A stretch of DNA of 64,000 nucleotides from an uncultured delta proteobacterium. Lineage in GTDB: Bacteria > Myxococcota_A > Polyangia > Polyangiales > Houyiibacteriaceae. Positions 1-64,000 of the stretch are shown in pieces. The DNA is taken from positions 29,357 to 93,356 of the forward strand of contig CAVPIE010000008.1 in assembly GCA_963704865.1 (NCBI GenBank), written 5' to 3'. The position numbers and the translations under genes were made by a program. Under the pieces are notes generated by a model. It was given only the letters and a program-made list of their open reading frames with translations, ran no database searches and had not been told where the DNA came from. Position 1 is the first letter of the stretch; the number at the start of each line of letters is the position of its first letter.

Positions 1-1272
1 GACGCCTAGGGCGTCCTTGGTGACTTCGAGGACGCTTCCGTTCTCGATGAGCAGGGTCTGCGCAATTCCTTCTTCGGCGGCCAGCTCGAGATGACGGCTC
101 CGGTGGTGGTGCGAGCCGTGCACCGGAACGAACGCCTTCGGACGCAGGAGTTGGATCATCGACCGCTGCTCTTCGCGGCTTCCGTGACCGCTTGCGTGAA
201 TTTCCGGATGCCGGTCGCGCGTGACGACCTCGATGCCGCGCCGCTCGAATCGGTTCACGAGGTCGAAGACGCTGAGCTCGTTTCCGGGAATGGCGCGCGA
301 CGAGAAGATCACCGTGTCGCCGGCTTCGAGGTGTACGTGTGCGTGCTCGTCGCGGCCCAATCGGGTGAGGGCCGAGCCGGGTTCGCCCTGGGTGCCGCCT
401 GCGAGAATTAGAACCTGGTCGCGCGGCAAATCGTCGACCGCGTCGGGCGCGACCAAAAGATCGTCAGCGGATGGAATCAAGCCCAGCGCTCGAGCGGTTT
501 GGGTGTGCTTGAGGACCGACATTCCGAGCAGGCAAACCTTTCGGCCGCGTTCCCGCGCGATCCGCAACACGGCTCTCAAGCGAAAGGCGTTCGAGGAGAA
601 GGTCGCGACGACGACGCGATGGGGAGAGCGGCTGATCCGTTCCTCGAGCGCTGCTTCGGCATCGCGCTCGATTCGGGCTCGGCCTTCGACATCGGCTCCG
701 GTCGAATCGCTCAAGAGGAGGCGCACCCCGTCGCTCGCCACTTGTGCGAGCCGGTCGCGATCGAAGCGCTGGCCCTCACAGGGATCCAATTCGATCTTGA
801 AGTCGCCAGTATGGACGATCGTGCCGACCGACGTATCCAGGATGAGCCCCGTCGCGTCGGCGATCGAATGGTGCACGGCGAAGCGCTCGACCGAGATCGA
901 GCCGATCTGCTCTCGGCTCCCCGCCGGGCTCACGCGGAGGTCGACGTTCGTCAGGCGGTGCTCTCGCAGCCGGTCCTCGATCAGAGCGGCGGCGTATGGC
1001 GGCGCGAAGACCGGCACCGAGAGCTCCTTCAGGAAGTAGGGAAGGGCGCCAATGTGGTCTTCATGCCCGTGGGTGATGACGATCGCCTGGAGGCCTGGGC
1101 GCTGCCGCAGAAGCCAGCTGAAGTCCGCGTGGACCAGCTCGGCACCATGTTCATCGGTGAAACCAATGCCGCAGTCGATGGCGATCGTGGTGTCGCCGCA
1201 GACCAGTGCGGCGCAGTTCATTCCGATCTCGTTGAGCCCGCCAAGCGGTATGAAGTGCAAACTATCCGTCAT
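1..1272 (-). CDS. rnj: Ribonuclease J (metallo-beta-lactamase / beta-CASP RNase); the C-terminal part runs off the left window edge
   Basis: Absent from the ORF track because there is no stop in the window. Own reverse-strand translation from ATG at 1272-1270 gives MTDSLHFIPLGGLNEIGMNCAALVCGDTTIAIDCG...QAIVITHGHEDHIGALPYFLKEL... It has the HxHxDH metallo-beta-lactamase motif in an RNase J-type context. The frame stays open to base 1 (424 codons). Confidence 0.8.
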   Translation of the reverse strand, partial: MTDSLHFIPLGGLNEIGMNCAALVCGDTTIAIDCGIGFTDEHGAELVHADFSWLLRQRPGLQAIVITHGHEDHIGALPYFLKELSVPVFAPPYAAALIEDRLREHRLTNVDLRVSPAGSREQIGSISVERFAVHHSIADATGLILDTSVGTIVHTGDFKIELDPCEGQRFDRDRLAQVASDGVRLLLSDSTGADVEGRARIERDAEAALEERISRSPHRVVVATFSSNAFRLRAVLRIARERGRKVCLLGMSVLKHTQTARALGLIPSADDLLVAPDAVDDLPRDQVLILAGGTQGEPGSALTRLGRDEHAHVHLEAGDTVIFSSRAIPGNELSVFDLVNRFERRGIEVVTRDRHPEIHASGHGSREEQRSMIQLLRPKAFVPVHGSHHHRSRHLELAAEEGIAQTLLIENGSVLEVTKDALGV

Positions 1273-1380
1273 GGCGGTGCCGGCAGCGGGCTTACGGCCA
1301 GGCTGGCTTTGGTCAAGGCAGCGATTGCCCCGTTGACCCGCGTGATCCTGGCGTGCTACGCCCCGGACCGCACGGGTTCA

Positions 1381-3450
1381 ATGCGCCGTTTCTTAGCGAT
1401 TATTTGGGTACTTTCACTGGGGGCATCGTCGGCTGCGGCGCAGCGCTCATCCTCTGCAGTGACCGGCCCTGGGGCGGAAGGCGAGGCCGCGACAGCCGAG
1501 GAAGAAGCGATTTCCGAGATGGAGTCGGCCTCTCCGGAGCCCAGCCGCGAGGAAGACCTGCCTCCGCAGTTGCGGGCGCCGACGGTCGAAGGCCTCGAGC
1601 TCCCCACGGCACCCACGAGCAATCCGGACTTGGACGAGGAATTCGACGAGGGCGCGTTCGACGAGGACGAGATGGCGGCCGACGACGCGAAGCTCCTCGG
1701 CATGGCCGAGCCGCCCGCCTCCGATCCAACCCTCGCCAGCTGGACCAACCCGCGGCCGGTGTTCTCGCTCGCCGGTTACTTCCGGGTACGCGGCAACTAC
1801 ATCGACAACTTTTCGCTTCGCCGGATTCCGCTCGGCCCCCCGCTCGATCCAGGCGGTAGGCTAACCGGAGATCCGTTCGGGCGGTGGATTCCAGTGGACA
1901 ACTCGCCCAGCACCGGCGGCAATGGCGTCCTCCCGGCAGGTGGCTGTAAAGGCGATCCCTCGTCCCCTGCGAATAGTCAGACCCAGCGCTGTGACGGCAG
2001 TGCGACACTTCGATACGCGAACATGCGTCTTCGCTTGCAGCCGACGCTATCGCTGAGCGACAACATTCGGGTCCACATGATGCTGGACGTCTTCGACAAT
2101 TTGGTGCTGGGCTCCACGCCGGATGTGAAGTCGGTCAATAACTTGGGGCAAATCCCGGGCCGCGTGCCGGGCGTTCCATTCGACAGCTTGACCCAAACCC
2201 TCCCGCCCCCGGAGTCGTTTCGTAACACTGTGGGTGACAACATCTATGTTCGCCGAGCGTGGGGCGAGGTCACCAACAGTACGATCGGCCAGCTTCGCTT
2301 CGGCCGGATGGGGCATCAGTGGGGCCTCGGGATGCTTTGGAATGCGGGCGTAGGGACCAACCAGCTCGACACCGTCCTGGACTCCGACTTCCAGTCCGAA
2401 ATCGATCGCATTCAGCTCATCGGCAAGTTCAAGGGCATCTTTTTTGGCGTGTCTTGGGACTTCGCGAGCAAGGGCTACATCTTCGATCCCGTTTCCGAGA
2501 TCCAGGGGATTGCAATCGATGCGAGCCGCTTGGACGACACGCGGCAGTGGAGCTTCTTGGTTGCACGACGCATGGATTCGCTGGCTCAAGAGAAGCGTCT
2601 CGCGCGCGGCAAGTGGGTGATCAACGGCGGCGCCTACTTCATCTATCGTTCTCAGTTTCTTTCGACGGCAGGTGCGCCGCTGCTCGGAACGATCAGCACG
2701 GTTGAAAACGCGTTCGTTCGCCGGGATGCCAAGGTCTACATTCCCGATGGTTGGCTGCAGGTCTTGTGGAAGGATCTGCGCCTCGAGCTCGAGTTCGCGG
2801 GCATCTTCGGACAGGTCCAAAACATCACGCCGATTGAGTTTTCGCCGACGGACGAGGGCAACAAGTTCAAGCTTCGCCAGTGGGGATTCGCGTTCGAAGG
2901 CGAGTACCGTTTCCTCGGGAAGAAGCTTGGGGTCTTCCTCAAGGGCGGCGCCGCCTCGGGCGACCCGGATGTGGTCGGCCTTTCGCAGTACGAGGATCTT
3001 GCGACGCAGCCGGTCGGACAAAAGACGGTGTCGAACTTCGCGTTTCATCCGGACTACCGCATCGACCTGATTCTCTGGCGGCGCATCATGGGGCGCATCG
3101 ACGGGGCGTACTACCTGGCGCCCGCGATCAGCTACGACATCATCCGAACCGACTTCGGAAGGGTGCTCGGTGCACGGCTCGATTTCATTTACAGCCGCGC
3201 GATGTACCAGCAGCAGACCTACTCCTCTGAGCCGAACCTGGGCGCGGAGCTCGACGTTGCGATCTACTACCGGACCGAAGACGGGCCGAAGTTCACCGAC
3301 GGCTTCTTTGCATCGGCTCAGTTCGGCATCCTGTTCCCGCTCAACGGGCTTCGTTACCTCGAGGTCGATGGCATCCGTGAGCCCGGCACCGAAGGCCTCG
3401 GGATCAGCCGCGCGCTGACGCTGCGGCTGATTCTCGGCATCGAGTTCTGA
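1381..3450 (+). CDS. Outer-membrane beta-barrel protein, TIGR04551-like (Myxococcales-type), with an acidic N-terminal region
   Basis: In-frame ATG at 1381 inside track ORF 499..3450. Signal peptide MRRFLAIIWVLSLGASSAAAQ, then an Asp/Glu-rich linker. The remainder has alternating beta-strand-like sequence and ends in ...LILGIEF (C-terminal Phe, an OMP signature). The upstream 294 codons of the track ORF are the antisense shadow of rnj. Confidence 0.55.
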   Translation: MRRFLAIIWVLSLGASSAAAQRSSSAVTGPGAEGEAATAEEEAISEMESASPEPSREEDLPPQLRAPTVEGLELPTAPTSNPDLDEEFDEGAFDEDEMAADDAKLLGMAEPPASDPTLASWTNPRPVFSLAGYFRVRGNYIDNFSLRRIPLGPPLDPGGRLTGDPFGRWIPVDNSPSTGGNGVLPAGGCKGDPSSPANSQTQRCDGSATLRYANMRLRLQPTLSLSDNIRVHMMLDVFDNLVLGSTPDVKSVNNLGQIPGRVPGVPFDSLTQTLPPPESFRNTVGDNIYVRRAWGEVTNSTIGQLRFGRMGHQWGLGMLWNAGVGTNQLDTVLDSDFQSEIDRIQLIGKFKGIFFGVSWDFASKGYIFDPVSEIQGIAIDASRLDDTRQWSFLVARRMDSLAQEKRLARGKWVINGGAYFIYRSQFLSTAGAPLLGTISTVENAFVRRDAKVYIPDGWLQVLWKDLRLELEFAGIFGQVQNITPIEFSPTDEGNKFKLRQWGFAFEGEYRFLGKKLGVFLKGGAASGDPDVVGLSQYEDLATQPVGQKTVSNFAFHPDYRIDLILWRRIMGRIDGAYYLAPAISYDIIRTDFGRVLGARLDFIYSRAMYQQQTYSSEPNLGAELDVAIYYRTEDGPKFTDGFFASAQFGILFPLNGLRYLEVDGIREPGTEGLGISRALTLRLILGIEF

Positions 3451-3462
3451 GCCGAGCGCGGA

Positions 3463-4092
3463 CTACTCTTGGAGCAGGGCTTCCGCTTTGGCGGCGAGCC
3501 GCCGGCGCCTGCAGCCTTCGGCCAGCACGATGCCCCGGAGCTCGGCAAGGGCGCGCTGGAGCTCGTCGTTGACGATCATGTACTCAAAGAACGGATAGTG
3601 CCCGATTTCCTCTCTGGCCCTGTCGAAACGGAGCTGACGCGATTGCGCATCATCGGAGCCGCGGCCGTCCAGCCGGCGGCGAAGCTCGGCCATCGAGGGT
3701 GGCAAGATGAAAACGCCGATGGCGTCCGGGTACTTCTCCTTGATCTGGCGGGCGCCCTGATAGTCGACGTCGAACAGGACACCGATTTTTCGCGCAGCCC
3801 TCGCGATGTCGATCTCGCTCACGCTCGTGCCGTAAAGATTGCCGTGGACTTTGGCCCATTCGGCGAAGCCGTTCTCGGCAATGATCTTGCGAAAGGCTTC
3901 CTCGGTGACGAAGTGGTAGTCTTGGCCGTCCACCTCGTTTGCACGAGGCTCGCGCGTGGTGTGCGAGACGCTAAACCGGAGCTCGGGGAACTCTTGGAGC
4001 AGCCGTCGGGTCAGGGTGGTCTTTCCTGCGCCCGATGGGGAGCTGATGATCAGCAAGATGAGATCTGGATCCATCGACGAAGCGACACTCAT
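3463..4092 (-). CDS. gmk: Guanylate kinase
   Basis: P-loop SSPSGAGKTTL and SHTTREPRANEVDGQDYHFV motifs. ATG at 4092 is preceded by GGAGGGGGAG. The track ORF extends to 4113. Confidence 0.9.
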   Translation of the reverse strand: MSVASSMDPDLILLIISSPSGAGKTTLTRRLLQEFPELRFSVSHTTREPRANEVDGQDYHFVTEEAFRKIIAENGFAEWAKVHGNLYGTSVSEIDIARAARKIGVLFDVDYQGARQIKEKYPDAIGVFILPPSMAELRRRLDGRGSDDAQSRQLRFDRAREEIGHYPFFEYMIVNDELQRALAELRGIVLAEGCRRRRLAAKAEALLQE

Positions 4093-4137
4093 GGAACTCC
4101 CCCTCCGATGCACTGCGTATCGCGTCAGCGCGGCCGG

Positions 4138-5013
4138 TCAAAGCACATTCTGCGCTTGTTCCCTCATTTGCTCGATGCAGGCCTTCAACGCAATCACGTG
4201 GGATGTCAGCGTCCCGTCCTGCACCTTGGATCCGATCGTGTTGGCTTCGCGCGCCATCTCTTGAAGCAGGAAGTCGATGCGCTTCCCGACCGGTGCGCTC
4301 GAATTCTCGATCAGTTCGAGCATTTGCTCGCGGTGGCTCTCGAGGCGAACCAGCTCCTCGGCGATGTCGGAGCGGTCCGCCAGTATGGCGATCTCCTGCT
4401 CCAGTCGCGAAGGGTCGAGCTCGGCGTCGACCCCGGCGAGCAGAACCTCGAGGCGATCACGAAGGCGCGTTCTACGGGCCTCGAGGAGCTCGGGAGCCGC
4501 AGCCTTCAAGGCTTCGAGGCTCGTACCAAGCTCGAGGAGCCGCTCTGTGAGCTCCGCGGCGAGGGCTTCGCCTTCGTTGTCGCGCATGGCCATCACCGTG
4601 TTGCAGGCTTCGGCGGCGGCCTGCTCCAGCGCCCGTTCGAGCTCTTTTTGGTCGATCGTCCGGTTGATGACGAACAAGTCCGGCACCGAAGCGAGCAGGG
4701 CGAGCGGCAATGGCTCTTCGGGGTTGAGCGCGTCGCGCAGCGCGGCGAGCTCTGCATAGATGGTGCGCGCGCGATCGACGTCGAGCGTCGGCTGTGGAAG
4801 CGTCTGCCCTTCGAACCGCGCCGTCACATCCACGCGGCCCCTTTCGAGGCGTGCGCGAATCACGCGTTCCACGGTCGGCGTACGGCTTTGGATTCGTGAC
4901 GGGAGGCGCACGCGCACATCGAGAAAGCGATGGTTGACCGTGCGGATGTCGAGCACGACCTGTCCTTCGCCGAGCGCTGCGCGCCCGCTTCCGTATCCAG
5001 TCATGCTGCGCAT
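4138..5013 (-). CDS. yicC: YicC/YloC family stress-induced protein (putative endoribonuclease)
   Basis: N-terminus MRSMTGYGSG...LDIRTVNHRFLDV and C-terminal EMAREANTIGSK (DUF1732-type) motifs. The track ORF starts one TTG codon earlier, at 5016. Confidence 0.85.
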   Translation of the reverse strand: MRSMTGYGSGRAALGEGQVVLDIRTVNHRFLDVRVRLPSRIQSRTPTVERVIRARLERGRVDVTARFEGQTLPQPTLDVDRARTIYAELAALRDALNPEEPLPLALLASVPDLFVINRTIDQKELERALEQAAAEACNTVMAMRDNEGEALAAELTERLLELGTSLEALKAAAPELLEARRTRLRDRLEVLLAGVDAELDPSRLEQEIAILADRSDIAEELVRLESHREQMLELIENSSAPVGKRIDFLLQEMAREANTIGSKVQDGTLTSHVIALKACIEQMREQAQNVL

Positions 5014-5020
5014 CAAGTGC

Positions 5021-5533
5021 CTATTCGAGCCCGCGCTTGTGCTTGAGCTGGTCCATCACTTTGGCGTACTCCACTTCGAACGCGGAGGTGCCCTCTTGGA
5101 GGTTTTTGATTTTCGAGCGCACTTCGGCGTCGAGGCCCGATTCGACCTCCATATGCCGACGCAAAATGGGCGCCATCTTTTTCCGCAGCGTGGCGTCGTC
5201 GGCGTAGATCTCGATGACGTTGCTGCTGTGGAAGAGCATGTTGAGCAGTTGATCGACCAGATAGGGCAGAACTTCATCTTGCTGAGGGAAGCCCATCTCC
5301 TTGGCGAGCCGCTGCCGCATCCGGCCAAGCTTCGAATAACCGAGGCCTTCGCGCTCCATGCGATCTTTGGCCTCGTCGATCATCTGGCGCTCGCGCCGGA
5401 CGTATTCCTTGAGCACGGCTTCGAGGTCGAGTCGGACCTCGGCCACCTCCTCGACTTCGATGTCTTCCCCGGCGGTCAGATCCCGCACGAGGTCGTCGAC
5501 TATCGGGCCAATTTTTCCTGAATAAAGTCGCAT
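5021..5533 (-). CDS. DUF507 family protein
   Basis: MRLYSGKIGPIVDDLVRDL...; about 170 aa, charged and helical, typical DUF507 length and N-terminus. The track ORF extends to 5587, so the start is uncertain. Confidence 0.55.
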   Translation of the reverse strand: MRLYSGKIGPIVDDLVRDLTAGEDIEVEEVAEVRLDLEAVLKEYVRRERQMIDEAKDRMEREGLGYSKLGRMRQRLAKEMGFPQQDEVLPYLVDQLLNMLFHSSNVIEIYADDATLRKKMAPILRRHMEVESGLDAEVRSKIKNLQEGTSAFEVEYAKVMDQLKHKRGLE

Positions 5534-5645
5534 GTTTATGATGCCGGCCCCGGACCTCGCGCGAATGGCTCCTGAATGCGGCGACACTAGCTAAGGCGGC
5601 CCTTTTGGTCAATACGAAGGAAAAAATGCCCTGTGAAGTGATTTT

Positions 5646-6434
5646 GTGACTCTACGTCTTGACGGTAATCCTGTATTCATGCACCATACCGTTAAGGCTG
5701 TAAGTATGGATTCTAACGCTCCCGCACTGCAAAACGGCTCCGGCGCACGACGACTGCGCACGACGGAAGAACGCCGAACGAGAATTCTCTCTCGTTGCAG
5801 GGTTTTCGAGGCACTGCCGCCGACGCTTCGGGAGCAGGTCTTGAACGGGAGCGCGCTGGTCGACGCCGATCGTCGCGAATCCCTTTGCATGCCTAGCGAC
5901 CCTGCGATCTTCGCGATCGGCAGCGGTCGAGTTCGGCGCGTGCGCCGCACACCGGAACGAGAACTGACGCTCGGCTACTATGGCCCAGGCGATCTAGTCG
6001 GCGAAATGTCGCTGGTCGATCCCGAGGCGCGTCTCGAAACGGTGGTTTTGGATTATGTGGAAGCACTACGCATTCCGCCTCGGCTCATCAAAATGGTGAT
6101 GGACGAGGACCTGGAATTCGCTTCCGCTATGCATCGGTTAATGGGGGAACGCCGCCTGCTTGCAGAACGGCGGATCGATGCACTGCTCACGCGAAGCGTA
6201 GAATCGCGTGTTGCAGAGTTTCTACTCGATGCGTCTTCGAGGCACGGTATTCCTGATTCAAGGGGAATCCTGATTGGTGTGAAATTCACCCATCAGGAGA
6301 TTGCGAGCTACGTAGGCTCGACTCGGGAAACCGTCACACTGGTGCTCGGCGCCTTTAAAAGGGCTGGCCTGATCGACACCGATCATCGCCGCGTCGTCAT
6401 CAGAGACATCGCAGGACTGCGCAAGAGGGTCTAG
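5646..6434 (+). CDS. Crp/Fnr family transcriptional regulator (cNMP-binding domain plus C-terminal HTH)
   Basis: GDLVGEMSLVD beta-roll motif and HTH THQEIASYVGSTRETVTLVLGAFKRAGLI. The start is uncertain: GTG 5646, ATG 5679 or ATG 5706. Confidence 0.75.
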   Translation: MTLRLDGNPVFMHHTVKAVSMDSNAPALQNGSGARRLRTTEERRTRILSRCRVFEALPPTLREQVLNGSALVDADRRESLCMPSDPAIFAIGSGRVRRVRRTPERELTLGYYGPGDLVGEMSLVDPEARLETVVLDYVEALRIPPRLIKMVMDEDLEFASAMHRLMGERRLLAERRIDALLTRSVESRVAEFLLDASSRHGIPDSRGILIGVKFTHQEIASYVGSTRETVTLVLGAFKRAGLIDTDHRRVVIRDIAGLRKRV

Positions 6435-6510
6435 CAGCAAAAGGGGAGCGTCCGAACGGCGCGGCCTGGGGGGGCCGCTGCCGGGAGGACGGTTTTATGT
6501 ACGGGGCGTA

Positions 6511-6949
6511 CCGGGGCGCGGAAAAAAGCGCGACACGGGGCTGCGCCGAACGGCTCGGCTTGCATTTGTGGTCGGAAGGACTTGAGGGCCGGGACCACGC
6601 AAGCCTCGCCTCGGAACTCGCGCCAATCTGGGGTGGTTGCTGTCTTGCAGATTGTCACTCGTTACGTCGACTCCGCCCCATATCGCGCTTTTTTCCGCGC
6701 CCCTCCCTACGGAGACAGGGCGAACCGCGTTCCTCCGTACGCAGTCATCCAGACACGCTCCAAAAAACCGCCCCAAGCCATGCGCGGAAGCGCGAGCCCG
6801 AAGGGCGAAGCCCGGCGCGAAGCGCCGGCAAGGCAAAGCGACGCGCATGCCGCGCCAGGGAGGATTACGGGTGGGGGTGGGCGGGCGGTGTAATTAAGCC
6901 AACCCATGCACCCAACCCAACACCCCGCCCCCAAGCACCCGCGGCAGCG
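6511..6949. repeat. Copy A (rearranged) of a multi-copy GC-rich intergenic repeat family
   Basis: Core 6784-6949 is the reverse complement of 18751-18918 and 34217-34384. An example shared string is gggaggattacgggtgggggtgggcgggcggtgtaat vs acaccgcccgcccacccccacccgtaatcctccc. The left module ggggcgcggaaaaaagcgcgacacggggctgcgccgaacggctcg (6513-6558) matches 34173-34216. A 20-nt inverted copy of it lies at 6685-6704. Confidence 0.85.
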
Positions 6950-7024
6950 GCAGCGGCAGCGGCAGTGCCAGTGCCAGTGCCAGTGACGGTGACGGTGTCA
7001 GCGTCAGTGTCAGTGCCAGCGTCA
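6941..7024. repeat. Degenerate hexanucleotide microsatellite, 14 units (GCGGCA x4, GTGCCA x3, GTGACG x2, GTGTCA/GCGTCA variants)
   Basis: Read directly: gcggcagcggcagcggcagcggcagtgccagtgccagtgccagtgacggtgacggtgtcagcgtcagtgtcagtgccagcgtca. It abuts the stop codon of the SRPBCC gene (7022-7024). Confidence 0.9.
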
Positions 7025-7483
7025 GGGGTTTCCGAAGATCCGCTTCAGTTGGTGGTGGCGCCACTTGAAGAGGAGGGGGACGGCTAGGGCGAACGTGGTC
7101 GAGGCGCCGGGGAAGCGGCCGTGCCATTGGAGGCGATCTGTGATGCGCGTGCCAGCGGGGACGGGTTCGAGCAAGCGTTCGTGCTGCCAGATTTGCTGGG
7201 TGGCCATCGGCGAGCGCTCGAGGAACCGCCGTCCGGGTTGAAGCTCGACCAGCGTGAGGTCGGTTCGGTCGATGGGCACGATCCCGAACAGCAGAAGCCT
7301 GCTCCGAAACAGCCGTTCGCCGGCGACGAACGGCTCGGTCACGAGGGACTCCGCGTCGGCGGGGTAGGTCATTCGAATCCAGGGCCAAAGCTCACGAGAG
7401 ACGCCTCTCATCGAGCTGCAGTGAGCCCAAACCGGGTCGGCATCCACGGCGACGATGCTGGAGATTTCGAAGGTATTTCGCAT
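7022..7483 (-). CDS. SRPBCC (START/polyketide-cyclase-like) family protein
   Basis: 153 aa with no signal peptide. The overall pattern (...WPWIRMTYP...FRSRLLLFGIVPIDR...LVELQPGRRFLERSPM...) resembles DUF/SRPBCC ligand-binding proteins. Confidence 0.5.
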   Translation of the reverse strand: MRNTFEISSIVAVDADPVWAHCSSMRGVSRELWPWIRMTYPADAESLVTEPFVAGERLFRSRLLLFGIVPIDRTDLTLVELQPGRRFLERSPMATQQIWQHERLLEPVPAGTRITDRLQWHGRFPGASTTFALAVPLLFKWRHHQLKRIFGNP

Positions 7484-7526
7484 TGGAGTATCTAGGTTGT
7501 GCCATGGCTGTCGGGTCCGCTACCGT

Positions 7527-7566
7527 GGGTGTTTGGACGGGCGGGCGGTGTAACTAAACCAAATCC
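7527..7566. repeat. Fragment (copy D) of the intergenic repeat family
   Basis: gggtgtttggacgggcgggcggtgtaactaaaccaa aligns with copy A gggtgggggtgggcgggcggtgtaattaagccaa. Confidence 0.6.
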
Positions 7567-7615
7567 AGGTTTCAAACCTAGCAACCTCACATCCCCGCCG
7601 CTGTTAGCGCGTCTG

Positions 7616-7638
7616 AAAAAGGGGACTGTCCCCTTTTT
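7616..7638 (-). terminator. Rho-independent terminator-like hairpin directly after the MlaC-like gene
   Basis: aaaaagggga-ctg-tccccttttt: a 5-bp GC stem extendable to 10 bp, with A5/T5 flanks. It overlaps the TAA stop at 7637-7639. Confidence 0.55.
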
Positions 7639-8287
7639 AGATCAGCTCGTCGTCGCCCTTGAGCTTCTTTTCCATGCGTCCGATCAAGCCGCTCCAGCCT
7701 TCTTCCTTGATCACCCGGCGGAACTGTCGCTTGTAGTTCTTCACGAGGCTCACCTCGTCGGTGAAGATGTCGAAGACTTTCCATCCGTCGCCGGCGGGGC
7801 TCATGCTGTAGTCGATGGTGACTGGGGGCTGGCGCTTCTTTTTCACGGACTTCGCCGAGGACTTCACCTTCACGCCTGTTTCGATCGGCTCGGTGCCGAC
7901 CCACTTCACTTTGTACTCCAGCGTCGACTCCATGTTGCGCTGGTACTGGCGCTCGACGAGCTGCCGCAAGAGGCTCACGAAGCGGTCGCGGTCCTTCGGG
8001 GAGCGCTTCGGCCATTCTTTGTCGAGGGAGAGCTTGGCGAGCCGGTCGTAGTCGAGAAACTCGCCGAGGAGCACCGTGAGCTCTTCGCCACGTGCCGGGG
8101 TGTCGGGCTTTCGCAGAACCGCGCGCACCTTGTTGTGCTTGGTTCTGATGAACGCCTCGGCCTTTGCCGCTTGGGCGGCGGAAAGCGCGGCCTCGGACGC
8201 GCCGGTGGGCGTTTCTTCGGCGGCTGCGGGCCCCGAGAGCGCGAAAGAAGCGATGATCAAGCCTGCGATGATGGATAATCGGGTCAT
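7637..8287 (-). CDS. MlaC/Ttg2D-like periplasmic phospholipid-binding protein
   Basis: Signal peptide MTRLSIIAGLIIASFALSGPAAA. The FLDYDRLAKLSLDKEW...RDRFVSLLRQLVERQY...GDGWKVFDIFTDEVSLVKNYKRQF pattern is typical of toluene-tolerance Ttg2D/MlaC. ATG at 8287 has a GGAGAG SD. The track ORF extends to 8359. Confidence 0.6.
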   Translation of the reverse strand: MTRLSIIAGLIIASFALSGPAAAEETPTGASEAALSAAQAAKAEAFIRTKHNKVRAVLRKPDTPARGEELTVLLGEFLDYDRLAKLSLDKEWPKRSPKDRDRFVSLLRQLVERQYQRNMESTLEYKVKWVGTEPIETGVKVKSSAKSVKKKRQPPVTIDYSMSPAGDGWKVFDIFTDEVSLVKNYKRQFRRVIKEEGWSGLIGRMEKKLKGDDELI

Positions 8288-8318
8288 ATCTCTCCGGTAG
8301 ACGAGCCTGGTGACTGGT

Positions 8319-9743
8319 TTATTCCTCGCAGTCCACCGGCCGCCAGCCCTTTTCCGCAACGATCGGCATGTTCGTCGCTTTCTCGAGCCCGGCGATGGCG
8401 AGATTGTACTCGGCGGTGGCCATGAGGCGTTTCGAGCGCGCGCCGAAGTAGGCGGAGATCGCGTCTACCAAGTCTCGGGCGGAGGTCGTGCCGACCTCGT
8501 AGCCCTGGCCTGCGGAGACGTACCATTTGCGGGATTCTTTCTCCGAACGCGACCAGCTCGCGACGCGCCGCTTCGCATCTTGGAGCTGTTCGTAGAGGTC
8601 GGTCACTTCAAGTGCGATGCCGAGCTCCGCTTCTTCGGTCTTGCTCTTGAGGGATTCGATTTCCGCCTTGGCCGCTTTGACCCGCGCAAAGGTCCCGCCG
8701 AAGTCGAGCTTCCATCGGGCGACGAGGCCGGCAAAGGCACCGGCGAAGTTGCCCCGGTCGATGATGAACGGGTTGTTGACGTCGGTGATGCCGGGCGTTC
8801 TTGCAAAGGATGCACGCAGGGCGAGGATGATGTCGGGAAGGTAGCCCGCCCGCTTCACCACGAGGTTGGCATCTTTTGCAGAACGCGCCGCTTCGAGCTG
8901 ATGGACCTCTGGGCGACTCTCGATGGCTCGCTCGACCTGCTCGCTCAACTCGAGGACTTCGCTCCGCACGGTTTGGAGCGCGCACTCGGGCACGATGGCC
9001 GGTTTGATCCCCGAGAGAATCTCGAGCGCGGCACGGGCCGAGGCTTCGAGTCGAAGGGCTTCCGACTCCCGCGACTCGATTTCCGAAAGGGCCGAGACCA
9101 GGCGCCAGTAGTCATTTTGTTTCACCCGTGGGTCGTCGGCTTCGAGACGGGTGCGCAGCTTGTCGACGGCAGTCCGGAGCTTGTCTTTGCCCTCGGAGAG
9201 CATCGCCTGCAGGTCGAGCGACAGCTGGGTGCCAAAGTAGGCGCGGCGCACGTCGAACACCACGCGCGAGAGCGTTCGGTCTCGTTCGTACTCGGCTGCG
9301 GTGATACCCGCCCTCGCGGCCTTCTTCCCCGCGCGATACTTGCCGAAGGTGTAGATCGGAATGCCGCCTTCGATGCCGACCTCGCCGCCAGGACCCCAGC
9401 GGTTTGCCCAGGGGATCTGAGGGTCGGGGCTAAACGTGGGCGTGCCCCGTGCGCCGGGCGCCACGAAAAACCTGGCCTGCCCCTCGAACTGCATGAACGG
9501 GGAGAGCTTCGCCTCGCTCAATCGTGCCTGGGCGGCATCGATGTCCGACGAGGTCGCCTTCAGACCGGGGTAGCGAAGGATCGCGGACTGCGCGAACTCA
9601 TCGACGTGACGCGTACGAGGAGGCAGCGGCGGCTGGTCGACGGCAAGCGGCGCCTCTGTCGCGCGCGCCTCTTGCGCGATCCCTTGCGCCGCGACGCCAA
9701 GCATCGTCCACGCCATGACTGCGAGCGCGCAGAACCTGACCAT
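8319..9743 (-). CDS. TolC family outer-membrane efflux protein
   Basis: 474 aa with a signal peptide and two-repeat coiled-coil/beta architecture (...LSEAKLSPF..., ...YLPDIILALRASFARTPG...), typical of outer-membrane factor proteins. Confidence 0.75.
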   Translation of the reverse strand: MVRFCALAVMAWTMLGVAAQGIAQEARATEAPLAVDQPPLPPRTRHVDEFAQSAILRYPGLKATSSDIDAAQARLSEAKLSPFMQFEGQARFFVAPGARGTPTFSPDPQIPWANRWGPGGEVGIEGGIPIYTFGKYRAGKKAARAGITAAEYERDRTLSRVVFDVRRAYFGTQLSLDLQAMLSEGKDKLRTAVDKLRTRLEADDPRVKQNDYWRLVSALSEIESRESEALRLEASARAALEILSGIKPAIVPECALQTVRSEVLELSEQVERAIESRPEVHQLEAARSAKDANLVVKRAGYLPDIILALRASFARTPGITDVNNPFIIDRGNFAGAFAGLVARWKLDFGGTFARVKAAKAEIESLKSKTEEAELGIALEVTDLYEQLQDAKRRVASWSRSEKESRKWYVSAGQGYEVGTTSARDLVDAISAYFGARSKRLMATAEYNLAIAGLEKATNMPIVAEKGWRPVDCEE

Positions 9744-9788
9744 GCGCTTTTGTAGCTGGAAACGTGCGCGCGGGCCACGAATGGGCAG

Positions 9789-10352
9789 TTACTTCGGCTT
9801 CTTTGCGCCGCCGCCGCCCGATTTGGCCTGCTTGTTGTAGCGCTGAATCAAGACGTCGGTGAGATCGAGGTTCGAGGGCACCCAGACGACGCCACCTTCG
9901 TTCGCTTCGATGATCATCGTGTAGCCATCCGTCTGGCCAATGCGGCGAAGGATCGCCTGCATCTTCTCGAGGATCTTCTGCGTGAGCTCGCCCTCCTTGG
10001 TGGAGAGCTCCTGCTGGTACTGCACGTACTCGTTCTGCAGCTCCATCAGGTCGGCCTGGTACTTCTCGACTTTCTTTTTGAGCGCGTCCTGGCTCAGAAC
10101 GTCCTGCTGCCGCTCGAGGCTCTCTTTCTGCGCTTTGAGGGCTTCCTGCTTGTCGTTGAGGGATTTCTGGCGCTCGTCGAACACTTTCTTCAGCCGCCGC
10201 TTGGCCTGGCGGCCGTCTTCGGTTTCGTTGATGGCGCGTTGAAGATCGACCACGCCGATCTTGACCTGCGCATCGACGGTCGTCGCCGATCCAACGAGAA
10301 CGACGGCAACCAAAGTGAAAACAACGATTCTACAAAAGCGCATGGAGAGCAT
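9789..10352 (-). CDS. skp: OmpH/Skp family periplasmic chaperone
   Basis: Signal peptide, IGVVDLQRAINETEDGRQAKRRLKKVFDERQKSL..., a long Gln/Lys/Glu coiled coil, and a position directly downstream of bamA. Coordinates are taken from the ORF track. Confidence 0.85.
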   Translation of the reverse strand: MLSMRFCRIVVFTLVAVVLVGSATTVDAQVKIGVVDLQRAINETEDGRQAKRRLKKVFDERQKSLNDKQEALKAQKESLERQQDVLSQDALKKKVEKYQADLMELQNEYVQYQQELSTKEGELTQKILEKMQAILRRIGQTDGYTMIIEANEGGVVWVPSNLDLTDVLIQRYNKQAKSGGGGAKKPK

Positions 10353-10437
10353 CCTTTCAGGCCCGGCCTAGCTAGCCGTTTGGCGCGAGTCGGTCAAGCC
10401 GCAGGGGTTATACGCCGGCGCGGCGTGTTTCATTCGG

Positions 10438-13035
10438 TCAGAACGACTGGCCGATGGTGAACTCGAACCGAATCGGGCTGTCCTGAGGCCGCCGGCGAAT
10501 CGGAATGCCCCATTCAAACCGCAGCGGCCCGAGCGGGGAGAACCATCGGATCCCGAAGCCCACCGAGTAGCGAAGGAAACCACTGATGCCACATGGGTTT
10601 GACGAGCGGTCGGCTTCGGGCGCGACCGGCGCCTGGCAGTTGCCGAATTGGTCCTTGAAGTCGAAGAGGTTCCAGGCGTTGCCGCCGTCCGTGAAGATGA
10701 CGGCCCGGATGCCCACCGCCTCGATGAGCGGGAACTCGAACTCGATGTTGTAGAACGCCTGGAAGTCGCCGCCGATGGGGCGGCCTTCGAAGGCGATTGG
10801 CAGATTCGGATCGCCTGCCGATGCCACGCCCGCCTGCGGGCCGACCGATTGAAGCCGGTAGCCTCGAATCGTGTAGATGCCGCCGAGATAGAAGCGCTCG
10901 AACACCGGGACTTTCTTTCGGGAGGTAAGCAGCCCCATCTCTGCGTTGACCTTGAAGATCACCGGTCCGAACGCCTTCTTGTAGAAGCGCGCGAACGCGG
11001 TTTGCCGGATGAACGTATTGTCCGAGCCGAGGTATTGATCGGCAACTTGGACTGCGTAGTTCGCGAAGACACCACCGGTCGTCGAGAGCCGATTGTCGCG
11101 GCTGTCCCAGTTGAGCGTGAACCGCAGCGAGCTGGTGATGCCGTCCCGGAACGCGTCTGCGATGAAGATGTTGGAGAATGTGTTGGCAAGCTCACCGCCG
11201 ACGCCGAGCAAGCTGCCTCGTGGCTGCGAAATCTTCACGTTCTCGAACTCGTACCGGACGAAGATGCGGAAGCGCGGGTTGAACAGGGGATGGCCGGTCG
11301 TGAGGTTGGCGCCGGTCGAGTCCTGACGGAAGTCGCGGAAGTCCCTGATGCGTTTGAAGATTCCGAAGCCGAGGCTCCACTCCGAGCCGAGGAACCAGGG
11401 TTCGACGAAGTTGAGGTCGATCTGCTGTCGGATGCCGGAAACCTGCAGGTTCAAGCCGAGTGACTGACCGCGGCCAAAGAGGTTCTGTTGCTGAATCTGC
11501 GCGGTGACGATGAAACTTTCGAGCGATGAGAAGCCGGCGCCGACTTGGAACGTGCCGGTCGGTTTCTCGGCGACCTCGACGTTGATCACCATCTGGTCGC
11601 GTGCGGTTCCTTCCTCCTCGGAGACGTCGACCCGTTCAAAGTAGCCGAGCTGATTCACCAGCGCGCGGCCATCTTCGAGCTTGGTCTGGTTGTAGAGGTC
11701 GCCTTCGCTGAGCCGGAACTCGCGCCGGATGACGGCGTCGCGGGTCTTGGTATTGCCGCGGACGTGGAGGCGCTGGATGTAGACGAGCGGTCCTCGCAGG
11801 ATGTTGATTGTCACGTCGACTAGGTGATTGGCTTCGTCGAGGTCCGTGCCCGGAACCATCTCGACCAAGGCGTATCCGGAGTCGCGGTACGTTCGGCTGA
11901 TCTCTTCGATCCCCTCCGCGATCTTGCTTCGGCTGAACCAGTCGCCCGCCGTGAGCTTGACCATCGTTCGGAGCTCGGCCTTGGGGGCGATGGTCTCCAC
12001 TTCGTTGCCCGCGCCGTCGGACTCCATGACGTCGAACTCGCGAATTCGGAAGCGCGGGCCTTCCTCGACCGGAATCGTGATGTCGACGTAGGCGCGGTCT
12101 GCGGTGAGCTCGACGGTCGGGCGGCCGGGCCGCATCTGCAGGTAGCCCTTGTCGTAGTACCAAGCCTGGACGCGGGTCAGGTCTTCGTCGAAGGCCGAGC
12201 GGCTGAACTTGTTGCGGTCACTCAGGAACGAGAACATGCCGGTCTCGTTGGTCTGCATGATCTTCAGCAATTCGGCGGCCGGAAGCTCTTTGTTCCCCAC
12301 GAAGCTGATTCGCCGAACCTCGACCTCCGCGCCTTCGTCGATCTTGAAGACGACGTCGACCTGGTTGGTGTCCCCCGGAATTCGTTTGAGCTCGTAGTCG
12401 ACGTCAGCCAGAAAGAACCCCTCCTCGGAGTAGAGCTGGCGCATCGCATCGGCCTGGGACTCGACGTCGGGCACCGATAGAATCGTTCCTGGCTCGAGCG
12501 TGATGGTCTCGTCGATGTCCTCTTTGTCGAGCTCGTCGTTGCCCTTGTAGACGACTTGTCGAATGGCCGGGCGCTCGACGAGACGAATGGTGAGCTTGAT
12601 GCCGGCGCCGAGCGGGTCCGACTCGATCTGCAGATCGTCGAAATAGGCCATGTTCCAGAGGGCCTTGGCATCTCGGGTGATGGCAGGGTCGGTGCAGATG
12701 GACCCGCGGCGGAGCTTCATCGTGACTCGAACGTCATCAGGGTCGACACGACGTGCGCCAATGACGACGATGCGACGAATCTCTTTTCCATGACAACTCG
12801 TTCGCGGAACTTGGATCGCGGCGTTGGGGTCCTCGACCGGCTCGTAGTCCTCGCCCTCGGCGTCCGCGTCCGGCTCCGCCGGGACGGGCTCCGGCGGCAG
12901 CTGAGGCCGCGGGGACGTCCGCACGGGCCGGGTCGCCGGGGGCGGCGGATCCGGCATGTTCTCCTCACTCTGAGCGCCCGCGACGGAAGCGAGCCCTGCG
13001 AGCATCAGGGCTATGGCAGAGGCGGAAGTGCGCAT
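10438..13035 (-). CDS. bamA: Outer membrane protein assembly factor BamA
   Basis: 865 aa with a signal peptide, repeated POTRA-like units (e.g. I..I.F.GN), and a C-terminal Omp85 barrel ending ...FEFTIGQSF. Confidence 0.9.
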   Translation of the reverse strand: MRTSASAIALMLAGLASVAGAQSEENMPDPPPPATRPVRTSPRPQLPPEPVPAEPDADAEGEDYEPVEDPNAAIQVPRTSCHGKEIRRIVVIGARRVDPDDVRVTMKLRRGSICTDPAITRDAKALWNMAYFDDLQIESDPLGAGIKLTIRLVERPAIRQVVYKGNDELDKEDIDETITLEPGTILSVPDVESQADAMRQLYSEEGFFLADVDYELKRIPGDTNQVDVVFKIDEGAEVEVRRISFVGNKELPAAELLKIMQTNETGMFSFLSDRNKFSRSAFDEDLTRVQAWYYDKGYLQMRPGRPTVELTADRAYVDITIPVEEGPRFRIREFDVMESDGAGNEVETIAPKAELRTMVKLTAGDWFSRSKIAEGIEEISRTYRDSGYALVEMVPGTDLDEANHLVDVTINILRGPLVYIQRLHVRGNTKTRDAVIRREFRLSEGDLYNQTKLEDGRALVNQLGYFERVDVSEEEGTARDQMVINVEVAEKPTGTFQVGAGFSSLESFIVTAQIQQQNLFGRGQSLGLNLQVSGIRQQIDLNFVEPWFLGSEWSLGFGIFKRIRDFRDFRQDSTGANLTTGHPLFNPRFRIFVRYEFENVKISQPRGSLLGVGGELANTFSNIFIADAFRDGITSSLRFTLNWDSRDNRLSTTGGVFANYAVQVADQYLGSDNTFIRQTAFARFYKKAFGPVIFKVNAEMGLLTSRKKVPVFERFYLGGIYTIRGYRLQSVGPQAGVASAGDPNLPIAFEGRPIGGDFQAFYNIEFEFPLIEAVGIRAVIFTDGGNAWNLFDFKDQFGNCQAPVAPEADRSSNPCGISGFLRYSVGFGIRWFSPLGPLRFEWGIPIRRRPQDSPIRFEFTIGQSF

Positions 13036-13083
13036 TGTAAGGTGGAGCGATCCGGGCGGCTATAGCCGTGCCCTAAGAGGGGG

Positions 13084-13800
13084 TCAAGCCGGTTTTCCTT
13101 GGTTTTCAAGGGGTTGAGTGCGGCGTTCGTCCGAATCGATGCGCCCGTCTTTCATCGAAACCCGCCGCGGCATCATGTCGGCGAAGTCGCGGCTGTGGGT
13201 CACGATGAGGAACGTAATCCCGTGGCGACGATTCAAATCAAAGAAGAGCGAATGCACTGAAGCGCTGGTTTGGCTGTCGAGATTGCCGGTCGGCTCGTCG
13301 GCGAGCACCAGCTTTGGCTCCATGAGCAGCGCCCTGGCGAGCGCCACACGCTGCTGCTCGCCACCCGAAAGCTCGCCGGGACGATGGGTGAGCCGCTCGG
13401 AGAGCCCAACCTCGTCGAGCAGCTGCTTGGCCCGTTCTTCGAAGCGCCGACGCCCTTGGATCAATCCAGGCATCATCACGTTTTCCAGGGCTGTGAACTC
13501 CGGAAGCAGATGATGAAATTGGAAAACAAAACCGATGCTTCGATTCCTAAACTCGGCCAGGTCCGAGCTTCCGAGACGGGTGACGTCCTGACCCGCATAC
13601 AGAATCCGGCCCTCGGTGGGGAGATCGAGCGTGCCGATCAAATGCAGCAGGGTGCTCTTGCCGGCGCCCGAAGGGCCGACGATCGTGACCATCTCACCGC
13701 TGCCGATGTCGAGATCGATCCCCTTGAGAACCTCGAGCGACCGGCCCTCGTGCTGGAAGGTTTTGGTCACGTTTTGTACGGAGACGAGTGGATCGGACAT
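13084..13800 (-). CDS. lolD: Lipoprotein-releasing system ATP-binding protein LolD (ABC ATPase)
   Basis: Walker [13 protein letters not shown], signature [15 protein letters not shown], Walker [13 protein letters not shown]. It lies directly downstream of a LolC/E-type permease. Confidence 0.85.
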
Positions 13801-13815
13801 CGTACGCGCGCGGTT

Positions 13816-15867
13816 TCAGTCGTAACGGAGCGCGTCGACAGGCCGCACCCGACTCGCTTGATACGCGGGAAAGAGTGTTGCCGCCAGGCATACGAGCACG
13901 GTGGCGCCACCCACGACGGCAAACTCGGTCGGATCGAGGTGCACCGGGAGCTTATCGATGTAGTAGACCTCGGGATTCATACGGATTCCGAAGTGTTCCG
14001 CGGCGAATGTGAGCACGAAGCCAAGCCCGAGCCCCATCAGGCCGCCAGCGGCTCCGATCAGCAGACCCTCGATCACGAAGATCCGGATCACGCTGCGCGC
14101 CGAGGTGCCCATGGCCTTGAGGATCCCCACCTCCCGGCGTTTCTCCTGCACGAGGAGGGTGAGCGTGCCGAAGACCGAAAAGCCCGCGATGAGGACCGCG
14201 ATCCCGAGGGTGATGAACATCGCGAGCTTCTCCAGGGCCAATGCGCCGAAGAGCTGCTGGTTCATCATTTTCCAATCCCGCACACGGAGCCCGCGGAGGC
14301 CGATCGTCGAGGCGAGCTGGGCGGCAAGTGCTGGAGCGTCCTCGACTTCGTTGACCTTGACCTCCACGCCGCTGATCCGGCCCTCGGAGCGGAGGAAGCG
14401 CTGGGCCACGCGCAAGTCGATGTAGGCATGCTTCATGTCGTACTCGTACATGCCGCTGTAGAAGATCCCCGCGATGCGGAAGGGGCGGGTCCTGGGAATC
14501 GGGCCGGTGGGGCCGAGGTCACCGCGCGGGGATACGACGGTGACGCGATCGCCGACGACGAGCCGGAGCGCTCGGGCGAGCTCTTGTCCGACGATGAGGC
14601 CGGGCATGCTGTCTTCCTTCGCCTCGCCCGGGAGGCCCTTGGCGGCGGCGTGCTCGGCGTCTTGGATCATCGCGTCGAGCGCGCCGGTCTTGGTGGTGTC
14701 GATCGAAGAGTCGAGGATGCGCTCGGGGTGCTGCAGGTACTCGAGCTTGCCGTGGGTGAGGTTTTGGGCAAGGTCGGTGACCTCCGAAACGGTCTCCGGA
14801 TCGATGCCGCGAAGGATCGCCCCTGCGCGGTTTGACAGGCTCGAGACCATGACCTCGACCTGAAGGAAGGGCGTGGCGCCGATGACGCCGTCGGTTTCGC
14901 GAATCTGGGTCAACAGCGGTTCCCAGTCGTCGAGCTCTTCGTAGGCTTTGTCGATCACGATGTGCGCGTGGTTGCCGAGGATCTTCTTTTTGAGGTCTGC
15001 ACGAAAACCGCCCATCACGCTGAGGACCGAGATCAGCATGCAGGAGGAGACGGCGACCGCGAGGATCGATAGCGTGCTGCTCGCGGCGAGGAAGCCTGTT
15101 TTTTTGGCGCGAAGGTGGCGCGCCGCGACCATCGAACGGAAGCCGACCCGTTCAAACAGGGAAAGCAGGGGACCGACTAGACGCAGGGTGAGTCGGACGC
15201 CGAAGATCGTGGTGACGCTGACGCGAACGACCGCGCGCAGCAGGCTGGTTTCGTCGCCTTCGGCCGGCGAGATCGGGAACAGGGCCGAGACGAGCAGGAA
15301 TGCGACCGCGAGTCCGGCGTCAAATCCCCACCAGAATCTTTCGCGGCGCGCAGCTTCCACCAGGAACCAGCAGGACATGCTCAGGACGACGATCAGCGCC
15401 GAGCTCATGCCCTGAAGTGTGGTTGCGGTCTCATAGAGGGGAGCCAGCCAGGAGAGGTCCAGGTCGGCGTAGGCGAGGTGGGTCAGGCCGAAGAGCAGGC
15501 TTGCGACCGTGCCTCCGAGCACGTGGCCGACTGAGACGCGCGCCGCCCACAGGAGAATCCCGACCGAGGCGCTGGTGATGAGGGCATGAAGCCCTGCGGT
15601 GAGTCCCAAGGCCACGGTGCGGGCGCGGCCGGGTGTGCCGCGGGGCAATCGGGCTGCGCGCTGAAGGACGGCCAAGCTGAGCAATGCCAAGCTCAGCTGC
15701 GCCGTCGCCCAGCCAATGGCGAGCCGCATCCAGAGGACATCGTTCCCGATCGACGCCTGAAACCATGAAGTGCTCGTTGCGCTGAACACCCAAACGGCCG
15801 TGACGTGCAGGAACCCAAAGCCGCAAAGGACGGCCGTCCAGAAGCCGAGCGACCGCGGTCGGCTCAC
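13816..15867 (-). CDS. LolC/LolE-family (FtsX-like) ABC permease with a 245-aa polytopic N-terminal extension
   Basis: The canonical LolC/E part starts at MVAARHLRAKKTGFLAASSTLSILAV (Met246, ATG at 15132). It has a periplasmic domain and the C-terminal FtsX TM bundle ...TLFPAYQASRVRPVDALRYD. Residues 1-245 are in frame, hydrophobic, and have GC3-rich codons. The GTG start overlaps the lysS stop (GTGA). Confidence 0.75.
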   Translation of the reverse strand: MSRPRSLGFWTAVLCGFGFLHVTAVWVFSATSTSWFQASIGNDVLWMRLAIGWATAQLSLALLSLAVLQRAARLPRGTPGRARTVALGLTAGLHALITSASVGILLWAARVSVGHVLGGTVASLLFGLTHLAYADLDLSWLAPLYETATTLQGMSSALIVVLSMSCWFLVEAARRERFWWGFDAGLAVAFLLVSALFPISPAEGDETSLLRAVVRVSVTTIFGVRLTLRLVGPLLSLFERVGFRSMVAARHLRAKKTGFLAASSTLSILAVAVSSCMLISVLSVMGGFRADLKKKILGNHAHIVIDKAYEELDDWEPLLTQIRETDGVIGATPFLQVEVMVSSLSNRAGAILRGIDPETVSEVTDLAQNLTHGKLEYLQHPERILDSSIDTTKTGALDAMIQDAEHAAAKGLPGEAKEDSMPGLIVGQELARALRLVVGDRVTVVSPRGDLGPTGPIPRTRPFRIAGIFYSGMYEYDMKHAYIDLRVAQRFLRSEGRISGVEVKVNEVEDAPALAAQLASTIGLRGLRVRDWKMMNQQLFGALALEKLAMFITLGIAVLIAGFSVFGTLTLLVQEKRREVGILKAMGTSARSVIRIFVIEGLLIGAAGGLMGLGLGFVLTFAAEHFGIRMNPEVYYIDKLPVHLDPTEFAVVGGATVLVCLAATLFPAYQASRVRPVDALRYD

Positions 15868-17471
15868 TCCGCCTCCGGGCGGAGCAACGGAAATAGCAGG
15901 ACGTCGCGAATCGACGGCTGGTTGCAGAGGAGCATCACGAGCCGGTCCACGCCGAGGCCGAAACCGGCGGCAGGTGGCATGCCGTGAGACAGGGCCCGGA
16001 TGTAGTCTGCGTCGAAGTCCATCGCCTCGTCGTCGCCGCGCTCCCGGTTGCGGAGCTGCGACTCGAAGCGCTCGGCCTGGTCATCGGGGTCGTTGAGCTC
16101 GCTGAACGCGTTGCTCAGCTCGCGGCCCTCGATGAAAAGCTCGAAGCGGTCGACGTATGCGGGGTCGTCGTCGTTGCGTCGCGCGAGCGGCGATACTTCC
16201 CAGGGGAACTCGGTGATGAAGACCGGAACCGATCGGGCGCCGTCCGCCGTTCGGTACATCGCGGCGAGGTCGGGCTCCACGAGAAGCTCGAAGACCGCGA
16301 ACACGCGCTCGCCGTGGGTGTCGCAGCCCTGGAGCTGTTTCTTCGCAGCCGGGTCGAGCTTGGGGAGCATCGCCTGGCAAGCCGTCTCGAAGGCTTCTTC
16401 GTCCTCGATCGCTTTCCCGGAGAGCGCGTCGGCCCAGGGGGTGTGGGGGACTTCGCCATGGCCGGCGCGTTCGAGGCGGTCTGCGATCGCTTCCCGCATC
16501 CGCACGCGCTTCCAGTCGGCTTGAAGGTCGAAGGTTCGCTCCCCGACCAGGCCTGGGAATTTCTCGCGCAGATCGGCGTCGACGGCACGAAGCATGTCGA
16601 CCACGAGGTCCATCAGGTCCTCGAACGTGGCGTAGGCCATGTAGAATTCGAGGATCGTGAATTCGGGATTGTGCTTGGTGCTGATGCCCTCGTTGCGAAA
16701 GGTGCGGCCGATCTCGTAGACACGGTCGAAGCCGCCGACGAGCAGCCGTTTGAGATAGAGCTCGGGCGCGATGCGGAGGATCAGCGCGAGGTCGAGTGCA
16801 TTGTGATGCGTGTCGAAGGGCTTGGCGGTGGCGCCGCCGCGAATCGCATGGAGCATCGGCGTTTCGACCTCGAGGAAGCCCAGGTCGTCGAGGAACCGCC
16901 GAAGGGACTGCACGATGCTGCTGCGCGCGCGGAATACCTCGGCAACGGCAGGGTTTGCGAACAGATCGACATAGCGCTCCCGGTAGCGCTTCTCGACGTC
17001 CTTCAGGCCGTGCCATTTTGCGGGCGGCGGCAGGAGCGCTTTGCCCAGATGCTCGTAGCGGCGTGCGCTGACCGCCAGTGCGCCGGTTTTGGTGCGGATG
17101 GCAGGCCCTTCGACCAGGACGTGGTCGGCGAGGTCGAGAAGCTTGAGCATGGCTGCGTCGCGGTCATCGAGGCTGTCGGGACGTACCAGCGCCTGGGCGT
17201 CGCCGTGGGGGGTGCGGATGACCAGGAACGGGCCGCGCTTCGCGATCACGCGGCCGAAGAGCGGGACGTGGGGCGCGTCGTCCCCGAGCTCGTCTTCGAG
17301 AGGGAGCTGGGCGCAGGCCGCTTCGTCGGCGGCGAGCTGAACCAGGCGACGTCGCTCGTCTTCGACCGAGGGATTGCTTCGCCAGGTGTTCGGGTAGGGC
17401 AGGACGCCGAGCTCACGCAGGCGCTCGGCTTTGCTCAACCGTGTGTGTCGGAGCTCGTCTTCGGTGGCCAC
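15864..17471 (-). CDS. lysS: Lysine--tRNA ligase (class II)
   Basis: Class II motifs FRNEGISTKHNPEFTILEFY and GMPPAAGFGLGVDRLVMLL. Conserved prfB-lysS gene order. Confidence 0.92.
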   Translation of the reverse strand: MATEDELRHTRLSKAERLRELGVLPYPNTWRSNPSVEDERRRLVQLAADEAACAQLPLEDELGDDAPHVPLFGRVIAKRGPFLVIRTPHGDAQALVRPDSLDDRDAAMLKLLDLADHVLVEGPAIRTKTGALAVSARRYEHLGKALLPPPAKWHGLKDVEKRYRERYVDLFANPAVAEVFRARSSIVQSLRRFLDDLGFLEVETPMLHAIRGGATAKPFDTHHNALDLALILRIAPELYLKRLLVGGFDRVYEIGRTFRNEGISTKHNPEFTILEFYMAYATFEDLMDLVVDMLRAVDADLREKFPGLVGERTFDLQADWKRVRMREAIADRLERAGHGEVPHTPWADALSGKAIEDEEAFETACQAMLPKLDPAAKKQLQGCDTHGERVFAVFELLVEPDLAAMYRTADGARSVPVFITEFPWEVSPLARRNDDDPAYVDRFELFIEGRELSNAFSELNDPDDQAERFESQLRNRERGDDEAMDFDADYIRALSHGMPPAAGFGLGVDRLVMLLCNQPSIRDVLLFPLLRPEAE

Positions 17472-17485
17472 TTCCTAGTCCTCTG

Positions 17486-18632
17486 CTACTCGTCCCGGGC
17501 GTCGCCCGCCGTCTTCTTTTTCTTTTCGGCGTTCATCAAGAGATAGGTTTCGATGAACTCGTCGAGGTCGCCGTCGAGCACCGCGTCCGCATTGTTGACC
17601 TTGTGATCGGTGCGCTCGTCCTTGACCATCGTGTAGGGCTGCAATGTGTACGTGCGAACCTGAGAGCCAAAGGCAATATCGGCCCGGTCGTTCAGAAAGG
17701 CTTCTTCGAACGCCTCCTCCCGCTCGCGCCGCGCTTTCTCGAACAGCAATCCACGAAGCATTTTCATAGCCGTCTCGCGGTTTTGATGCTGCGAGCGCTC
17801 CGCCTCGCAGCGCACGGTAAAGCCGCTCGGGACGTGCTTGATCCGAATGGCGGATTCGGTCCGGTTGACATGCTGGCCACCGGCGCCGCCCGAGCGCATC
17901 GTGCTGACTTCGAGGTCTTCGTCGCGAATCTCGATTTCCCCCTCGGTGAGCTCGTCACCGAGGTCTGGGACGACGCTGACGCCGGCAAACGAAGTATGCC
18001 GGCGCTTGTTGGCGTCGAAGGGGCTGATGCGGATGAGCCGGTGGACTCCGTTTTCGGCGCGGAGGTAGCCGTAGGCGTTGGCGCCGCGAGCGATGAAGCT
18101 CGCGTCTTTGATTCCCGCTTCGTCGCCAGGCTGCTTGCTGAGGAGCTCGGTTTTGAAGCCGCGACGCTCGCACCAGCGGAGATACATGCGCAGCAGAATG
18201 TCCGCCCAGTCCTGGGCCTCGGTCCCGCCGGCCCCCGGATTGATGGTGACGATGGCGTCGGTGTCGTCGTCCTTGGTCAGCATCCGCTTGAGCTCGAGGC
18301 TGCGTACCTCGGCCTCGATCGCAGGAAGCTGCTCGGCTACGTCGGCTACCACGCCCTCGTCACCCTCGCTGGCGGCGAGGTCCAAAAGCTCGAGCAGATC
18401 GTTCGTTTCGCTGTCTACTCGCTCGAATTCCTTGACGGTTTCCTCAGCGGCAGCGCGCTCGCGCATCAACTTCTGAGCACGCTGCTGGTCGTCCCAGAAG
18501 CCCTCGGAGGCACTGACGTTGCTCAGACGGTCGATTTCGTGGCGAAGGCCATCGAGGTCAAAGGTACCTCCCCAGCGCTTGCATGCGCTGTACGAGGTCT
18601 TGAAGTTGTTCGCGGCATTCCCCAGCAGTCAT
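17486..18632 (-). CDS. prfB: Peptide chain release factor 2, expressed via a programmed +1 frameshift
   Basis: Frame 0: ATG 18632 MTAGECREQLQDLVQRMQALGRYL, then TGA at 18560-18558. Frame +1 continues DLDGLRHEIDRLSNVSASEGFWDDQQRAQKL... into track ORF 17486..18469, which contains the SGGAGGQHVNRTESAIRIKH GGQ motif. Confidence 0.9.
18557..18572 (-). promoter_or_regulatory. prfB autoregulatory +1 frameshift site (SD-like GGGAGG, then CTT TGA C)
   Basis: The reverse strand reads GGG AGG TAC CTT TGA C. This is the canonical CUU UGA C slippery/stop context with an internal Shine-Dalgarno-like element 3 nt upstream. Confidence 0.88.
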
Positions 18633-18691
18633 CGCCCTGCGCGCGGACCTACTCCGGTGTCATCGAACTGTCAAAAGGGCCTGAGAGAATC

Positions 18692-18958
18692 GGGGCGCGG
18701 CGGAACGCGACGCGGGGGTGCGACGGACGGGGCGGCGTCGAACGGCTTGTGCTGCCGCGGGTGTTTGGAGGGTCAGGTCTTGGGTGGGTTGGCTGGTACG
18801 GTTTGATTACACCGCCTCGCCCACCCCCACCCGTAATCCTCCCTGGCGCGGCATTCGCTTCGCTCTGCCTTGCCGGCGCTTCGCGCCGGGCTTCGCCCTT
18901 CGGGCTCGCGCTGCCGCCTGCTGCTGGGGAAGGTTGTTGGTTCTGTCACCGTGTCGCG
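18692..18958. repeat. Copy B of the intergenic repeat family (between divergent prfB and the tatT-like gene)
   Basis: Aligns over most of its length with 34173-34422 in the same orientation. The core 18751-18918 is the reverse complement of 6784-6949. Confidence 0.85.
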
Positions 18959-19060
18959 TTCCCCCGCGTCCCGAGCCGTTCTCTGGTTGTACGTTTCGCA
19001 TACGTGCATGGGCACGATTTGGCTTGTGTTCGCAGGGGCTTTCCGGTTCACTTGCCGGCC

Positions 19061-19993
19061 ATGGGCCGTTGTGGACGTTTCGCTCTCGCTGTGTTTGCCG
19101 TCTCGCTCGTCGCTCTGATGGGTTGCGACACCGAGAAGCTTGCGGCAGATTCGACTGCGGCGCTCTTTGGGCGCGCGGCTCCCGGCATCGAGCAGCACTG
19201 GGATTACGACCTCGTCGGGAAGTCGTTTCCGGCGAGCATCATTCAGCTCGAAGGCCTGCTGCGCGTCGTCCCCGACAACGAGATCATCGGCTTGTCGTTG
19301 GTCGGCGCCTACATCGGTTACGGAACCGGTTGGATCGAGGACCGCGTCGAGGTCGCGGACATCGCGGACGACTGGGAAGAGGCCGAGTATCTCCGCCGGC
19401 GCGCGCTGGTGATGTACACGCGGGCCTGGGATCTCTCCAAGCACTTCCTGCGCCTGCGGGACCCGGGTTTCGATGACGCGCTCGAGGGCGGGGTCGACAG
19501 CCTCGAAGCCTGGCTCGACGCCGTGTTCGTCGAAAAGCAGGATGCGGCGATCCTTCTGTGGGCAGGGGCTTCGCTCGGGGCGCGAATCAACATGGGCATG
19601 GAAGACATGGACACGGTGGCGGACCTCCCGCTCGCCAAGGTGATTCTCGGCCACTCGGTCGAGCTCGACCCCGACTTCATGTTTATGATCGGCAAAATGA
19701 CCATGGGCGTGCTTGCGGCCTCGGAGTTCCCACCTGACATGGACCGCGCGAAGCTGATTCTGGACGAGGTGCTCGAGAAGACGGAGCGCCGAAACCTCAT
19801 GGTTCAGATGAACATGGCCCGTCACTACGCCGTGAACATCGGGGACCACAAGCTCTTCAAGGACCTTTTGCAAGAGGTGGTCGATGCGGGCGACGTGCTC
19901 CCCGAAGCACGGCTGTCGAACGCGATCGCGCGGCGCCGGGCGGCGCGATACCTCGGTCAGATCGAGTATTTCTTCAGCGACCTCAGCGAGTGA
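19061..19993 (+). CDS. TatT-like (TRAP-T-associated, TPR-type) lipoprotein
   Basis: In-frame ATG at 19061 within chimeric track ORF 17441..19993. Lipobox LVALMGC. Helical-repeat sequence with ...LLWAGASLGARINMG... and ...RLSNAIARRRAARYL, typical of the TatT family. No TRAP permease genes are nearby. Confidence 0.55.
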   Translation: MGRCGRFALAVFAVSLVALMGCDTEKLAADSTAALFGRAAPGIEQHWDYDLVGKSFPASIIQLEGLLRVVPDNEIIGLSLVGAYIGYGTGWIEDRVEVADIADDWEEAEYLRRRALVMYTRAWDLSKHFLRLRDPGFDDALEGGVDSLEAWLDAVFVEKQDAAILLWAGASLGARINMGMEDMDTVADLPLAKVILGHSVELDPDFMFMIGKMTMGVLAASEFPPDMDRAKLILDEVLEKTERRNLMVQMNMARHYAVNIGDHKLFKDLLQEVVDAGDVLPEARLSNAIARRRAARYLGQIEYFFSDLSE

Positions 19994-20012
19994 GCCACTC
20001 GGGCCGCCAGCC

Positions 20013-20345
20013 ATGCTCATCGTCTTGAACACGCTTGTATCGGCGCTCGTCATCGGCGTCGCTGCGTGGCTCTCTCGACGTTATCCGTCGAGCGCGGGGT
20101 TTCTCATCGCGCTGCCCCTGGCAACGATGCTCGTCTTGCCCCTGGCCTATCTGCAGCACCGCGACCCCGGTAGCGCGTTCCAGATGGCGCGCAGCATTCT
20201 GGTGGCGCTGCCCATCAGCATACTGTTCTTCCTCCCATTTCTGATGCGGGACCGCCTCTCGTTTTGGGGCGCCTACGCCTTGGGATGCGCGCTTCTGCCC
20301 GTCGGCTATTTCGTGCACCGAGCGATCATGAGGGCGCTGAGCTGA
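20013..20345 (+). CDS. Small integral membrane protein (about 4 TM helices; DUF3147-like?)
   Basis: MLIVLNTLVSALVIGVAAWLS...; 110 aa and hydrophobic. In-frame ATG within track ORF 19884..20345. Confidence 0.45.
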   Translation: MLIVLNTLVSALVIGVAAWLSRRYPSSAGFLIALPLATMLVLPLAYLQHRDPGSAFQMARSILVALPISILFFLPFLMRDRLSFWGAYALGCALLPVGYFVHRAIMRALS

Positions 20346-21089
20346 TCAGAGCCCCGCGCCGCCGTGGACGTCGATCGTCTCGCCGGTGAAATAGTCGCAT
20401 TCGAAGATGAACTTCACCGCGCGCCAGATGTCCTCGGGCTGGCCCATTCGGCCGAGCGGCACCGATGCCTTGATCATGTCGAGCGCCTTCTGGTTCATGT
20501 TGGCGGTCATGGAGGTTTCGGTGGCGCCCGGTGCGACGGCGCCGACGCGGATGGCATAGGGCGCGAACTCTTTCATCCAGGTGCGGGTGTTCGCAGCGAG
20601 GGCGGCCTTGGCCGCGACGTAGTTGGTTTGGCCGCGGTTTCCGTGACGCGCGATCGAGGAGATGTTCACGATGACGCCGGGCTCGTCGCGCTCGATCATG
20701 TGCGCGACCACCTCTTGCACCATCAGTGCGGCGCCGGTGAGGTTGATCGCGATGACCAGGTCCCAGTCTTGCCGGGACATCCGCCGGATTTCGCCCGTCG
20801 AGCGGCTCTTGCCGACCCAGAGGCCGTCGCGGATGATGCCTGCGTTGTTGATGAGGGCGTTGAGACCGCCCATTTGTTTCGCAGCCCAGGGGACGAAGCT
20901 CGCGATTTCGTCCTGGTCGGCGACGTTGAGCCTTCGCCGGTGAATGCCTTCGGGGAGGGCGGCCAGCCCTTCCTCGTTGACGTCGCCGACGGCGATCTGG
21001 GCGCCCGCGGCGAGAAGTCGTTTGGCGAAGTGCTCTCCGAGCCCGGAAGCGCCGCCGGTGACGATGACTTTGAGTTTGTCGAGCTCCAT
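20346..21089 (-). CDS. SDR family oxidoreductase (FabG-like)
   Basis: TGGASGLG Rossmann motif, NNAG, and catalytic S...YVAAKAAL (YxxxK). Confidence 0.85.
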   Translation of the reverse strand: MELDKLKVIVTGGASGLGEHFAKRLLAAGAQIAVGDVNEEGLAALPEGIHRRRLNVADQDEIASFVPWAAKQMGGLNALINNAGIIRDGLWVGKSRSTGEIRRMSRQDWDLVIAINLTGAALMVQEVVAHMIERDEPGVIVNISSIARHGNRGQTNYVAAKAALAANTRTWMKEFAPYAIRVGAVAPGATETSMTANMNQKALDMIKASVPLGRMGQPEDIWRAVKFIFECDYFTGETIDVHGGAGL

Positions 21090-21138
21090 AGAGGAGCTTC
21101 CTACTCGCTGAGGTGGCTCGGACGCAAGCCGGTCGGCG

Positions 21139-21963
21139 CTAGAAGGTCCCGCCGAATGACAGGCCGGCGCCCTCCCTAGACACCAACGGGGCCAGCCTCC
21201 AGCTGAATTCGTGACCCGGCATCGGCATCTTGCGGCTGTTGTAGTCCTCCCAGGCCTTTTCGCTCGGGGTCTTGCGAAACGACGTCCCGAAGGTGGCGAG
21301 GCCTACGGCGAAGAAGACCGAGCCGATGACGTAGCCCGACGCCCTGTCCGCGCGGCCCGCGCTGTCGGGAATTGGCGTGAATGCGACGACGAGAACTCCG
21401 GCCAACGCATGGGTGAGCGCGACCCAGCGCACCAAAAGGCGCTCGCCTCGGCGGTGCTCCTGAGACGCCTGAAGCTCGCCCTCGAAGTGTGCGAGCTCGA
21501 CCTTGGTAATGCCTTCTTTGCGCGCTTTCTGCCAGCGCTCGAGACGGTGTCGCTCATGGGAGACGCGGACCGCGACGAACACGCCCGTGGTCAGATCGGC
21601 CATGCCGAGCGTCATGAACATGACGCCGAGGCCGCGCGAATATTGAGTCGATGGGGGCTCTTCGAGGAAACGCCAGGCCGACAGGCCGAGCAAGATCGCG
21701 CCCCCGGTAATCCCGGCGGCCGCTGCGTACTTTTTCTCACGGATCGTTTGCTCCGACGATCGCGTGAGAAGCTCGTCGAGGATCTCCGCGTTGTAGGCGA
21801 GGGCGTCGCGGTCGAAGAGGTCGGGCTCTTGTGTGATCACCTCGGCGTCCGCCTCGACGCTTGCGTTTGTGTCTTGGTCTTCGTCCTGCGCGGCGACGGT
21901 CGCTGGCGAAAGCGAGAGCGAAAGCCACGCGAAAGCGGGAATCAAGGCCGAGATGGGTCGCAT
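21139..21963 (-). CDS. Hypothetical exported/membrane protein
   Basis: Signal peptide MRPISALIPAFAWLSLSLSPATVAAQ, an acidic region, about 4 predicted TM segments, and an ending ...LSFGGTF. No recognisable family. Confidence 0.45.
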   Translation of the reverse strand: MRPISALIPAFAWLSLSLSPATVAAQDEDQDTNASVEADAEVITQEPDLFDRDALAYNAEILDELLTRSSEQTIREKKYAAAAGITGGAILLGLSAWRFLEEPPSTQYSRGLGVMFMTLGMADLTTGVFVAVRVSHERHRLERWQKARKEGITKVELAHFEGELQASQEHRRGERLLVRWVALTHALAGVLVVAFTPIPDSAGRADRASGYVIGSVFFAVGLATFGTSFRKTPSEKAWEDYNSRKMPMPGHEFSWRLAPLVSREGAGLSFGGTF

Positions 21964-22006
21964 GAAGGTCGGCCCTGGATAGCAGTGAGCGACTGTCGCC
22001 GCCAAC

Positions 22007-22834
22007 TTAGCGCTTGTTGCGGTTCTGCAGGAACTGCTTGTGAGCCCGGCTCATCGAATCGTAAAAGCGCTGCGGGGCTGTTCGCTTGAGGCGCCAGGCC
22101 ATCCGGCCCTCTCGCATCGGTTGCACGTAAAGCTTGCCATCGCGTACTGAATCGATGGCGGCCTTCGCAACGCCAGGCGCTTGCACTTTGGAGCGTTCCA
22201 TCCAACGGATGACCTGGGCGTCTTCTTTCTTCGTCGTGGCCCCTCGCATCGCTCCGATGATGTTCGTCCGGAAGAAGGTGGGGCAGACAACCGAGACGTG
22301 GATGCCCTGAGTTTTGTATTCGGCATAGAGGGTTTCGCTCAAAGAAACCACGCCGGCCTTCGTGACGTTGTAGGCAGACATGCTTGGCGGGGCCAAGAGG
22401 CCAGCTGCAGAGGCGACATTGACGATGTAGCCGTGCCCCTGCGCACGCATCTTAGGAATCGCCGCTTGGCAACCGTAGACCACGCCCCACAAATTGATGT
22501 CGACGGCCCAGCGCCAGTCCTCGATCGAGATCTCTTCGAACGGACCACCGACGGCGACGCCTGCATTGTTCGCAATCAGGTCGATTCCCCCGAGCCGCCT
22601 CTCGGCCTCGTTGACCAGGGCAAACACCTCATCACGGTCGGTGACGTCGCATCGAACCGCCTCGGACCGAGCCCCGTTCGCCCGGACGAGCTCAGCGGTC
22701 TCTTCTGCAGATGAAAGAACGATGTCAGAAACGAGCACCGAGGCGCCACGCCCGGCGAGGTCGAGAGCCATGGCGCGGCCGAGACCGCTACCGGCTCCGG
22801 TGATGACCGCTCGAAGCGGTGTGGGGAAAGACAT
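22007..22834 (-). CDS. SDR family oxidoreductase
   Basis: ITGAGSGLGRA, NNAG, and S...YNVTKAGV (YxxxK). ATG at 22834. The track ORF extends to 23002. Confidence 0.8.
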   Translation of the reverse strand: MSFPTPLRAVITGAGSGLGRAMALDLAGRGASVLVSDIVLSSAEETAELVRANGARSEAVRCDVTDRDEVFALVNEAERRLGGIDLIANNAGVAVGGPFEEISIEDWRWAVDINLWGVVYGCQAAIPKMRAQGHGYIVNVASAAGLLAPPSMSAYNVTKAGVVSLSETLYAEYKTQGIHVSVVCPTFFRTNIIGAMRGATTKKEDAQVIRWMERSKVQAPGVAKAAIDSVRDGKLYVQPMREGRMAWRLKRTAPQRFYDSMSRAHKQFLQNRNKR

Positions 22835-22912
22835 GCTCGGAGGGAAGCCCCGAACCGGCTGTTCGTCAAGGCGCTTGCAACAGGACCCACCGATGGTGGA
22901 AGGTCGCAACCG

Positions 22913-24523
22913 ATGAACGACAGTCGAAAGCGAAGTTTCTGGGGCTGGGGCTGGGAGGACAAGTTCCCCGATGCCGCCGCTCGCAAGGCGACAGGCGAGC
23001 ACGCACAGCTGATGCTAGGCTTTGCGCCGGAGCGTTGTGACGAGCCTCCATCGCTCGACGCGATCGAGCTGCGCGCGCCGCGGCTGAGCGTGCCGTCCGC
23101 CCTCGAGGGCGTACTCAGCGACGATCACGAAGCTCGCGTCCGGCATACCTACGGTCGGTCCTACCGCGACATCCTTCGTGGTTTTCGGGCCGACTTCGAT
23201 TCCGCGCCCGACCTCGTTGCGACGCCGCAGACCGAACATGACATCCGCGCCGTGCTCGACTGGGCCTGCGATGCGAACGTCGCCGTGATCCCTTTCGGTG
23301 GCGGGACCAGCGTCGTCGGCGGCGTCGAAGGCGACATCGACGATCGCTACCGTGCGGTGCTGAGCCTCGACCTTGGGCGGCTCGATCGCGTTCTCGACGT
23401 CGAGAAGAGCTCGATGTCGGCTCGCATTGAGGCCGGTGCGACCGGGCCGGCGTTGGAATCGCAGCTTGCAGAGCACGGCCTGACGCTCCGCCACTTCCCG
23501 CAGTCGTTCGAGTTCTCTACGCTTGGTGGTTGGCTTGCCACGCGGGCCGGCGGCCACTTCGCCACCGTGTACACGCACATCGACGACCTCGTACAGTCGA
23601 TGCGAGCCGTCACGCCGAGCGGTCTTTGGGAGTCGCGTCGACTGCCCGGTTCGGGCGCAGGCCCAAGCCCGGACCGCCTCATGCTCGGCTCCGAGGGGAT
23701 CTTTGGCGTCATCACCGAAGCGTGGATGCGGGTGCGGCCTCGCCCGGAGTATCGCGGAACTGCGACGGTGCACTTCAGCGACTACGGGCGCGCGGTCGAG
23801 GCGGTGAGGGTGCTCTCGCAGTCGGGGCTCTATCCGAGCAACTGCCGGCTGCTCGACAAGCGTGAGGCGGCGCTCAACGCCGTCACCCTGGATGGGACGC
23901 ACGTTTTTTTTGTGGCCTTCGAATCGGCCGATCATCCCATTCACGCCTGGATGGATCGGGCGCTCGAGCTGGTCGCCGATCACGGCGGCACCTGCCCGAA
24001 GGGGCCTGCCTATCGGGAAGGGAGCGTGCCAAGTGGCGGCAGCGGTGGCGCCGGGGTCTGGCGGGACGCATTCATCGACGCGCCGTATTTGCTTAACACC
24101 ATGGCGAGCATGGGCGTCGTCGCAGACACGTTCGAGACCGCGTGCACCTGGGACCAATTCGAGCGGCTCCACGGCGGCGTCGTTCGTGAGGTGCGCCGGG
24201 CAATGAAAGATGCGTGCGGGCAGGGCTTCATCAGCTGCCGGTTCACGCATGTCTATCCGGACGGTCCGGCGCCGTACTTCACCTTCATCGCGCCCGGGCG
24301 GTACGGCGTCGAGGCCGAGCAGTGGATGGCGATCAAGAAGGCAGCGTCGGACGCGGTGATCGACTATGGCGGGACCATCACACACCACCATGCGGTCGGC
24401 CGAGTGCATCGGCCCTGGTACGAGAAGCAGCGCCCGTCGCAGCTCGGCGACGTCCTGCGCGCGGTCAAAGGCGTGCTCGACCCCTCCACCGTGATGAACC
24501 CGGGTGTGTTGGTGGAGGTCTAA
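22913..24523 (+). CDS. FAD-linked oxidase, alkyldihydroxyacetonephosphate synthase (AGPS)-like
   Basis: N-terminal FWGWGWEDKFPD motif, PCMH-type FAD-binding segment (...VIPFGGGTSVVGG...), and a C-terminal FAD-oxidase_C-like region ...THHHAVGRVHRPWY. Confidence 0.7.
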   Translation: MNDSRKRSFWGWGWEDKFPDAAARKATGEHAQLMLGFAPERCDEPPSLDAIELRAPRLSVPSALEGVLSDDHEARVRHTYGRSYRDILRGFRADFDSAPDLVATPQTEHDIRAVLDWACDANVAVIPFGGGTSVVGGVEGDIDDRYRAVLSLDLGRLDRVLDVEKSSMSARIEAGATGPALESQLAEHGLTLRHFPQSFEFSTLGGWLATRAGGHFATVYTHIDDLVQSMRAVTPSGLWESRRLPGSGAGPSPDRLMLGSEGIFGVITEAWMRVRPRPEYRGTATVHFSDYGRAVEAVRVLSQSGLYPSNCRLLDKREAALNAVTLDGTHVFFVAFESADHPIHAWMDRALELVADHGGTCPKGPAYREGSVPSGGSGGAGVWRDAFIDAPYLLNTMASMGVVADTFETACTWDQFERLHGGVVREVRRAMKDACGQGFISCRFTHVYPDGPAPYFTFIAPGRYGVEAEQWMAIKKAASDAVIDYGGTITHHHAVGRVHRPWYEKQRPSQLGDVLRAVKGVLDPSTVMNPGVLVEV

Positions 24524-24532
24524 AACCGACGC

Positions 24533-25645
24533 CTAGCGTTCGTTTGCGGCGCGTAGCGCTTCGTCTTTTTGCACCCGGAAGACGACGCCGATGTCGTCCC
24601 CGCTGAGCTTCCACCTGCTCGAGTCACGGCGCCGATTCGGTCCGAATGAATAGATGAAGACCTTGTCACGCGTGTCGTTGCAGCTGGTGCGCACCCAGTA
24701 CGCGGTGCTCCAGGGATCGACGAAAAACTCAGCGCGCTCCGTGGGTAGACCCTGCTGCGTGAGTCGCCTGAAACGGCCGTCGTTCAGCGTATCGCTCTCG
24801 AATAGCTTCGAAATGCTGCTTAGGCGGTCGTGTCTGCCGCACAGGTCTCGCTCCTCCTCGATCAGCGCCCGAAGATCGGGCTCGAGTTCCTGGATCTCGG
24901 TTCGGGCGACCTCGACGACCACCGGATCGGCGGCGAGCTGACCCCGTGACCAGATCGCGCCCCCGAATCCCAAAACCACAACGAGACTCAGAGCCGCAAC
25001 ACAGAAGGTCCACGTGCTCGTCTCGAGGGACTCGTCTCCGAGCGCGCGCAAGCTCGCGATGGAAGCGAAGAGAAACGCGAGTGCCATGCCCGCTTCGACA
25101 AGCTCGCCGGTGTACGGCAACGGGTAGACGACGAGTAGCCCGAGGAGCGCCCCGAAAATCGGTGCGAGACCGAGCGGAGGTGCCGTGATGCCGAGCGTGC
25201 GGAGCGCTTTGTAGGTCGAAGGGACCCGTTCGAGGATCGGAAGAACAAGCCCGTAGCCGATGAGGATCGCGCCGAGGATCTGTTGTCGAAGGCTGGTTGG
25301 AAGGATGTTGTGGAGGTTGAGCTCTAGCTGGTAGTTGTTCTCTAGAAAGTATCGCGGTGGGCTATAGCCGAACAGCCTTTGGCCCCACGAGATCTCCTCG
25401 AGGGCGAACAGTACGCAGAAGAATGCGAGGCCTGCGAAAAACCAGGGCAGGGGGCGTTCCCGGCGTCGGCTGACTGCGGCGCGCGCGAAGAACACGCCTG
25501 CGACCAAGAATGCCCAAACGGTGCACCATTCGAGCGGCTGATCCTCCTGGACGTGCACGTAAAACGCGTCTGGGTTCAACGCGCTTAGCGCGCTGAACCC
25601 AGCTATCAGCACAATGAACGAGACGTTTGCAAAAATCTGAGGCAT
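24533..25645 (-). CDS. Polytopic membrane protein with a C-terminal GspG (type II secretion pseudopilin G)-like domain
   Basis: About 7 hydrophobic segments (MPQIFANVSFIVLIAGF..., EEISWGQ motif). Then a soluble tail FFVDPWSTAYWVRTSCNDTRDKVFIYSFGPNRRRDS...LSGDDIGVVF, resembling the GspG signature DPWGxxYxY...(F/Y)D(L/V)xSxGxDG...DI. Confidence 0.5.
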   Translation of the reverse strand: MPQIFANVSFIVLIAGFSALSALNPDAFYVHVQEDQPLEWCTVWAFLVAGVFFARAAVSRRRERPLPWFFAGLAFFCVLFALEEISWGQRLFGYSPPRYFLENNYQLELNLHNILPTSLRQQILGAILIGYGLVLPILERVPSTYKALRTLGITAPPLGLAPIFGALLGLLVVYPLPYTGELVEAGMALAFLFASIASLRALGDESLETSTWTFCVAALSLVVVLGFGGAIWSRGQLAADPVVVEVARTEIQELEPDLRALIEEERDLCGRHDRLSSISKLFESDTLNDGRFRRLTQQGLPTERAEFFVDPWSTAYWVRTSCNDTRDKVFIYSFGPNRRRDSSRWKLSGDDIGVVFRVQKDEALRAANER

Positions 25646-25669
25646 TCGCGCTCGTCCGACCGGTTACAC

Positions 25670-26410
25670 CTACTTCTTCTTCTTCGAGCTGCCGGAGCCG
25701 CCGCCGCTCTCGTCGTCGACCGTCGGATCTGAATCCTGGCCCGCCTTGCTCTTGCCAGGATTACTGGAGTCGACGCCGTCTACGTTGTTGCCGTGCCCGT
25801 TGTTGCTCTTCCCGGAGTCGCCCATGTCCTTGGCGCCGGAGTCACCCTTGTCCTTGGAGCCGGAGTCGCCCTTGTCCTTGGAGCCGGAGTCGCCCATATC
25901 CTTGGCGCTGGAGTCGCCCTTGTCCTTGGAGCCGGAGTCGCCCTTGTCCTTGGAGCCGGAGTCGCCCATATCCTTGGCGCTGGAGTCGCCCTTGTCCTTG
26001 GAGCCGGAGTCGCCCTTGTCCTTGGAGCCGGAGTCGCCCTTGTCCTTGGAGCCGGAGTCGCCCATATCCTTGGCGCTGGAGTCGCCCTTGTCCTTGGAGC
26101 CGGAGTCGCCGTTGTCCTTGGAGCCGGAGTCGCCCTTGTCCTTGGAGCCGGAGTCACCCTTGTCCTTGGAGCCGGAGTCGCCACCGCCCTTGTCGCCACC
26201 GCTGGAGTCGCCGCCGCCGTTGTTGCTGCCGCCGGAGTCGCCGCCATCGTTATCCCATTCGCTCGCCTCAGGGGCGGTGCCCATGACGCGGTTTCCGAGA
26301 TCGTCGGCTAGAAAAAACATAGAAAAAGGACTCGCGCTGGCCTCCACGAGCCCCAAAAGGCCCACCACCGCTGCGAGTCCAAGACCGATTGTCAAACGCG
26401 AGATTTTCAT
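25670..26410 (-). CDS. Secreted low-complexity repeat protein (16 x GDSGSKDK-type octapeptide, C-terminal KKKK)
   Basis: Signal peptide MKISRLTIGLGLAAVVGLLGLVEASA. The chosen frame has GC3-rich codons (GGC GAC TCC GGC TCC AAG GAC AAG). SD AAAGAGGTG lies upstream of ATG 26410. Confidence 0.7.
   Translation of the reverse strand: MKISRLTIGLGLAAVVGLLGLVEASASPFSMFFLADDLGNRVMGTAPEASEWDNDGGDSGGSNNGGGDSSGGDKGGGDSGSKDKGDSGSKDKGDSGSKDNGDSGSKDKGDSSAKDMGDSGSKDKGDSGSKDKGDSGSKDKGDSSAKDMGDSGSKDKGDSGSKDKGDSSAKDMGDSGSKDKGDSGSKDKGDSGAKDMGDSGKSNNGHGNNVDGVDSSNPGKSKAGQDSDPTVDDESGGGSGSSKKKK
25815..26174. repeat. 15 clean 24-bp tandem units, with a partly 72-bp higher-order pattern, inside the repeat-protein gene
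   Basis: The units are ggagtcgcccttgtccttggagcc (S type) and ggagtcgcccatatccttggcgct (M type). Order read from the sequence: M' S S M S S M S S S M S S' S S. Confidence 0.9.
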
Positions 26411-26433
26411 AGTCAGCACCTCTTTCAAATTCC

Positions 26434-26461
26434 AGTATAAGAAAAAATTTACAGTCCTCAA
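26434..26461 (-). promoter_or_regulatory. Candidate sigma70-type promoter for the repeat-protein gene
   Basis: The reverse strand reads TTGAGG, a 16-nt spacer, then TATACT, in a 77-bp AT-rich spacer. It is followed by SD GAGG and the ATG. Confidence 0.35.
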
Positions 26462-26487
26462 GTAGGGTATGTTACCAATATTGCGAT

Positions 26488-26895
26488 TTATCGAGGATTA
26501 CTCGCCCCAATGACATCTTTGAAGGCGTCTCCGTCGATCTCGCCAGAGGCGACACAGTACCAGGAGCGCGGACCCGCATCCTGGATCAGGCGGAAGTTGT
26601 ACCGGCGGCCTTGAAGCTCGGTTGGGGAGATTCGGGTGCCACCTTCGACCCGAAAGCCCAGCGCATCGAAGGTTCCGGCGTACTTGCCTCGGGTGACCAG
26701 GTATTCGCGCTGGGCGGCCGCGAGAGCTCGAAACGTCATGACGGCTTCGGGCCGCTTCGCGCGGGCCACGAATATCTGATAGCGATTGACTCCGACGGTC
26801 GCAAGGACCGAGATGATCACGGTGACGATCATGGCGTCGATCAAGGTGTAACCGGCTCGCCGCTTGCGGCGTGGCGCTCTTTGCGTTCCGTTCAT
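26488..26895 (-). CDS. Prepilin-type N-terminal cleavage/methylation domain protein (type IV pilin / pseudopilin-like)
   Basis: Basic leader [15 protein letters not shown] followed by [21 protein letters not shown] (class III signal peptide pattern with Asp at +5 instead of Glu). It is followed by [22 protein letters not shown], typical of the pilin alpha1-C helix. Confidence 0.7.
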
Positions 26896-28148
26896 TTTCG
26901 CTCCTCTCCGTGGAGGCCTCCATAGACGATGATCTTGTCTTCCCAGTGCTGTGCGACGAGCGCATCTCCTCGGTGAAGGAATCCGTCGCGGGCTCCCCAG
27001 CGCTTCTCTGCCGTCGAGAATACAGTCTCCGCTTCTTCGCGGCGGCGTTCGTCCGAGAGAAGCTCCCAGGACTCCTCCACCTGGGCGAAGAGGACCGGCG
27101 GCGTGGACTCCGACATCGATGCTTCGCGAATGAAGCTCGAGAGGTCCCCAGCGTCGTCGGGACTGATCGCCCGAAGCCCGCTCGAGTTGCCTAGATACTC
27201 GTCAGCGAGAAACAAAAGGCCTGCGAATGCGACCGCCAGACCCACGCCGCGCAACAGCCGTTGTTTTCGCATGGGGTTGGCGACGAATACGATGCTTTTT
27301 CGTCTGGATGGCTTGCGTGTTTTGGGGGGGGCGGTCTCGGGAGCGGCGTTTGGTTGCGGTTCCGCCGGCGCATCCGGCACGACGCTCAGCAGGCCCGTGT
27401 TCCGATCCTCAATCTCTGGGTGCGCCATGCCGACGCTGAGGTGCTCACGGTATTGACTCAGGTCCGCCAGCAGCTCGTCCACAAACTGGTATCGAGCGTC
27501 GGGGTCTCGGCACGTTGCTTTGCGAATGATTCGGACGACGCCCGCGGGGTGGCTCCCCAGCTCTTGGAGCTTCGGGATGTCTCTCGCTTCCCGCGGCGGC
27601 TCCTCACCGGCGACCACGAAGTACAGCAGTCGTCCCAGTGAATAGATGTCGGACCGGGTTTCGAGGACTCGCTCACTCGCCGTTTCTGGCGCGACGAACG
27701 GGCCGCTCCGGGGCGCAATGCGAGGGCCCAACAAGAACGGCTTCAGCTCATCGTCGACCGCGATGTACTGGGGCGACACGGTGCCCACCGGAACCTCGGT
27801 CGCGTGGAAGCGTGCGACGATGTTCGCGACTTCACGAAAATGCCTGAGGCGTTCGTCAAGACGCCACGAGCTCCACGGCAAGTCGCGGAACACACCCTTG
27901 GGTGCCGGCGACGCAAGAAGTACGTAAGGGTCTTCCTTGATGATTCGGATCCCCGACGCTTCGGCGTAGCGCGGGATGTTTTCGAAGTTGACCTTCTGGC
28001 CGTCGGTGGTGACGGCTTGGAGCACAATGACGGCGACTTCACGATCCTCGCGGTCGAGGCCCTCATGCACGACGATGCCGGGCGCACGGAAGATGGGCTT
28101 GCCCACCAGCACACCCGCCACGAAGGCATTGGTTGCAGTTTCTTGCAT
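26892..28148 (-). CDS. Membrane-anchored Hanks-type kinase homologue with degenerate catalytic motifs (predicted pseudokinase)
   Basis: Retains VAPE (APE), [11 protein letters not shown] (subdomain IX) and CRDPDARY (subdomain XI). It has VAVIVL in place of [19 protein letters not shown] in place of HRDxKxxN, and no DFG. One TM segment ([17 protein letters not shown]) is followed by a roughly 110-aa C-terminal domain. Its stop overlaps the pilin-like start (ATGA). Confidence 0.6.
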
Positions 28149-28258
28149 GTTTTACAAAATAAGTGATTAAATACAGCTATGCCACATCTTAACGAACGGA
28201 AGTTGAAACTTTGAGAGGACTGTAACTCCGGGGCGAAGGCGTCGTATCCTCCGCGGGC

Positions 28259-29623
28259 ATGCGGATCGTCATCGTCGGAAACGGCGTCGCGGGGATGGAG
28301 GCGGCCCTCGCGGTGCGTGAGCGGGAGCCGAGTTGGGAGATCAGCCTGATCTCCGAAGAGAGCGACCACTTCTTCTCGCGGACGGCGCTGATGTGGGTGT
28401 TCAGCGGACAGATGAGCCATCGGGACATCGAACCCCTGGAGCGCGATGCCTATGCAAGGCTTGGATTTCGGAGGGTGCGGGCTCGGGCCAGGGGCATCGA
28501 CACCGCGAAGCAGCTCGTCCTATTGGCGGGCGGGCTGGAGCCGGTTCCCTACGACCGCCTCTTAATTGCATCGGGATCCCGTCCACGCACCGGACCCTGG
28601 CCCGGGGCGGACTCGCGCGGCGTCGGCTATTTCGTCACCTTGCAGGACCTGGCCTGGTACGAGGCCGAGGTCCATGGCGGTAGCTCTCGGGCAGGCGGGC
28701 CTCCGAGGGCCGACGCGCACCTCCGGGCGAGCGCGAGTGATTCGCCGTACCGGTTCCGCGAAGTCGCGGCGGAGCGACGAGGCCAGTTGGCCCGACAACC
28801 GGCGATCATCGGCGGGGGTCTCATCGGGATCGAGGCTGTCGAGGTCGCGGTGGCGGCAGGGCTCCGGCCCCGGTTCTTCATCCGCGAGGAATGGTTCTGG
28901 CCGATCGCGCTGGACCCCCGCGAATCGGAGTGGATCGCCGACCGGATGAGCCATCATGGCGTCGACGTGCATTTGGAGCACGAGGTGGAACGAATCGAGG
29001 CGGACTCGGATGGAAACGTGGCCGCGGTGCGAACCAACGAGGGGCGCTACGAGGCTGACTGCGTCGTGATCGCGATCGGCGTGGTGCCCAACACGTCCTG
29101 GTTGGCCGGCGGCACGATCGCGCTGGACGAGCGCGGTGGCATCGTCGTCGACGAATCCTTGAAGACGAGCGCCGCGAACGTATTCGCCGCGGGCGACTGT
29201 GCGTCGGTGCGTTGGTTCGACGGAACGCGGCGCCCCGAGCAGCTCTGGTACACCGCGCGCGATCAGGGCCGTGTCGCCGGGCGACGGCTCCTCGGCGATT
29301 CGCCGCGTTATGAAAGGGGCGCCTGGTACAACTCGGCCAAGCTGATGGACATCGAGTACACGACCGCAGGGCTGGTGAATTGGAACCTCGACGGCGAAAA
29401 AAGCTGGTTTTTCGAGGAGCACGGCAAGGTGCGAAGCACGACGCGGGTGGTTGTCCAAGAGGACCGCGTCGTCGGTTTCAACATGCTGGGCCGGCGATGG
29501 GATCACCGCGTGCTCATCCGGTGGATTGAAGAACAGCGAAGCCTCGACTGGGTTGTCGCTCACCTAAACGATGCAGCGTTCGACACCGAGCTCGTTCCGC
29601 CGCTACGCATTTTGGGAGCATGA
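28259..29623 (+). CDS. FAD/NAD(P)-dependent pyridine nucleotide-disulfide-family oxidoreductase
   Basis: MRIVIVGNGVAGMEAA dinucleotide fold, a second GGGLIGIEA fold, and AAGDCA near the C-terminal FAD motif. Confidence 0.8.
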   Translation: MRIVIVGNGVAGMEAALAVREREPSWEISLISEESDHFFSRTALMWVFSGQMSHRDIEPLERDAYARLGFRRVRARARGIDTAKQLVLLAGGLEPVPYDRLLIASGSRPRTGPWPGADSRGVGYFVTLQDLAWYEAEVHGGSSRAGGPPRADAHLRASASDSPYRFREVAAERRGQLARQPAIIGGGLIGIEAVEVAVAAGLRPRFFIREEWFWPIALDPRESEWIADRMSHHGVDVHLEHEVERIEADSDGNVAAVRTNEGRYEADCVVIAIGVVPNTSWLAGGTIALDERGGIVVDESLKTSAANVFAAGDCASVRWFDGTRRPEQLWYTARDQGRVAGRRLLGDSPRYERGAWYNSAKLMDIEYTTAGLVNWNLDGEKSWFFEEHGKVRSTTRVVVQEDRVVGFNMLGRRWDHRVLIRWIEEQRSLDWVVAHLNDAAFDTELVPPLRILGA

Positions 29624-30755
29624 CGTGGACCAGCAAGGACAAAACGGGCTGCTGAGCACCTATCGCGAAGGTTGGCGCAACCGAAGCGTCCTCGGGCTGA
29701 TGATCTCGCTGCTCTTGGTCAGCTTCTATGTCGTCCTTTATTGGGAGCACAAGGTTCAAGAGCAGTTTGGGGTAGCGCCGTTCACTGCGTTTTCCGAATC
29801 GCTCGGCCTGCGCAATCGTTGGTACCTCTACGGTCTGCTCTATTCGATCGCGATGACCGCCGGCGCCATTTACTACCTCCGGCGCCACGGGAACAGCCGC
29901 TACAACCGATATCGGATCACCGTGAACGTCGCGATTCAAATCGCGCTCGGCTTCACCCTTCCGTTCATCATGCCGCTCTTTGGTGGCAAGGAGTTCTATT
30001 TCTCGTACTTCTGGCCTCTCAAGTACGACTATCTTTATCCGCAAACGCTCGCGGACCTTCCCTTGTATTTCTCGCTCTACACGGTCGTGGGCTCGCTCCT
30101 TGCGGCGCCGGTGCTGGCCGTCTTCTATGGCAAACGCTGGTACTGCTCCTGGGTCTGTGGTTGTGGCGGCCTGGCGAATACCTTTGGCGACCCGTGGAGA
30201 CATCTCACGAGCAAGTCGACGAAGTCGTGGCGATTCGAGCAGTTGAGCATCCATGTGGTCTTGATCATCGCCATCGCGACGACGTTCCTGATCGGTCTCG
30301 ACTGGCTCATCGGAAGCGAACACCCGACGTTTCATCGGATCGTCGCCGGCGACGACTGGAAGGATTGGTCGATCAAGAGCTTCTACGGATTTGCGGTCGG
30401 CTCGATCTTGGCAGGGGTGATCGGCACGGGGCTCTATCCAGTTTTTGGTCCGCGGGTTTGGTGCCGAAACTTCTGCCCGATGGCTGCGGTCCTCGGCTGG
30501 ATTCAAAAGGTGGGGCGCTACCGAATCAAGGTGAAGCCGGGGATGTGTATCTCTTGCGGCAACTGCAGCACGTATTGCGAAATGGGAATCGACGTTCGCT
30601 CATACGCGCAGGCCGACCAGAGCTTCACGCGCGCGTCCTGCGTGGGTTGCGGAATGTGCTCGCACATGTGTCCGCGCGGTGTGCTCAAGCTCGAGAACAG
30701 ATGGGACCGGCCCGAGGACAAGGAGCGTCAACGGCTTTCGGTCGTCGACTTCTGA
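29571..30755 (+). CDS. Membrane-bound 4Fe-4S polyferredoxin-like protein (NapH/MauN-like)
   Basis: Multiple TM helices, CSWVCGCGG and WCRNFCP motifs, and two ferredoxin motifs CISCGNCSTYCE and CVGCGMCSHMCP. A GTG at 29625 (2 nt after the upstream stop) is a plausible alternative start. Confidence 0.75.
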   Translation: MQRSTPSSFRRYAFWEHDVDQQGQNGLLSTYREGWRNRSVLGLMISLLLVSFYVVLYWEHKVQEQFGVAPFTAFSESLGLRNRWYLYGLLYSIAMTAGAIYYLRRHGNSRYNRYRITVNVAIQIALGFTLPFIMPLFGGKEFYFSYFWPLKYDYLYPQTLADLPLYFSLYTVVGSLLAAPVLAVFYGKRWYCSWVCGCGGLANTFGDPWRHLTSKSTKSWRFEQLSIHVVLIIAIATTFLIGLDWLIGSEHPTFHRIVAGDDWKDWSIKSFYGFAVGSILAGVIGTGLYPVFGPRVWCRNFCPMAAVLGWIQKVGRYRIKVKPGMCISCGNCSTYCEMGIDVRSYAQADQSFTRASCVGCGMCSHMCPRGVLKLENRWDRPEDKERQRLSVVDF

Positions 30756-30758
30756 ACG

Positions 30759-31271
30759 TCATTCAAACGCGCGGCGCCACGCGGTGAAGACCTCGACCGA
30801 GAAGAGCACAAAACGGATTTCGTCCAAGGCCCAGGTTTGCTCGCGCACGACCGCGGCTGAAACGGCGGCCGCGTCCTCGACCGGGTAGCCATAGACACCG
30901 CAAGAGATGGCGGGAAACGCAATCGATTTGAGCTCGTGTGCGACGGCCAATTCCAACGACGAACGAAATGCCGAGGCCAGGAGCCCGGCGTCCGCAGAAT
31001 GTCCTCGGTAGACCGGACCGACCGTGTGAATCACGTATCGCGCCGGGAGCTCGAAGCCGGGTGTGATTCGGGCCTCACCGGTCGGACAGCGAACCCCCGG
31101 TTGAACCTCGGGAATCGCGCGGCAGGCTTCGAGAAGGGCGGGGCCCGCCGCCTGATGGATTGCCCCATCGACACCACCGCCGCCGAGCATCCATTCGTTG
31201 GCGGCGTTCACGATCGAATCGACGGCTTGTTGGGTTAGATCACCCCGTAGGATGTGTACCCGGGGAGTCAT
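30759..31271 (-). CDS. Macro domain protein (O-acetyl-ADP-ribose deacetylase, YmdB-like)
   Basis: RGDLTQQAVDSIVNAANEWMLGGGGVDGAIHQAAG and SIAFPAISCGVYGYP macrodomain motifs. Confidence 0.85.
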   Translation of the reverse strand: MTPRVHILRGDLTQQAVDSIVNAANEWMLGGGGVDGAIHQAAGPALLEACRAIPEVQPGVRCPTGEARITPGFELPARYVIHTVGPVYRGHSADAGLLASAFRSSLELAVAHELKSIAFPAISCGVYGYPVEDAAAVSAAVVREQTWALDEIRFVLFSVEVFTAWRRAFE

Positions 31272-31738
31272 GGAGAACCGTCCTCCGCGCGCACCGAGGG
31301 GGCCGGCCGGCCCATCAGCTTTTCAAAGGCTGCAGGTCCGAGGGCCTGGGCCATCAGCCGGTCCAGGCGCATTTCGACGGCCTCTTTTTCATCGGGGGAG
31401 TCATAAGCGAAGGCGATTCCCATGCCCGCGGGACGATCGGCCCGCGACTGCGCGACCTCCACGACCCATCGGACGACCCCCCCCAGCACGATGCCCTCTT
31501 CGAGCTGAGGCGCCTGGATCGTGAAGGAGAGCACAGTTCCGACCGGAAGGGGGCGATCGGTGCGAATGAAGGTGCCACCTTGACTGATGTTGTGGGTGTA
31601 GTCCGAGAGGAGCGCGTTCAACCGCTCGTATTCCACGGTCAATTCGAGCGGGGCTCGACCCGATTCCCGACGCTCTCGACCTCCCTCGGACATGCCCGGG
31701 CGGAGGTTAGGGGGCCTCGTGGCTCGCGGCAACAACAC
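31268..31738 (-). CDS. PilZ domain protein (Myxococcales TIGR02266-like)
   Basis: RRESGRAPLELTVEY...DYTHNISQGGTFIRTDRPLPVGTVLSF carries the RxxxR...D/NxSxxG PilZ signature. An alternative ATG lies at 31693. The stop overlaps the macrodomain start by 4 nt. Confidence 0.7.
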   Translation of the reverse strand: MLLPRATRPPNLRPGMSEGGRERRESGRAPLELTVEYERLNALLSDYTHNISQGGTFIRTDRPLPVGTVLSFTIQAPQLEEGIVLGGVVRWVVEVAQSRADRPAGMGIAFAYDSPDEKEAVEMRLDRLMAQALGPAAFEKLMGRPAPSVRAEDGSP

Positions 31739-31837
31739 GGTTGCTTGACGGCGAATCGGCCACTGCCTAACCTACGAGCCCTATAACCCGGACGTTCCGC
31801 ATCTGCGTTGAGCGTCTTTCGCGCGCGAGGACTGCGC

Positions 31838-34168
31838 ATGACTGAACCCGATTCCAAAACAAGTGAGACCTCAAACGGAGAGGTGGCGCCTGTGGAATCT
31901 CAGGCCCTCCGTGAATCTGAAGCCGGCACCGCAGCCGAGGCCGGGACGGTCGCCGAGACTGAGACCGTAGCCGAGATCCGTACCGAAACCGAGGCCGGGA
32001 ACGAAAACGCGACCCCGGCGGAGGCGGATACGGTTTCCGGGGACGTGGCGGCCGTGGAAGCGCAGGCGGACACGGTTGCTGGAGACGCGGCGGCCGTGGA
32101 AGCGCAGGCGGACACGGTTGCTGGAGACGCGGCGCCCGAGACGGACACGCCGAGCGCCGCAGGGGATCTAGAGGCGGCGGGAGGCAAGAAGAAGCGTCGC
32201 CGGCGCCGTAAGAAGAAGGGCGCGAGCGAGGCCCCCGAAGACGCGAAGTCCGGGCATCATCACGCCCCGTTCGCTCATCTGTTCTCCGGCGGAGTGACGC
32301 GCAGGCACGCGTTCTCGCCTGGGGAGGAGATCGCGGGACGCGTCGAGCGCGTCGAGCATGGAGCCGTCGTCATCGACGTCTTCGGAAAGGCGAGTGCGAT
32401 CGCCGACGTGAACGAGCCGCGCGACATTCCAGCCATCGTGCATGCACCGGAACCATCGACGCCGGCAACCAACGTCGCTGCTGAAGCTGCAGAAGCAGCG
32501 GCTCCAGTCGCCGAAGGAAGCGTCGTCGAGGCACCGACTGCCGATGCACCGCCGCTCGAGGCGCCGCTACCCGAAGTCGCGCGGGCCGTGGAACGCGACA
32601 CGACTGAATGGGAGTTTTCGTCCACCGACGTCAGCAACATCGACGAGCTCGCCGAAGCGGATACGGTCGTTGCGGCACAGGCCTTCGATCCAACCAGCAT
32701 GGTTGAGGTGCCGCAGGCCCCGGCGGTTCCGAAGACGGAGGCCGGGGCGGCTTCCGAGGCCGATCCCGCTGCCGAGGTGGAGTCGGTGTCCAAGACCGTG
32801 GCCGACCCGCTGGCCCTGACCGAACCGCCCGAGGATCCCGCGGACGCGGATCTAACTCTTCTCGACCCCTTGCCCGAGCTCGACGCTCCGCAGGTCGGCG
32901 CGATCTTTCGTGGCCGCATCGCTGGGGTTGCCGAGAGCGGGCACATCGTGATCGTGAATCGGATCATCGACAAGCCGGCGGTCCGCAAGGCGTTGCGCGC
33001 CGCCCGCGATTTGCATCAACGCGTCCAGGGGCTCGTCTACGGATACAACCGCGGCGGCTTCGACGTGCTCGTTGGCGGAGTGCGCGCGTTCTGCCCGGCG
33101 AGCGCCATGTCGCTGACGCCCATCGAAGACCCACAGACGTTCGTAGGGCAGCGCTGCGAGTTCTCCTTGCCGCAGGATAAGGGCGGCAAGAAGAGCATCA
33201 TCGTCAGCCGACGGAACATCCTCGAAAAGGAAGCCAGGCAGCGGGCCCGCCAGCGAATGGCCGAGCTCGAGGTCGGCATGAAGCTCCCGGGTAAGGTGGT
33301 CGAAGTGCGCGACTACGGCGTGCTGGTCGATCTGGGAGATGGCCTCGACGGCCTGGTTCACATGAGCGAGGTTTCCTGGGGCCGGGGCGTCCGACCGCAG
33401 GACGCTGCCAAAGTCGGCGATGAGGTCGAGGTCGCAGTCCTGAAGGTTCAGCAGGCGTCGCGCAAAGACCGCTTTGGCCGTGTGTCGCTCTCGATGCGCG
33501 CCTGTCAGCCCGACCCGTTGGAGGCTGCCAAAGACTCGATCCGACCCGGCACGCCCATCAAGGGCACGGTCGTTCGGACGACCGAGTTTGGTGCCTTCGT
33601 TCAACTCCAGGAGAACATCGAAGGGCTGCTTCACATCTCGGAGCTCGGCGGGAGCCGAGAGCTCACGCACGCCAAGCAGGCCGTCACGGAAGGCGACGAG
33701 ATCCACGTCGTGGTCGAGCGGGTCGATCGTGAGCAGAGGCGCATCTCTCTCTCGAAGCTTTCGGAGGCGGATGCAGCCGCGATCGAAGCCGGAGAAATCG
33801 AAGTCGGCAAGGCCCCGCGCTCGCTCAAGCCGGGCTCGGTCGTGTCCGTGATCGTCAAGCGGGTCGACCACACTGGCGTTCAAGTCCAGGTCGAAGGCAT
33901 GCTTGGCAAGCGCGGGCGTGGTTTCATCCGCAGCCGCGAGCTTCAAGACATGAGCGACGACCGGAAAAAAGGCGTCTCCCAGGGTGACGTCATCGAGGTG
34001 AAAGTCATCGGCACCGAGCGCGACGGGTCACTTCGTTGCTCGATTCGCGCCCGGCTTCTCGACGACGAGCGAAAGGCCGTCCGCGAGTACCGCAAGGAGT
34101 CGGCCCAGCAGGGCCTCGGCACGTTTGGGGACTTGTTGAAGGCGAAGCTCGGCGGCGGCTCGGACTGA
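31838..34168 (+). CDS. S1 RNA-binding domain protein (ribosomal protein S1-like) with a long low-complexity N-terminal extension
   Basis: The C-terminal roughly 420 aa contain several S1 (OB-fold) repeats, e.g. GMKLPGKVVEVRDYGVLVDLGDGLDGLVHMSEVSW and GTPIKGTVVRTTEFGAFVQLQENIEGLLHISEL. The N-terminal roughly 350 aa are Ala/Glu/Thr-rich with a polybasic KKKRRRRRKKK patch. Confidence 0.8.
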   Translation: MTEPDSKTSETSNGEVAPVESQALRESEAGTAAEAGTVAETETVAEIRTETEAGNENATPAEADTVSGDVAAVEAQADTVAGDAAAVEAQADTVAGDAAPETDTPSAAGDLEAAGGKKKRRRRRKKKGASEAPEDAKSGHHHAPFAHLFSGGVTRRHAFSPGEEIAGRVERVEHGAVVIDVFGKASAIADVNEPRDIPAIVHAPEPSTPATNVAAEAAEAAAPVAEGSVVEAPTADAPPLEAPLPEVARAVERDTTEWEFSSTDVSNIDELAEADTVVAAQAFDPTSMVEVPQAPAVPKTEAGAASEADPAAEVESVSKTVADPLALTEPPEDPADADLTLLDPLPELDAPQVGAIFRGRIAGVAESGHIVIVNRIIDKPAVRKALRAARDLHQRVQGLVYGYNRGGFDVLVGGVRAFCPASAMSLTPIEDPQTFVGQRCEFSLPQDKGGKKSIIVSRRNILEKEARQRARQRMAELEVGMKLPGKVVEVRDYGVLVDLGDGLDGLVHMSEVSWGRGVRPQDAAKVGDEVEVAVLKVQQASRKDRFGRVSLSMRACQPDPLEAAKDSIRPGTPIKGTVVRTTEFGAFVQLQENIEGLLHISELGGSRELTHAKQAVTEGDEIHVVVERVDREQRRISLSKLSEADAAAIEAGEIEVGKAPRSLKPGSVVSVIVKRVDHTGVQVQVEGMLGKRGRGFIRSRELQDMSDDRKKGVSQGDVIEVKVIGTERDGSLRCSIRARLLDDERKAVREYRKESAQQGLGTFGDLLKAKLGGGSD
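32024..32140. repeat. 42-bp in-frame tandem repeat (about 2.8 copies; ADTVAGDAAAVEAQ) in the S1-protein extension
   Basis: gcggacacggttgctggagacgcggcggccgtggaagcgcag occurs at 32066-32107. A diverged copy lies at 32024-32065 and a partial copy starts at 32108. Confidence 0.85.
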
Positions 34169-34172
34169 TTCC

Positions 34173-34422
34173 GGGGCGCGGAAAAATTCGGCACGGGGCT
34201 GCGTCGAACGGCTCGCGCTGCCGCGGGTGTTGAGGGGGCGGGGTGTTGGGTTGCGTGGGTGGTTTGGTTTAATTTACACCGCCCGCCCACCCCCACCCGT
34301 AATCCTCCCTGGCGCGGCATTCGCTTCGCTTTGCCTTGGCGGCGCGTTGCGCCGGGCTTCGCCCTGCGGGCTCGCGCTGCCGCCTGCCGTTTGGGAACGT
34401 TGTTGTTCCTATCTCCGTGTGG
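34173..34422. repeat. Copy C of the intergenic repeat family (between the S1-like gene and tRNA-Val)
   Basis: Starts 5 nt after the S1-gene stop. Collinear with copy B. The core 34217-34384 is the reverse complement of 6784-6949. Confidence 0.85.
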
Positions 34423-34529
34423 AGGGGTGCGTCGCGAGCTGTTCTTCGATCGTCGGGTCAACCGTGTTGGGCCATCGGTCGGCTTGTCGCTTGGCTTGTC
34501 GTCGTTTAGGCTCCGCGCCGTTCGGAAAT

Positions 34530-34604
34530 GGGCGATTAACTCAGGGGTAGAGTGGTTTCTTCACACGGAACAAGTCGCTGGTTCAAATCCAGCATCGCCC
34601 ACCA
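34530..34604 (+). tRNA. tRNA-Val (anticodon CAC), CCA encoded
   Basis: Manual cloverleaf. Acceptor GGGCGAT/ATCGCCC is 7/7 paired. D stem ACTC/GAGT with a GG-containing loop. Anticodon stem GTTTC/GGAAC and loop TTCACAC. Variable AAGTC. T stem GCTGG/CCAGC with loop TTCAAAT. Discriminator A plus CCA. Confidence 0.9.
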
Positions 34605-34645
34605 AACAATCATGTTTCTTTGAGAGCCAGGCGGAGGAGAAGCCG

Positions 34646-35671
34646 TTGTCTGACCTGTCGACGCTGGTCCAGGGAATCCGAGCCGGGAACATGCGGGCCC
34701 TGGCCAGGGCCTGCCGGCTGATCGACGAGCGGGACCCTTGCGCCTTCGAGCTGCTGAAGCGGATCTTCACCCATGAAGGGCGTGCCTACGTGATCGGCGT
34801 GACTGGCACGCCAGGCGCGGGCAAGAGCACCCTGGTCGATGGCCTGATTCCGCTCTACCGCGAACAGGGCAAACGCGTAGCGGTGCTCGCGGTCGATCCG
34901 ACGAGCCCCTATTCGGGCGGCGCGATCCTCGGCGACCGCATCCGCATGCAGCAGCACTTCACCGACGAAGGCGTGTTCATTCGTTCGATCGCGACGCGGG
35001 GACACCTCGGGGGGCTTTCCCGTTCGACCGGCGACATGCTTCATGTGCTGCACGCATCGACGTTCGACATCGTGATCGTGGAAACCGTGGGTGTCGGGCA
35101 AGACGAGCTCGAGGTGACTCAGCTGGCGGACACGACGCTGGTGGTGATGGCGCCGGGTCTGGGTGACGACATTCAAGCGATCAAGGCTGGCATCCTCGAG
35201 GTGGCGGACGTGTTCGCCGTGAACAAGTCCGACCGCGTGGGTGCGGACGCCACGGTGCAAGACCTTCAGCAGATGCTCTCGCTTCGGCGTGTGCCGACCG
35301 GTGTCAGCAAGATGCAGGGGCACACCGCGGTGTCGACGCTGCGAGTAGCGCCCGAAGCCGCGGCCGGCGAGTGGCTGCCCCCGATCCTCAAGACCGTCGC
35401 CCACCGTCAGGAAGGGCTGGCCGACTTGGTCGATGCGTTCTCGAAGCACCGCGAGTTCCTCACGACAACCGAGGCTGGTAAGGCGATTCAGGCGCAGCGG
35501 CAGGTCGCGGAGTTTCGTGCGATCCTGTACCAGGCGCTGATCGACGCCGTCGACGCGCGCTTTGCCGAGCAGGTCAGCGAGAAGCTACGCGACATCGTCG
35601 ATAGTAGGGCCGATCCCTACTCGAGCGCCGAGTCGCTGGTTCGGGGCGCCGTCGGCGAGCCCAAGACGTAG
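34646..35671 (+). CDS. meaB: Methylmalonyl-CoA mutase-associated GTPase MeaB (ArgK/LAO-AO transport ATPase family)
   Basis: GVTGTPGAGKSTLVDGL P-loop, LAVDPTSPYSGGAILGDRIRM and VETVGVGQDE motifs. TTG start at 34646 is preceded by GGAGGAG. The track ORF (34259..) reads through the tRNA and repeat and is not credible upstream of the tRNA. Confidence 0.85.
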   Translation: MSDLSTLVQGIRAGNMRALARACRLIDERDPCAFELLKRIFTHEGRAYVIGVTGTPGAGKSTLVDGLIPLYREQGKRVAVLAVDPTSPYSGGAILGDRIRMQQHFTDEGVFIRSIATRGHLGGLSRSTGDMLHVLHASTFDIVIVETVGVGQDELEVTQLADTTLVVMAPGLGDDIQAIKAGILEVADVFAVNKSDRVGADATVQDLQQMLSLRRVPTGVSKMQGHTAVSTLRVAPEAAAGEWLPPILKTVAHRQEGLADLVDAFSKHREFLTTTEAGKAIQAQRQVAEFRAILYQALIDAVDARFAEQVSEKLRDIVDSRADPYSSAESLVRGAVGEPKT

Positions 35672-35675
35672 TGGC

Positions 35676-37268
35676 TCAGCGCTTGCGGACGATCTGGTCG
35701 ACGAGCCGGTTGGCGCGATGCTCGGTGAGCGTGTCCTCTCCACCCCATATCGGAACACCGGCGCCGATACGTGCAAAGCCGTCGTACAAAAGAAAGCGCG
35801 CCAAGTCGTCTTCTTTCTTGTGTGAAGAGCGAAGGAACTGAATCGGGAAGGCGAAGTTGCCGACGACCGGCACGAACCCCACCAGCAATGCGGTCCAGGG
35901 CCTTTCTTTTCCTCGAAGGGAGTTCTGGACGATACGACCGCCGGTGTAGAGCGAACGAGCTGCAGGCCCCGCGGTCAGCATGACGAGCGCCAACCAGCCT
36001 TCGCTGAGGAAGCCGAGCGCGTAGAGAAGCGGACAAACCCAGTACTCGAATGTCTTGATGAACGGCTTGATCGCAAGGTGCACGCCGAAGTCCGTCGCGA
36101 ACGTCGCCGAGTCCTCTTGGTCGAGGTGGCTCCTGAGCAACTGCGCATCGCTCTGCGAGAGCTGCCGCCGATCGACCCAGGCGACGATGCGTTGCTCGGT
36201 GAAGTCTCGCGCAAGCTTCGCTCTGTAGCGCTGGGACAGTAGAAATCGCGGGACGGCGGAAGGCAGGTTGCGCCAAGGCCAGGCTGCCAAGCCCCGAAGC
36301 CCTTTCTGGACGCGCCGGGCGATTCCGCCAGGCAGGCGTCTCAGAGCCGAGCAGCCCTCGCGCAGGTACCAGCGGAGAGGGCGGGCGCGGAACCATTCAG
36401 CCTGGTCTCGGCTGAGGTCGCCGCGCGCGAGACGGTAGCCGATGCTTCGGTCGACACGTGCCTGAGTCTTCCATCGCTTCTGGCGAAAACCAAGCTCCTC
36501 GACTCTGTCGAGGGTTTCTCTCGATGTACCGCCATCGGTGAGGTAGGCGGCCAGGCGCTCCGTGTCGACGTCATCGAACAAGGGGCGGCCGAAACGGAAC
36601 GAGCGCGGCAGGTAAAATCCAAAGAGGGCGAACGGATTCAAGGCGGCAAGTGCGGGAACGCCTGACTCCAAGTCGATCCAAGCCCAGCGCGCGCTACCGT
36701 CGTCGCCCGCCTCGCGCAAGAAGTTATTCAGCGCCACCGGGTTTCCCTTGCCCGCCTGCCAGACCATCCCGTCGAAGCCGGATTCGATCAGAAGCCGCTG
36801 CAACTTCGGCATGATCTCGGTGCTCAGGGCGCGCATCTGGTCCTCGTTTGTGGAACGCAATGGATGACGGAGGTCCGGAGGGCGGCCGTCGACCAGCTGA
36901 GTGCGGAGCTCGAACGCGCGGGCCTCTTGGTTCCATGCCCAGCCATGAGAGCGGGCCACGTAGAGCTCCTCGTCGAACCAGTGCGCCACGAGGTCTGCGA
37001 GAATTTCGCGGCGAAGATGCGCGCAGCGAATCGCGTCTTCGTTCCAGACGTAAGGATTGGGTGCGCCGAGGAACAGCAGCTGCACGAGCTTCGTCAGGCC
37101 CGCGGAGCCAAACACCTTTCGCGCGACGGCGGGGCCCTCAAACTCGTGGCTGACGTAGACGACTCCGGAGCGACCGCGGCCGAGCTCCCGCAATTCCTCG
37201 ATCGGGAGGGGCAACGGTCGAACCGACGCGATATCCAATGCTGGCGCAGGTACTGAAGTCATCCCCAT
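35676..37268 (-). CDS. Hypothetical protein: N-terminal protein-kinase-like fold (atypical) fused to a C-terminal membrane domain
   Basis: GRGRSGVVYV (G-loop-like), AVARKVF (VAIK-like Lys), and WAWIDLESG (DFG-like position). A long Arg-rich helical linker follows, then about 3-4 hydrophobic helices (...WVCPLLYALGFLSEGWLALVMLTAGPAA..., ...ALLVGFVPVVGNFAFPI...). Confidence 0.4.
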   Translation of the reverse strand: MGMTSVPAPALDIASVRPLPLPIEELRELGRGRSGVVYVSHEFEGPAVARKVFGSAGLTKLVQLLFLGAPNPYVWNEDAIRCAHLRREILADLVAHWFDEELYVARSHGWAWNQEARAFELRTQLVDGRPPDLRHPLRSTNEDQMRALSTEIMPKLQRLLIESGFDGMVWQAGKGNPVALNNFLREAGDDGSARWAWIDLESGVPALAALNPFALFGFYLPRSFRFGRPLFDDVDTERLAAYLTDGGTSRETLDRVEELGFRQKRWKTQARVDRSIGYRLARGDLSRDQAEWFRARPLRWYLREGCSALRRLPGGIARRVQKGLRGLAAWPWRNLPSAVPRFLLSQRYRAKLARDFTEQRIVAWVDRRQLSQSDAQLLRSHLDQEDSATFATDFGVHLAIKPFIKTFEYWVCPLLYALGFLSEGWLALVMLTAGPAARSLYTGGRIVQNSLRGKERPWTALLVGFVPVVGNFAFPIQFLRSSHKKEDDLARFLLYDGFARIGAGVPIWGGEDTLTEHRANRLVDQIVRKR

Positions 37269-37370
37269 GCAACAGGGTAGATGCTAGCCCGGCGGGGACC
37301 CAAACGTGCGGAAGCTCACAATTGCGCTCGCCCCGTGGCAGGCGGGACCGCTTGGGCTAGAGTGCCCGCC

Positions 37371-38147
37371 ATGACCTCCTTTGTGGAACTGACGCAGGAC
37401 GGGCACGTCAGCACCTTGACGATCAACCGACCTGAGAAGCTCAACGCGCTCAGCCAGGAGGTCCTCTCCGACTTGGGCGCCGCGATTCAGACGCTCGCCG
37501 GCAAGGACGACGTCTGGGCCGCCGTGATAACCGGGACGGGAAAGGCATTCGTCGCCGGCGCCGACATCGCCGCGATGAAGGGTATGAGCGAAACCGACGG
37601 GCGAGACTTTGGCGCGCTCGGGCACGGGGTGTTCGCCGCGATCGAGAACCTGCGCTGCCCCGTCATCGCCGCGGTCAATGGTTTTGCGCTGGGCGGCGGG
37701 TGTGAGCTCGCACTTGCGTGTGACTTCATCTACGCGTCGAGCAAGGCCAAGTTCGGTCAGCCCGAGGTGAACCTCGGGATCATCCCCGGCTTCGGTGGAA
37801 CCCAACGGCTGCCGAGACGCGTCGGTTCCGCGCTTGCGCGAGAGCTCATCTTTACCGGTAAGATGATCGACGCGCAGGAGGCGCTTCGGATCGGCTTGGC
37901 CAACGCGGTGTTTGAGCCCGATGAGTTGCTCTCGGCGGCGACCAAGACGGCCGCGGAAATCGCGAGCAAGGGGCCGCTCGCGGTTGCGGCGGCGAAGCGC
38001 CTGATCCGGGATGGCATGGACCTGCCGTTGCCCGAAGCGAATCGACTCGAACAAGCTGCCTTCGGCGAAGCCTTTGGCACCAAAGACCAAAGCGAGGGCA
38101 TGGAGGCGTTTCTCCAAAAGCGGGCGCCCGCGTTCACAGGCACGTAG
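37371..38147 (+). CDS. Enoyl-CoA hydratase/isomerase (crotonase family)
   Basis: TINRPEKLNAL, GKAFVAGADI and AVNGFALGGGCELALACD crotonase motifs. ATG at 37371 within track ORF 37281..38147. Confidence 0.88.
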   Translation: MTSFVELTQDGHVSTLTINRPEKLNALSQEVLSDLGAAIQTLAGKDDVWAAVITGTGKAFVAGADIAAMKGMSETDGRDFGALGHGVFAAIENLRCPVIAAVNGFALGGGCELALACDFIYASSKAKFGQPEVNLGIIPGFGGTQRLPRRVGSALARELIFTGKMIDAQEALRIGLANAVFEPDELLSAATKTAAEIASKGPLAVAAAKRLIRDGMDLPLPEANRLEQAAFGEAFGTKDQSEGMEAFLQKRAPAFTGT

Positions 38148-38155
38148 GCGGGGCC

Positions 38156-40846
38156 CTAGCGCGAGCCGAAAGCTCGCTCGACGCTGGGCATGAGCGCGCT
38201 CGCCTTTTCGGCGCAGAGCAAGATCGCCTCGACGGCACCGGCCAGATTGCGCGGCCCGCCCGAAAGCTCAGCGACCTTGGGGCTGAAGAAGTCCTCGACC
38301 TCCGCCGCTGCCTCCCGGGTGCAGAATGAGGCTGCATTCCACGGCGAGGCCCCGAGCTGCCCGCTTCCAAATCGGGAGGCGAGGTCATCGAAGTTTTCGG
38401 TGAACCATTTCCACGCTCGGTCGCGCGTTCGCGGGTTGTGGAACTGAGTGCGCAGCACGTGGCGAATTTCGTTGACGCGGAGACGCGGGTCGAGCGCTAG
38501 GTCGAGCGCGCGCGCGGAGAGCTCTGGCGTTTCCGCGTGTCCGAGCGCGGAAAGGATGCGGCTCCGGCCGGTCGCTTCACTGCTTGATTCGAGAAGACCG
38601 AGCAAATGGTCAAAGAGCCGCTCGTCGCCCTCTTGGACGGCGGTGGCGAGCACGAGCCCCGCCAACTGGGCATCGACGACGCCCTCATTCGCCTTCGATC
38701 GATAGCCGATGTAGTTTCGGCCGAGGCGAGCCGCACGTGCGCGCGCGTTTCGGTTGCGAACATCCATGACCGTGAATCGAATGACGGCTTCACGAAGAAG
38801 CTTCGTATCGCTCGAATCGGCAGGGCGCGACCGCCAGCCGAGCTGCCGGTAGCGTTTGCGGTAGAGCTTGCCCGCGTAAGCCATGACCGCTCCTCGAAGC
38901 CCGGACGGCGAAGCGTCATCGATCAGGAAGCGCAGCGGCCGCATCGGTGCCACGGCCAGCTGCCTCGATGAGCTCGAGACCCAGTCGGCGAACCAGGGTA
39001 GGAGAGCCTCGATGTCCATGACGCCGCGATCGAACGAGGCTTCCACGCTGTCAGCGACCGCGATGCGACCCCGGTCGGAGAGCTCGCGGAATCCGTCGGT
39101 GCGCAGTCGCGTCCAGTCTTCGGGGGACATGGAAAAGCGGAAGTAGCCGGCACCGTCCGCGTTGGGCATCCACCAGGAAGGGCAGCCTCGGAGCTCGATG
39201 GTGCCTTTGGGGCTGCTCAATGAAGTGCAGGTCGTCCCGGCGGCGTGCCGAATGCAAAGCGGGATGTCCCAGATGCGATCCGGGTCGCCGCTCGAGCCGA
39301 TCGGGAGGTAGCGTTCTTGGGAGAGCCGGAGCGTGCGGATGCCGGCATCGCAGGAAGGGTCCGCCGCCCCAGTCACCAACGGGACGCCAGGCTGATTCAG
39401 GAACGAGAGAAACGGCGGCGTCACCTCGCGGTCACTCACTTCATCGAGGGCCGCGAGTAGATCGGCGGAGGTCGCGGTGCGGCCCTGGTGCCGCCGCAGG
39501 TAGAGACGGATGCCTTCACGAAAAGCGTCAGCGCCCACCCAGCGCTCGAACATTGCAAGGACCGCCCCGCCTTTTTCGTAGGTGATGCTGTCGAAGGCGT
39601 TCTTGATGTCGTGGTTGGTCTCGATCGGCTGGCGAATGCTGCGCGCGCTGCCGAGGCTGTCGAGCCGCATCGCGCGCTGCGCAGAGGCTAGCTCGCCGAG
39701 CTCCACTTGGTACTCGGGGTGCAGCTTCTGTGTCACCTTGTTCCCCATCCAGGTCGCGAAGGCTTCGTTGAGCCAGATGTCGTCCCACCAGGGCATCGTG
39801 ACCAGGTTTCCGAACCATTGGTGTGCCAGCTCGTGCGCCAACACATAGGCAAACGCGCGCCGCTGGCTTTCCGTCGCTCGCTTTTCGTCGAGCAGAAGGA
39901 GCCATTCGCGAAACGTGATCAAACCGACGTTCTCCATGGCACCGGAGGCGAAATCGGGAACCGCGACCAAGTCGAGCTTTCGGTAGGGGTAGGGGATGCC
40001 GAAGTAATCCTCCAGTGCGAGAACGAACTTGCCCGTTTGCTCGAGTGCGTGGCGCAGCCGTTCCCCCTGGCCTTTGGCGGCGATGCCCCGCAGCGGGATC
40101 GGGAGCGGGCGGCCCTCGTGGGGAGCAATGGCGGGCCCGGTGACGACGTCGAGCGGGCCGACGGCCCACGCCACGAGATAGGTGGGGAGCGGCAACGTCG
40201 GCATGAAGCTGATGCGTTGAAGTCCGTCCGGGAGCTCGATCGTGCGCTCGACCGGGGTATTCGCGGCAGCAAACTGGCTAGCTGGAATGGTGAGGGTCAC
40301 TTCGAACGGAGTTTTGAATCGCGGCTCGTCGAAACATGGGAACGCAAGGCGCGCGCTGATCGCCTCGAATTGCGTGAAGGCGTAAGCGCTCCCAGCAGAC
40401 TCGACCCGATAGAGCCCTCTCAACGGCGTGTCGAAGCGAGCCGAGTACTCCACGTGCAAGGTACTCTTGCCGGCGGGTAATGGTTCTCGGAGGTCGACGC
40501 GTACGACGCCGTCGGCGGTCTGCTGTTTCCAGGTCGCCGGAATGCGGGCCGTCGCATGGCTTGCCTGGATCGACGTGACATCCAGGCCTTGGCCGTGCAT
40601 CCAAATCGTCGCGGAGGGTTCGTCGAGCTCGATGCCGATCACCGCCGTTCCCGCGAACCCGTCTTGCTCGGGGATGATGGTGAGGCTCAATCGGTAGCGG
40701 GTCGGTCGGGTGCCGTCGGGCAGCTGGCCCAAGGGGACCTGCTCCGGCGTCGGCGCGATTTCCGCCGGCTCACGGGAACCTCCGCAGCCGATCGATAGGA
40801 GTAGCAACGAAGACAAGCAGAGGGCGGCGCGAATCCGGGCGTTCAT
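38156..40846 (-). CDS. pepN: M1 family metallopeptidase (aminopeptidase N-like) lipoprotein
   Basis: GAMEN exopeptidase motif and HELAHQWFGNLVTMPWWDDIWLNEAFATW (HExxH-x18-E). Lipobox LLLSIGCGG after ATG 40846. The track ORF extends to 40951. Confidence 0.88.
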   Translation of the reverse strand: MNARIRAALCLSSLLLLSIGCGGSREPAEIAPTPEQVPLGQLPDGTRPTRYRLSLTIIPEQDGFAGTAVIGIELDEPSATIWMHGQGLDVTSIQASHATARIPATWKQQTADGVVRVDLREPLPAGKSTLHVEYSARFDTPLRGLYRVESAGSAYAFTQFEAISARLAFPCFDEPRFKTPFEVTLTIPASQFAAANTPVERTIELPDGLQRISFMPTLPLPTYLVAWAVGPLDVVTGPAIAPHEGRPLPIPLRGIAAKGQGERLRHALEQTGKFVLALEDYFGIPYPYRKLDLVAVPDFASGAMENVGLITFREWLLLLDEKRATESQRRAFAYVLAHELAHQWFGNLVTMPWWDDIWLNEAFATWMGNKVTQKLHPEYQVELGELASAQRAMRLDSLGSARSIRQPIETNHDIKNAFDSITYEKGGAVLAMFERWVGADAFREGIRLYLRRHQGRTATSADLLAALDEVSDREVTPPFLSFLNQPGVPLVTGAADPSCDAGIRTLRLSQERYLPIGSSGDPDRIWDIPLCIRHAAGTTCTSLSSPKGTIELRGCPSWWMPNADGAGYFRFSMSPEDWTRLRTDGFRELSDRGRIAVADSVEASFDRGVMDIEALLPWFADWVSSSSRQLAVAPMRPLRFLIDDASPSGLRGAVMAYAGKLYRKRYRQLGWRSRPADSSDTKLLREAVIRFTVMDVRNRNARARAARLGRNYIGYRSKANEGVVDAQLAGLVLATAVQEGDERLFDHLLGLLESSSEATGRSRILSALGHAETPELSARALDLALDPRLRVNEIRHVLRTQFHNPRTRDRAWKWFTENFDDLASRFGSGQLGASPWNAASFCTREAAAEVEDFFSPKVAELSGGPRNLAGAVEAILLCAEKASALMPSVERAFGSR

Positions 40847-41913
40847 TGCGGGGGTCTTCGTCCGGGGTCGTGGCCGAGAGCGTACAAGCGATCGTAGAGT
40901 GCTGGACCGAGCGGCTTGTGTGATGTGCGCGGCAGTGCCTGGCCAAGGCACGGCGGCAGACTGCGAAGCGACTGGGCAAGCTCCTCCATCGAGGGGCCTT
41001 CCGAATCGAGCAAGAGCTTTGGCGAAGTGCGCCGATTCGCGAACCAGCTGGCCGCCGCGGTGAAGAAGACGGCCAGGGCGGTCGCTGCAACCAGCGTGCG
41101 TGGCTCGTCCGCACCCATGGCGCCGGCGGCCGTGAACAGGACCACCGAGAGTGCGATCGCGAGGGCCCAGCGCGGCGCGCGCTCCCTCCTCGAGCTCAGC
41201 GAGTCCCCAGCCTCGTACCGCACCAACGTTTGCCAGTGACGCTCGGGAGCGCGGTTGAATAGCCCGTCACTCACCAATGCGGTCCTCAGCCAGGGCAGTG
41301 CGGCGGTGTGTGTCAAATAGGGAGTCGGAGCCGGAAGATGTGCGAGGCGCCAGGGACGACGCCCGACCTCGAGGGGTTCGGGGAACACCGGCCAAATGCC
41401 GAGCTTCATCATGAGCCAGGGGCTTACGACGACGACGGCAGCAACCGAGAGCAGCGAAACGCCGATCGCCGCTGCGACGCCGCCAAGCGAATCGAATCGC
41501 TGAGCGGCGAACCGCCCGAGCAAGGCGAGCCCGGTGGCGAGGACGGGCATCGCAGACATCTGCACCGCGCGTCCGGCGGTTTCGAGGTGGGACATTGCGC
41601 TGGCTTCTTCGGGAGTCTGCCGGGCCAACGCGATGGCGATCCAAGCGGTCGTCATGCTCACGCTCCCGAAAAACCAGGCACCCGTCGTCGGAAAGCGCGT
41701 GGACAGCGCGGGGTCGGCAGCGAGCGCTCCGGCAACGGCGGCCGCTGGCAGCGCGATCACGCTGGCGAAGAGGCAGGTGCGCCGATAGTGAAGCAGCGCT
41801 CGGTCTCGGGTCGCCTCGGGCGCAGACACGTGCACCGGGTACCATGCTCGGAGGGCGGCGCAGGTGATCGAGGGAAGCAGGGCGCATCCGGCCAAAACCA
41901 AGAGAGAGCTCAT
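40843..41913 (-). CDS. Hypothetical polytopic membrane protein
   Basis: MSSLLVLAGCALLPSITCAAL..., with about 7 hydrophobic segments and no recognisable catalytic motif. Both its start and stop overlap neighbouring genes by ATGA. Confidence 0.45.
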   Translation of the reverse strand: MSSLLVLAGCALLPSITCAALRAWYPVHVSAPEATRDRALLHYRRTCLFASVIALPAAAVAGALAADPALSTRFPTTGAWFFGSVSMTTAWIAIALARQTPEEASAMSHLETAGRAVQMSAMPVLATGLALLGRFAAQRFDSLGGVAAAIGVSLLSVAAVVVVSPWLMMKLGIWPVFPEPLEVGRRPWRLAHLPAPTPYLTHTAALPWLRTALVSDGLFNRAPERHWQTLVRYEAGDSLSSRRERAPRWALAIALSVVLFTAAGAMGADEPRTLVAATALAVFFTAAASWFANRRTSPKLLLDSEGPSMEELAQSLRSLPPCLGQALPRTSHKPLGPALYDRLYALGHDPGRRPPQ

Positions 41914-42680
41914 GCGAACTCCACCACGACCGGCGCGTGGTCCGAAGGGGAGTTGCGGGCGCGCTCCTCCCGATCGACGATCGCCCCGATCGTGCGTTCG
42001 GCCAGCTTTGATGTGCAGTACACGTGGTCGATCCGAAGTCCGTTGCCTCTCTCGAAGCCCCTGCCTCGGTAGTCCCACCAGGAAAAGACGCCGCCGGTCG
42101 GATGAAAGGCGCGGAAAACGTCTTGCAGCCCAAACGATGCAAGCTCGGTCAAGGCGTCACGCACGGCGTCGCACGCCAGCACCGACGACCGCCATTCGGC
42201 GGGCCTTCCGATGTCGTCGTCGAACGGAGCGACGTTGAAGTCGCCGCAGAGGGCGACCTGATCGGTGTTGGGGTCGAAGCGCCTGCCAAGCGCCTCCCGA
42301 AGTCGCCGGATCCAACGAAGCTTGTACTCGAATTTGTCGGAGCCCACCTCTCCCCCGTTCGGGAAGTAGGCGCTGAGGATCGTCAGCCCGTCGATCTCTG
42401 CGCTGACCAGTCGCGCCTGTGGGTCGTCTTCCGAATCGCCCAGGTCCGAGACGACGTTGGACATGGGCCGGCGGCTCAGGATCGCGACACCATTGTACGT
42501 CTTTTGCCCAAACACCGCGGATTCGTACCCGCATTCCTTGATTTCGTCGTATGGGAAGTCGCCCTCGGACACCTTGAGCTCCTGGAGGCAGAGTACTTCC
42601 GGCTGCGCCGCGTCGAGCCAGTCGACCACATGCTGCCGGCGTGCCCGGATCGAGTTCACGTTCCAAGTGGCGACCTTCAT
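41910..42680 (-). CDS. xthA: Exodeoxyribonuclease III
   Basis: MKVATWNVNSIRAR..., LCLQELK, ...GDFNVAP..., ...SDHAPVVVEF: EEP-family AP endonuclease motifs. Confidence 0.9.
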   Translation of the reverse strand: MKVATWNVNSIRARRQHVVDWLDAAQPEVLCLQELKVSEGDFPYDEIKECGYESAVFGQKTYNGVAILSRRPMSNVVSDLGDSEDDPQARLVSAEIDGLTILSAYFPNGGEVGSDKFEYKLRWIRRLREALGRRFDPNTDQVALCGDFNVAPFDDDIGRPAEWRSSVLACDAVRDALTELASFGLQDVFRAFHPTGGVFSWWDYRGRGFERGNGLRIDHVYCTSKLAERTIGAIVDREERARNSPSDHAPVVVEFA

Positions 42681-42704
42681 GCGGGTATCAAGTAGCATGG
42701 AATC

Positions 42705-43097
42705 ATGACGAACAAACGAATCGAGACCGATCGAGCACCTGCCGCGATCGGCCCTTACTGTCAGGCCGTTGCCGTCGGTGGCTGGGTGTACTGTTCAGGA
42801 CAGCTCGCGCTCGACCCAAGCGACGGCCGGATGCGAGGGGACGGCGACATCGAAGCGGAGACTCGACAGGTGCTTCAAAACCTCGACGCCGTCCTCGAGA
42901 AAGCTGGAGCGAGTCGAGGCGACGTCGTGAAAGCAACGGTGTACGTGACGGATATGGACGAATTCTCGAAGATGAATCAGGTTTATGCTCAGTTCTTCGA
43001 AGGTCACACTCCGCCGGCGCGCGCGACGGTGCAGGTCGCTGCGCTGCCCAAGGGCGCAAAAGTCGAAATCGACTTCACCGCGTGGGTCGAACGCTAG
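42705..43097 (+). CDS. ridA: RidA family protein (YjgF/L-PSP reactive intermediate deaminase)
   Basis: APAAIGPYCQAV...GQLALDP...TVYVTDMDEF..MN.VYAQFF....PARATVQVAALPKGAKVEI. Confidence 0.88.
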   Translation: MTNKRIETDRAPAAIGPYCQAVAVGGWVYCSGQLALDPSDGRMRGDGDIEAETRQVLQNLDAVLEKAGASRGDVVKATVYVTDMDEFSKMNQVYAQFFEGHTPPARATVQVAALPKGAKVEIDFTAWVER

Positions 43098-44374
43098 GTT
43101 TCGAAGGGGTCGCGGAGGTCGGCGGTGTCCTCGCGATCGGGGCCAACGCTGACCACGCCGATGGGGCAGCCAACCTCTTGCTCGATCCGAGCGAGGTACG
43201 CCTGCGCGGCCGCGGGCAGCTCGTCCCGGGTTCGGCAGCCGGAAAGATCTTCGTTCCAGCCCTGCAGTGTTTCGTAGATCGGCTGGACCGCTTCGAGGCG
43301 ATCGTAGGGCGGGTAGTCGAGCCGCTCGCCGTCGAGATCGTAGGCCACGCAGAATTTGATGTCGTCGACGGCTGTCAAGACGTCGAGCTTGGTGATCGCC
43401 AGCTCATCGAGCCCGTTGACCGCAACGGCATGCCGCAGGGCGACCAAATCGAGCCAGCCACAACGGCGTGGACGCCCGGTCGTCGAGCCATACTCCGCGC
43501 CTGCATCCCGTAGCAGCTGGCCGGTCTCGTCCTCGAGCTCGGTCGGGAAGGGGCCACCGCCGACACGCGTCGTGTAGGCCTTTGCGATCCCCACGGCTTG
43601 GTCAATGTGGGTGGGGCCGATCCCGGCACCCGCGCATGCTCCGCCCGCAACCGCGTTTGAGCTCGTGACGAAGGGATAGGTCCCGTTGTCGATGTCGAGC
43701 ATGGTGCCCTGCGCACCTTCGAGCAGGATCTTCTCGTCAGCCTGAATCGATGCGCGCACGATCGCGGCGGCGTCGCCGATGTATCCCCGAAGCGCTTCTC
43801 CGAGCGCGGCGTACTGCGTGAGGACTTCCTCGGCGCTTGGAAGTGTGCCGCCAAGGTCGTCTGCGACGGGACGCCAGCATTCGAGGTTTGCATCGAGCTT
43901 GCGCCGCAGCATCTCGACGTGGAGCAGATCCCCCATGCGGACGCCGCGCCGCGCGACCTTGTCTTCGTAGCACGGGCCGATGCCGCGCTTGGTCGTTCCA
44001 ATCGCCTCGTTCGACTTCTTTTCTCGAAGTCCGTCGATCAGCTTGTGCTGCGGCAGGACGACGTGCGCGCGCTGACTGACGAGCAGCCGGTCGTCGGTTG
44101 CCACCCCGCGCTCTGACAGTGCTTCGATCTCTTTTAGGAACACCGCCGGGTCGATGACCGTGCCCTGGCCCACGACGCACTGGGTCTCTTCGTGAAGAAT
44201 GCCTGATGGGATCAGGTGCAGAATCAGCTTCTCGCCATTGACCACGAGGGTGTGTCCCGCGTTTGCCCCGCCCGCGTATCGCACCACGAGCTCGGCGTAC
44301 GGCGCGTAGAGGTCAACGACCTTGCCCTTGCCTTCGTCGCCCCACTGGGCCCCTACCACCACCACTGCACTCAT
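43094..44374 (-). CDS. purA: Adenylosuccinate synthase
   Basis: MSAVVVVGAQWGDEGKGKVVD, GTTKRGIGPCYEDK and GTTGRPRRCGWLD motifs. Confidence 0.93.
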   Translation of the reverse strand: MSAVVVVGAQWGDEGKGKVVDLYAPYAELVVRYAGGANAGHTLVVNGEKLILHLIPSGILHEETQCVVGQGTVIDPAVFLKEIEALSERGVATDDRLLVSQRAHVVLPQHKLIDGLREKKSNEAIGTTKRGIGPCYEDKVARRGVRMGDLLHVEMLRRKLDANLECWRPVADDLGGTLPSAEEVLTQYAALGEALRGYIGDAAAIVRASIQADEKILLEGAQGTMLDIDNGTYPFVTSSNAVAGGACAGAGIGPTHIDQAVGIAKAYTTRVGGGPFPTELEDETGQLLRDAGAEYGSTTGRPRRCGWLDLVALRHAVAVNGLDELAITKLDVLTAVDDIKFCVAYDLDGERLDYPPYDRLEAVQPIYETLQGWNEDLSGCRTRDELPAAAQAYLARIEQEVGCPIGVVSVGPDREDTADLRDPFET

Positions 44375-45714
44375 GTTTCGTTCCCAACTCGTGCCCAAGA
44401 GATTAGTTTCACAAACAGCTCGTCGCCTGGCTCACCCTCGAGCGGTCGCGTGCGGCCGTCCTTCAAGCGTGTGAGACGCGCATCGCTTCCTTGATGCCAG
44501 ATCAACAGGTCGTAATCCCAGGCCTTCCCGTACTGCTTTGCTTCATCGGGGCTTTTCGATGGGATGACAGCCACTCTCGCGCCGCGGCTGCGCCAGAGCT
44601 CCGCGGTCTTGCGACGACGCGCGTAGCTGCCGCCGGCCACCACGGCGCGCAGAGGCAGCTTGCCTTCGAGGGAGATCCCCGCTTCGGAGAGAGCCCAAAG
44701 GACGTTGTCCACTTCGAAAGCGAATCCGGTTGCAGGTGCTGGAGCATCGTAGCGACGGAGGAGGTCATCGTAGCGTCCACCCATTCCAAGCGGCTCGCCG
44801 GGCCCCGCAGCGAGAAGCGTCATGCTCACCCCGGTATAGTAACTGTGTCGGCGCAGATCGCTCAGATCGATCGCCACTCGCTCCCCGAGGCCTGCCGACT
44901 CCAATCGTTCCACGACTCGTTCGAGCTCGTCGAGCGCGCGTCGCGCGGCGCTGTTCCTAAGGCCTCGCCGGGCGTCCGCGAGCACCGAACGGTCTCCATA
45001 GAGATCGCAGAGCATGATCAGACGCCTGCGCTCGGTGGCGATGACCCCGGCGCCCTTGAGCAGCTTTTCGAGATTGGTCGCGTCCTTGGCGGCAAGCGTT
45101 TCGACGACCGCGAGGCGCGCGTTCGCGGCCACATGTTCGAGGACCTCCGCGCCGATTTTTACCTGCGCGAGCTCGACCAGGAAATCTTCGAGGCCCACTT
45201 TCTCGCACGCGCGAACCGCGACCTCGATCACCTCGGCGTCCGCTTCGGGACCCTTCAGCCCGACGCACTCGATGCCGCACTGTAGAACTTGATGCTGCTT
45301 GCGCGCACGACCTCGTCGGCGACGTACGATCGTACCTTCGTAGCAGAGGCGCCAGGGCGCGGGCCGATCTTGAAGTCTCGTTGCGACGATGCGCGCGATC
45401 TGCGGCGTCATGTCCGGACGCAGCAGGGCGACCTCGCCCGAATCGGGCTCGATGAATCGCACGAGGTCACGGCGGTCGACCGTGCCGAGGCCCCGTTCTA
45501 TGACTTCCGCGTACTCCACCGGCGGGGTGGTGACCCGCTGGTAGCCGTGGAGGTCGAAGGTCTCCATCAGCCCCTGCCAAAGAAGGGTCCGCGTCATGGA
45601 CGCCGGCGGCAGAAGGTCGCGCATCCCACCGGGAGGAGTCATCGGCAGGCCAGGAATCGAGGTCCCGAGCCGCGCGTCGCTCCCGGCCCGTCGCTTTCGC
45701 GGCGAAGGGGGCAT
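44371..45714 (-). CDS. hisZ: ATP phosphoribosyltransferase regulatory subunit HisZ (HisRS paralogue)
   Basis: GMRDLLPP..., LRPDMTPQIARI (HisZ-type rather than the HisS LRPEGT), and GGRYDDLL. Conserved hisZ-purA adjacency with an ATGA overlap. The start is uncertain (45714 or ATG 45642). Confidence 0.78.
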   Translation of the reverse strand: MPPSPRKRRAGSDARLGTSIPGLPMTPPGGMRDLLPPASMTRTLLWQGLMETFDLHGYQRVTTPPVEYAEVIERGLGTVDRRDLVRFIEPDSGEVALLRPDMTPQIARIVATRLQDRPAPWRLCYEGTIVRRRRGRARKQHQVLQCGIECVGLKGPEADAEVIEVAVRACEKVGLEDFLVELAQVKIGAEVLEHVAANARLAVVETLAAKDATNLEKLLKGAGVIATERRRLIMLCDLYGDRSVLADARRGLRNSAARRALDELERVVERLESAGLGERVAIDLSDLRRHSYYTGVSMTLLAAGPGEPLGMGGRYDDLLRRYDAPAPATGFAFEVDNVLWALSEAGISLEGKLPLRAVVAGGSYARRRKTAELWRSRGARVAVIPSKSPDEAKQYGKAWDYDLLIWHQGSDARLTRLKDGRTRPLEGEPGDELFVKLISWARVGNET

Positions 45715-45715
45715 C

Positions 45716-47305
45716 TCAGAGCCTCAAGGTATGCACACTGCTCACGTACCCGATGCCGCGGAGCTCGTCGAGGGCGTCGCTGCCTACGATCGTATCGACG
45801 TTCCAGATCGCCAATGCCTGGCCGCCCGCTTCGTCGAGCCCGACCTGCATCCGCGAGACGTTGATCCCGCGGTTGCCCAGCAAGGTACCGACCGATCCGA
45901 TGACGCCGGGTCGGTCCTCGTTGCGAATGATGACGATGGGGCCCTCCATCACCGCGTCGATCTCGTAGCCCTCGAGGCCGACCAGACGCGGCTCGCCTTT
46001 GCGGCCCGGTGTGCCGGTTGCCGTGTGGATGCCCTTTTCGCCGGTGACGGTCACACGCACCGTCGTGGCGTATCGGTCGCTTGGCTCTTTGACCTCGGCG
46101 AGCCGAATGCCGCGCTCTTGTGCCTCGTAAGGGGCGCTGATCGGATTGACCGGCTCTTCGAGGTGATGTTCGAGGAACCCGGCGAGAGCCGCGCGCGCAA
46201 TCGGAGTCACGCCGAGCTCGCCCGCCTCGCCGGTGCAGGTCACCCGCAGCTCGCGCACGTCGACCGGATCGAGCTGGCCCACCAAGCTGCCGAGCAGCTT
46301 GGCGACGTCGAGGTAGGGCTTGAGCCGCTCTGCGATTTCCTGGGGGAGCGCCGGCACGTTGACGGCGTTCTTCACGATGCCGAGTTGAAGGTAGCCGATC
46401 GCTTGCTCCGCGATCTCGACGGCCACACGCTCCTGCGCCTCCGAAGTCGAAGCCCCGAGGTGTGGCGTACACAAGACGTTGTCCAAGCTGAGCAGGGGGT
46501 GATCGGAATCGATGGGCTCTTTGGTGAACACGTCGAGAGCGGCGCCGGCGATCTCGCCTGCGGTGATCGCCCGGGCGAGGGCCTCTTCATCCACGATGCC
46601 ACCGCGGGCTGCATTCACCAGCAGTGCGCTGCTCTTCATCTTTTTGAATGCCGCGTCATCGATCATGTTGTTGGTTTCGGGCGTGAGCGGCGCGTGAATC
46701 GTCAAAAAGTCCGCCCGCTTGAAGAGCTCGTCGAGCTCGACCAGCTCGATACCGAGCTCGGCCGCCCGTTCGCTGCTCATCACCGGGTCGACGCCGATGA
46801 CCTTCATCTTGAGGCCCTGGGCACGGTCGGCGACGATGCGTCCGATGTTGCCGAGGCCGATGATGCCGAGCGTCTTGAACGCGATTTCGCGGCCCTGAAA
46901 CTTGCTCTTCTCCCACTTGCCGCCACGCATTGACGTGACCGCCTGTGGGATCTTTCTCGCGAGCGAGGCAAGGAGCGCCAAGGCGTGTTCGGCGGTCGTC
47001 ACGGAGTTTCCCGTCGGGGTGTTCATCACCACGATGCCTCGCCGACTCGCCGCCGGAATGTCCACGTTGTCGACGCCGATTCCGGCGCGACCGACGACCC
47101 TCAGGCGGTCGGCTTGTTCGATGACCCGCGGGGTGACCTGGGTGGCCGAGCGGATGATGAGACCGTCGTACTCGCCGATGATCTCACAGAGCTCATCTTC
47201 GCTCATGCCGGGCCGAAACTCGAGGTCTACACCAGGCGCATCGCGCAAGACTTGGAGCCCCGCCTCGGCGAGCTTGTCGGACACGAGGACACGTACATTG
47301 GGCAT
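45716..47305 (-). CDS. serA: D-3-phosphoglycerate dehydrogenase (long form with ASB and ACT domains)
   Basis: GIIGLGNIGRIVA NAD fold, the catalytic ...ARGG...TPHLGAST pattern, and a C-terminal ACT-like RNEDRPGVIGSVGTLLG. Confidence 0.9.
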   Translation of the reverse strand: MPNVRVLVSDKLAEAGLQVLRDAPGVDLEFRPGMSEDELCEIIGEYDGLIIRSATQVTPRVIEQADRLRVVGRAGIGVDNVDIPAASRRGIVVMNTPTGNSVTTAEHALALLASLARKIPQAVTSMRGGKWEKSKFQGREIAFKTLGIIGLGNIGRIVADRAQGLKMKVIGVDPVMSSERAAELGIELVELDELFKRADFLTIHAPLTPETNNMIDDAAFKKMKSSALLVNAARGGIVDEEALARAITAGEIAGAALDVFTKEPIDSDHPLLSLDNVLCTPHLGASTSEAQERVAVEIAEQAIGYLQLGIVKNAVNVPALPQEIAERLKPYLDVAKLLGSLVGQLDPVDVRELRVTCTGEAGELGVTPIARAALAGFLEHHLEEPVNPISAPYEAQERGIRLAEVKEPSDRYATTVRVTVTGEKGIHTATGTPGRKGEPRLVGLEGYEIDAVMEGPIVIIRNEDRPGVIGSVGTLLGNRGINVSRMQVGLDEAGGQALAIWNVDTIVGSDALDELRGIGYVSSVHTLRL

Positions 47306-47391
47306 CGCTACTCCTATGAATTCGGCCTGAAAAGCCGGGCGCAGAGCTAGCAGCAGCCCATCGGGGGGTCAAGGAGGGGCAGCGGCCGCAC

Positions 47392-49389
47392 TCAGACCCA
47401 CTGGACGGCGCCAAGACTGAGTAGAATCGAAGCGACGCGGTAACCGCGCTGTGGGTCACTGTTGCCCGGCTGCTGAGTGACGAATTGCGCCAGCCGCTCG
47501 ATGCTCTGTGGCTCCTCGCAGAGCCTCAGCGCGGCGCGAAGGTCGTCGGGGAGGGCCGCGGTGGCGACTCCGGTGTCGATTCGTTCGGGTTGGGCGACCC
47601 GATCCTGTCCGCGCTCCAAGATGAGCTTGGTCTCCAAGCCGGCGGCGATGCGGCGTCGCATACCCCGATCGAGGATCTCCCACGCGTCGAGGCGCAGCGG
47701 AAAGCCGCTGCTCGGCGGGTCGACTCCATCGTAGAAGGTCGCGGTGCCCGATTCCCAGCTGAACAAGTCCAGAAGCTTCTCGCGGACCTGCTCGGCGATG
47801 TGCCGAAAGAGCTCCAAGGGCTCGACGAGCGCGAGTGCGACGAGCGTGTCGCCCAGCTTGCCTTCGAAACGGGGCATCACTGCGAGTGCCATGTCGAGCT
47901 CCGTGCGTGTGATGACGCGCTCCTTGACCAGATGCTCGCCCAGAAGCTCCCCGGCGAGATTGCTCGTCACGAATGCTGGAACGCCCTCCTTCGTATAAAC
48001 CTCCTTGCGGACGCCGCCTTGCTCGCAGAGCCAGAGGCCGGTGCGTCGTCCGACCAGCGTGCGGGCAAGCGCTCTGACGAAACCGCCGTCCTCGAAGTTG
48101 ATGCGTAGGTCCGCGGCCGACGAGGCTTGCACGCGCGTCGTGGTCGGCGTCATGCGGGAGACCGGAACGTGGCGGTAGAGGTCGGTGATCGAAGACAGCG
48201 GTTGAAAGTCTCCGCCAGCGACACTGATGTCGTCGCTCCCGTCGACGTGTCCGGTGGCCACCGCTTCGACCACTTTCGCGTAGGCCAGCGGGCCGACGGT
48301 CGCCCCATTCGGCTTTCGAATCGTGTACTCGAGTGGCGTGACGTTCGTCGTGCTCGGGTGCTCGTCGGAAAGCAAGAGCGGCGTGGGCGGCATGGTCGCC
48401 TTGGGGATCGTGTCGGCCGAGGTCTTGCGCAAACGGGATTCGGCGGTGATGGAACCGACCAGGGCGGCGAGCTCCGCGCGCAGCACGTCTTCGGGCCGGC
48501 TCTGCCACGGATCGAGGGCTGCCCAAAATGCGCGCGCCGTGGGTGGACGTTCCGCCGGGCTCGCCGCAAGCGCCTGAAGAATGACGGAGCCGAGCCCTTC
48601 GGGGAGCTGCGGTAAAAATTCGACGAACGGATGGACCTCGGCGTCGCGAATCGCGAGAAGCACCGCAAGCTCGCTTCCACCTGTAAACAAGGGCCGTCGC
48701 ATGAAGAGCTCGGCGGCAATGACGCCGGTCGAAAAGAGATCGGCGCGCTGGTCGACGTCACCACCCGACACCTGCTCCGGGGCGAGATAGCCGAGCTTGC
48801 CGTTGGCGCGCACCGCGGTGTTCGCCTCGAAGGCGTTGACGTCGGAGCGCGCGATGCCGAAGTCGGCGATCTTCACATCGCCGTGGATCGAAATGAGTAC
48901 GTTCGACGGGCTGATGTCGCGATGGACGATGCCGAGCGTGCCGCCTGCGGCGTCGGTTGCCCGGTGCACGGCGTCGAGACCGCTCAAGATCTGGCGTACC
49001 AAGTAGACCACGAGATCATGCTCGAGCTTTCGGCTGTCTCGGGTGAGGCGCCGGTTCAAGCGCCACAGGTCGCAGCCCGGAACGTACTCGAGCGTCAGGT
49101 AGGGCTGTCCCTCGATCTCGCCGTGGCCAAGGACGTGCACCACGTTGGGATGCGTGATGTGACTGGCGAGCCTGGCCTCTTCGGCGAACATCTGCTGCGC
49201 ATTGGTTTCATCGGCGATATGCGGAAGCATTCGTTTCAGGACCACGACCCGCGGTTCGCCCGCCGCCCGCGGCTCGAGGGCACGAAAGACTTCCGCCATC
49301 CCTCCAACTGCAATACGGTCGACCAAGGTGTAGTCGCCCAATGGAGTATTCGGCGGAGGCGCAGGCGGCGGTGACGATGGTCTTGGCAC
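47392..49389 (-). CDS. Serine/threonine protein kinase (Hanks type) with a DUF4388/PATAN-like C-terminal domain
   Basis: GGMAEVF G-loop, VVLKRM, HRDISPSNVLI, DFGIAR and YLAPE motifs. The C-terminus has GLWLCEQGGVRKEVYTKEGVPAFVTSN...LGEHLV, typical of DUF4388. Confidence 0.85.
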   Translation of the reverse strand: MPRPSSPPPAPPPNTPLGDYTLVDRIAVGGMAEVFRALEPRAAGEPRVVVLKRMLPHIADETNAQQMFAEEARLASHITHPNVVHVLGHGEIEGQPYLTLEYVPGCDLWRLNRRLTRDSRKLEHDLVVYLVRQILSGLDAVHRATDAAGGTLGIVHRDISPSNVLISIHGDVKIADFGIARSDVNAFEANTAVRANGKLGYLAPEQVSGGDVDQRADLFSTGVIAAELFMRRPLFTGGSELAVLLAIRDAEVHPFVEFLPQLPEGLGSVILQALAASPAERPPTARAFWAALDPWQSRPEDVLRAELAALVGSITAESRLRKTSADTIPKATMPPTPLLLSDEHPSTTNVTPLEYTIRKPNGATVGPLAYAKVVEAVATGHVDGSDDISVAGGDFQPLSSITDLYRHVPVSRMTPTTTRVQASSAADLRINFEDGGFVRALARTLVGRRTGLWLCEQGGVRKEVYTKEGVPAFVTSNLAGELLGEHLVKERVITRTELDMALAVMPRFEGKLGDTLVALALVEPLELFRHIAEQVREKLLDLFSWESGTATFYDGVDPPSSGFPLRLDAWEILDRGMRRRIAAGLETKLILERGQDRVAQPERIDTGVATAALPDDLRAALRLCEEPQSIERLAQFVTQQPGNSDPQRGYRVASILLSLGAVQWV

Positions 49390-49463
49390 ATCTGGATTGT
49401 AACGGTGCCAACGGAAAATATCGATATTAGGAAAACAAAGTTAAGCAGAATTCGGAGAATTCC

Positions 49464-50129
49464 ATGGCGGATCAAAGTTCCAGAGCGGGAGAACGGTATG
49501 CCAGTGCACAAATCCTCGACTATGCCGCGAGCACTCACCATCCCGAAGACAGCGCACTGGCTCGCGCGTTCGAGGCGCCCGCTCGGCACGGCATGCCAGA
49601 AATTCAGCTGGGCCCAGCGGAGGGCAGGCTCATCGAGCTGCTTTTGCGGCTGACAAAGGCCCACAAAGTCGTCGAAGTCGGCACCTTGGCTGGTTACTCC
49701 GCTCTATGGATTGCACGCGCGCTCCCGCCCGGTGGCCACCTGTGGACGATCGAGGCGAACCCGAAGCATGCGGGAGTCGCCGCCGAGGTCATCGGAGAGG
49801 CCGGATTGGGCGACCGCGTGACCATCGTTCGAGACGATGCCGCCGAGATCCTTCCAAAGCTCAGTAATTCTGGACCATTTTGTGCGGTCTTCCTCGACGC
49901 AGACAAGGGCCGCTACGACGTTTACGGCCGCTGGGCCATGGAGAACCTGCGAAGTGGGGGATTGCTGATCGGGGACAACGCCTATCTCTTCGGTCGACTT
50001 CTCGAAGACAGCGACGAGGCGAGGGCGATGCGGCGTTTTCACGAGGAGATGGCGGTCCACTTCGATTCCGTCTGCGTGCCTACGCCGGATGGTCTGGCGG
50101 TTGGGGTCAAGGTGGCGCCAGTCGCTTGA
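49464..50129 (+). CDS. Class I SAM-dependent O-methyltransferase (caffeoyl-CoA OMT-like)
   Basis: VVEVGTLAGYSALWIA SAM-binding motif and FLDADKGRYDVY, typical of family 3 O-methyltransferases. Confidence 0.8.
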   Translation: MADQSSRAGERYASAQILDYAASTHHPEDSALARAFEAPARHGMPEIQLGPAEGRLIELLLRLTKAHKVVEVGTLAGYSALWIARALPPGGHLWTIEANPKHAGVAAEVIGEAGLGDRVTIVRDDAAEILPKLSNSGPFCAVFLDADKGRYDVYGRWAMENLRSGGLLIGDNAYLFGRLLEDSDEARAMRRFHEEMAVHFDSVCVPTPDGLAVGVKVAPVA

Positions 50130-50362
50130 CCATTCTTTGCTGGACGGCGATATAGGCTCCCGCGCTTCCGATCGCTCCAGGCTTGACGGCGTTTTGGAGC
50201 GGCCCTAGCGGGCCCGCAGGGAGAGGGAAAGTCGAGCGTGGCTCGGCTGCGCAGCCGCCGCCTGGATCTTGTGCGTGGAAAAGTGACGAACCGACTTGTC
50301 CGACCCTCGAGCTTCGCCTACATGGCGGCCGGTCGTTTAGAGGACTGAAGAGAAAACGCAGC

Positions 50363-51001
50363 ATGCAGATTTTCCCCCGCGAGTTGAACTACTTGCCCCT
50401 GGCCTTGGCCCTCGTGGCCGGCGGTCTCGGAGCCGGCGTGTTCATATTGTTCTGGGTCTACTTCACCCCACCCAACCTGCAGGTCGGCTACACGCCGAAG
50501 CAGCCCGTCGACTACAGCCACCGCCTGCATGCGGGGGAGCTCGGAATGGACTGCCGCTATTGTCACTCCCAGGTGGAGCGCTCTTACGAAGCGATGGTGC
50601 CGCCGACGCAGACCTGCATGGGCTGCCACGCCGTGGTGCGCCCTGAGTCGGCGAAGCTCGCGCCCGTCCGGGAAAGCTGGGAGACAGATGACGCAATCGC
50701 TTGGGTTCGCGTCCACCAGGTTCCCGATCACGCGTTCTTCAACCACAGCGCGCACCTCAGAGCCGGTGTGGGTTGTGCATCCTGCCATGGGCGAATCGAC
50801 CAGATGGAGGTCGTCGGGGTGGTCGAGCCGATCGCGATGCAGTGGTGCTTGGAATGCCACCGCAACCCAGAGGAACACATTCGGCCCAAGAGCGAGATTA
50901 CAAACATGAAATGGGAAGCCGACGAGAATTGGATCGCCCAGCGCGCGGCAATCGCCGGGGTTCTCAATCCACCTTTGCACTGTTCGGGGTGCCACCGATG
51001 A
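50363..51001 (+). CDS. actA: Alternative Complex III subunit ActA (pentahaem cytochrome c, membrane anchored)
   Basis: N-terminal TM helix plus five CxxCH motifs (CRYCH, CMGCH, CASCH, CLECH, CSGCH). The stop overlaps the actB start (ATGA). Confidence 0.85.
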   Translation: MQIFPRELNYLPLALALVAGGLGAGVFILFWVYFTPPNLQVGYTPKQPVDYSHRLHAGELGMDCRYCHSQVERSYEAMVPPTQTCMGCHAVVRPESAKLAPVRESWETDDAIAWVRVHQVPDHAFFNHSAHLRAGVGCASCHGRIDQMEVVGVVEPIAMQWCLECHRNPEEHIRPKSEITNMKWEADENWIAQRAAIAGVLNPPLHCSGCHR

Positions 51002-54000
51002 CTCGCAGAAAGTCCTATGAGCTGAGCCCAGGGAAGGGTCCGTCGATGTGGCGGAGCCTCGAGGACAAGGCTCTCGGTGCCGAGGAGCGGACGAAGCTTG
51101 CCCAAGAAGAGCAGCCGGGCGGTTTCATCACCGATCTGTTGAGCCCCAAGGCGCTCGTCTCACGTCGGTCCTTCGTTCAGGGCTCTTCGATCGCAGCTTT
51201 GGCCGCAGGGCTTCAGGGCTGTGTCCGTCGACCCAAGAACGAGATCCTCCCGTACAGCAAGGCGCCGGAGTACTTGGTGCCGGGCATCCCTTCTCACTTC
51301 GCCACGGTGACGTCGCGGGGACGTGATGCACTCGGCGTCGTGGTCACCAATCATGACGGCCGCCCGACCAAGGTCGAGGGCAACGAGCAGCATACGAGGA
51401 GCCTTGGCGGGACCGATGTGCGTGCTCAGGCCTATGTGTGGGACCTTTACGATCCCGACCGCTCACAGTCCCCCGCGCAACGTCGAGGCAACGCGCTCGT
51501 CGACGTGACCGATGCAAACTTCGACGAGGCCTTGAAGGGATTGGCGCTGAAGCACGAGCAGGACCAGGGAGCCGGCCTCCGAGTCCTCGCGCCGATCTCG
51601 AACAGTCCGTCGTTTCGTCGCATGCGCGGCAAGTTCATCGAGAAGTATCCGAAGGCACGCGTTCACACGTACAGCCCGATCAACGACGACAACGCACGCG
51701 AAGGCGCGCGGATTGCGTTTCAGGGCTCTCCGACCATTCCGGTGTACGACTTTTCGAAGTCGGCGGTCACGGTGTCGCTTGGTTCGGACTTCCTCGGCTC
51801 CGAGCCGGGATCCGTCGCGGCCGGTCGGCGATTCTCCCACACTCGCATGCTCGGTTCGCCGGCCGGGGCGATGAGCCGCCTCTATGTCCTCGAGTCGAAT
51901 TTCACGGTGACGGGCAGCATGGCCGACCACCGTCTACGGATTCCGCAGGCTGACATCGAATGGTTTGCACGCGCTCTGATGATCACCCTCGCAGGTCGTG
52001 GGGCGAACGACCTGAAGCCCATCGCCGATCTCGTGCGACGCGCCGAGGGCGCGGTGGAGTCCGAAGGCATCGACCTCAAGTGGATCGACGCGGTCGCAGA
52101 CGACCTCATCGCGAACCGGGGCCGCTCGCTCGTGATCCCAGGCGCGGGGCAGTCCGCGCGGGTGCATGCACTTGCGGCCGCAATCAATGCGGCGCTCGGC
52201 AACTTTGGCAGAACCACGTTCTTTGGTCCGGTCATCGATCCGGACGACGCGGCAAGCCGGATGAGCATCCCGGACCTCGCCAAGAGCGCCGACGCGATCT
52301 CGACCTTGCTCATCCTCGGCGGCAACCCCGTCTACGATGCGCCAGCGGACGTGAAGTTCGCGGAGCTTCTCGGCCGGGAAGGGCTCACCTCGATCCACCT
52401 GGCGACGCACCGCAACGAGACCTCGGAGCGATGCACCTGGCACGCACCGCTTGCTCATGAGCTCGAGGCTTGGGGCGATCAGCAGGCCTTGGATGGCTCC
52501 GTTGCGATCCAGCAACCGCTGATCGCGCCGCTCTACGGCGGACGCAGCGAAATCGAGCTGCTTGCCTCCATGGCGGGTGAGAAAACCAACTCGGGCCACG
52601 ACATCGTTCGAGAGACACAAGGGGGGCAGCTCGACAAGGACAGCAAAGCCCTCCTAGCCTATGGCGTCCCGGCGACTGATTTGAACAGCGACGTCATCTG
52701 GCGACGTGCGCTTCACAGCGGAATTATACTGAATCCTACACAGTCGAAACCGCCGGTGAACGTAGCGGCCGTGGTCGAAGCGCTGATCACGGTGCCGAAG
52801 CGCAAGCCGGTCGGCAAGGACAACTTCGAAGTGGTCTTCGAACCCGATCCGGCCCTCTGGGACGGCACCCATGCCAACAACCTGTGGGCGCTCGAGTTGC
52901 CGAGCCCGATGACGAAGCTGGTTTGGGACAATGCGGCGCTGATGTCGCCGACCACGGCACGGGAGCTCGGCGTCAAGAACGGTCAGATGCTTCGCCTCAG
53001 CAAGGGCGAGGCCAAGGTCGAGATCCCCGCCTGGATCGTTCCTGGACACGCGGACTACTCGGTGACCGTGAATCTGGGTTGGGGCCGAACCGCTGCCGGC
53101 CGATACGGCAATGGCAAGGGCTTCGATGTGAACCCGCTTCGTATGTCCAGCCAAATGGACTTCACCGATGGCGTGACAGTCGAAGCGCTCCGCGAGACCT
53201 ACAGTTTGGTGCAGACCCAGACGCACGACCGGATGGAGGGCCGCCCGATCGCGATCGACGCGACGCTCGACGAGTACAAAAAGGAGCCGGACTTCGCTTC
53301 GTACCGGTCCGTCGACCCCGTGAGCACGCCACCGCTGTGGAAGCAGGTGGACTACAGCGAAGGTCACAAGTGGGGCATGACGATCGACCTCAACGGATGC
53401 ACCGGTTGCAACGCCTGCGTCGTCGCCTGTCAGTCGGAGAACAACATCCCCGTGGTGGGCAAGTTTGAAGTGGAGAGGGGTCGCGAGATGCACTGGCTTC
53501 GCATCGACCGGTACTTCGTCGGTGACGACGAGAACAATCCCGAGGTTGCGGTGCAGCCTGTCACCTGCCAGCAGTGCGAAGAAGCGCCCTGCGAGAACGT
53601 CTGCCCAGTCAACGCGACGGTTCACTCGCCCGAGGGCCTCAATGACATGGTCTACAACCGTTGCGTGGGCACTCGATACTGCGCGAACAACTGTCCGTAC
53701 AAGGTCCGCCGCTTCAACTACCTCGACTGGCACGGCCACCTGGACGACAAGTTCGGTTGGTACGAAGACTTCCCCGAATCGAGGAAGCTCCAGTTCAACC
53801 CCAACGTGACCGTTCGCATGCGCGGCGTCATGGAGAAATGCACCTATTGCGTGCAGCGGATCGAAAAAGGGAAGCTCTCCGCCAAGCTCGAGGGCCGCAT
53901 TCTCCGGGACGGCGAGATCAAGAGCGCGTGCCAGCAGGCCTGCCCGACGGGAGCCATCACATTCGGCGACCTCAATGACCCGAAGAGCCGCGTGTCCAAG

Positions 54001-54114
54001 TTGGCCGCGGTCGACCGCAACTACAAGCTGCTCGCAGAAATCGGAACGCGTCCGCGGACGTCGTTCCTGGCGCGCATCCGAAACCCAAACCCCCAGCTGA
54101 AGGGAAATGGGTAA
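50998..54114 (+). CDS. actB: Alternative Complex III subunit ActB (molybdopterin-oxidoreductase-like domain fused to a 4Fe-4S ferredoxin domain)
   Basis: Twin-arginine signal SRRSFVQGSS. Fe-S motifs CTGCNACVVACQSEN, CQQCEEAPCENVCP, CVGTRYCANNCPYKVRRFN and CTYC...ACQQACP. Confidence 0.9.
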   Translation: MTRRKSYELSPGKGPSMWRSLEDKALGAEERTKLAQEEQPGGFITDLLSPKALVSRRSFVQGSSIAALAAGLQGCVRRPKNEILPYSKAPEYLVPGIPSHFATVTSRGRDALGVVVTNHDGRPTKVEGNEQHTRSLGGTDVRAQAYVWDLYDPDRSQSPAQRRGNALVDVTDANFDEALKGLALKHEQDQGAGLRVLAPISNSPSFRRMRGKFIEKYPKARVHTYSPINDDNAREGARIAFQGSPTIPVYDFSKSAVTVSLGSDFLGSEPGSVAAGRRFSHTRMLGSPAGAMSRLYVLESNFTVTGSMADHRLRIPQADIEWFARALMITLAGRGANDLKPIADLVRRAEGAVESEGIDLKWIDAVADDLIANRGRSLVIPGAGQSARVHALAAAINAALGNFGRTTFFGPVIDPDDAASRMSIPDLAKSADAISTLLILGGNPVYDAPADVKFAELLGREGLTSIHLATHRNETSERCTWHAPLAHELEAWGDQQALDGSVAIQQPLIAPLYGGRSEIELLASMAGEKTNSGHDIVRETQGGQLDKDSKALLAYGVPATDLNSDVIWRRALHSGIILNPTQSKPPVNVAAVVEALITVPKRKPVGKDNFEVVFEPDPALWDGTHANNLWALELPSPMTKLVWDNAALMSPTTARELGVKNGQMLRLSKGEAKVEIPAWIVPGHADYSVTVNLGWGRTAAGRYGNGKGFDVNPLRMSSQMDFTDGVTVEALRETYSLVQTQTHDRMEGRPIAIDATLDEYKKEPDFASYRSVDPVSTPPLWKQVDYSEGHKWGMTIDLNGCTGCNACVVACQSENNIPVVGKFEVERGREMHWLRIDRYFVGDDENNPEVAVQPVTCQQCEEAPCENVCPVNATVHSPEGLNDMVYNRCVGTRYCANNCPYKVRRFNYLDWHGHLDDKFGWYEDFPESRKLQFNPNVTVRMRGVMEKCTYCVQRIEKGKLSAKLEGRILRDGEIKSACQQACPTGAITFGDLNDPKSRVSKLAAVDRNYKLLAEIGTRPRTSFLARIRNPNPQLKGNG

Positions 54115-54120
54115 GAACCG

Positions 54121-55581
54121 ATGAGCTACGACGCACCCATCAAAGAGCTCGGCGAGACGTCCCTTCTGCCCGAAGGCACGACCGCCAACGACATCACCGA
54201 GACCATCGCTGGCGTCACGGAAAACCCCGCTCCACGGGGTTGGTGGCTCCTCTTCTTGCTCTCGCTCTCTGCACTCGGTGCAATGACCGCCGCGCTTGCG
54301 TACTTGTTCGTGCAGGGCGTGGGTGTCTGGGGCAACAACGCACCGGTCTACTGGGCCTGGGACATCACCAACTTCGTCTGGTGGATTGGTATCGGTCACG
54401 CGGGCACGCTGATCTCGGCCATTCTCTTCCTGTTCAGGCAGAAGTGGCGCACGAGCATCAATCGCTTCGCCGAGGCAATGACGGTCTTTGCGGTGCTTTG
54501 CGCGGGCTTGTTTCCCGCGATTCACACCGGCCGCCCCTGGTTCGACTACTACTTGTTCCCGCTCCCGAACCAGATGGACATGTGGCCGAACTTCAAGAGC
54601 CCGCTGATGTGGGATGTCTTTGCGGTCAGCACCTATCTGACGATCAGCGTGATCTTCTGGTACGTGGGCTTGATCCCGGACTTCGCGACGCTGCGTGACC
54701 GCTCGAAGAACCTGACTCGCAAGCGAATTTATGGATTCTTCGCGCTCGGCTGGCGCGGTGCACATCGGCACTGGCAGCACTATGAGCGGGCGTACCTGAT
54801 CTTCGCCGGCATCTCGACCCCGCTGGTCCTTTCGGTTCACTCGGTCGTTTCCTTCGACTTCGCGACCTCGGTCGTTCCCGGCTGGCACACGACGATTTTC
54901 CCGCCGTACTTCGTCGCTGGCGCCGTCTTCAGTGGATTCGCGCTCGTGATGACGCTCATGTTGATCTGCCGCTCGATCTTCAAGTTGCAAAACATCGTGA
55001 CCATCCGGCACTTGGACTTGATGAACAAGTTCATGCTCGGGACGGCCCTCCTGGTCGGCTACGCGTACGCGATGGAGTTTTTCATCGCCTGGTACTCGTC
55101 GAATCCGTACGAGCAGTGGGTGTTCTTCCACAACCGTCTCGGCTGGGGCCAGCTGGACAGCAATGGCAACTGGGGCCCGCTCTGGTGGGCGTACTACGCG
55201 ATGGTGTTCTGCAACGTCATCGTCCCACAAATTTTCTGGTTCAAGCGAGCGCGCACGAGCGTTCCGATCATGCTCATCGCAAGCGTGCTCATCAACATCG
55301 GCATGTGGTTCGAGCGCTTCGTGATCATCGTCACCTCCACGTATCAGGACTTCCTGCCGTCATCCTGGGGCATGTTCCATCCGACGGCGATCGACATCCT
55401 GACTTACCTCGGAACGTTCGGATTGTTCTTCACGCTGTTCCTTCTCTTCGTTCGCTGGATTCCAATGATCGCCATTGCAGAGGTCAAAGGAAACCTACCG
55501 GGCGCGCATCCTGACTTGCACGCCATAGAGGCACATGACGAGGCACCGGACGCACTTGGTGCGCCCGTGCCCGCGGAGTGA
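54121..55581 (+). CDS. actC: Alternative Complex III subunit ActC (NrfD/PsrC-like quinol-interacting membrane subunit)
   Basis: 486 aa, about 10 TM helices. WAWDITNFVWWIGIGHAGTLISA is typical of the NrfD family. Confidence 0.88.
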   Translation: MSYDAPIKELGETSLLPEGTTANDITETIAGVTENPAPRGWWLLFLLSLSALGAMTAALAYLFVQGVGVWGNNAPVYWAWDITNFVWWIGIGHAGTLISAILFLFRQKWRTSINRFAEAMTVFAVLCAGLFPAIHTGRPWFDYYLFPLPNQMDMWPNFKSPLMWDVFAVSTYLTISVIFWYVGLIPDFATLRDRSKNLTRKRIYGFFALGWRGAHRHWQHYERAYLIFAGISTPLVLSVHSVVSFDFATSVVPGWHTTIFPPYFVAGAVFSGFALVMTLMLICRSIFKLQNIVTIRHLDLMNKFMLGTALLVGYAYAMEFFIAWYSSNPYEQWVFFHNRLGWGQLDSNGNWGPLWWAYYAMVFCNVIVPQIFWFKRARTSVPIMLIASVLINIGMWFERFVIIVTSTYQDFLPSSWGMFHPTAIDILTYLGTFGLFFTLFLLFVRWIPMIAIAEVKGNLPGAHPDLHAIEAHDEAPDALGAPVPAE

Positions 55582-56168
55582 CGCGAATCATGGCTAACGA
55601 CACAAAAAAGCCCGCCCTTTACCTGGCCGAATACGAGACGCCGAATGCCATCGCCCAGGCGGCGATGAAGGTGCGAGACGCGGGCTACAAGAACTGGGAT
55701 TGCCACACCCCGTATGCCATGCACGGAATGGACGAGGCGATGGGGCTCAAGCCCACGCGAATCGGGGTGCTCTCCTTCATTTTTGGGATGCTCGGCGTCG
55801 CGACCGCGGTGGCCTTGATGCAGTACACCAATGCCTTCGACTTCAACCTCTTGAACATCGGTGCCGGCTATCCGCTGATCGTCGGCGGCAAGCCGCCAGG
55901 CGCGTTCCCGTCGATGGTGCCCATCATGTTCGAGCTCGGGATTCTTCTGTGTGGCTTTGCGACCCTCTTCGGCTTGCTCGGCATCATCAAGCTGCCGATG
56001 CACAATCATCCGATTTTCGCGTCTGACCGGTTCGAAGCCGCCACCGACGACAAGTTCTTCATCTCCATCGAAGCGGCAGACCAGAAGTTCGACCTGGATC
56101 GAACCAGGGCGCTCCTCGAGGCCACGAACCCGACGTATATCGAGCTCGTCGAAGAGGAGGTGCTCTGA
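55578..56168 (+). CDS. actD: Alternative Complex III subunit ActD (DUF3341)
   Basis: LYLAEYETPNAIAQAAMKVRDAGYKNWDCHTPYAMHGMDEAMG followed by two TM helices. The GTG start overlaps the actC stop. An alternative ATG lies at 55590. Confidence 0.8.
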   Translation: MTRIMANDTKKPALYLAEYETPNAIAQAAMKVRDAGYKNWDCHTPYAMHGMDEAMGLKPTRIGVLSFIFGMLGVATAVALMQYTNAFDFNLLNIGAGYPLIVGGKPPGAFPSMVPIMFELGILLCGFATLFGLLGIIKLPMHNHPIFASDRFEAATDDKFFISIEAADQKFDLDRTRALLEATNPTYIELVEEEVL

Positions 56169-56788
56169 TGCGCATCCTTCTGATCGCACTGGCACTCGCA
56201 ACGCTGTTGACGGCTTGCATCGGGGGCGAGAGCAGCGATCCGCCGATCGTCGGCATTCGCAACATGTACAACCAGCCGCGCTACGATACCCAGGAGCGGC
56301 AGCCGTTCTTCCCAGATCAGCGCTCGATGCGCCCTCAGGTCGAAGGGGCGGTTTCTCGCGAGATGGAACGCTCGCTGACGACCGCGACCGGCCTCGCTGC
56401 GAACGAAGGCTATCTCCTGGAGGTGCCTCCAACCGTCATCGCACGGCGTGGAGGCGCCGCGGCCTTGCTCAAGCGCGGCAAAGATCGTTATGAAATCTAC
56501 TGCGCGACCTGCCACTCCGTCTCCGGCGACGGCAAAGGCATGGTGTCGCGCCGCGCTGCTGCGCTTGGCGCGAGCGGCCTCATCGCTCCGAGCTTCCACG
56601 ATGACCGGCTTCGACACATTCCCGATGGCCAGCTCTTCGCCACCATCACCAACGGCGTGCGAAACATGCCGGCGTATGCCCACAACATCCCTGTCGATGA
56701 CCGATGGGCCATCGTTCACTACGTCCGCGCGCTGCAACTGAGTCAGGCACCTGTGGCGGCGCTGAAGAACACGGAGCAATCCAAGTGA
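56168..56788 (+). CDS. actE: Alternative Complex III subunit ActE (monohaem cytochrome c lipoprotein)
   Basis: Lipobox LLTAC, a single CATCH haem motif, and the distal ...MPAY... Met ligand region. Confidence 0.8.
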   Translation: MRILLIALALATLLTACIGGESSDPPIVGIRNMYNQPRYDTQERQPFFPDQRSMRPQVEGAVSREMERSLTTATGLAANEGYLLEVPPTVIARRGGAAALLKRGKDRYEIYCATCHSVSGDGKGMVSRRAAALGASGLIAPSFHDDRLRHIPDGQLFATITNGVRNMPAYAHNIPVDDRWAIVHYVRALQLSQAPVAALKNTEQSK

Positions 56789-58176
56789 CGAACGCAAACG
56801 ACACAGACTACCGAGTCGGAGACGATCGCGTGTGGGCGCGCGCCTGGCTCGCGCCCCTGGGGCTTGCCATGGTGGGCGGCCTGCTCGCGCTCCTCACCGC
56901 CGATGCGGATCGGCTTGGCTTCGCCTACCTGTTCGGCCTGTTCACGACCGCCACCTTCATGCTCGGCGCTCTTTTTTTGGTATTGGTCCAGTTCCTGACC
57001 GCTTCGTACTGGGGTGTATCCTCGCGACGCATCGTTGAAGTCATCATGTCGGGTGCGCCCGTGATTGCGCTCTTGGCGCTTCCTTTCATTGCTGGGGTCG
57101 CGCTCGGCAAGATCCACATCTACGACGAGTGGCAGAGCGTGTCGGCTCACGGCGAGCACGCGGACGAACACGGGGAATCGGAATCGGAGACCCATCACGA
57201 GGGCGATCAGCCGGAGCACGGCGTCCTCGGCCTCGGTTCGAGTGTCGCGCACGCCCAAGCCGATGGTGACGACCACGGGGCGCACAGCGAAGCCGCGGCG
57301 CATGACGAAGCGCACTCCCATACCCCGCAGGAAGCCACGCTTCACCACGAAATCCTCCAGAAAAAGTCGGGCTATCTGAACACCAAGGGCTGGGCCGCCC
57401 GCGGTCTCGGCTATCTCCTCGTCTGGTGCGTGCTGGCCCTCGCGTACTTCGCCTGGTCCAGGCGCCAAGACCAGGATCATGACCCGAAGCACACCGTTCG
57501 GATGCAGAGCCTGGCGGCCCCCTCGTTGATTCTGTTTGCCGGCACACTTACCTTTGCAGCCTTTGACTGGCTCATGTCGCTCGAGGCCGCCTGGTTTTCG
57601 ACGATCTTCGGCGTGATCATCTTCGCCGGCTCTGCCGTCTCGATTCTCGCCCTGACGATCCTCATTGGCTTGAGCCTCTACAAGCGTGGCCTGGTCGGGG
57701 ACGTCATCAACATCGAGCACTTCCACGACCTCAGCAGGCTCATGTTTGGCTTCGTGTGTTTTTGGACCTACGTCCAATTCTCGCAATGGATGCTGATTTG
57801 GTACGCAGGCATTCCGGAGGAAGCCACCTGGTTCATGAAGCGCTGGGACGGCGGTTGGAAATTCGTCTCCTACCTGCTGATCTTCGGTCACTTCGTCGCG
57901 CCGTTCGTCCTTTTGATTTCGCGTGTTCAGAAGCGCGCACTTCCCTGGCTCCAGGTCATGTGCTTCTGGGTTCTTTTCATGCACGTCGTGGACATCTACT
58001 GGTTCGTTCTGCCTCAGGCCGGAGCCTTCCAGGTCCAACTCGCAGACGTTGGGGCTCTTCTGTTCGTCGGCGGACTGTTCTTCACCTATGTCTTTTGGCA
58101 GCTCGGGAAGGTCCCGTTGGTGCCGGTTGGCGACCCAAGGCTTCAACGGAGCCACCACCTCCACCAAATATACTGA
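56785..58176 (+). CDS. actF: Alternative Complex III subunit ActF (NrfD-like membrane subunit) with a His/Asp/Glu-rich loop insertion
   Basis: The GTG start at 56785 overlaps the actE stop (GTGA). It is a polytopic membrane protein in the actF position and contains a 70-aa soluble His-rich insert at 57142-57351. Confidence 0.7.
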   Translation: MTNANDTDYRVGDDRVWARAWLAPLGLAMVGGLLALLTADADRLGFAYLFGLFTTATFMLGALFLVLVQFLTASYWGVSSRRIVEVIMSGAPVIALLALPFIAGVALGKIHIYDEWQSVSAHGEHADEHGESESETHHEGDQPEHGVLGLGSSVAHAQADGDDHGAHSEAAAHDEAHSHTPQEATLHHEILQKKSGYLNTKGWAARGLGYLLVWCVLALAYFAWSRRQDQDHDPKHTVRMQSLAAPSLILFAGTLTFAAFDWLMSLEAAWFSTIFGVIIFAGSAVSILALTILIGLSLYKRGLVGDVINIEHFHDLSRLMFGFVCFWTYVQFSQWMLIWYAGIPEEATWFMKRWDGGWKFVSYLLIFGHFVAPFVLLISRVQKRALPWLQVMCFWVLFMHVVDIYWFVLPQAGAFQVQLADVGALLFVGGLFFTYVFWQLGKVPLVPVGDPRLQRSHHLHQIY

Positions 58177-58186
58177 GCGCGCACGG

Positions 58187-58834
58187 ATGAGTACGAAGCA
58201 CAGAACACGATTTGCATCCTTCCCCGTCCTCGTGGCCCTCTCGGCCGTGATGGCGCTCGGCCTCGGTTGCGGCCAAGCCGATTCGGCCAGGGCGCCCACG
58301 AGCGACGACGAGTACGACATCATCAAGCGGCAGCAGGAGGAAGCCCTCGACAAGGGGACGATGCCGATCGCACAGGCGATGGCGAAGTACGGGTCGACCC
58401 AACGCGACGAGTTTGCCGCCCTTGCGCCCCAGCCCTCGGCAGACGAGTCGGCCGTCAACGGCTGGTCGTTCAAGGGTGCGGCTCCCATTGCGGCGGGTGA
58501 AGTCACGATGCCGCCCGAGTGCATCGGTGCAGCGAACCCCGAGGCGTGCTGGGGCCAGAAGCTCAGCAACAGCAAGGGCTGCATGGCTTGCCACGCCGTC
58601 GACGGCGTGAAGCAGCAGCCCTGCCCGAACTGGAAGGGTCTCTTCGGCAAGGAGCGACCCCTGGTCAGCGGCGAGAAGGTGGTCGCCGACGAAACGTACC
58701 TCGCCAATTCGATCGTGAACTCCTGGGATCAGGTGGTTCAGGGCTACGGCAAAACGATGCCGCCCTACAATTTCCCGGAGCAAGAAGTCGCGGCCTTGGT
58801 TGCCTACCTCAAGTCACTAGGAGAAGGCGGATGA
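58187..58834 (+). CDS. Monohaem c-type cytochrome lipoprotein, resembling the cytochrome c domain fused to subunit II in caa3 oxidases
   Basis: Lipobox LGLGCG and CMACHAVDG...CPNWKGLFG...ADETYLANSIVN...GYGKTMPPYNFPEQEVAALVAYLKSL. Confidence 0.72.
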   Translation: MSTKHRTRFASFPVLVALSAVMALGLGCGQADSARAPTSDDEYDIIKRQQEEALDKGTMPIAQAMAKYGSTQRDEFAALAPQPSADESAVNGWSFKGAAPIAAGEVTMPPECIGAANPEACWGQKLSNSKGCMACHAVDGVKQQPCPNWKGLFGKERPLVSGEKVVADETYLANSIVNSWDQVVQGYGKTMPPYNFPEQEVAALVAYLKSLGEGG

Positions 58835-59487
58835 TGAGCAAATCGCGCGCCGCTACGGTGATGATCCTCGCGTCGGCGCTGTCGGTCTCGCTGACCGCTT
58901 GCAACGAGCCCAGCCCGGACACGGCCAGTCTCAAATACAGCAAAGATCTCTACGATGGCTGCGTCCAGTGTCACGGCGAGAAGGGCGAGGGCAATCCGGA
59001 GGTCGGGGCACCTTCCATTGCGGGCCTCGAACGCTGGTATGTCAAAAGGCAGCTCCGCGGCTTCAAGAAAGGCTACCGTGGCTTTCACCCGAACGACGAC
59101 GCTGGGAGACGAATGTATCCGATGGCGCGCGCGCTCGATACGGACGAGAAAGTCGACGTAGTCTCGAACTACGTCGCTTCGATGGAACCGACTCATCCGG
59201 CGTCGACCCTCGAGGGTGGCAATCCGGAAACCGGGAAGATCTACTTCGCCACCTGCGTGCAGTGCCACGGTGCCAACGCGCGGGGCAATCTGGACGAGTT
59301 TGGTCCTCCATTGGCGGGCGCGAGCGACTGGTACCTGCTGACGCAGCTCCAGAACTTCAAGGCTGGGCTGCGGGGCACCCAGCCCGACGATGCCATGGGC
59401 GCCAAGATGCGCCCGTTCTCTATGACGCTGCCCACCGAGCAAGCGATGAAAGACGTCATCGCGTACATTGGCACCCTATCCGAGTAA
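58831..59487 (+). CDS. Dihaem c-type cytochrome lipoprotein (cytochrome c4-like)
   Basis: Lipobox SLTAC and two CVQCHG haem motifs, each followed by ...G.P.(I/L)AG... and Met-containing ligand regions. ATGA overlap with the upstream cytochrome gene. Confidence 0.8.
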   Translation: MMSKSRAATVMILASALSVSLTACNEPSPDTASLKYSKDLYDGCVQCHGEKGEGNPEVGAPSIAGLERWYVKRQLRGFKKGYRGFHPNDDAGRRMYPMARALDTDEKVDVVSNYVASMEPTHPASTLEGGNPETGKIYFATCVQCHGANARGNLDEFGPPLAGASDWYLLTQLQNFKAGLRGTQPDDAMGAKMRPFSMTLPTEQAMKDVIAYIGTLSE

Positions 59488-59505
59488 GCTACGAGGGTTT
59501 GATAC

Positions 59506-59616
59506 ATGGCTGGCAAGACACGGGATCCCGACAACGAGGCGCGTTTTTGGTGGAAGTGGACCATGATTGGCGCAGCCATCTACATCGGTGTCGTGTTCGC
59601 TTTCGTTCTCAACTGA
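59506..59616 (+). CDS. Candidate 36-aa single-TM micropeptide between the cytochrome c genes and coxII
   Basis: Below the ORF-track size cut-off. ATG 59506 is preceded by GAGGG. MAGKTRDPDNEARFWWKWTMIGAAIYIGVVFAFVLN has a charged N-terminus and one hydrophobic helix. Confidence 0.3.
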   Translation: MAGKTRDPDNEARFWWKWTMIGAAIYIGVVFAFVLN

Positions 59617-59632
59617 GGGTGTAGAGGATCGA

Positions 59633-60373
59633 ATGATTCAAGCAATTTACGATTTCATCAAAGGCATCTTCGAGCCACTTGGCGACTACCTCATCGGTTC
59701 GTCGGTGCCGGTGGCCTCGTCGTTCGCTGGCGACATCGATGCCCTCATTGCGCTCGTCGCCGTCTTCGTCGGCTTCTGGGCGCTTCTCGCCTATGCGGCG
59801 TTCTTCTTTCTGATCTTCCGCTTTCGGGCGAGAGACGGACAGCGCGCGCAGTACGTCACGGGCGAAGAGAAAGATCTCAAGCGATGGATCACCTATCCGC
59901 ACGCAGCGATCATCCTTTGTGATTTGGTCATCGTCTTCATGGCGATCATGGTTTGGTACAACATCAAGCAGCGTCAGCCCGAGGCGGACAGCACCGTCCG
60001 AATCGTCGCGCAACAATGGGCATGGAACTTCGTTCATCCGGGGCCCGATAACGAGCTCGACACCGACGACGACATCAATTCATTCAACGAGTTGCACGTC
60101 CAAGTGGGCAGGACCTATCACTACGAGCTCATTTCCAAGGACGTTCTCCACGATTTCTCGGTCCCCGTGTTCCGTTTGAAGCAGGATGCGATCCCTGGCC
60201 GGGTCATGAAGGGCTGGTTCCGGCCCATCCAGGCCGGCGAGTACGACATCCAATGCGCCGAGATGTGCGGGATTGGCCACGGCATCATGGGCGCGCGCAT
60301 CGTCATCGAAACCCCTGAAGAACACGCGGCTTGGATGTCGCAGGGCAGCGCGGGCAAGATTGCTTCCCGCTGA
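59633..60373 (+). CDS. ctaC: Cytochrome c oxidase subunit II (CuA; no fused cytochrome c domain)
   Basis: Two N-terminal TM helices and the CuA site HDFSVP...CAEMCGIGHGIM. ATG 59633 has a GAGGAT SD. Confidence 0.9.
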   Translation: MIQAIYDFIKGIFEPLGDYLIGSSVPVASSFAGDIDALIALVAVFVGFWALLAYAAFFFLIFRFRARDGQRAQYVTGEEKDLKRWITYPHAAIILCDLVIVFMAIMVWYNIKQRQPEADSTVRIVAQQWAWNFVHPGPDNELDTDDDINSFNELHVQVGRTYHYELISKDVLHDFSVPVFRLKQDAIPGRVMKGWFRPIQAGEYDIQCAEMCGIGHGIMGARIVIETPEEHAAWMSQGSAGKIASR

Positions 60374-60384
60374 ATGGAAAAGTC

Positions 60385-62115
60385 ATGGCTGAAGCAGGCA
60401 CGGTAGACACACACGGCGCGCACGCGCACGACGCAGACCACGGGCACCACGCGCAGAGCTTTTTGAGCAAGTACATCTTCTCGACGGATCACAAGATCAT
60501 CGCGATGCAGTACATGTTCACCGGCATCGTGATGGCGCTGATTGGCGGCTACATGTCGTACGCGTTCCGCATGCAGCTGGCGTTCCCTGGCGAAAGCGTC
60601 CCCGGCTATGGCGTCGTCTCACAGGGCGAATACAACGCCCTCGTCACCAACCACGGTACGATCATGATTTTCTGGGTCGCCATGCCCATGCTGATCGCCG
60701 CCTTTGGCAACTACCTGATCCCGCTGATGATCGGCGCTGATGACATGGTGTTCCCGCGCATCAATCGGCTCTCCTATCAAATCTTCCTGATCAGCGCGGT
60801 CATTCTCATCGCCTCGTTTTTCGTCCCGGGCGGCGGGTTCGGCGGCGCATGGACGGCCTATCCGCCGCTTTCAGCGAACGCGGAGTACAACCTCACGCCC
60901 TATGGTGCGACGTTCTGGCTGGTCGCCGTTGCGCTCGAGTTCGTTGCCTTCCTGCTCGGCGGCATCAATTTCATCACGACTCTGATGAATGCGCGTGCAC
61001 CCGGGATGAAGATGCACGACATCCCGATGGTCCTGTGGATGATCATCATTGCGAGCATCCTTTTCATGGCGTCGGTCGGTCCGCTCATCGCGGGCGCGGT
61101 CATGCTCTTCATGGATCAGGTGGTGGGCACCGGATACTTCGACCCAGACCGTGGCGGGGACCCGGTTCTCTGGCAGCACCTCTTTTGGTTCTTTGGCCAT
61201 CCAGAGGTGTACGTCGTGCTCTTGCCCGCGATGGGGATCGTTGCCGAGATCATCTGCACGTTCGCTCGTAAGAAGCTCTTCAATTACAAGCTGATCCTCT
61301 ACACCGCATTTGCGACCGGAATCATCAGCTTCTTCGTCTGGGCCCACCACCAGTTCGTCGCCGGAATCGACCCTCGCATGGCGAACGTCTTCACGATCAC
61401 CACCCTGATCATCTCCATCCCCATCGCGGAGATGCTTTTCCTCTACATCGCCACCCTCTACGGCGGCTCCATCCGCCTGACCACGCCGATGCTCTGGGCC
61501 TTGTCGTTCATCGCGGAGTTCCTCATCGGTGGCATCACCGGGATCTTCCTCGGCGCGAGCGGCTCGGACATCTATTTCCACGATACGTATTTCGTTCTGG
61601 CTCACTTCCACTACACGTTCTTCCCCATCGCCATCATCGGATTTTTCGCTGGAATCACGTACTGGTTCCCGAAGATGTTTGGCCGGATGATGAACGAGGG
61701 GCTCGGCAAGATTCACTTCTGGGGCACGATCATCGCGTTCAATTTCATTTTCATCCCGCTCTTCATTCTGGGTGCGGCCGGCCAGCATCGGCGAATCTAC
61801 AACTTCCAGAACTTCCCGGACCTTGCCGGTATGCAGGACCTGCGCGTCATTGCGACGACCGCGTTGCTCATCATGCTCGCCTTCCAGGCGGTCTTCCTGT
61901 TCAACTTCGTGTACAGTCTCTTCAAGGGCAAGCCAGCCGGCAAGAACCCGTGGAAGGCCAACACGCTCGAGTGGACCGCGGAGTCGCCGCCGCCGCATGG
62001 CAACTGGCCCGAGCTCCCGAACTGCTACCGAGGTCCGTACGAGTACAGCGTACCGGGTCGCGAAGAAGACTACTGGCCGCAAGACGTCCCACCGGACACA
62101 GCCCCCGCCGAATGA
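60385..62115 (+). CDS. ctaD: Cytochrome c oxidase subunit I (haem-copper oxidase catalytic subunit)
   Basis: TDHKIIAMQY, WFFGHPEVYVVLLPAMG, and VWAHHQF...HDTYFVLAHFHY ligand motifs. Confidence 0.93.
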   Translation: MAEAGTVDTHGAHAHDADHGHHAQSFLSKYIFSTDHKIIAMQYMFTGIVMALIGGYMSYAFRMQLAFPGESVPGYGVVSQGEYNALVTNHGTIMIFWVAMPMLIAAFGNYLIPLMIGADDMVFPRINRLSYQIFLISAVILIASFFVPGGGFGGAWTAYPPLSANAEYNLTPYGATFWLVAVALEFVAFLLGGINFITTLMNARAPGMKMHDIPMVLWMIIIASILFMASVGPLIAGAVMLFMDQVVGTGYFDPDRGGDPVLWQHLFWFFGHPEVYVVLLPAMGIVAEIICTFARKKLFNYKLILYTAFATGIISFFVWAHHQFVAGIDPRMANVFTITTLIISIPIAEMLFLYIATLYGGSIRLTTPMLWALSFIAEFLIGGITGIFLGASGSDIYFHDTYFVLAHFHYTFFPIAIIGFFAGITYWFPKMFGRMMNEGLGKIHFWGTIIAFNFIFIPLFILGAAGQHRRIYNFQNFPDLAGMQDLRVIATTALLIMLAFQAVFLFNFVYSLFKGKPAGKNPWKANTLEWTAESPPPHGNWPELPNCYRGPYEYSVPGREEDYWPQDVPPDTAPAE

Positions 62116-62125
62116 CGAGGCCGCG

Positions 62126-62704
62126 ATGAGCATGACGAGACCCATAGCAACGACCAGAAGCGCCACGGGCATTCCAACCGGCAAGCTTGCCGTTTGGTGG
62201 GTCGTCGGCTCGGAAATCGTGATTTTCGGGGGCTTGCTCGCCTCCTATGTCATGCACCGGCTGGGGCACCCCGAGTGGGCTGAATACGCCTCCCATACCA
62301 ATACCTGGTTTGGCGGCGCCAACACCTTCGTGCTGCTGACCTCATCGCTCTTTGCGGTGCTCGCGCACCACGCTGCCGTGCATGGGGACGGGAAGAAGGC
62401 GGCCAAGTGGCTCCTTGGGACTTGCGCGGGGGGCTTGGTCTTCCTCTGCATCAAAGCGGTCGAATGGACCGGCGAAATTCAGCATGGGTACACGATCACG
62501 AGCAACGGCTTTTGGAGCTTCTACTACACGGCCGCTGGGCTTCATGCGCTCCACGTCATTGCGGGGTGCATCATCATGTTGATCATCGCAAGAGAAGCTT
62601 GGAAGGGCATGGAGCTCCACCGCGTCGAGCTCATCGGAATCTACTGGCACTTCGTCGACATCGTGTGGATTTTCCTCTTCCCGCTGCTCTACATCGCCAA
62701 GTGA
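62126..62704 (+). CDS. ctaE: Cytochrome c oxidase subunit III
   Basis: 192 aa, 5 TM helices; ...FYYTAAGLHALHVIAGCIIML... and YWHFVDIVWIFLFPLLY motifs. Confidence 0.85.
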   Translation: MSMTRPIATTRSATGIPTGKLAVWWVVGSEIVIFGGLLASYVMHRLGHPEWAEYASHTNTWFGGANTFVLLTSSLFAVLAHHAAVHGDGKKAAKWLLGTCAGGLVFLCIKAVEWTGEIQHGYTITSNGFWSFYYTAAGLHALHVIAGCIIMLIIAREAWKGMELHRVELIGIYWHFVDIVWIFLFPLLYIAK

Positions 62705-62716
62705 GGATGGACGATC

Positions 62717-63157
62717 ATGGCTGAACACCAAGACCACGCAGACGACCATACGGGAGATCACAGCCAAGCCTTCTACTTGAAGATTTGGGCCATCTTACTG
62801 GTGCTTCTCATCTTGAGCATTCTTGGGCCGATCGTCGCGCCGCACCTGGCCGTCGGCTTCCTGCAAGCATGGATGATCACCCTGATGACGGCGTTTGGCA
62901 TCGCAGTGGTCAAGGCTTATCTGGTCGCAGCGAACTTCATGCACCTCAACATCGAAAAGCGGTACATCTCATACCTGCTCGCCACGATGCTGACACTCAT
63001 GCTTCTCTTCTTCGCCGGCGTCGCTCCGGACGTCATGAAGCACGAGGGCCAAAACTGGGAGAACGTCGCGGCCAAGACGGAAGTCGACCGAGCCCTCGAG
63101 GCCGCTGCCGCTGCACACGGCGAGCACGCCGGGGAACACCCAACGACCGAGCACTGA
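62717..63157 (+). CDS. Cytochrome c oxidase subunit IV family protein (bacterial type) with His-rich termini
   Basis: FYLKIWAILLVLLILSILG..., KAYLVAANFMHL... (the caa3 subunit IV/CtaF-like pattern), and its position after subunit III. Confidence 0.65.
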   Translation: MAEHQDHADDHTGDHSQAFYLKIWAILLVLLILSILGPIVAPHLAVGFLQAWMITLMTAFGIAVVKAYLVAANFMHLNIEKRYISYLLATMLTLMLLFFAGVAPDVMKHEGQNWENVAAKTEVDRALEAAAAAHGEHAGEHPTTEH

Positions 63158-63175
63158 TGAACGTAGGACTCGACC

Positions 63176-63766
63176 ATGCCTGATGACGCACTAGGTCGCC
63201 CTTACGGGGTGCCAACCAGGCGCGAGCCGGTCGTACCGAACGGCGTGCTTGGCATGCTGATCTTCGTGGCGACCGAAGTGATGTTTTTTTCCGGCCTCAT
63301 CAGTGCGTTCGTGATCGGAAAGAGCAACGCGGTCGGGGGCTGGCCTCCGCCGGGGCAGCCGCGTTTGCCCGTCGAAGAGACCGCCCTCAACACCGCGGCG
63401 CTCCTCGCCAGCGGCATCGCGCTGTACTTCGCCAACCGCGCGTTCAAAAAGGACTCCCCAAATACGAAGCGGCTCCTGGGGCTCGCGATCGGACTCGGCG
63501 GCTTCTTCGTGCTCTTTCAGGGGTCGGAATGGGTCGCGCTGATCGGTGAAGGCCTGACGATCACCTCGGGGCAACTGGGCGGCTACTTCTATCTCCTCGT
63601 GGGAACCCACGCGCTTCATGTCGTCGCTGGATTCATCATCCTGGTCTACACGTATCGGAAGCTCTCACACGACGACCTCGATCGCTTCACGTTCTGGCCG
63701 GCGCAGATTTTCTGGTATTTCGTGGTCGGCGTTTGGCCGATTCTCTATTGGCAGGTTTACCTCTGA
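63176..63766 (+). CDS. Second haem-copper oxidase subunit III family protein
   Basis: GMLIFVATEVMFFSGLISAF..., ...YFYLLVGTHALHVVAGFIILVY..., ...IFWYFVVGVWPILY: subunit III signatures in a distinct paralogue. Confidence 0.72.
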   Translation: MPDDALGRPYGVPTRREPVVPNGVLGMLIFVATEVMFFSGLISAFVIGKSNAVGGWPPPGQPRLPVEETALNTAALLASGIALYFANRAFKKDSPNTKRLLGLAIGLGGFFVLFQGSEWVALIGEGLTITSGQLGGYFYLLVGTHALHVVAGFIILVYTYRKLSHDDLDRFTFWPAQIFWYFVVGVWPILYWQVYL

Positions 63767-64000
63767 TGCGCGTGTGGATGCGCTTGGCTCGCGTCAGTGT
63801 GGCGCTCGCCGCCGTGGCTCTGACTTGGGCCGCCGACTTGGCCCACGCCTGTCCGTCCTGCGCGTCTCCCCTCGAGGAGAATCGGCAAGCGTTCGTCGAT
63901 ACGACCATCTTTCTCACGGTGGTCCCTCTACTGATGATGGGCGGCTTCATCTGGTGGCTTCGCCGCAAGCTCCGCGACCGGGATGAGCCGCCGGAGATCG
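63766..64000 (+). CDS. Hypothetical exported/membrane-anchored protein with a CPSC motif; 3' end beyond the window
   Basis: The ATG overlaps the upstream stop (TGATG). MRVWMRLARVSVALAAVALTWAADLAHACPSCASPLEENRQ...TIFLTVVPLLMMGGFIWWLRRKL has a signal-like N-terminus, a CxxC motif and one TM helix. There is no stop before base 64000. Confidence 0.4.
   Translation, partial: MRVWMRLARVSVALAAVALTWAADLAHACPSCASPLEENRQAFVDTTIFLTVVPLLMMGGFIWWLRRKLRDRDEPPEI

Follow-up and report, generated by a model that had tools for sequence, protein, structure and literature searches.

A group of uncultured myxobacteria carries a conserved, undescribed envelope gene set, one member of which (G4) is present only in some lineages. 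In the 64,000-nucleotide window, by which we mean the whole stretch of DNA analysed here, the set comprises a predicted pseudokinase (G1), a prepilin-like protein (G2), a secreted repeat protein (G3) and a polytopic membrane protein (G4). G1-G2-G3 is an invariant unit, found in about 47 uncultured Polyangiales genomes or contigs at a single syntenic position of the core genome. Our leading but tentative reading, to which we give a probability of roughly 0.4, is that the locus is an old, vertically inherited envelope module of an uncultured Polyangiales lineage in which G4 would handle G3 and the G1-G2 pair would tether or sense G3.

Table 1. Positions of the four genes and associated features in the window.
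Feature	Position	Strand	Details
FAD-linked oxidase gene, convergent neighbour of the cluster	22913-24523	+	
G4, 7-TM membrane protein	24533-25645	-	370 aa
G3, secreted low-complexity protein	ORF 25670-26461; from ATG 25670-26410	-	246 aa
Tandem 24-bp array encoding GDSGSKDK octapeptides	25812-26182	-	15.5 copies, TRF score 623, 90% matches
Promoter-like site TTGAGG-16-TATACT	26434-26461	-	inside the 77-bp G2-G3 spacer
G2, type IV prepilin-like protein	26488-26895	-	135 aa
G1, putative bitopic pseudokinase	26892-28148	-	418 aa
AT-rich divergent spacer, G1 to Pyr_redox_2 gene	28149-28258		110 bp, 46% GC

An ORF listing of the window recovered the four genes on the minus strand at the positions noted earlier, flanked, as the initial annotation had it, by a convergent gene on one side and an AT-rich divergent spacer on the other. 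Reading of the sequence gave a 4-bp ATGA overlap at the G1/G2 junction, a gap of 77 bp (35% GC) between G2 and G3, and one of 24 bp between G3 and G4. The impression that the cluster is less GC-rich than its surroundings proved marginal: its GC content is 61.8% compared with 63.3% for the window, but this value lies inside the range of the neighbouring genes. When 30 large window ORFs were scanned, no pilus, T2SS or prepilin peptidase genes were found nearby, in agreement with the reported absence of a pilus ATPase, platform, secretin and prepilin peptidase. The combination had also been called unlike any described system, and no description of it was found in Pfam, NCBIfam, PADLOC or the literature searched.

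G1 had been described as a membrane-anchored Hanks-kinase homologue that lacks the catalytic Lys, HRD Asp and DFG while keeping APE and subdomains IX and XI, and careful alignment did not restore the catalytic residues. The protein is predicted to comprise a cytoplasmic kinase-like domain (~aa 1-240), a Pro-rich linker, a single TM helix (~aa 298-320) and a periplasmic alpha/beta domain (aa 325-410). Pfam Pkinase matched only the C-lobe (E 0.002), NCBIfam PknB matched at 4e-11, and PknB PDB chains were aligned from APE through subdomain XI. Moreover, a Foldseek comparison of the G1 AF2 model, the kinase part of which has low pLDDT, with the PknB kinase domain gave E 3e-6 and probability 1.0 over about 240-270 columns. 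The beta-3 Lys is substituted (VAVIVLQ, with I41 and Q44 invariant), the segment expected to hold HRD reads RFHAxxVPVGT-SP, and (F/L)LG stands at the DFG position; APE, subdomain IX (DIYSLG) and the subdomain XI Arg are retained. These replacements at the catalytic Lys, HRD and DFG were invariant in 36 homologues, and dN/dS was 0.11-0.17. The periplasmic domain was modelled with a pLDDT of 80-92 and had no match in PDB or Pfam; also, no YukC or other pseudokinase-family profile in Pfam or NCBIfam matched G1. Judged by sequence, G1 is a genuine pseudokinase, maintained by purifying selection.

The view of G2 as a prepilin-type protein translationally coupled to G1 held, given the overlap and the homology to PilA. 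Cleavage is predicted between G15 and Y16, with Asp at +5. Pfam N_methyl fell just below its threshold (E 3.5e-4; 20.5 bits versus a cut-off of 21.2), and NCBIfam returned PilA_Myxo (8e-13) and GspG (1.9e-5). A profile of the G2 family matched M. xanthus PilA (8tj2) at E 1.6e-11, with F1 of PilA aligned to Y16. G2 showed a dN/dS of 0.14-0.24 and always adjoins G1 in related loci. These matches identify G2 as a putative type IV prepilin-like protein with Myxococcus PilA as its nearest relative.

The true start of G3 is the ATG at 26410 (MKISRL), from which the protein runs through a signal peptide, a ASPFSMFFLADDLGNRV motif, the GDSGSKDK array, a NNGHGNNVDGVDSSNPG...DDE motif and a KKKK tail. 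The array consists of about 16 octapeptides of the GDSGSKDK type, three of them the variant GDSSAKDM and one GDSGAKDM, so that the earlier description of a signal-peptide protein built of some 16 such units is upheld: the repeat protein G3 is secreted and is served by a promoter of its own. Pfam and NCBIfam gave no match. The G3 family contains 448 proteins, mostly of 96-195 aa, the shortest being 94-110 aa; those that carry a source name come from Polyangiales or Myxococcales MAGs. In the family alignment, the conserved core is limited to the signal peptide, the N-terminal motif, an NNGHGNN-DGVDSSN motif and the Lys tail; at the array position other genomes have GGDSGGG, GNGNGN or KGSSKGGDKNKS arrays, or none. 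The GDSGSKDK repeat itself is lineage-specific and the repeat part of G3 hypervariable, and the highly charged repeat polymer of the earlier hypothesis is not what is conserved in G3. Because the G3 of the window is without a hydrophobic C-terminal helix, it would not be a classical sorting-signal substrate.

When the interval 24400-28400 was scanned, exactly one sigma-70-like site was found, compared with an average of 0.5 in shuffles: the TTGAGG-16-TATACT that had been picked out in the AT-rich G2-G3 spacer. The site is accompanied by an upstream GTAAnaTACCCCAC block and a GAAAGAGGTG Shine-Dalgarno sequence. Conservation was at least 80% over 19 loci for both the -35 and -10 regions, for ACTGTAA and for the upstream block. 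No promoter-like site was called by the same scan in the divergent spacer, where the G1-G2 promoter is presumably located; the divergent G1/Pyr_redox_2 arrangement is kept in all main-clade loci. The cluster is best explained as two transcription units, one of G1 and G2 and the other of G3, plus G4 where present.

G4 is, as claimed, a polytopic membrane protein encoded just downstream of G3, and belongs to a wider unannotated 7-TM family of at least 368 clusters at 50% identity. It has seven TM helices and a periplasmic C-terminal alpha/beta domain (aa about 239-370) with the motifs DPWxxxYW...YSFGPNRRRDS...GDDIG. In sequence and model, the predicted cytoplasmic loops contain eight K+R and the periplasmic loops two. 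The AF2 model (pLDDT 85.5, pTM 0.76) has a long helix (211-264) followed by three strands. Among 54 homologues, 46 columns are invariant, including QED..EW, EEISWGQR and LHN at predicted periplasmic faces. G4 had no match in Pfam, NCBIfam or PDB, and profile and structure searches matched it to none of the known protease, sortase or transferase families. The GspG signature assigned to its tail stood only at the level of motifs: the similarity lies below every sequence-profile threshold, the top 50 Foldseek hits of the whole model include no pilin, and hhalign of the tail against GspG gave P of about 0.001 (0.0013-0.003 across DPW...GDDIG; probability 10-19%), which only weakly suggests likeness to GspG.

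Adjacency was assessed in 44 GTDB species genomes together with three G1 and three G3 look-up loci. G1-G2-G3 were adjacent in every locus long enough to judge, and this trio is the conserved unit of the main clade. As a four-gene unit the cluster fared less well in the main clade: G4 adjoins G1-G2-G3 only in one subclade and is missing at the locus in most genomes, one of which carries its only copy, at 43% identity, about 45 kb from there. One distant contig, L135, does contain the complete set in the same gene order, with the overlap unchanged and G3 and G4 26 bp apart; identities to the window genes are 46% (G1), 43% (G2) and 43% (G4). Its neighbours are complex-I/hydrogenase-like genes instead of the PyrRedox/FADox/SDR genes, and its G2 orthologue, with Glu at +5, scores above the Pfam N_methyl cut-off. 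Since L135 keeps all four genes in a different neighbourhood, they are linked beyond shared synteny; this cross-context support rests on that single contig.

In the earlier working hypothesis, a pseudokinase-scaffolded, pilin-like envelope module would display or export the charged repeat polymer. Under the module reading, G1 and G2, being translationally coupled, would probably be made in equal amounts and probably form an inner-membrane complex. In the second unit, the strongly conserved promoter would drive the small Sec-secreted G3, in which an N-terminal motif is conserved and the charged low-complexity middle is hypervariable, plus G4 where present. G4, in which invariant Glu, Asp, His, Arg and Trp residues are predicted to cluster on the periplasmic side and the C-terminal domain is modelled as pseudopilin-shaped, may be a dedicated G3 handler that processes, anchors or hands off the repeat protein, by analogy with membrane sorting enzymes that have an adjacent target gene. 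Such two-gene pairs of a sorting enzyme and a single target exist, as in MrtJ with JDVT-CTERM, and MYXO-CTERM cargo uses the T2SS (PMC11980579). The G1-G2 pair might bind the conserved N-terminal motif of G3 in the periplasm and then act as a non-catalytic scaffold or receptor, as EssB/YukC does for T7SSb; bitopic pseudokinase scaffolds are represented by EssB/YukC and MviN (PMC12599244). A pilus or secretion motor and a prepilin peptidase would have to come from elsewhere in the genome.

It is possible, though on the unlikely side, that the cluster instead consists of two independent pairs, G3-G4 being a secreted repeat protein plus the membrane factor that processes or sorts it and G1-G2 something unrelated, e.g. 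a regulator of the cell's type IV pilus or T2SS together with one of its minor pilins, with adjacency merely historical. In 67 of 68 distant loci with only G4-type hits, the G4 family occurs without G1 or G2. Outside the cluster, G4-family genes directly adjoin a D/S-rich or VPE[LF]D-TM-RRR secreted protein at 16 of 70 loci, compared with only one such ORF in 238 kb of the remaining flank. Positive loci are scattered over the G4 tree, and in one of them (L082) only 21 bp separate the small protein from the G4 homologue. The C-termini of these G4-adjacent proteins gave sub-threshold matches to many tripartite sorting-signal models, and one partner tail matches staphylococcal SD-repeat models (ClfA/ClfB/Sdr) through its D/S-rich region. 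This family-wide association, on which the module reading also draws, suggests that the link of G4 is with the repeat protein, not the pilin. The variable presence of G4, the assignment of the conserved promoter to G3 and the similarity of G2 to the major T4P pilin of Myxococcus also favour separate pairs. However, G3 is never apart from G1-G2 in the about 47 loci, even without G4; all four genes recur together in the new context of L135; and L135 retains the N-terminal L.DD..N.V motif of G3, which the partners of stand-alone G4 lack.

Conserved synteny of unrelated lineage-specific genes in a stable part of the core genome, with no functional module, is improbable. In its favour, the locus is flanked by housekeeping genes (BamA, LysRS, HisRS, S1, MeaB and RF), and its GC and GC3 are ordinary. 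Moreover, the main-clade order PyrRedox, G1 G2 G3, (G4), (FADox), SDR, TM288, SDR is kept clade-wide, and because the whole 15-kb region is syntenic, adjacency within this clade is weak evidence. Against synteny alone stand the G1/G2 overlap retained in close and distant relatives, the 24-33 bp kept between G3 and G4 at every locus that has G4, the recurrence of the four-gene order between unrelated flanks in L135, and the D/S-rich neighbours of G4 relatives.

It is also improbable that G4 is a membrane glycosyl- or phospho-transferase modifying Ser of G3, and perhaps of G2, in the periplasm, in the manner of pilin O-glycosylation accessory genes downstream of pilin genes. G4 partners are Ser/Asp-rich, and staphylococcal SD repeats, which one partner tail resembles, are glycosylation substrates; GT-C enzymes have an acidic motif in the first periplasmic loop, where G4 has the invariant QED; and the G4 gene lies downstream of a pilin gene. 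However, G4 resembles no transferase family or structure, GT-C and Wzy_C included, it has only seven TM helices, and minimal G3 proteins contain few Ser. A kinase-based anti-phage defence or other conflict system, prompted by matches of G1 to PD-T4-6, PglW, MAD6 and Stk2 kinases in PADLOC and NCBIfam, is effectively refuted, as these matches are confined to the generic C-lobe (residues about 150-290) of a protein missing all catalytic residues, PADLOC had no hits for G2, G3 or G4, and the locus belongs to the syntenic, vertically inherited core genome.

Each component of the proposed module resembles a known system in part. Like type IVa pilins and minor pilins (PilA, 8tj2; PF07963), G2 has a class III-type leader, Gly at -1 and a hydrophobic alpha-1, and it is homologous to residues 1-73 of M. 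xanthus PilA; unlike them, it has, in the main clade, Asp rather than Glu at +5 and Tyr at +1, its mature protein is of about 120 aa without a disulphide-bonded D-region, and it is encoded outside a pilus operon, coupled to a pseudokinase. The G4 tail shares DPWxxxY, (Y/L)S(F/A)GP(N/D) and (G/E)DDI with GspG/PulG (PF08334, TIGR01710), in the order and spacing of E. coli GspG 100-142, and a long helix followed by a three-stranded sheet is predicted on the periplasmic side; here, however, it is a C-terminal extension of a 7-TM protein without a prepilin leader. G3 and several G4-adjacent proteins resemble the SD repeats of staphylococcal Clf/Sdr in their long D/S-rich low-complexity arrays, a likeness of composition only; G3 belongs to Gram-negative organisms, is without an LPXTG wall anchor or adhesin domains, and has a GDSGSKDK rather than an (SD)n array. 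Like the MrtX/MYXO-CTERM, MrtJ/JDVT-CTERM and exosortase/PEP-CTERM pairs (PMC11980579), G4 is polytopic, with invariant charged residues and a single small secreted neighbour, and in several lineages its partners, like sorting targets, have a C-terminal signature motif, a TM helix and an Arg cluster (VPE[LF]D...RRR). Nonetheless, similarity of G4 to the CPBP, exosortase, rhomboid and sortase families was undetectable, EE-x5-R and HN in G4 do not fit EExxxR and HxxxN, and the G3 of the window differs from sorting-enzyme targets in its missing hydrophobic helix, cleavage here being putative. Finally, G1 shares with the EssB/YukC, MviN/ActPs3 and GLW families an N-terminal cytoplasmic kinase fold, one TM helix and an extracytoplasmic C-terminal domain, the degradation of all catalytic motifs, the Gly-rich loop and most of the activation loop, as well as a gene position beside envelope or secretion partners (PMC12599244). 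It differs from them in that its nearest structures are active PknB-type kinases, its host is a diderm myxobacterium, and its partners are a pilin and a repeat protein rather than T7SS components.

The four genes (G1, a bitopic pseudokinase; G2, a type IV prepilin-like protein; G3, a secreted repeat protein; and G4, a protein with seven transmembrane helices) were recovered as co-directional minus-strand ORFs at the positions reported in the initial annotation. Their junctions were read from the sequence as described: G1 and G2 overlap at ATGA, a 77-bp spacer (35% GC) separates G2 from G3, and a gap of 24 bp separates G3 from G4. The cluster is bordered, as had been noted, by a convergent gene on one side and by an AT-rich divergent spacer on the other; the convergent gene encodes an FAD-linked oxidase, and across the spacer (110 bp, 46% GC) lies a divergent Pyr_redox_2 gene. 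The lower GC content seen by eye was present (61.8% versus 63.3% for the window) but marginal, and other neighbours were even lower. When 30 large ORFs of the window were scanned, no pilus ATPase, platform, secretin or prepilin peptidase was found, in agreement with the original reading. The window is ordinary core genome (BamA, LysRS, HisRS, ribosomal protein S1, MeaB, PurA, SerA and cytochrome oxidase). A foreign island was ruled out by ordinary GC and GC3, by the housekeeping flanks and by a syntenic locus that follows the G1 tree.

Coordinates of the cluster, of neighbouring features and of ORFs at homologous loci (L numbers)
Feature	Sequence	Position	Strand	Size or remark
G1, pseudokinase	window	26892-28148	-	418 aa
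G2, prepilin-like protein	window	26488-26895	-	135 aa
G3, repeat protein	window	25670-26410	-	246 aa, counted from the MKISRL start
G4, membrane protein	window	24533-25645	-	370 aa
Promoter-like site	window	26461-26434		TTGAGG-16-TATACT
Octapeptide array	window	25812-26182		24-bp unit
Conserved membrane protein	window	21139-22005	-	288 aa
PilZ-domain gene	window	31268-31738	-	c-di-GMP receptor type
Mechanical ORF with MeaB match	window	34259-35671
tRNA-Val(CAC)	window	34530-34604	+
Intact Hanks-type kinase	window	47392-49389	-	fused to DUF4388
Second, shorter G3 paralogue	L001	9218-9736		directly after G4
Second, shorter G3 paralogue	L022	9422-9763		directly after G4
G3-family ORF	L038	from 10500		locus without G4
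Small signal-peptide partner	L082	346-585		upstream of stand-alone G4
Small signal-peptide partner	L084	~510-809		upstream of stand-alone G4
Small signal-peptide partner	L087	~245-471		upstream of stand-alone G4
Small signal-peptide partner	L098	~610-936		upstream of stand-alone G4
Small signal-peptide partner	L104	3619-3942		upstream of stand-alone G4
Gly-rich ORF	L100	3436-3699		86-87 aa
Gly-rich ORF	L102	3436-3699		86-87 aa
Gly-rich ORF	L110	2806-3066		86-87 aa
Protein with MYXO-CTERM-like tail	L099	800-1711		upstream of G4 homologue
Protein with MYXO-CTERM-like tail	L106	908-1819		upstream of G4 homologue

Several other features of the window were recorded. An Rfam scan returned one tRNA and nothing else; this tRNA-Val lies inside a mechanical ORF whose MeaB match begins only at residue 148, which means that MeaB itself must start downstream of the tRNA. 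A PilZ-domain gene is located four genes from the cluster, and its position is retained in the related loci with inspected gene tables (L001, L008, L009, L055 and L056). The 288-aa membrane protein between two short-chain dehydrogenase genes is without a Pfam match, and its synteny holds across the whole clade.

The promoter-like site proposed between G2 and G3 was confirmed as the sole sigma-70-like site in positions 24400-28400. In a comparison of 19 loci, the conserved parts of this spacer were the -35 and -10 regions, an ACTGTAA extension, the Shine-Dalgarno sequence and, upstream, a GTAAnaTACCCCAC block. Given this conservation, G3, together with G4 where present, probably forms its own tightly controlled transcription unit.

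The initial annotation held that G1 is a kinase homologue lacking the catalytic Lys, HRD Asp and DFG. This was examined in an alignment of 36 G1 homologues, with the intact Hanks-type kinase of the same window (which has K52, HRD, DFG and APE) as active comparator, and none of the missing residues was restored. VAVIVLQ stands in the beta-3 Lys region where VAxK is expected, VGT-SP-Y substitutes for HRDxKxxN (both the HRD Asp and the Asn are gone), and (F/L)LG substitutes for DFG; the activation segment comprises only about 11 residues. APE, subdomain IX (DIYSLG) and the subdomain XI Arg do persist, as claimed. The replacements were invariant across the 36 homologues and, taken with a dN/dS of 0.11-0.17 against close relatives, indicate that G1 is a maintained protein and not a decaying gene. 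G1 thus lacks the catalytic residues required of an active Hanks-type Ser/Thr kinase. Profile searches saw the C-lobe only (Pfam Pkinase PF00069, E 0.002, 18.1 bits versus a cut-off of 31.7; NCBIfam PknB model, 4e-11), and PknB structures from the PDB aligned with G1 from APE through subdomain XI. The AF2 model of G1 was placed by Foldseek on the PknB kinase domain (E 3e-6, probability 1.0, about 240-270 columns) and on other kinase domains, a match that is supportive of a bilobal protein-kinase fold rather than decisive, as the pLDDT of the kinase part is below 50 (a mean of 54.8 is also given). A basic stretch and one transmembrane helix follow, and for the C-terminal 90 residues an alpha/beta domain is predicted with confidence (pLDDT 80-92); this periplasmic domain found no relative in Pfam or PDB searches. 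Apparent frameshifts were seen in G1 of L042 and L051 and in the G3 repeat array of L015 and L042, all MAG contigs; they probably reflect misassembly at repeats or homopolymers and not true pseudogenes.

The assignment of G2 as a prepilin-type protein was borne out by a leader ending in Gly(-1) and a hydrophobic alpha-1 helix homologous to those of pilins. NCBIfam PilA_Myxo matched G2 at 8e-13, and the G2 family profile matched Myxococcus xanthus PilA (8tj2) at E 1.6e-11; in this alignment, Y16 pairs with the first residue of mature PilA, from which cleavage at G15|Y16 is predicted. Against Pfam N_methyl (PF07963, cut-off 21.2), the window G2 scored 20.5 bits, and its orthologue in L135, a distant contig, scored 26.2 bits. 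Position +5 is Asp in all 13 aligned sequences of the main clade (uncultured Polyangiales with G1-G2-G3 at one syntenic position), which therefore lack the Glu required of type IV prepilins at this site; it is Glu in L135.

G3 had no match in Pfam or NCBIfam. Its octapeptide array, reported earlier as 16 GDSGSKDK units, was verified by Tandem Repeats Finder (24-bp unit, 15.5 copies, 90% matches). Within the array, GDSSAKDM interrupts the GDSGSKDK units after every two or three, a higher-order pattern indicating that a 72-96-bp super-unit has expanded recently. The family comprises 448 proteins, mostly of 96-195 aa. Across loci, G3 keeps a signal peptide, an ASPFS..(L)xDDLGNxVxGxAP motif, one or two NNGHGNNxDGVDSSN motifs, an acidic ...DDE segment and a Lys-rich end; its middle is hypervariable, being GDSGSKDK in the window, GGDSGGG or GNGNGN elsewhere, and nearly gone in members of 94-113 aa. 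The C-terminus of the window G3 (...VDDESGGGSGSSKKKK) has no hydrophobic helix, and hence not the form of a tripartite sorting signal. Extra G3 copies in L001, L022 and L038 indicate that the gene has been duplicated locally in some genomes.

No match to G4 was found in Pfam, NCBIfam (E up to 1), PADLOC or the PDB. The AF2 model of G4 is of good quality (pLDDT 85.5, pTM 0.76) and contains seven transmembrane helices; the last is prolonged into a long helix that ends at residue 264, after which come short helices and a sheet of three strands. An alignment of 54 homologues at 39-82% identity contained 46 invariant columns, among them QED..EW, EEISWGQR and N..Q.E...HN, and, in the tail, DPW...YW, YS.GPN..R.S and DD. 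The loops carry 8 Lys and Arg residues on the predicted cytoplasmic side versus 2 on the periplasmic side, which argues that the N-terminus is inside and that the invariant acidic/His/Trp cluster and the tail face the periplasm. The GspG signature noted in this tail held up in part. The motif-level resemblance is real and the tail topology in the AF2 model is pilin-like, but a significant T2SSG profile match is absent. The tail alone matched nothing in Pfam (including T2SSG PF08334) or the PDB, and a 40-sequence family profile recovered no PDB chain, GspG included, at E up to 10. T2SSG was the Pfam family seen most often among G4 members, yet just 3 of 40 matched it, and the lowest E was 0.09. 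When hhalign was run against a five-sequence GspG alignment (E. coli K-12 GspG and four PDB pseudopilins), G4 residues 309-359 aligned with GspG 100-142 at P 0.0013-0.003 and a probability of 10-19%. Whole-chain Foldseek gave nothing useful (best match a ZIP transporter, E 0.4), with no pilin in the top 50. Homology of the G4 tail to GspG is not established. One G4 homologue is named PulG in a JGI record. Short single-transmembrane versions of the tail (P0388, P0403 and P0406) were considered as true pseudopilins, a candidate reading that was dropped: the one that could be traced is probably a fragment, its contig being 562 bp long.

Matches to DUF4131 (the ComEC N-terminus) in 13 of the 54 members were all below threshold and were therefore treated as hydrophobic-helix noise. 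The CPBP/Rce1-like family requires EExxxR and HxxxN inside transmembrane helices, whereas in G4 the spacing is EE-x5-R and the H and N are adjacent; PF02517 was not one of the 25 families listed as most frequent in the 54 members at E up to 1, and no Rce1 structure occurred among the Foldseek matches listed. No NCBIfam exosortase, archaeosortase, rhombosortase or other sorting-enzyme model matched the window G4 at E up to 1 or its L082 homologue at E up to 10.

The G1 family was represented by 188 matches, the best 120 of which were all at least 66% identical, and was present in 44 GTDB species genomes, one of them a closed 3.5-Mb chromosome. Nearly all are labelled uncultured Myxococcota (Polyangiales, Myxococcales, delta proteobacterium and similar); a few carry generic or discordant MAG labels. 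In every sufficiently long locus, the gene order is the divergent Pyr_redox_2 gene, G1, G2, G3, then G4 or none, the FAD-linked oxidase or none, and the 288-aa membrane protein gene between its two short-chain dehydrogenase genes. Co-conservation of the proposed four-gene unit therefore holds for G1-G2-G3, but G4 adjoins in 9 loci and is missing from more than 20. The G4-positive loci form one subclade of the G1 tree, with nested losses; one G4-negative genome carries a 43%-identical G4 homologue about 45 kb off on the same contig. G4 also evolves faster than its neighbours (dN/dS 0.21-0.25). The window G4 is 65% identical to those of L010, L011 and L013 (dS ~1.0), whereas G1, the Pyr_redox_2 gene and the oxidase gene are 88-93% identical to those of the same relatives (dS 0.25-0.49); L014 and L059 carry a G4 allele at 82-85%. 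A divergent G4 amid close flanks suggests that, within a variable G3-G4 segment, one allele has been replaced by recombination. Synteny extends over the whole region, and co-occurrence within the main clade therefore says little about function by itself.

What does bear on function, to judge from gene neighbourhoods, is the cluster in L135 and the company kept by stand-alone G4 genes (those in loci without G1 or G2). L135, the one contig that provides cross-context support for the full unit, was found by a metagenome scan with the G4 alignment. Its G1 is 46% identical and has the same dead motifs; its G2 (43%) has a canonical GFTLIE, exceeds the Pfam N_methyl threshold and overlaps G1 at GTGA; its repeat protein has a signal peptide, the L.DD..N.V motif and KGSSKGGDKNKS repeats; and its G4 (43%) lies 26 bp downstream of the repeat protein gene. 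The neighbourhood, with complex-I/hydrogenase-like genes, is unrelated to that of the main clade. The view drawn first from the G1 tree, that G4 is only a late addition, is weakened by this contig; the G4 tree, from which ancestral presence and later gain might be told apart, is a neighbour-joining tree with unreliable deep branches.

Among 70 stand-alone G4 loci, a D/S-rich or VPE[LF]D-TM-RRR ORF directly adjoined G4 in 16 (11 immediately upstream on the same strand and 5 within 500 nt downstream), and the remaining 238 kb of flank contained only one such ORF, an enrichment of roughly 75-fold as computed from these counts. The enrichment stayed strong when related loci were collapsed to about 10 lineages, and the 16 positive loci are spread across the G4 tree. 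Five small signal-peptide partners (L082, L084, L087, L098 and L104) lie 20-30 bp upstream of the G4 homologue, that of L082 ending 21 bp ahead, and contain DSDSGS or DSDHSDSDSGKKAKK stretches. Their C-termini have the tripartite sorting-signal form of VPE[LF]D, about 20 hydrophobic residues and RRR; LPXTG, GPS-, MYXO-, VPDSG- and PID-CTERM models gave sub-threshold matches only, and the tails are candidates for an apparently unassigned type of C-terminal sorting signal. At other stand-alone loci (L100, L102 and L110), a Gly-rich ORF ends about 250-300 bp upstream of G4; its double-glycine-leader-like start (..ELS.DEIQLVSGG) makes the peptide look like a bacteriocin. In L099 and L106, the protein upstream of the G4 homologue has a MYXO-CTERM-like tail (GC..., hydrophobic helix, RRR), and a D/S-rich ORF converges from the other side.

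Our main reading, with a probability of about 0.4, is an envelope module in which G1 and G2 serve as a scaffold or receptor pair recognising G3, and G4 handles G3. G1 and G2 would form a stoichiometric inner-membrane pair, with G1 as a non-catalytic scaffold or receptor modelled on EssB/YukC. G3 would be exported by Sec and recognised by G1/G2 through its conserved N-terminal motif, which is found wherever G1/G2 are and is missing from stand-alone G4 partners. At the periplasmic face, G4 would process, anchor or hand off the low-complexity protein. The main rival, which we hold to be rather unlikely, takes G3-G4 and G1-G2 for two separate systems whose proximity is coincidental: the separate promoter of G3 and the stand-alone G4 loci would suit it, and the recurrence of all four genes in L135 would not. 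A defence system was dismissed, as the PADLOC matches were to the generic kinase C-lobe of G1, with none for G2, G3 or G4. A further reading, which we regard as unlikely, is that the G4 family is a new class of periplasm-facing membrane enzyme, fused to a pseudopilin-like domain, that processes or sorts the D/S-rich low-complexity secreted proteins of adjoining genes; in this Polyangiales lineage, enzyme and substrate would be wired to a pseudokinase-pilin receptor or scaffold in a new envelope display or signalling system borrowing the T2SS or type IV pilus route.

The initial annotation recognised no described system in this combination, and searches of Pfam, NCBIfam, PADLOC and the literature agree: the combination is absent from the three databases, and no pseudokinase-pilin system was described in the literature searched. 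Three unannotated protein families (G1, G3 and G4) are defined here, of which G4 comprises at least 368 clusters at 50% identity without a Pfam or NCBIfam model. Few bacterial Ser/Thr pseudokinases have a definable partner; the envelope module would add a Gram-negative case, in which that partner is a translationally coupled pilin. The pairing of G4 with D/S-rich proteins, some with sorting-signal-like tails, provides a concrete hypothesis, namely that the diderm envelope has a further, new step of protein handling. As the organisms are uncultured, these results serve for the present to guide annotation and to generate hypotheses, and do not establish a mechanism.

For every part there is a known kind to which it belongs or which it resembles: bitopic pseudokinases, type IV pilins, pseudopilin-like domains, and pairs of a sorting enzyme with its target. 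Membership failed for G1 in EssB/YukC and for G4 in T2SSG, CPBP and the exosortases. The bitopic pseudokinase EssB/YukC scaffolds T7SSb (PMC12599244). G1 differs from it in having no YukC/EssB profile or structure match and no T7SS genes in the window; in sequence and predicted secondary structure it is similar in combining a pseudokinase, a single transmembrane helix and an extracytoplasmic domain, and by analogy G1 may work in the same way. For G4 and its partner, a parallel is MrtJ/JDVT-CTERM, a membrane sorting enzyme encoded beside its single target, and MYXO-CTERM cargo exits via the T2SS (PMC11980579). As with MrtJ, the G4 membrane protein gene stands beside a single putative target gene.
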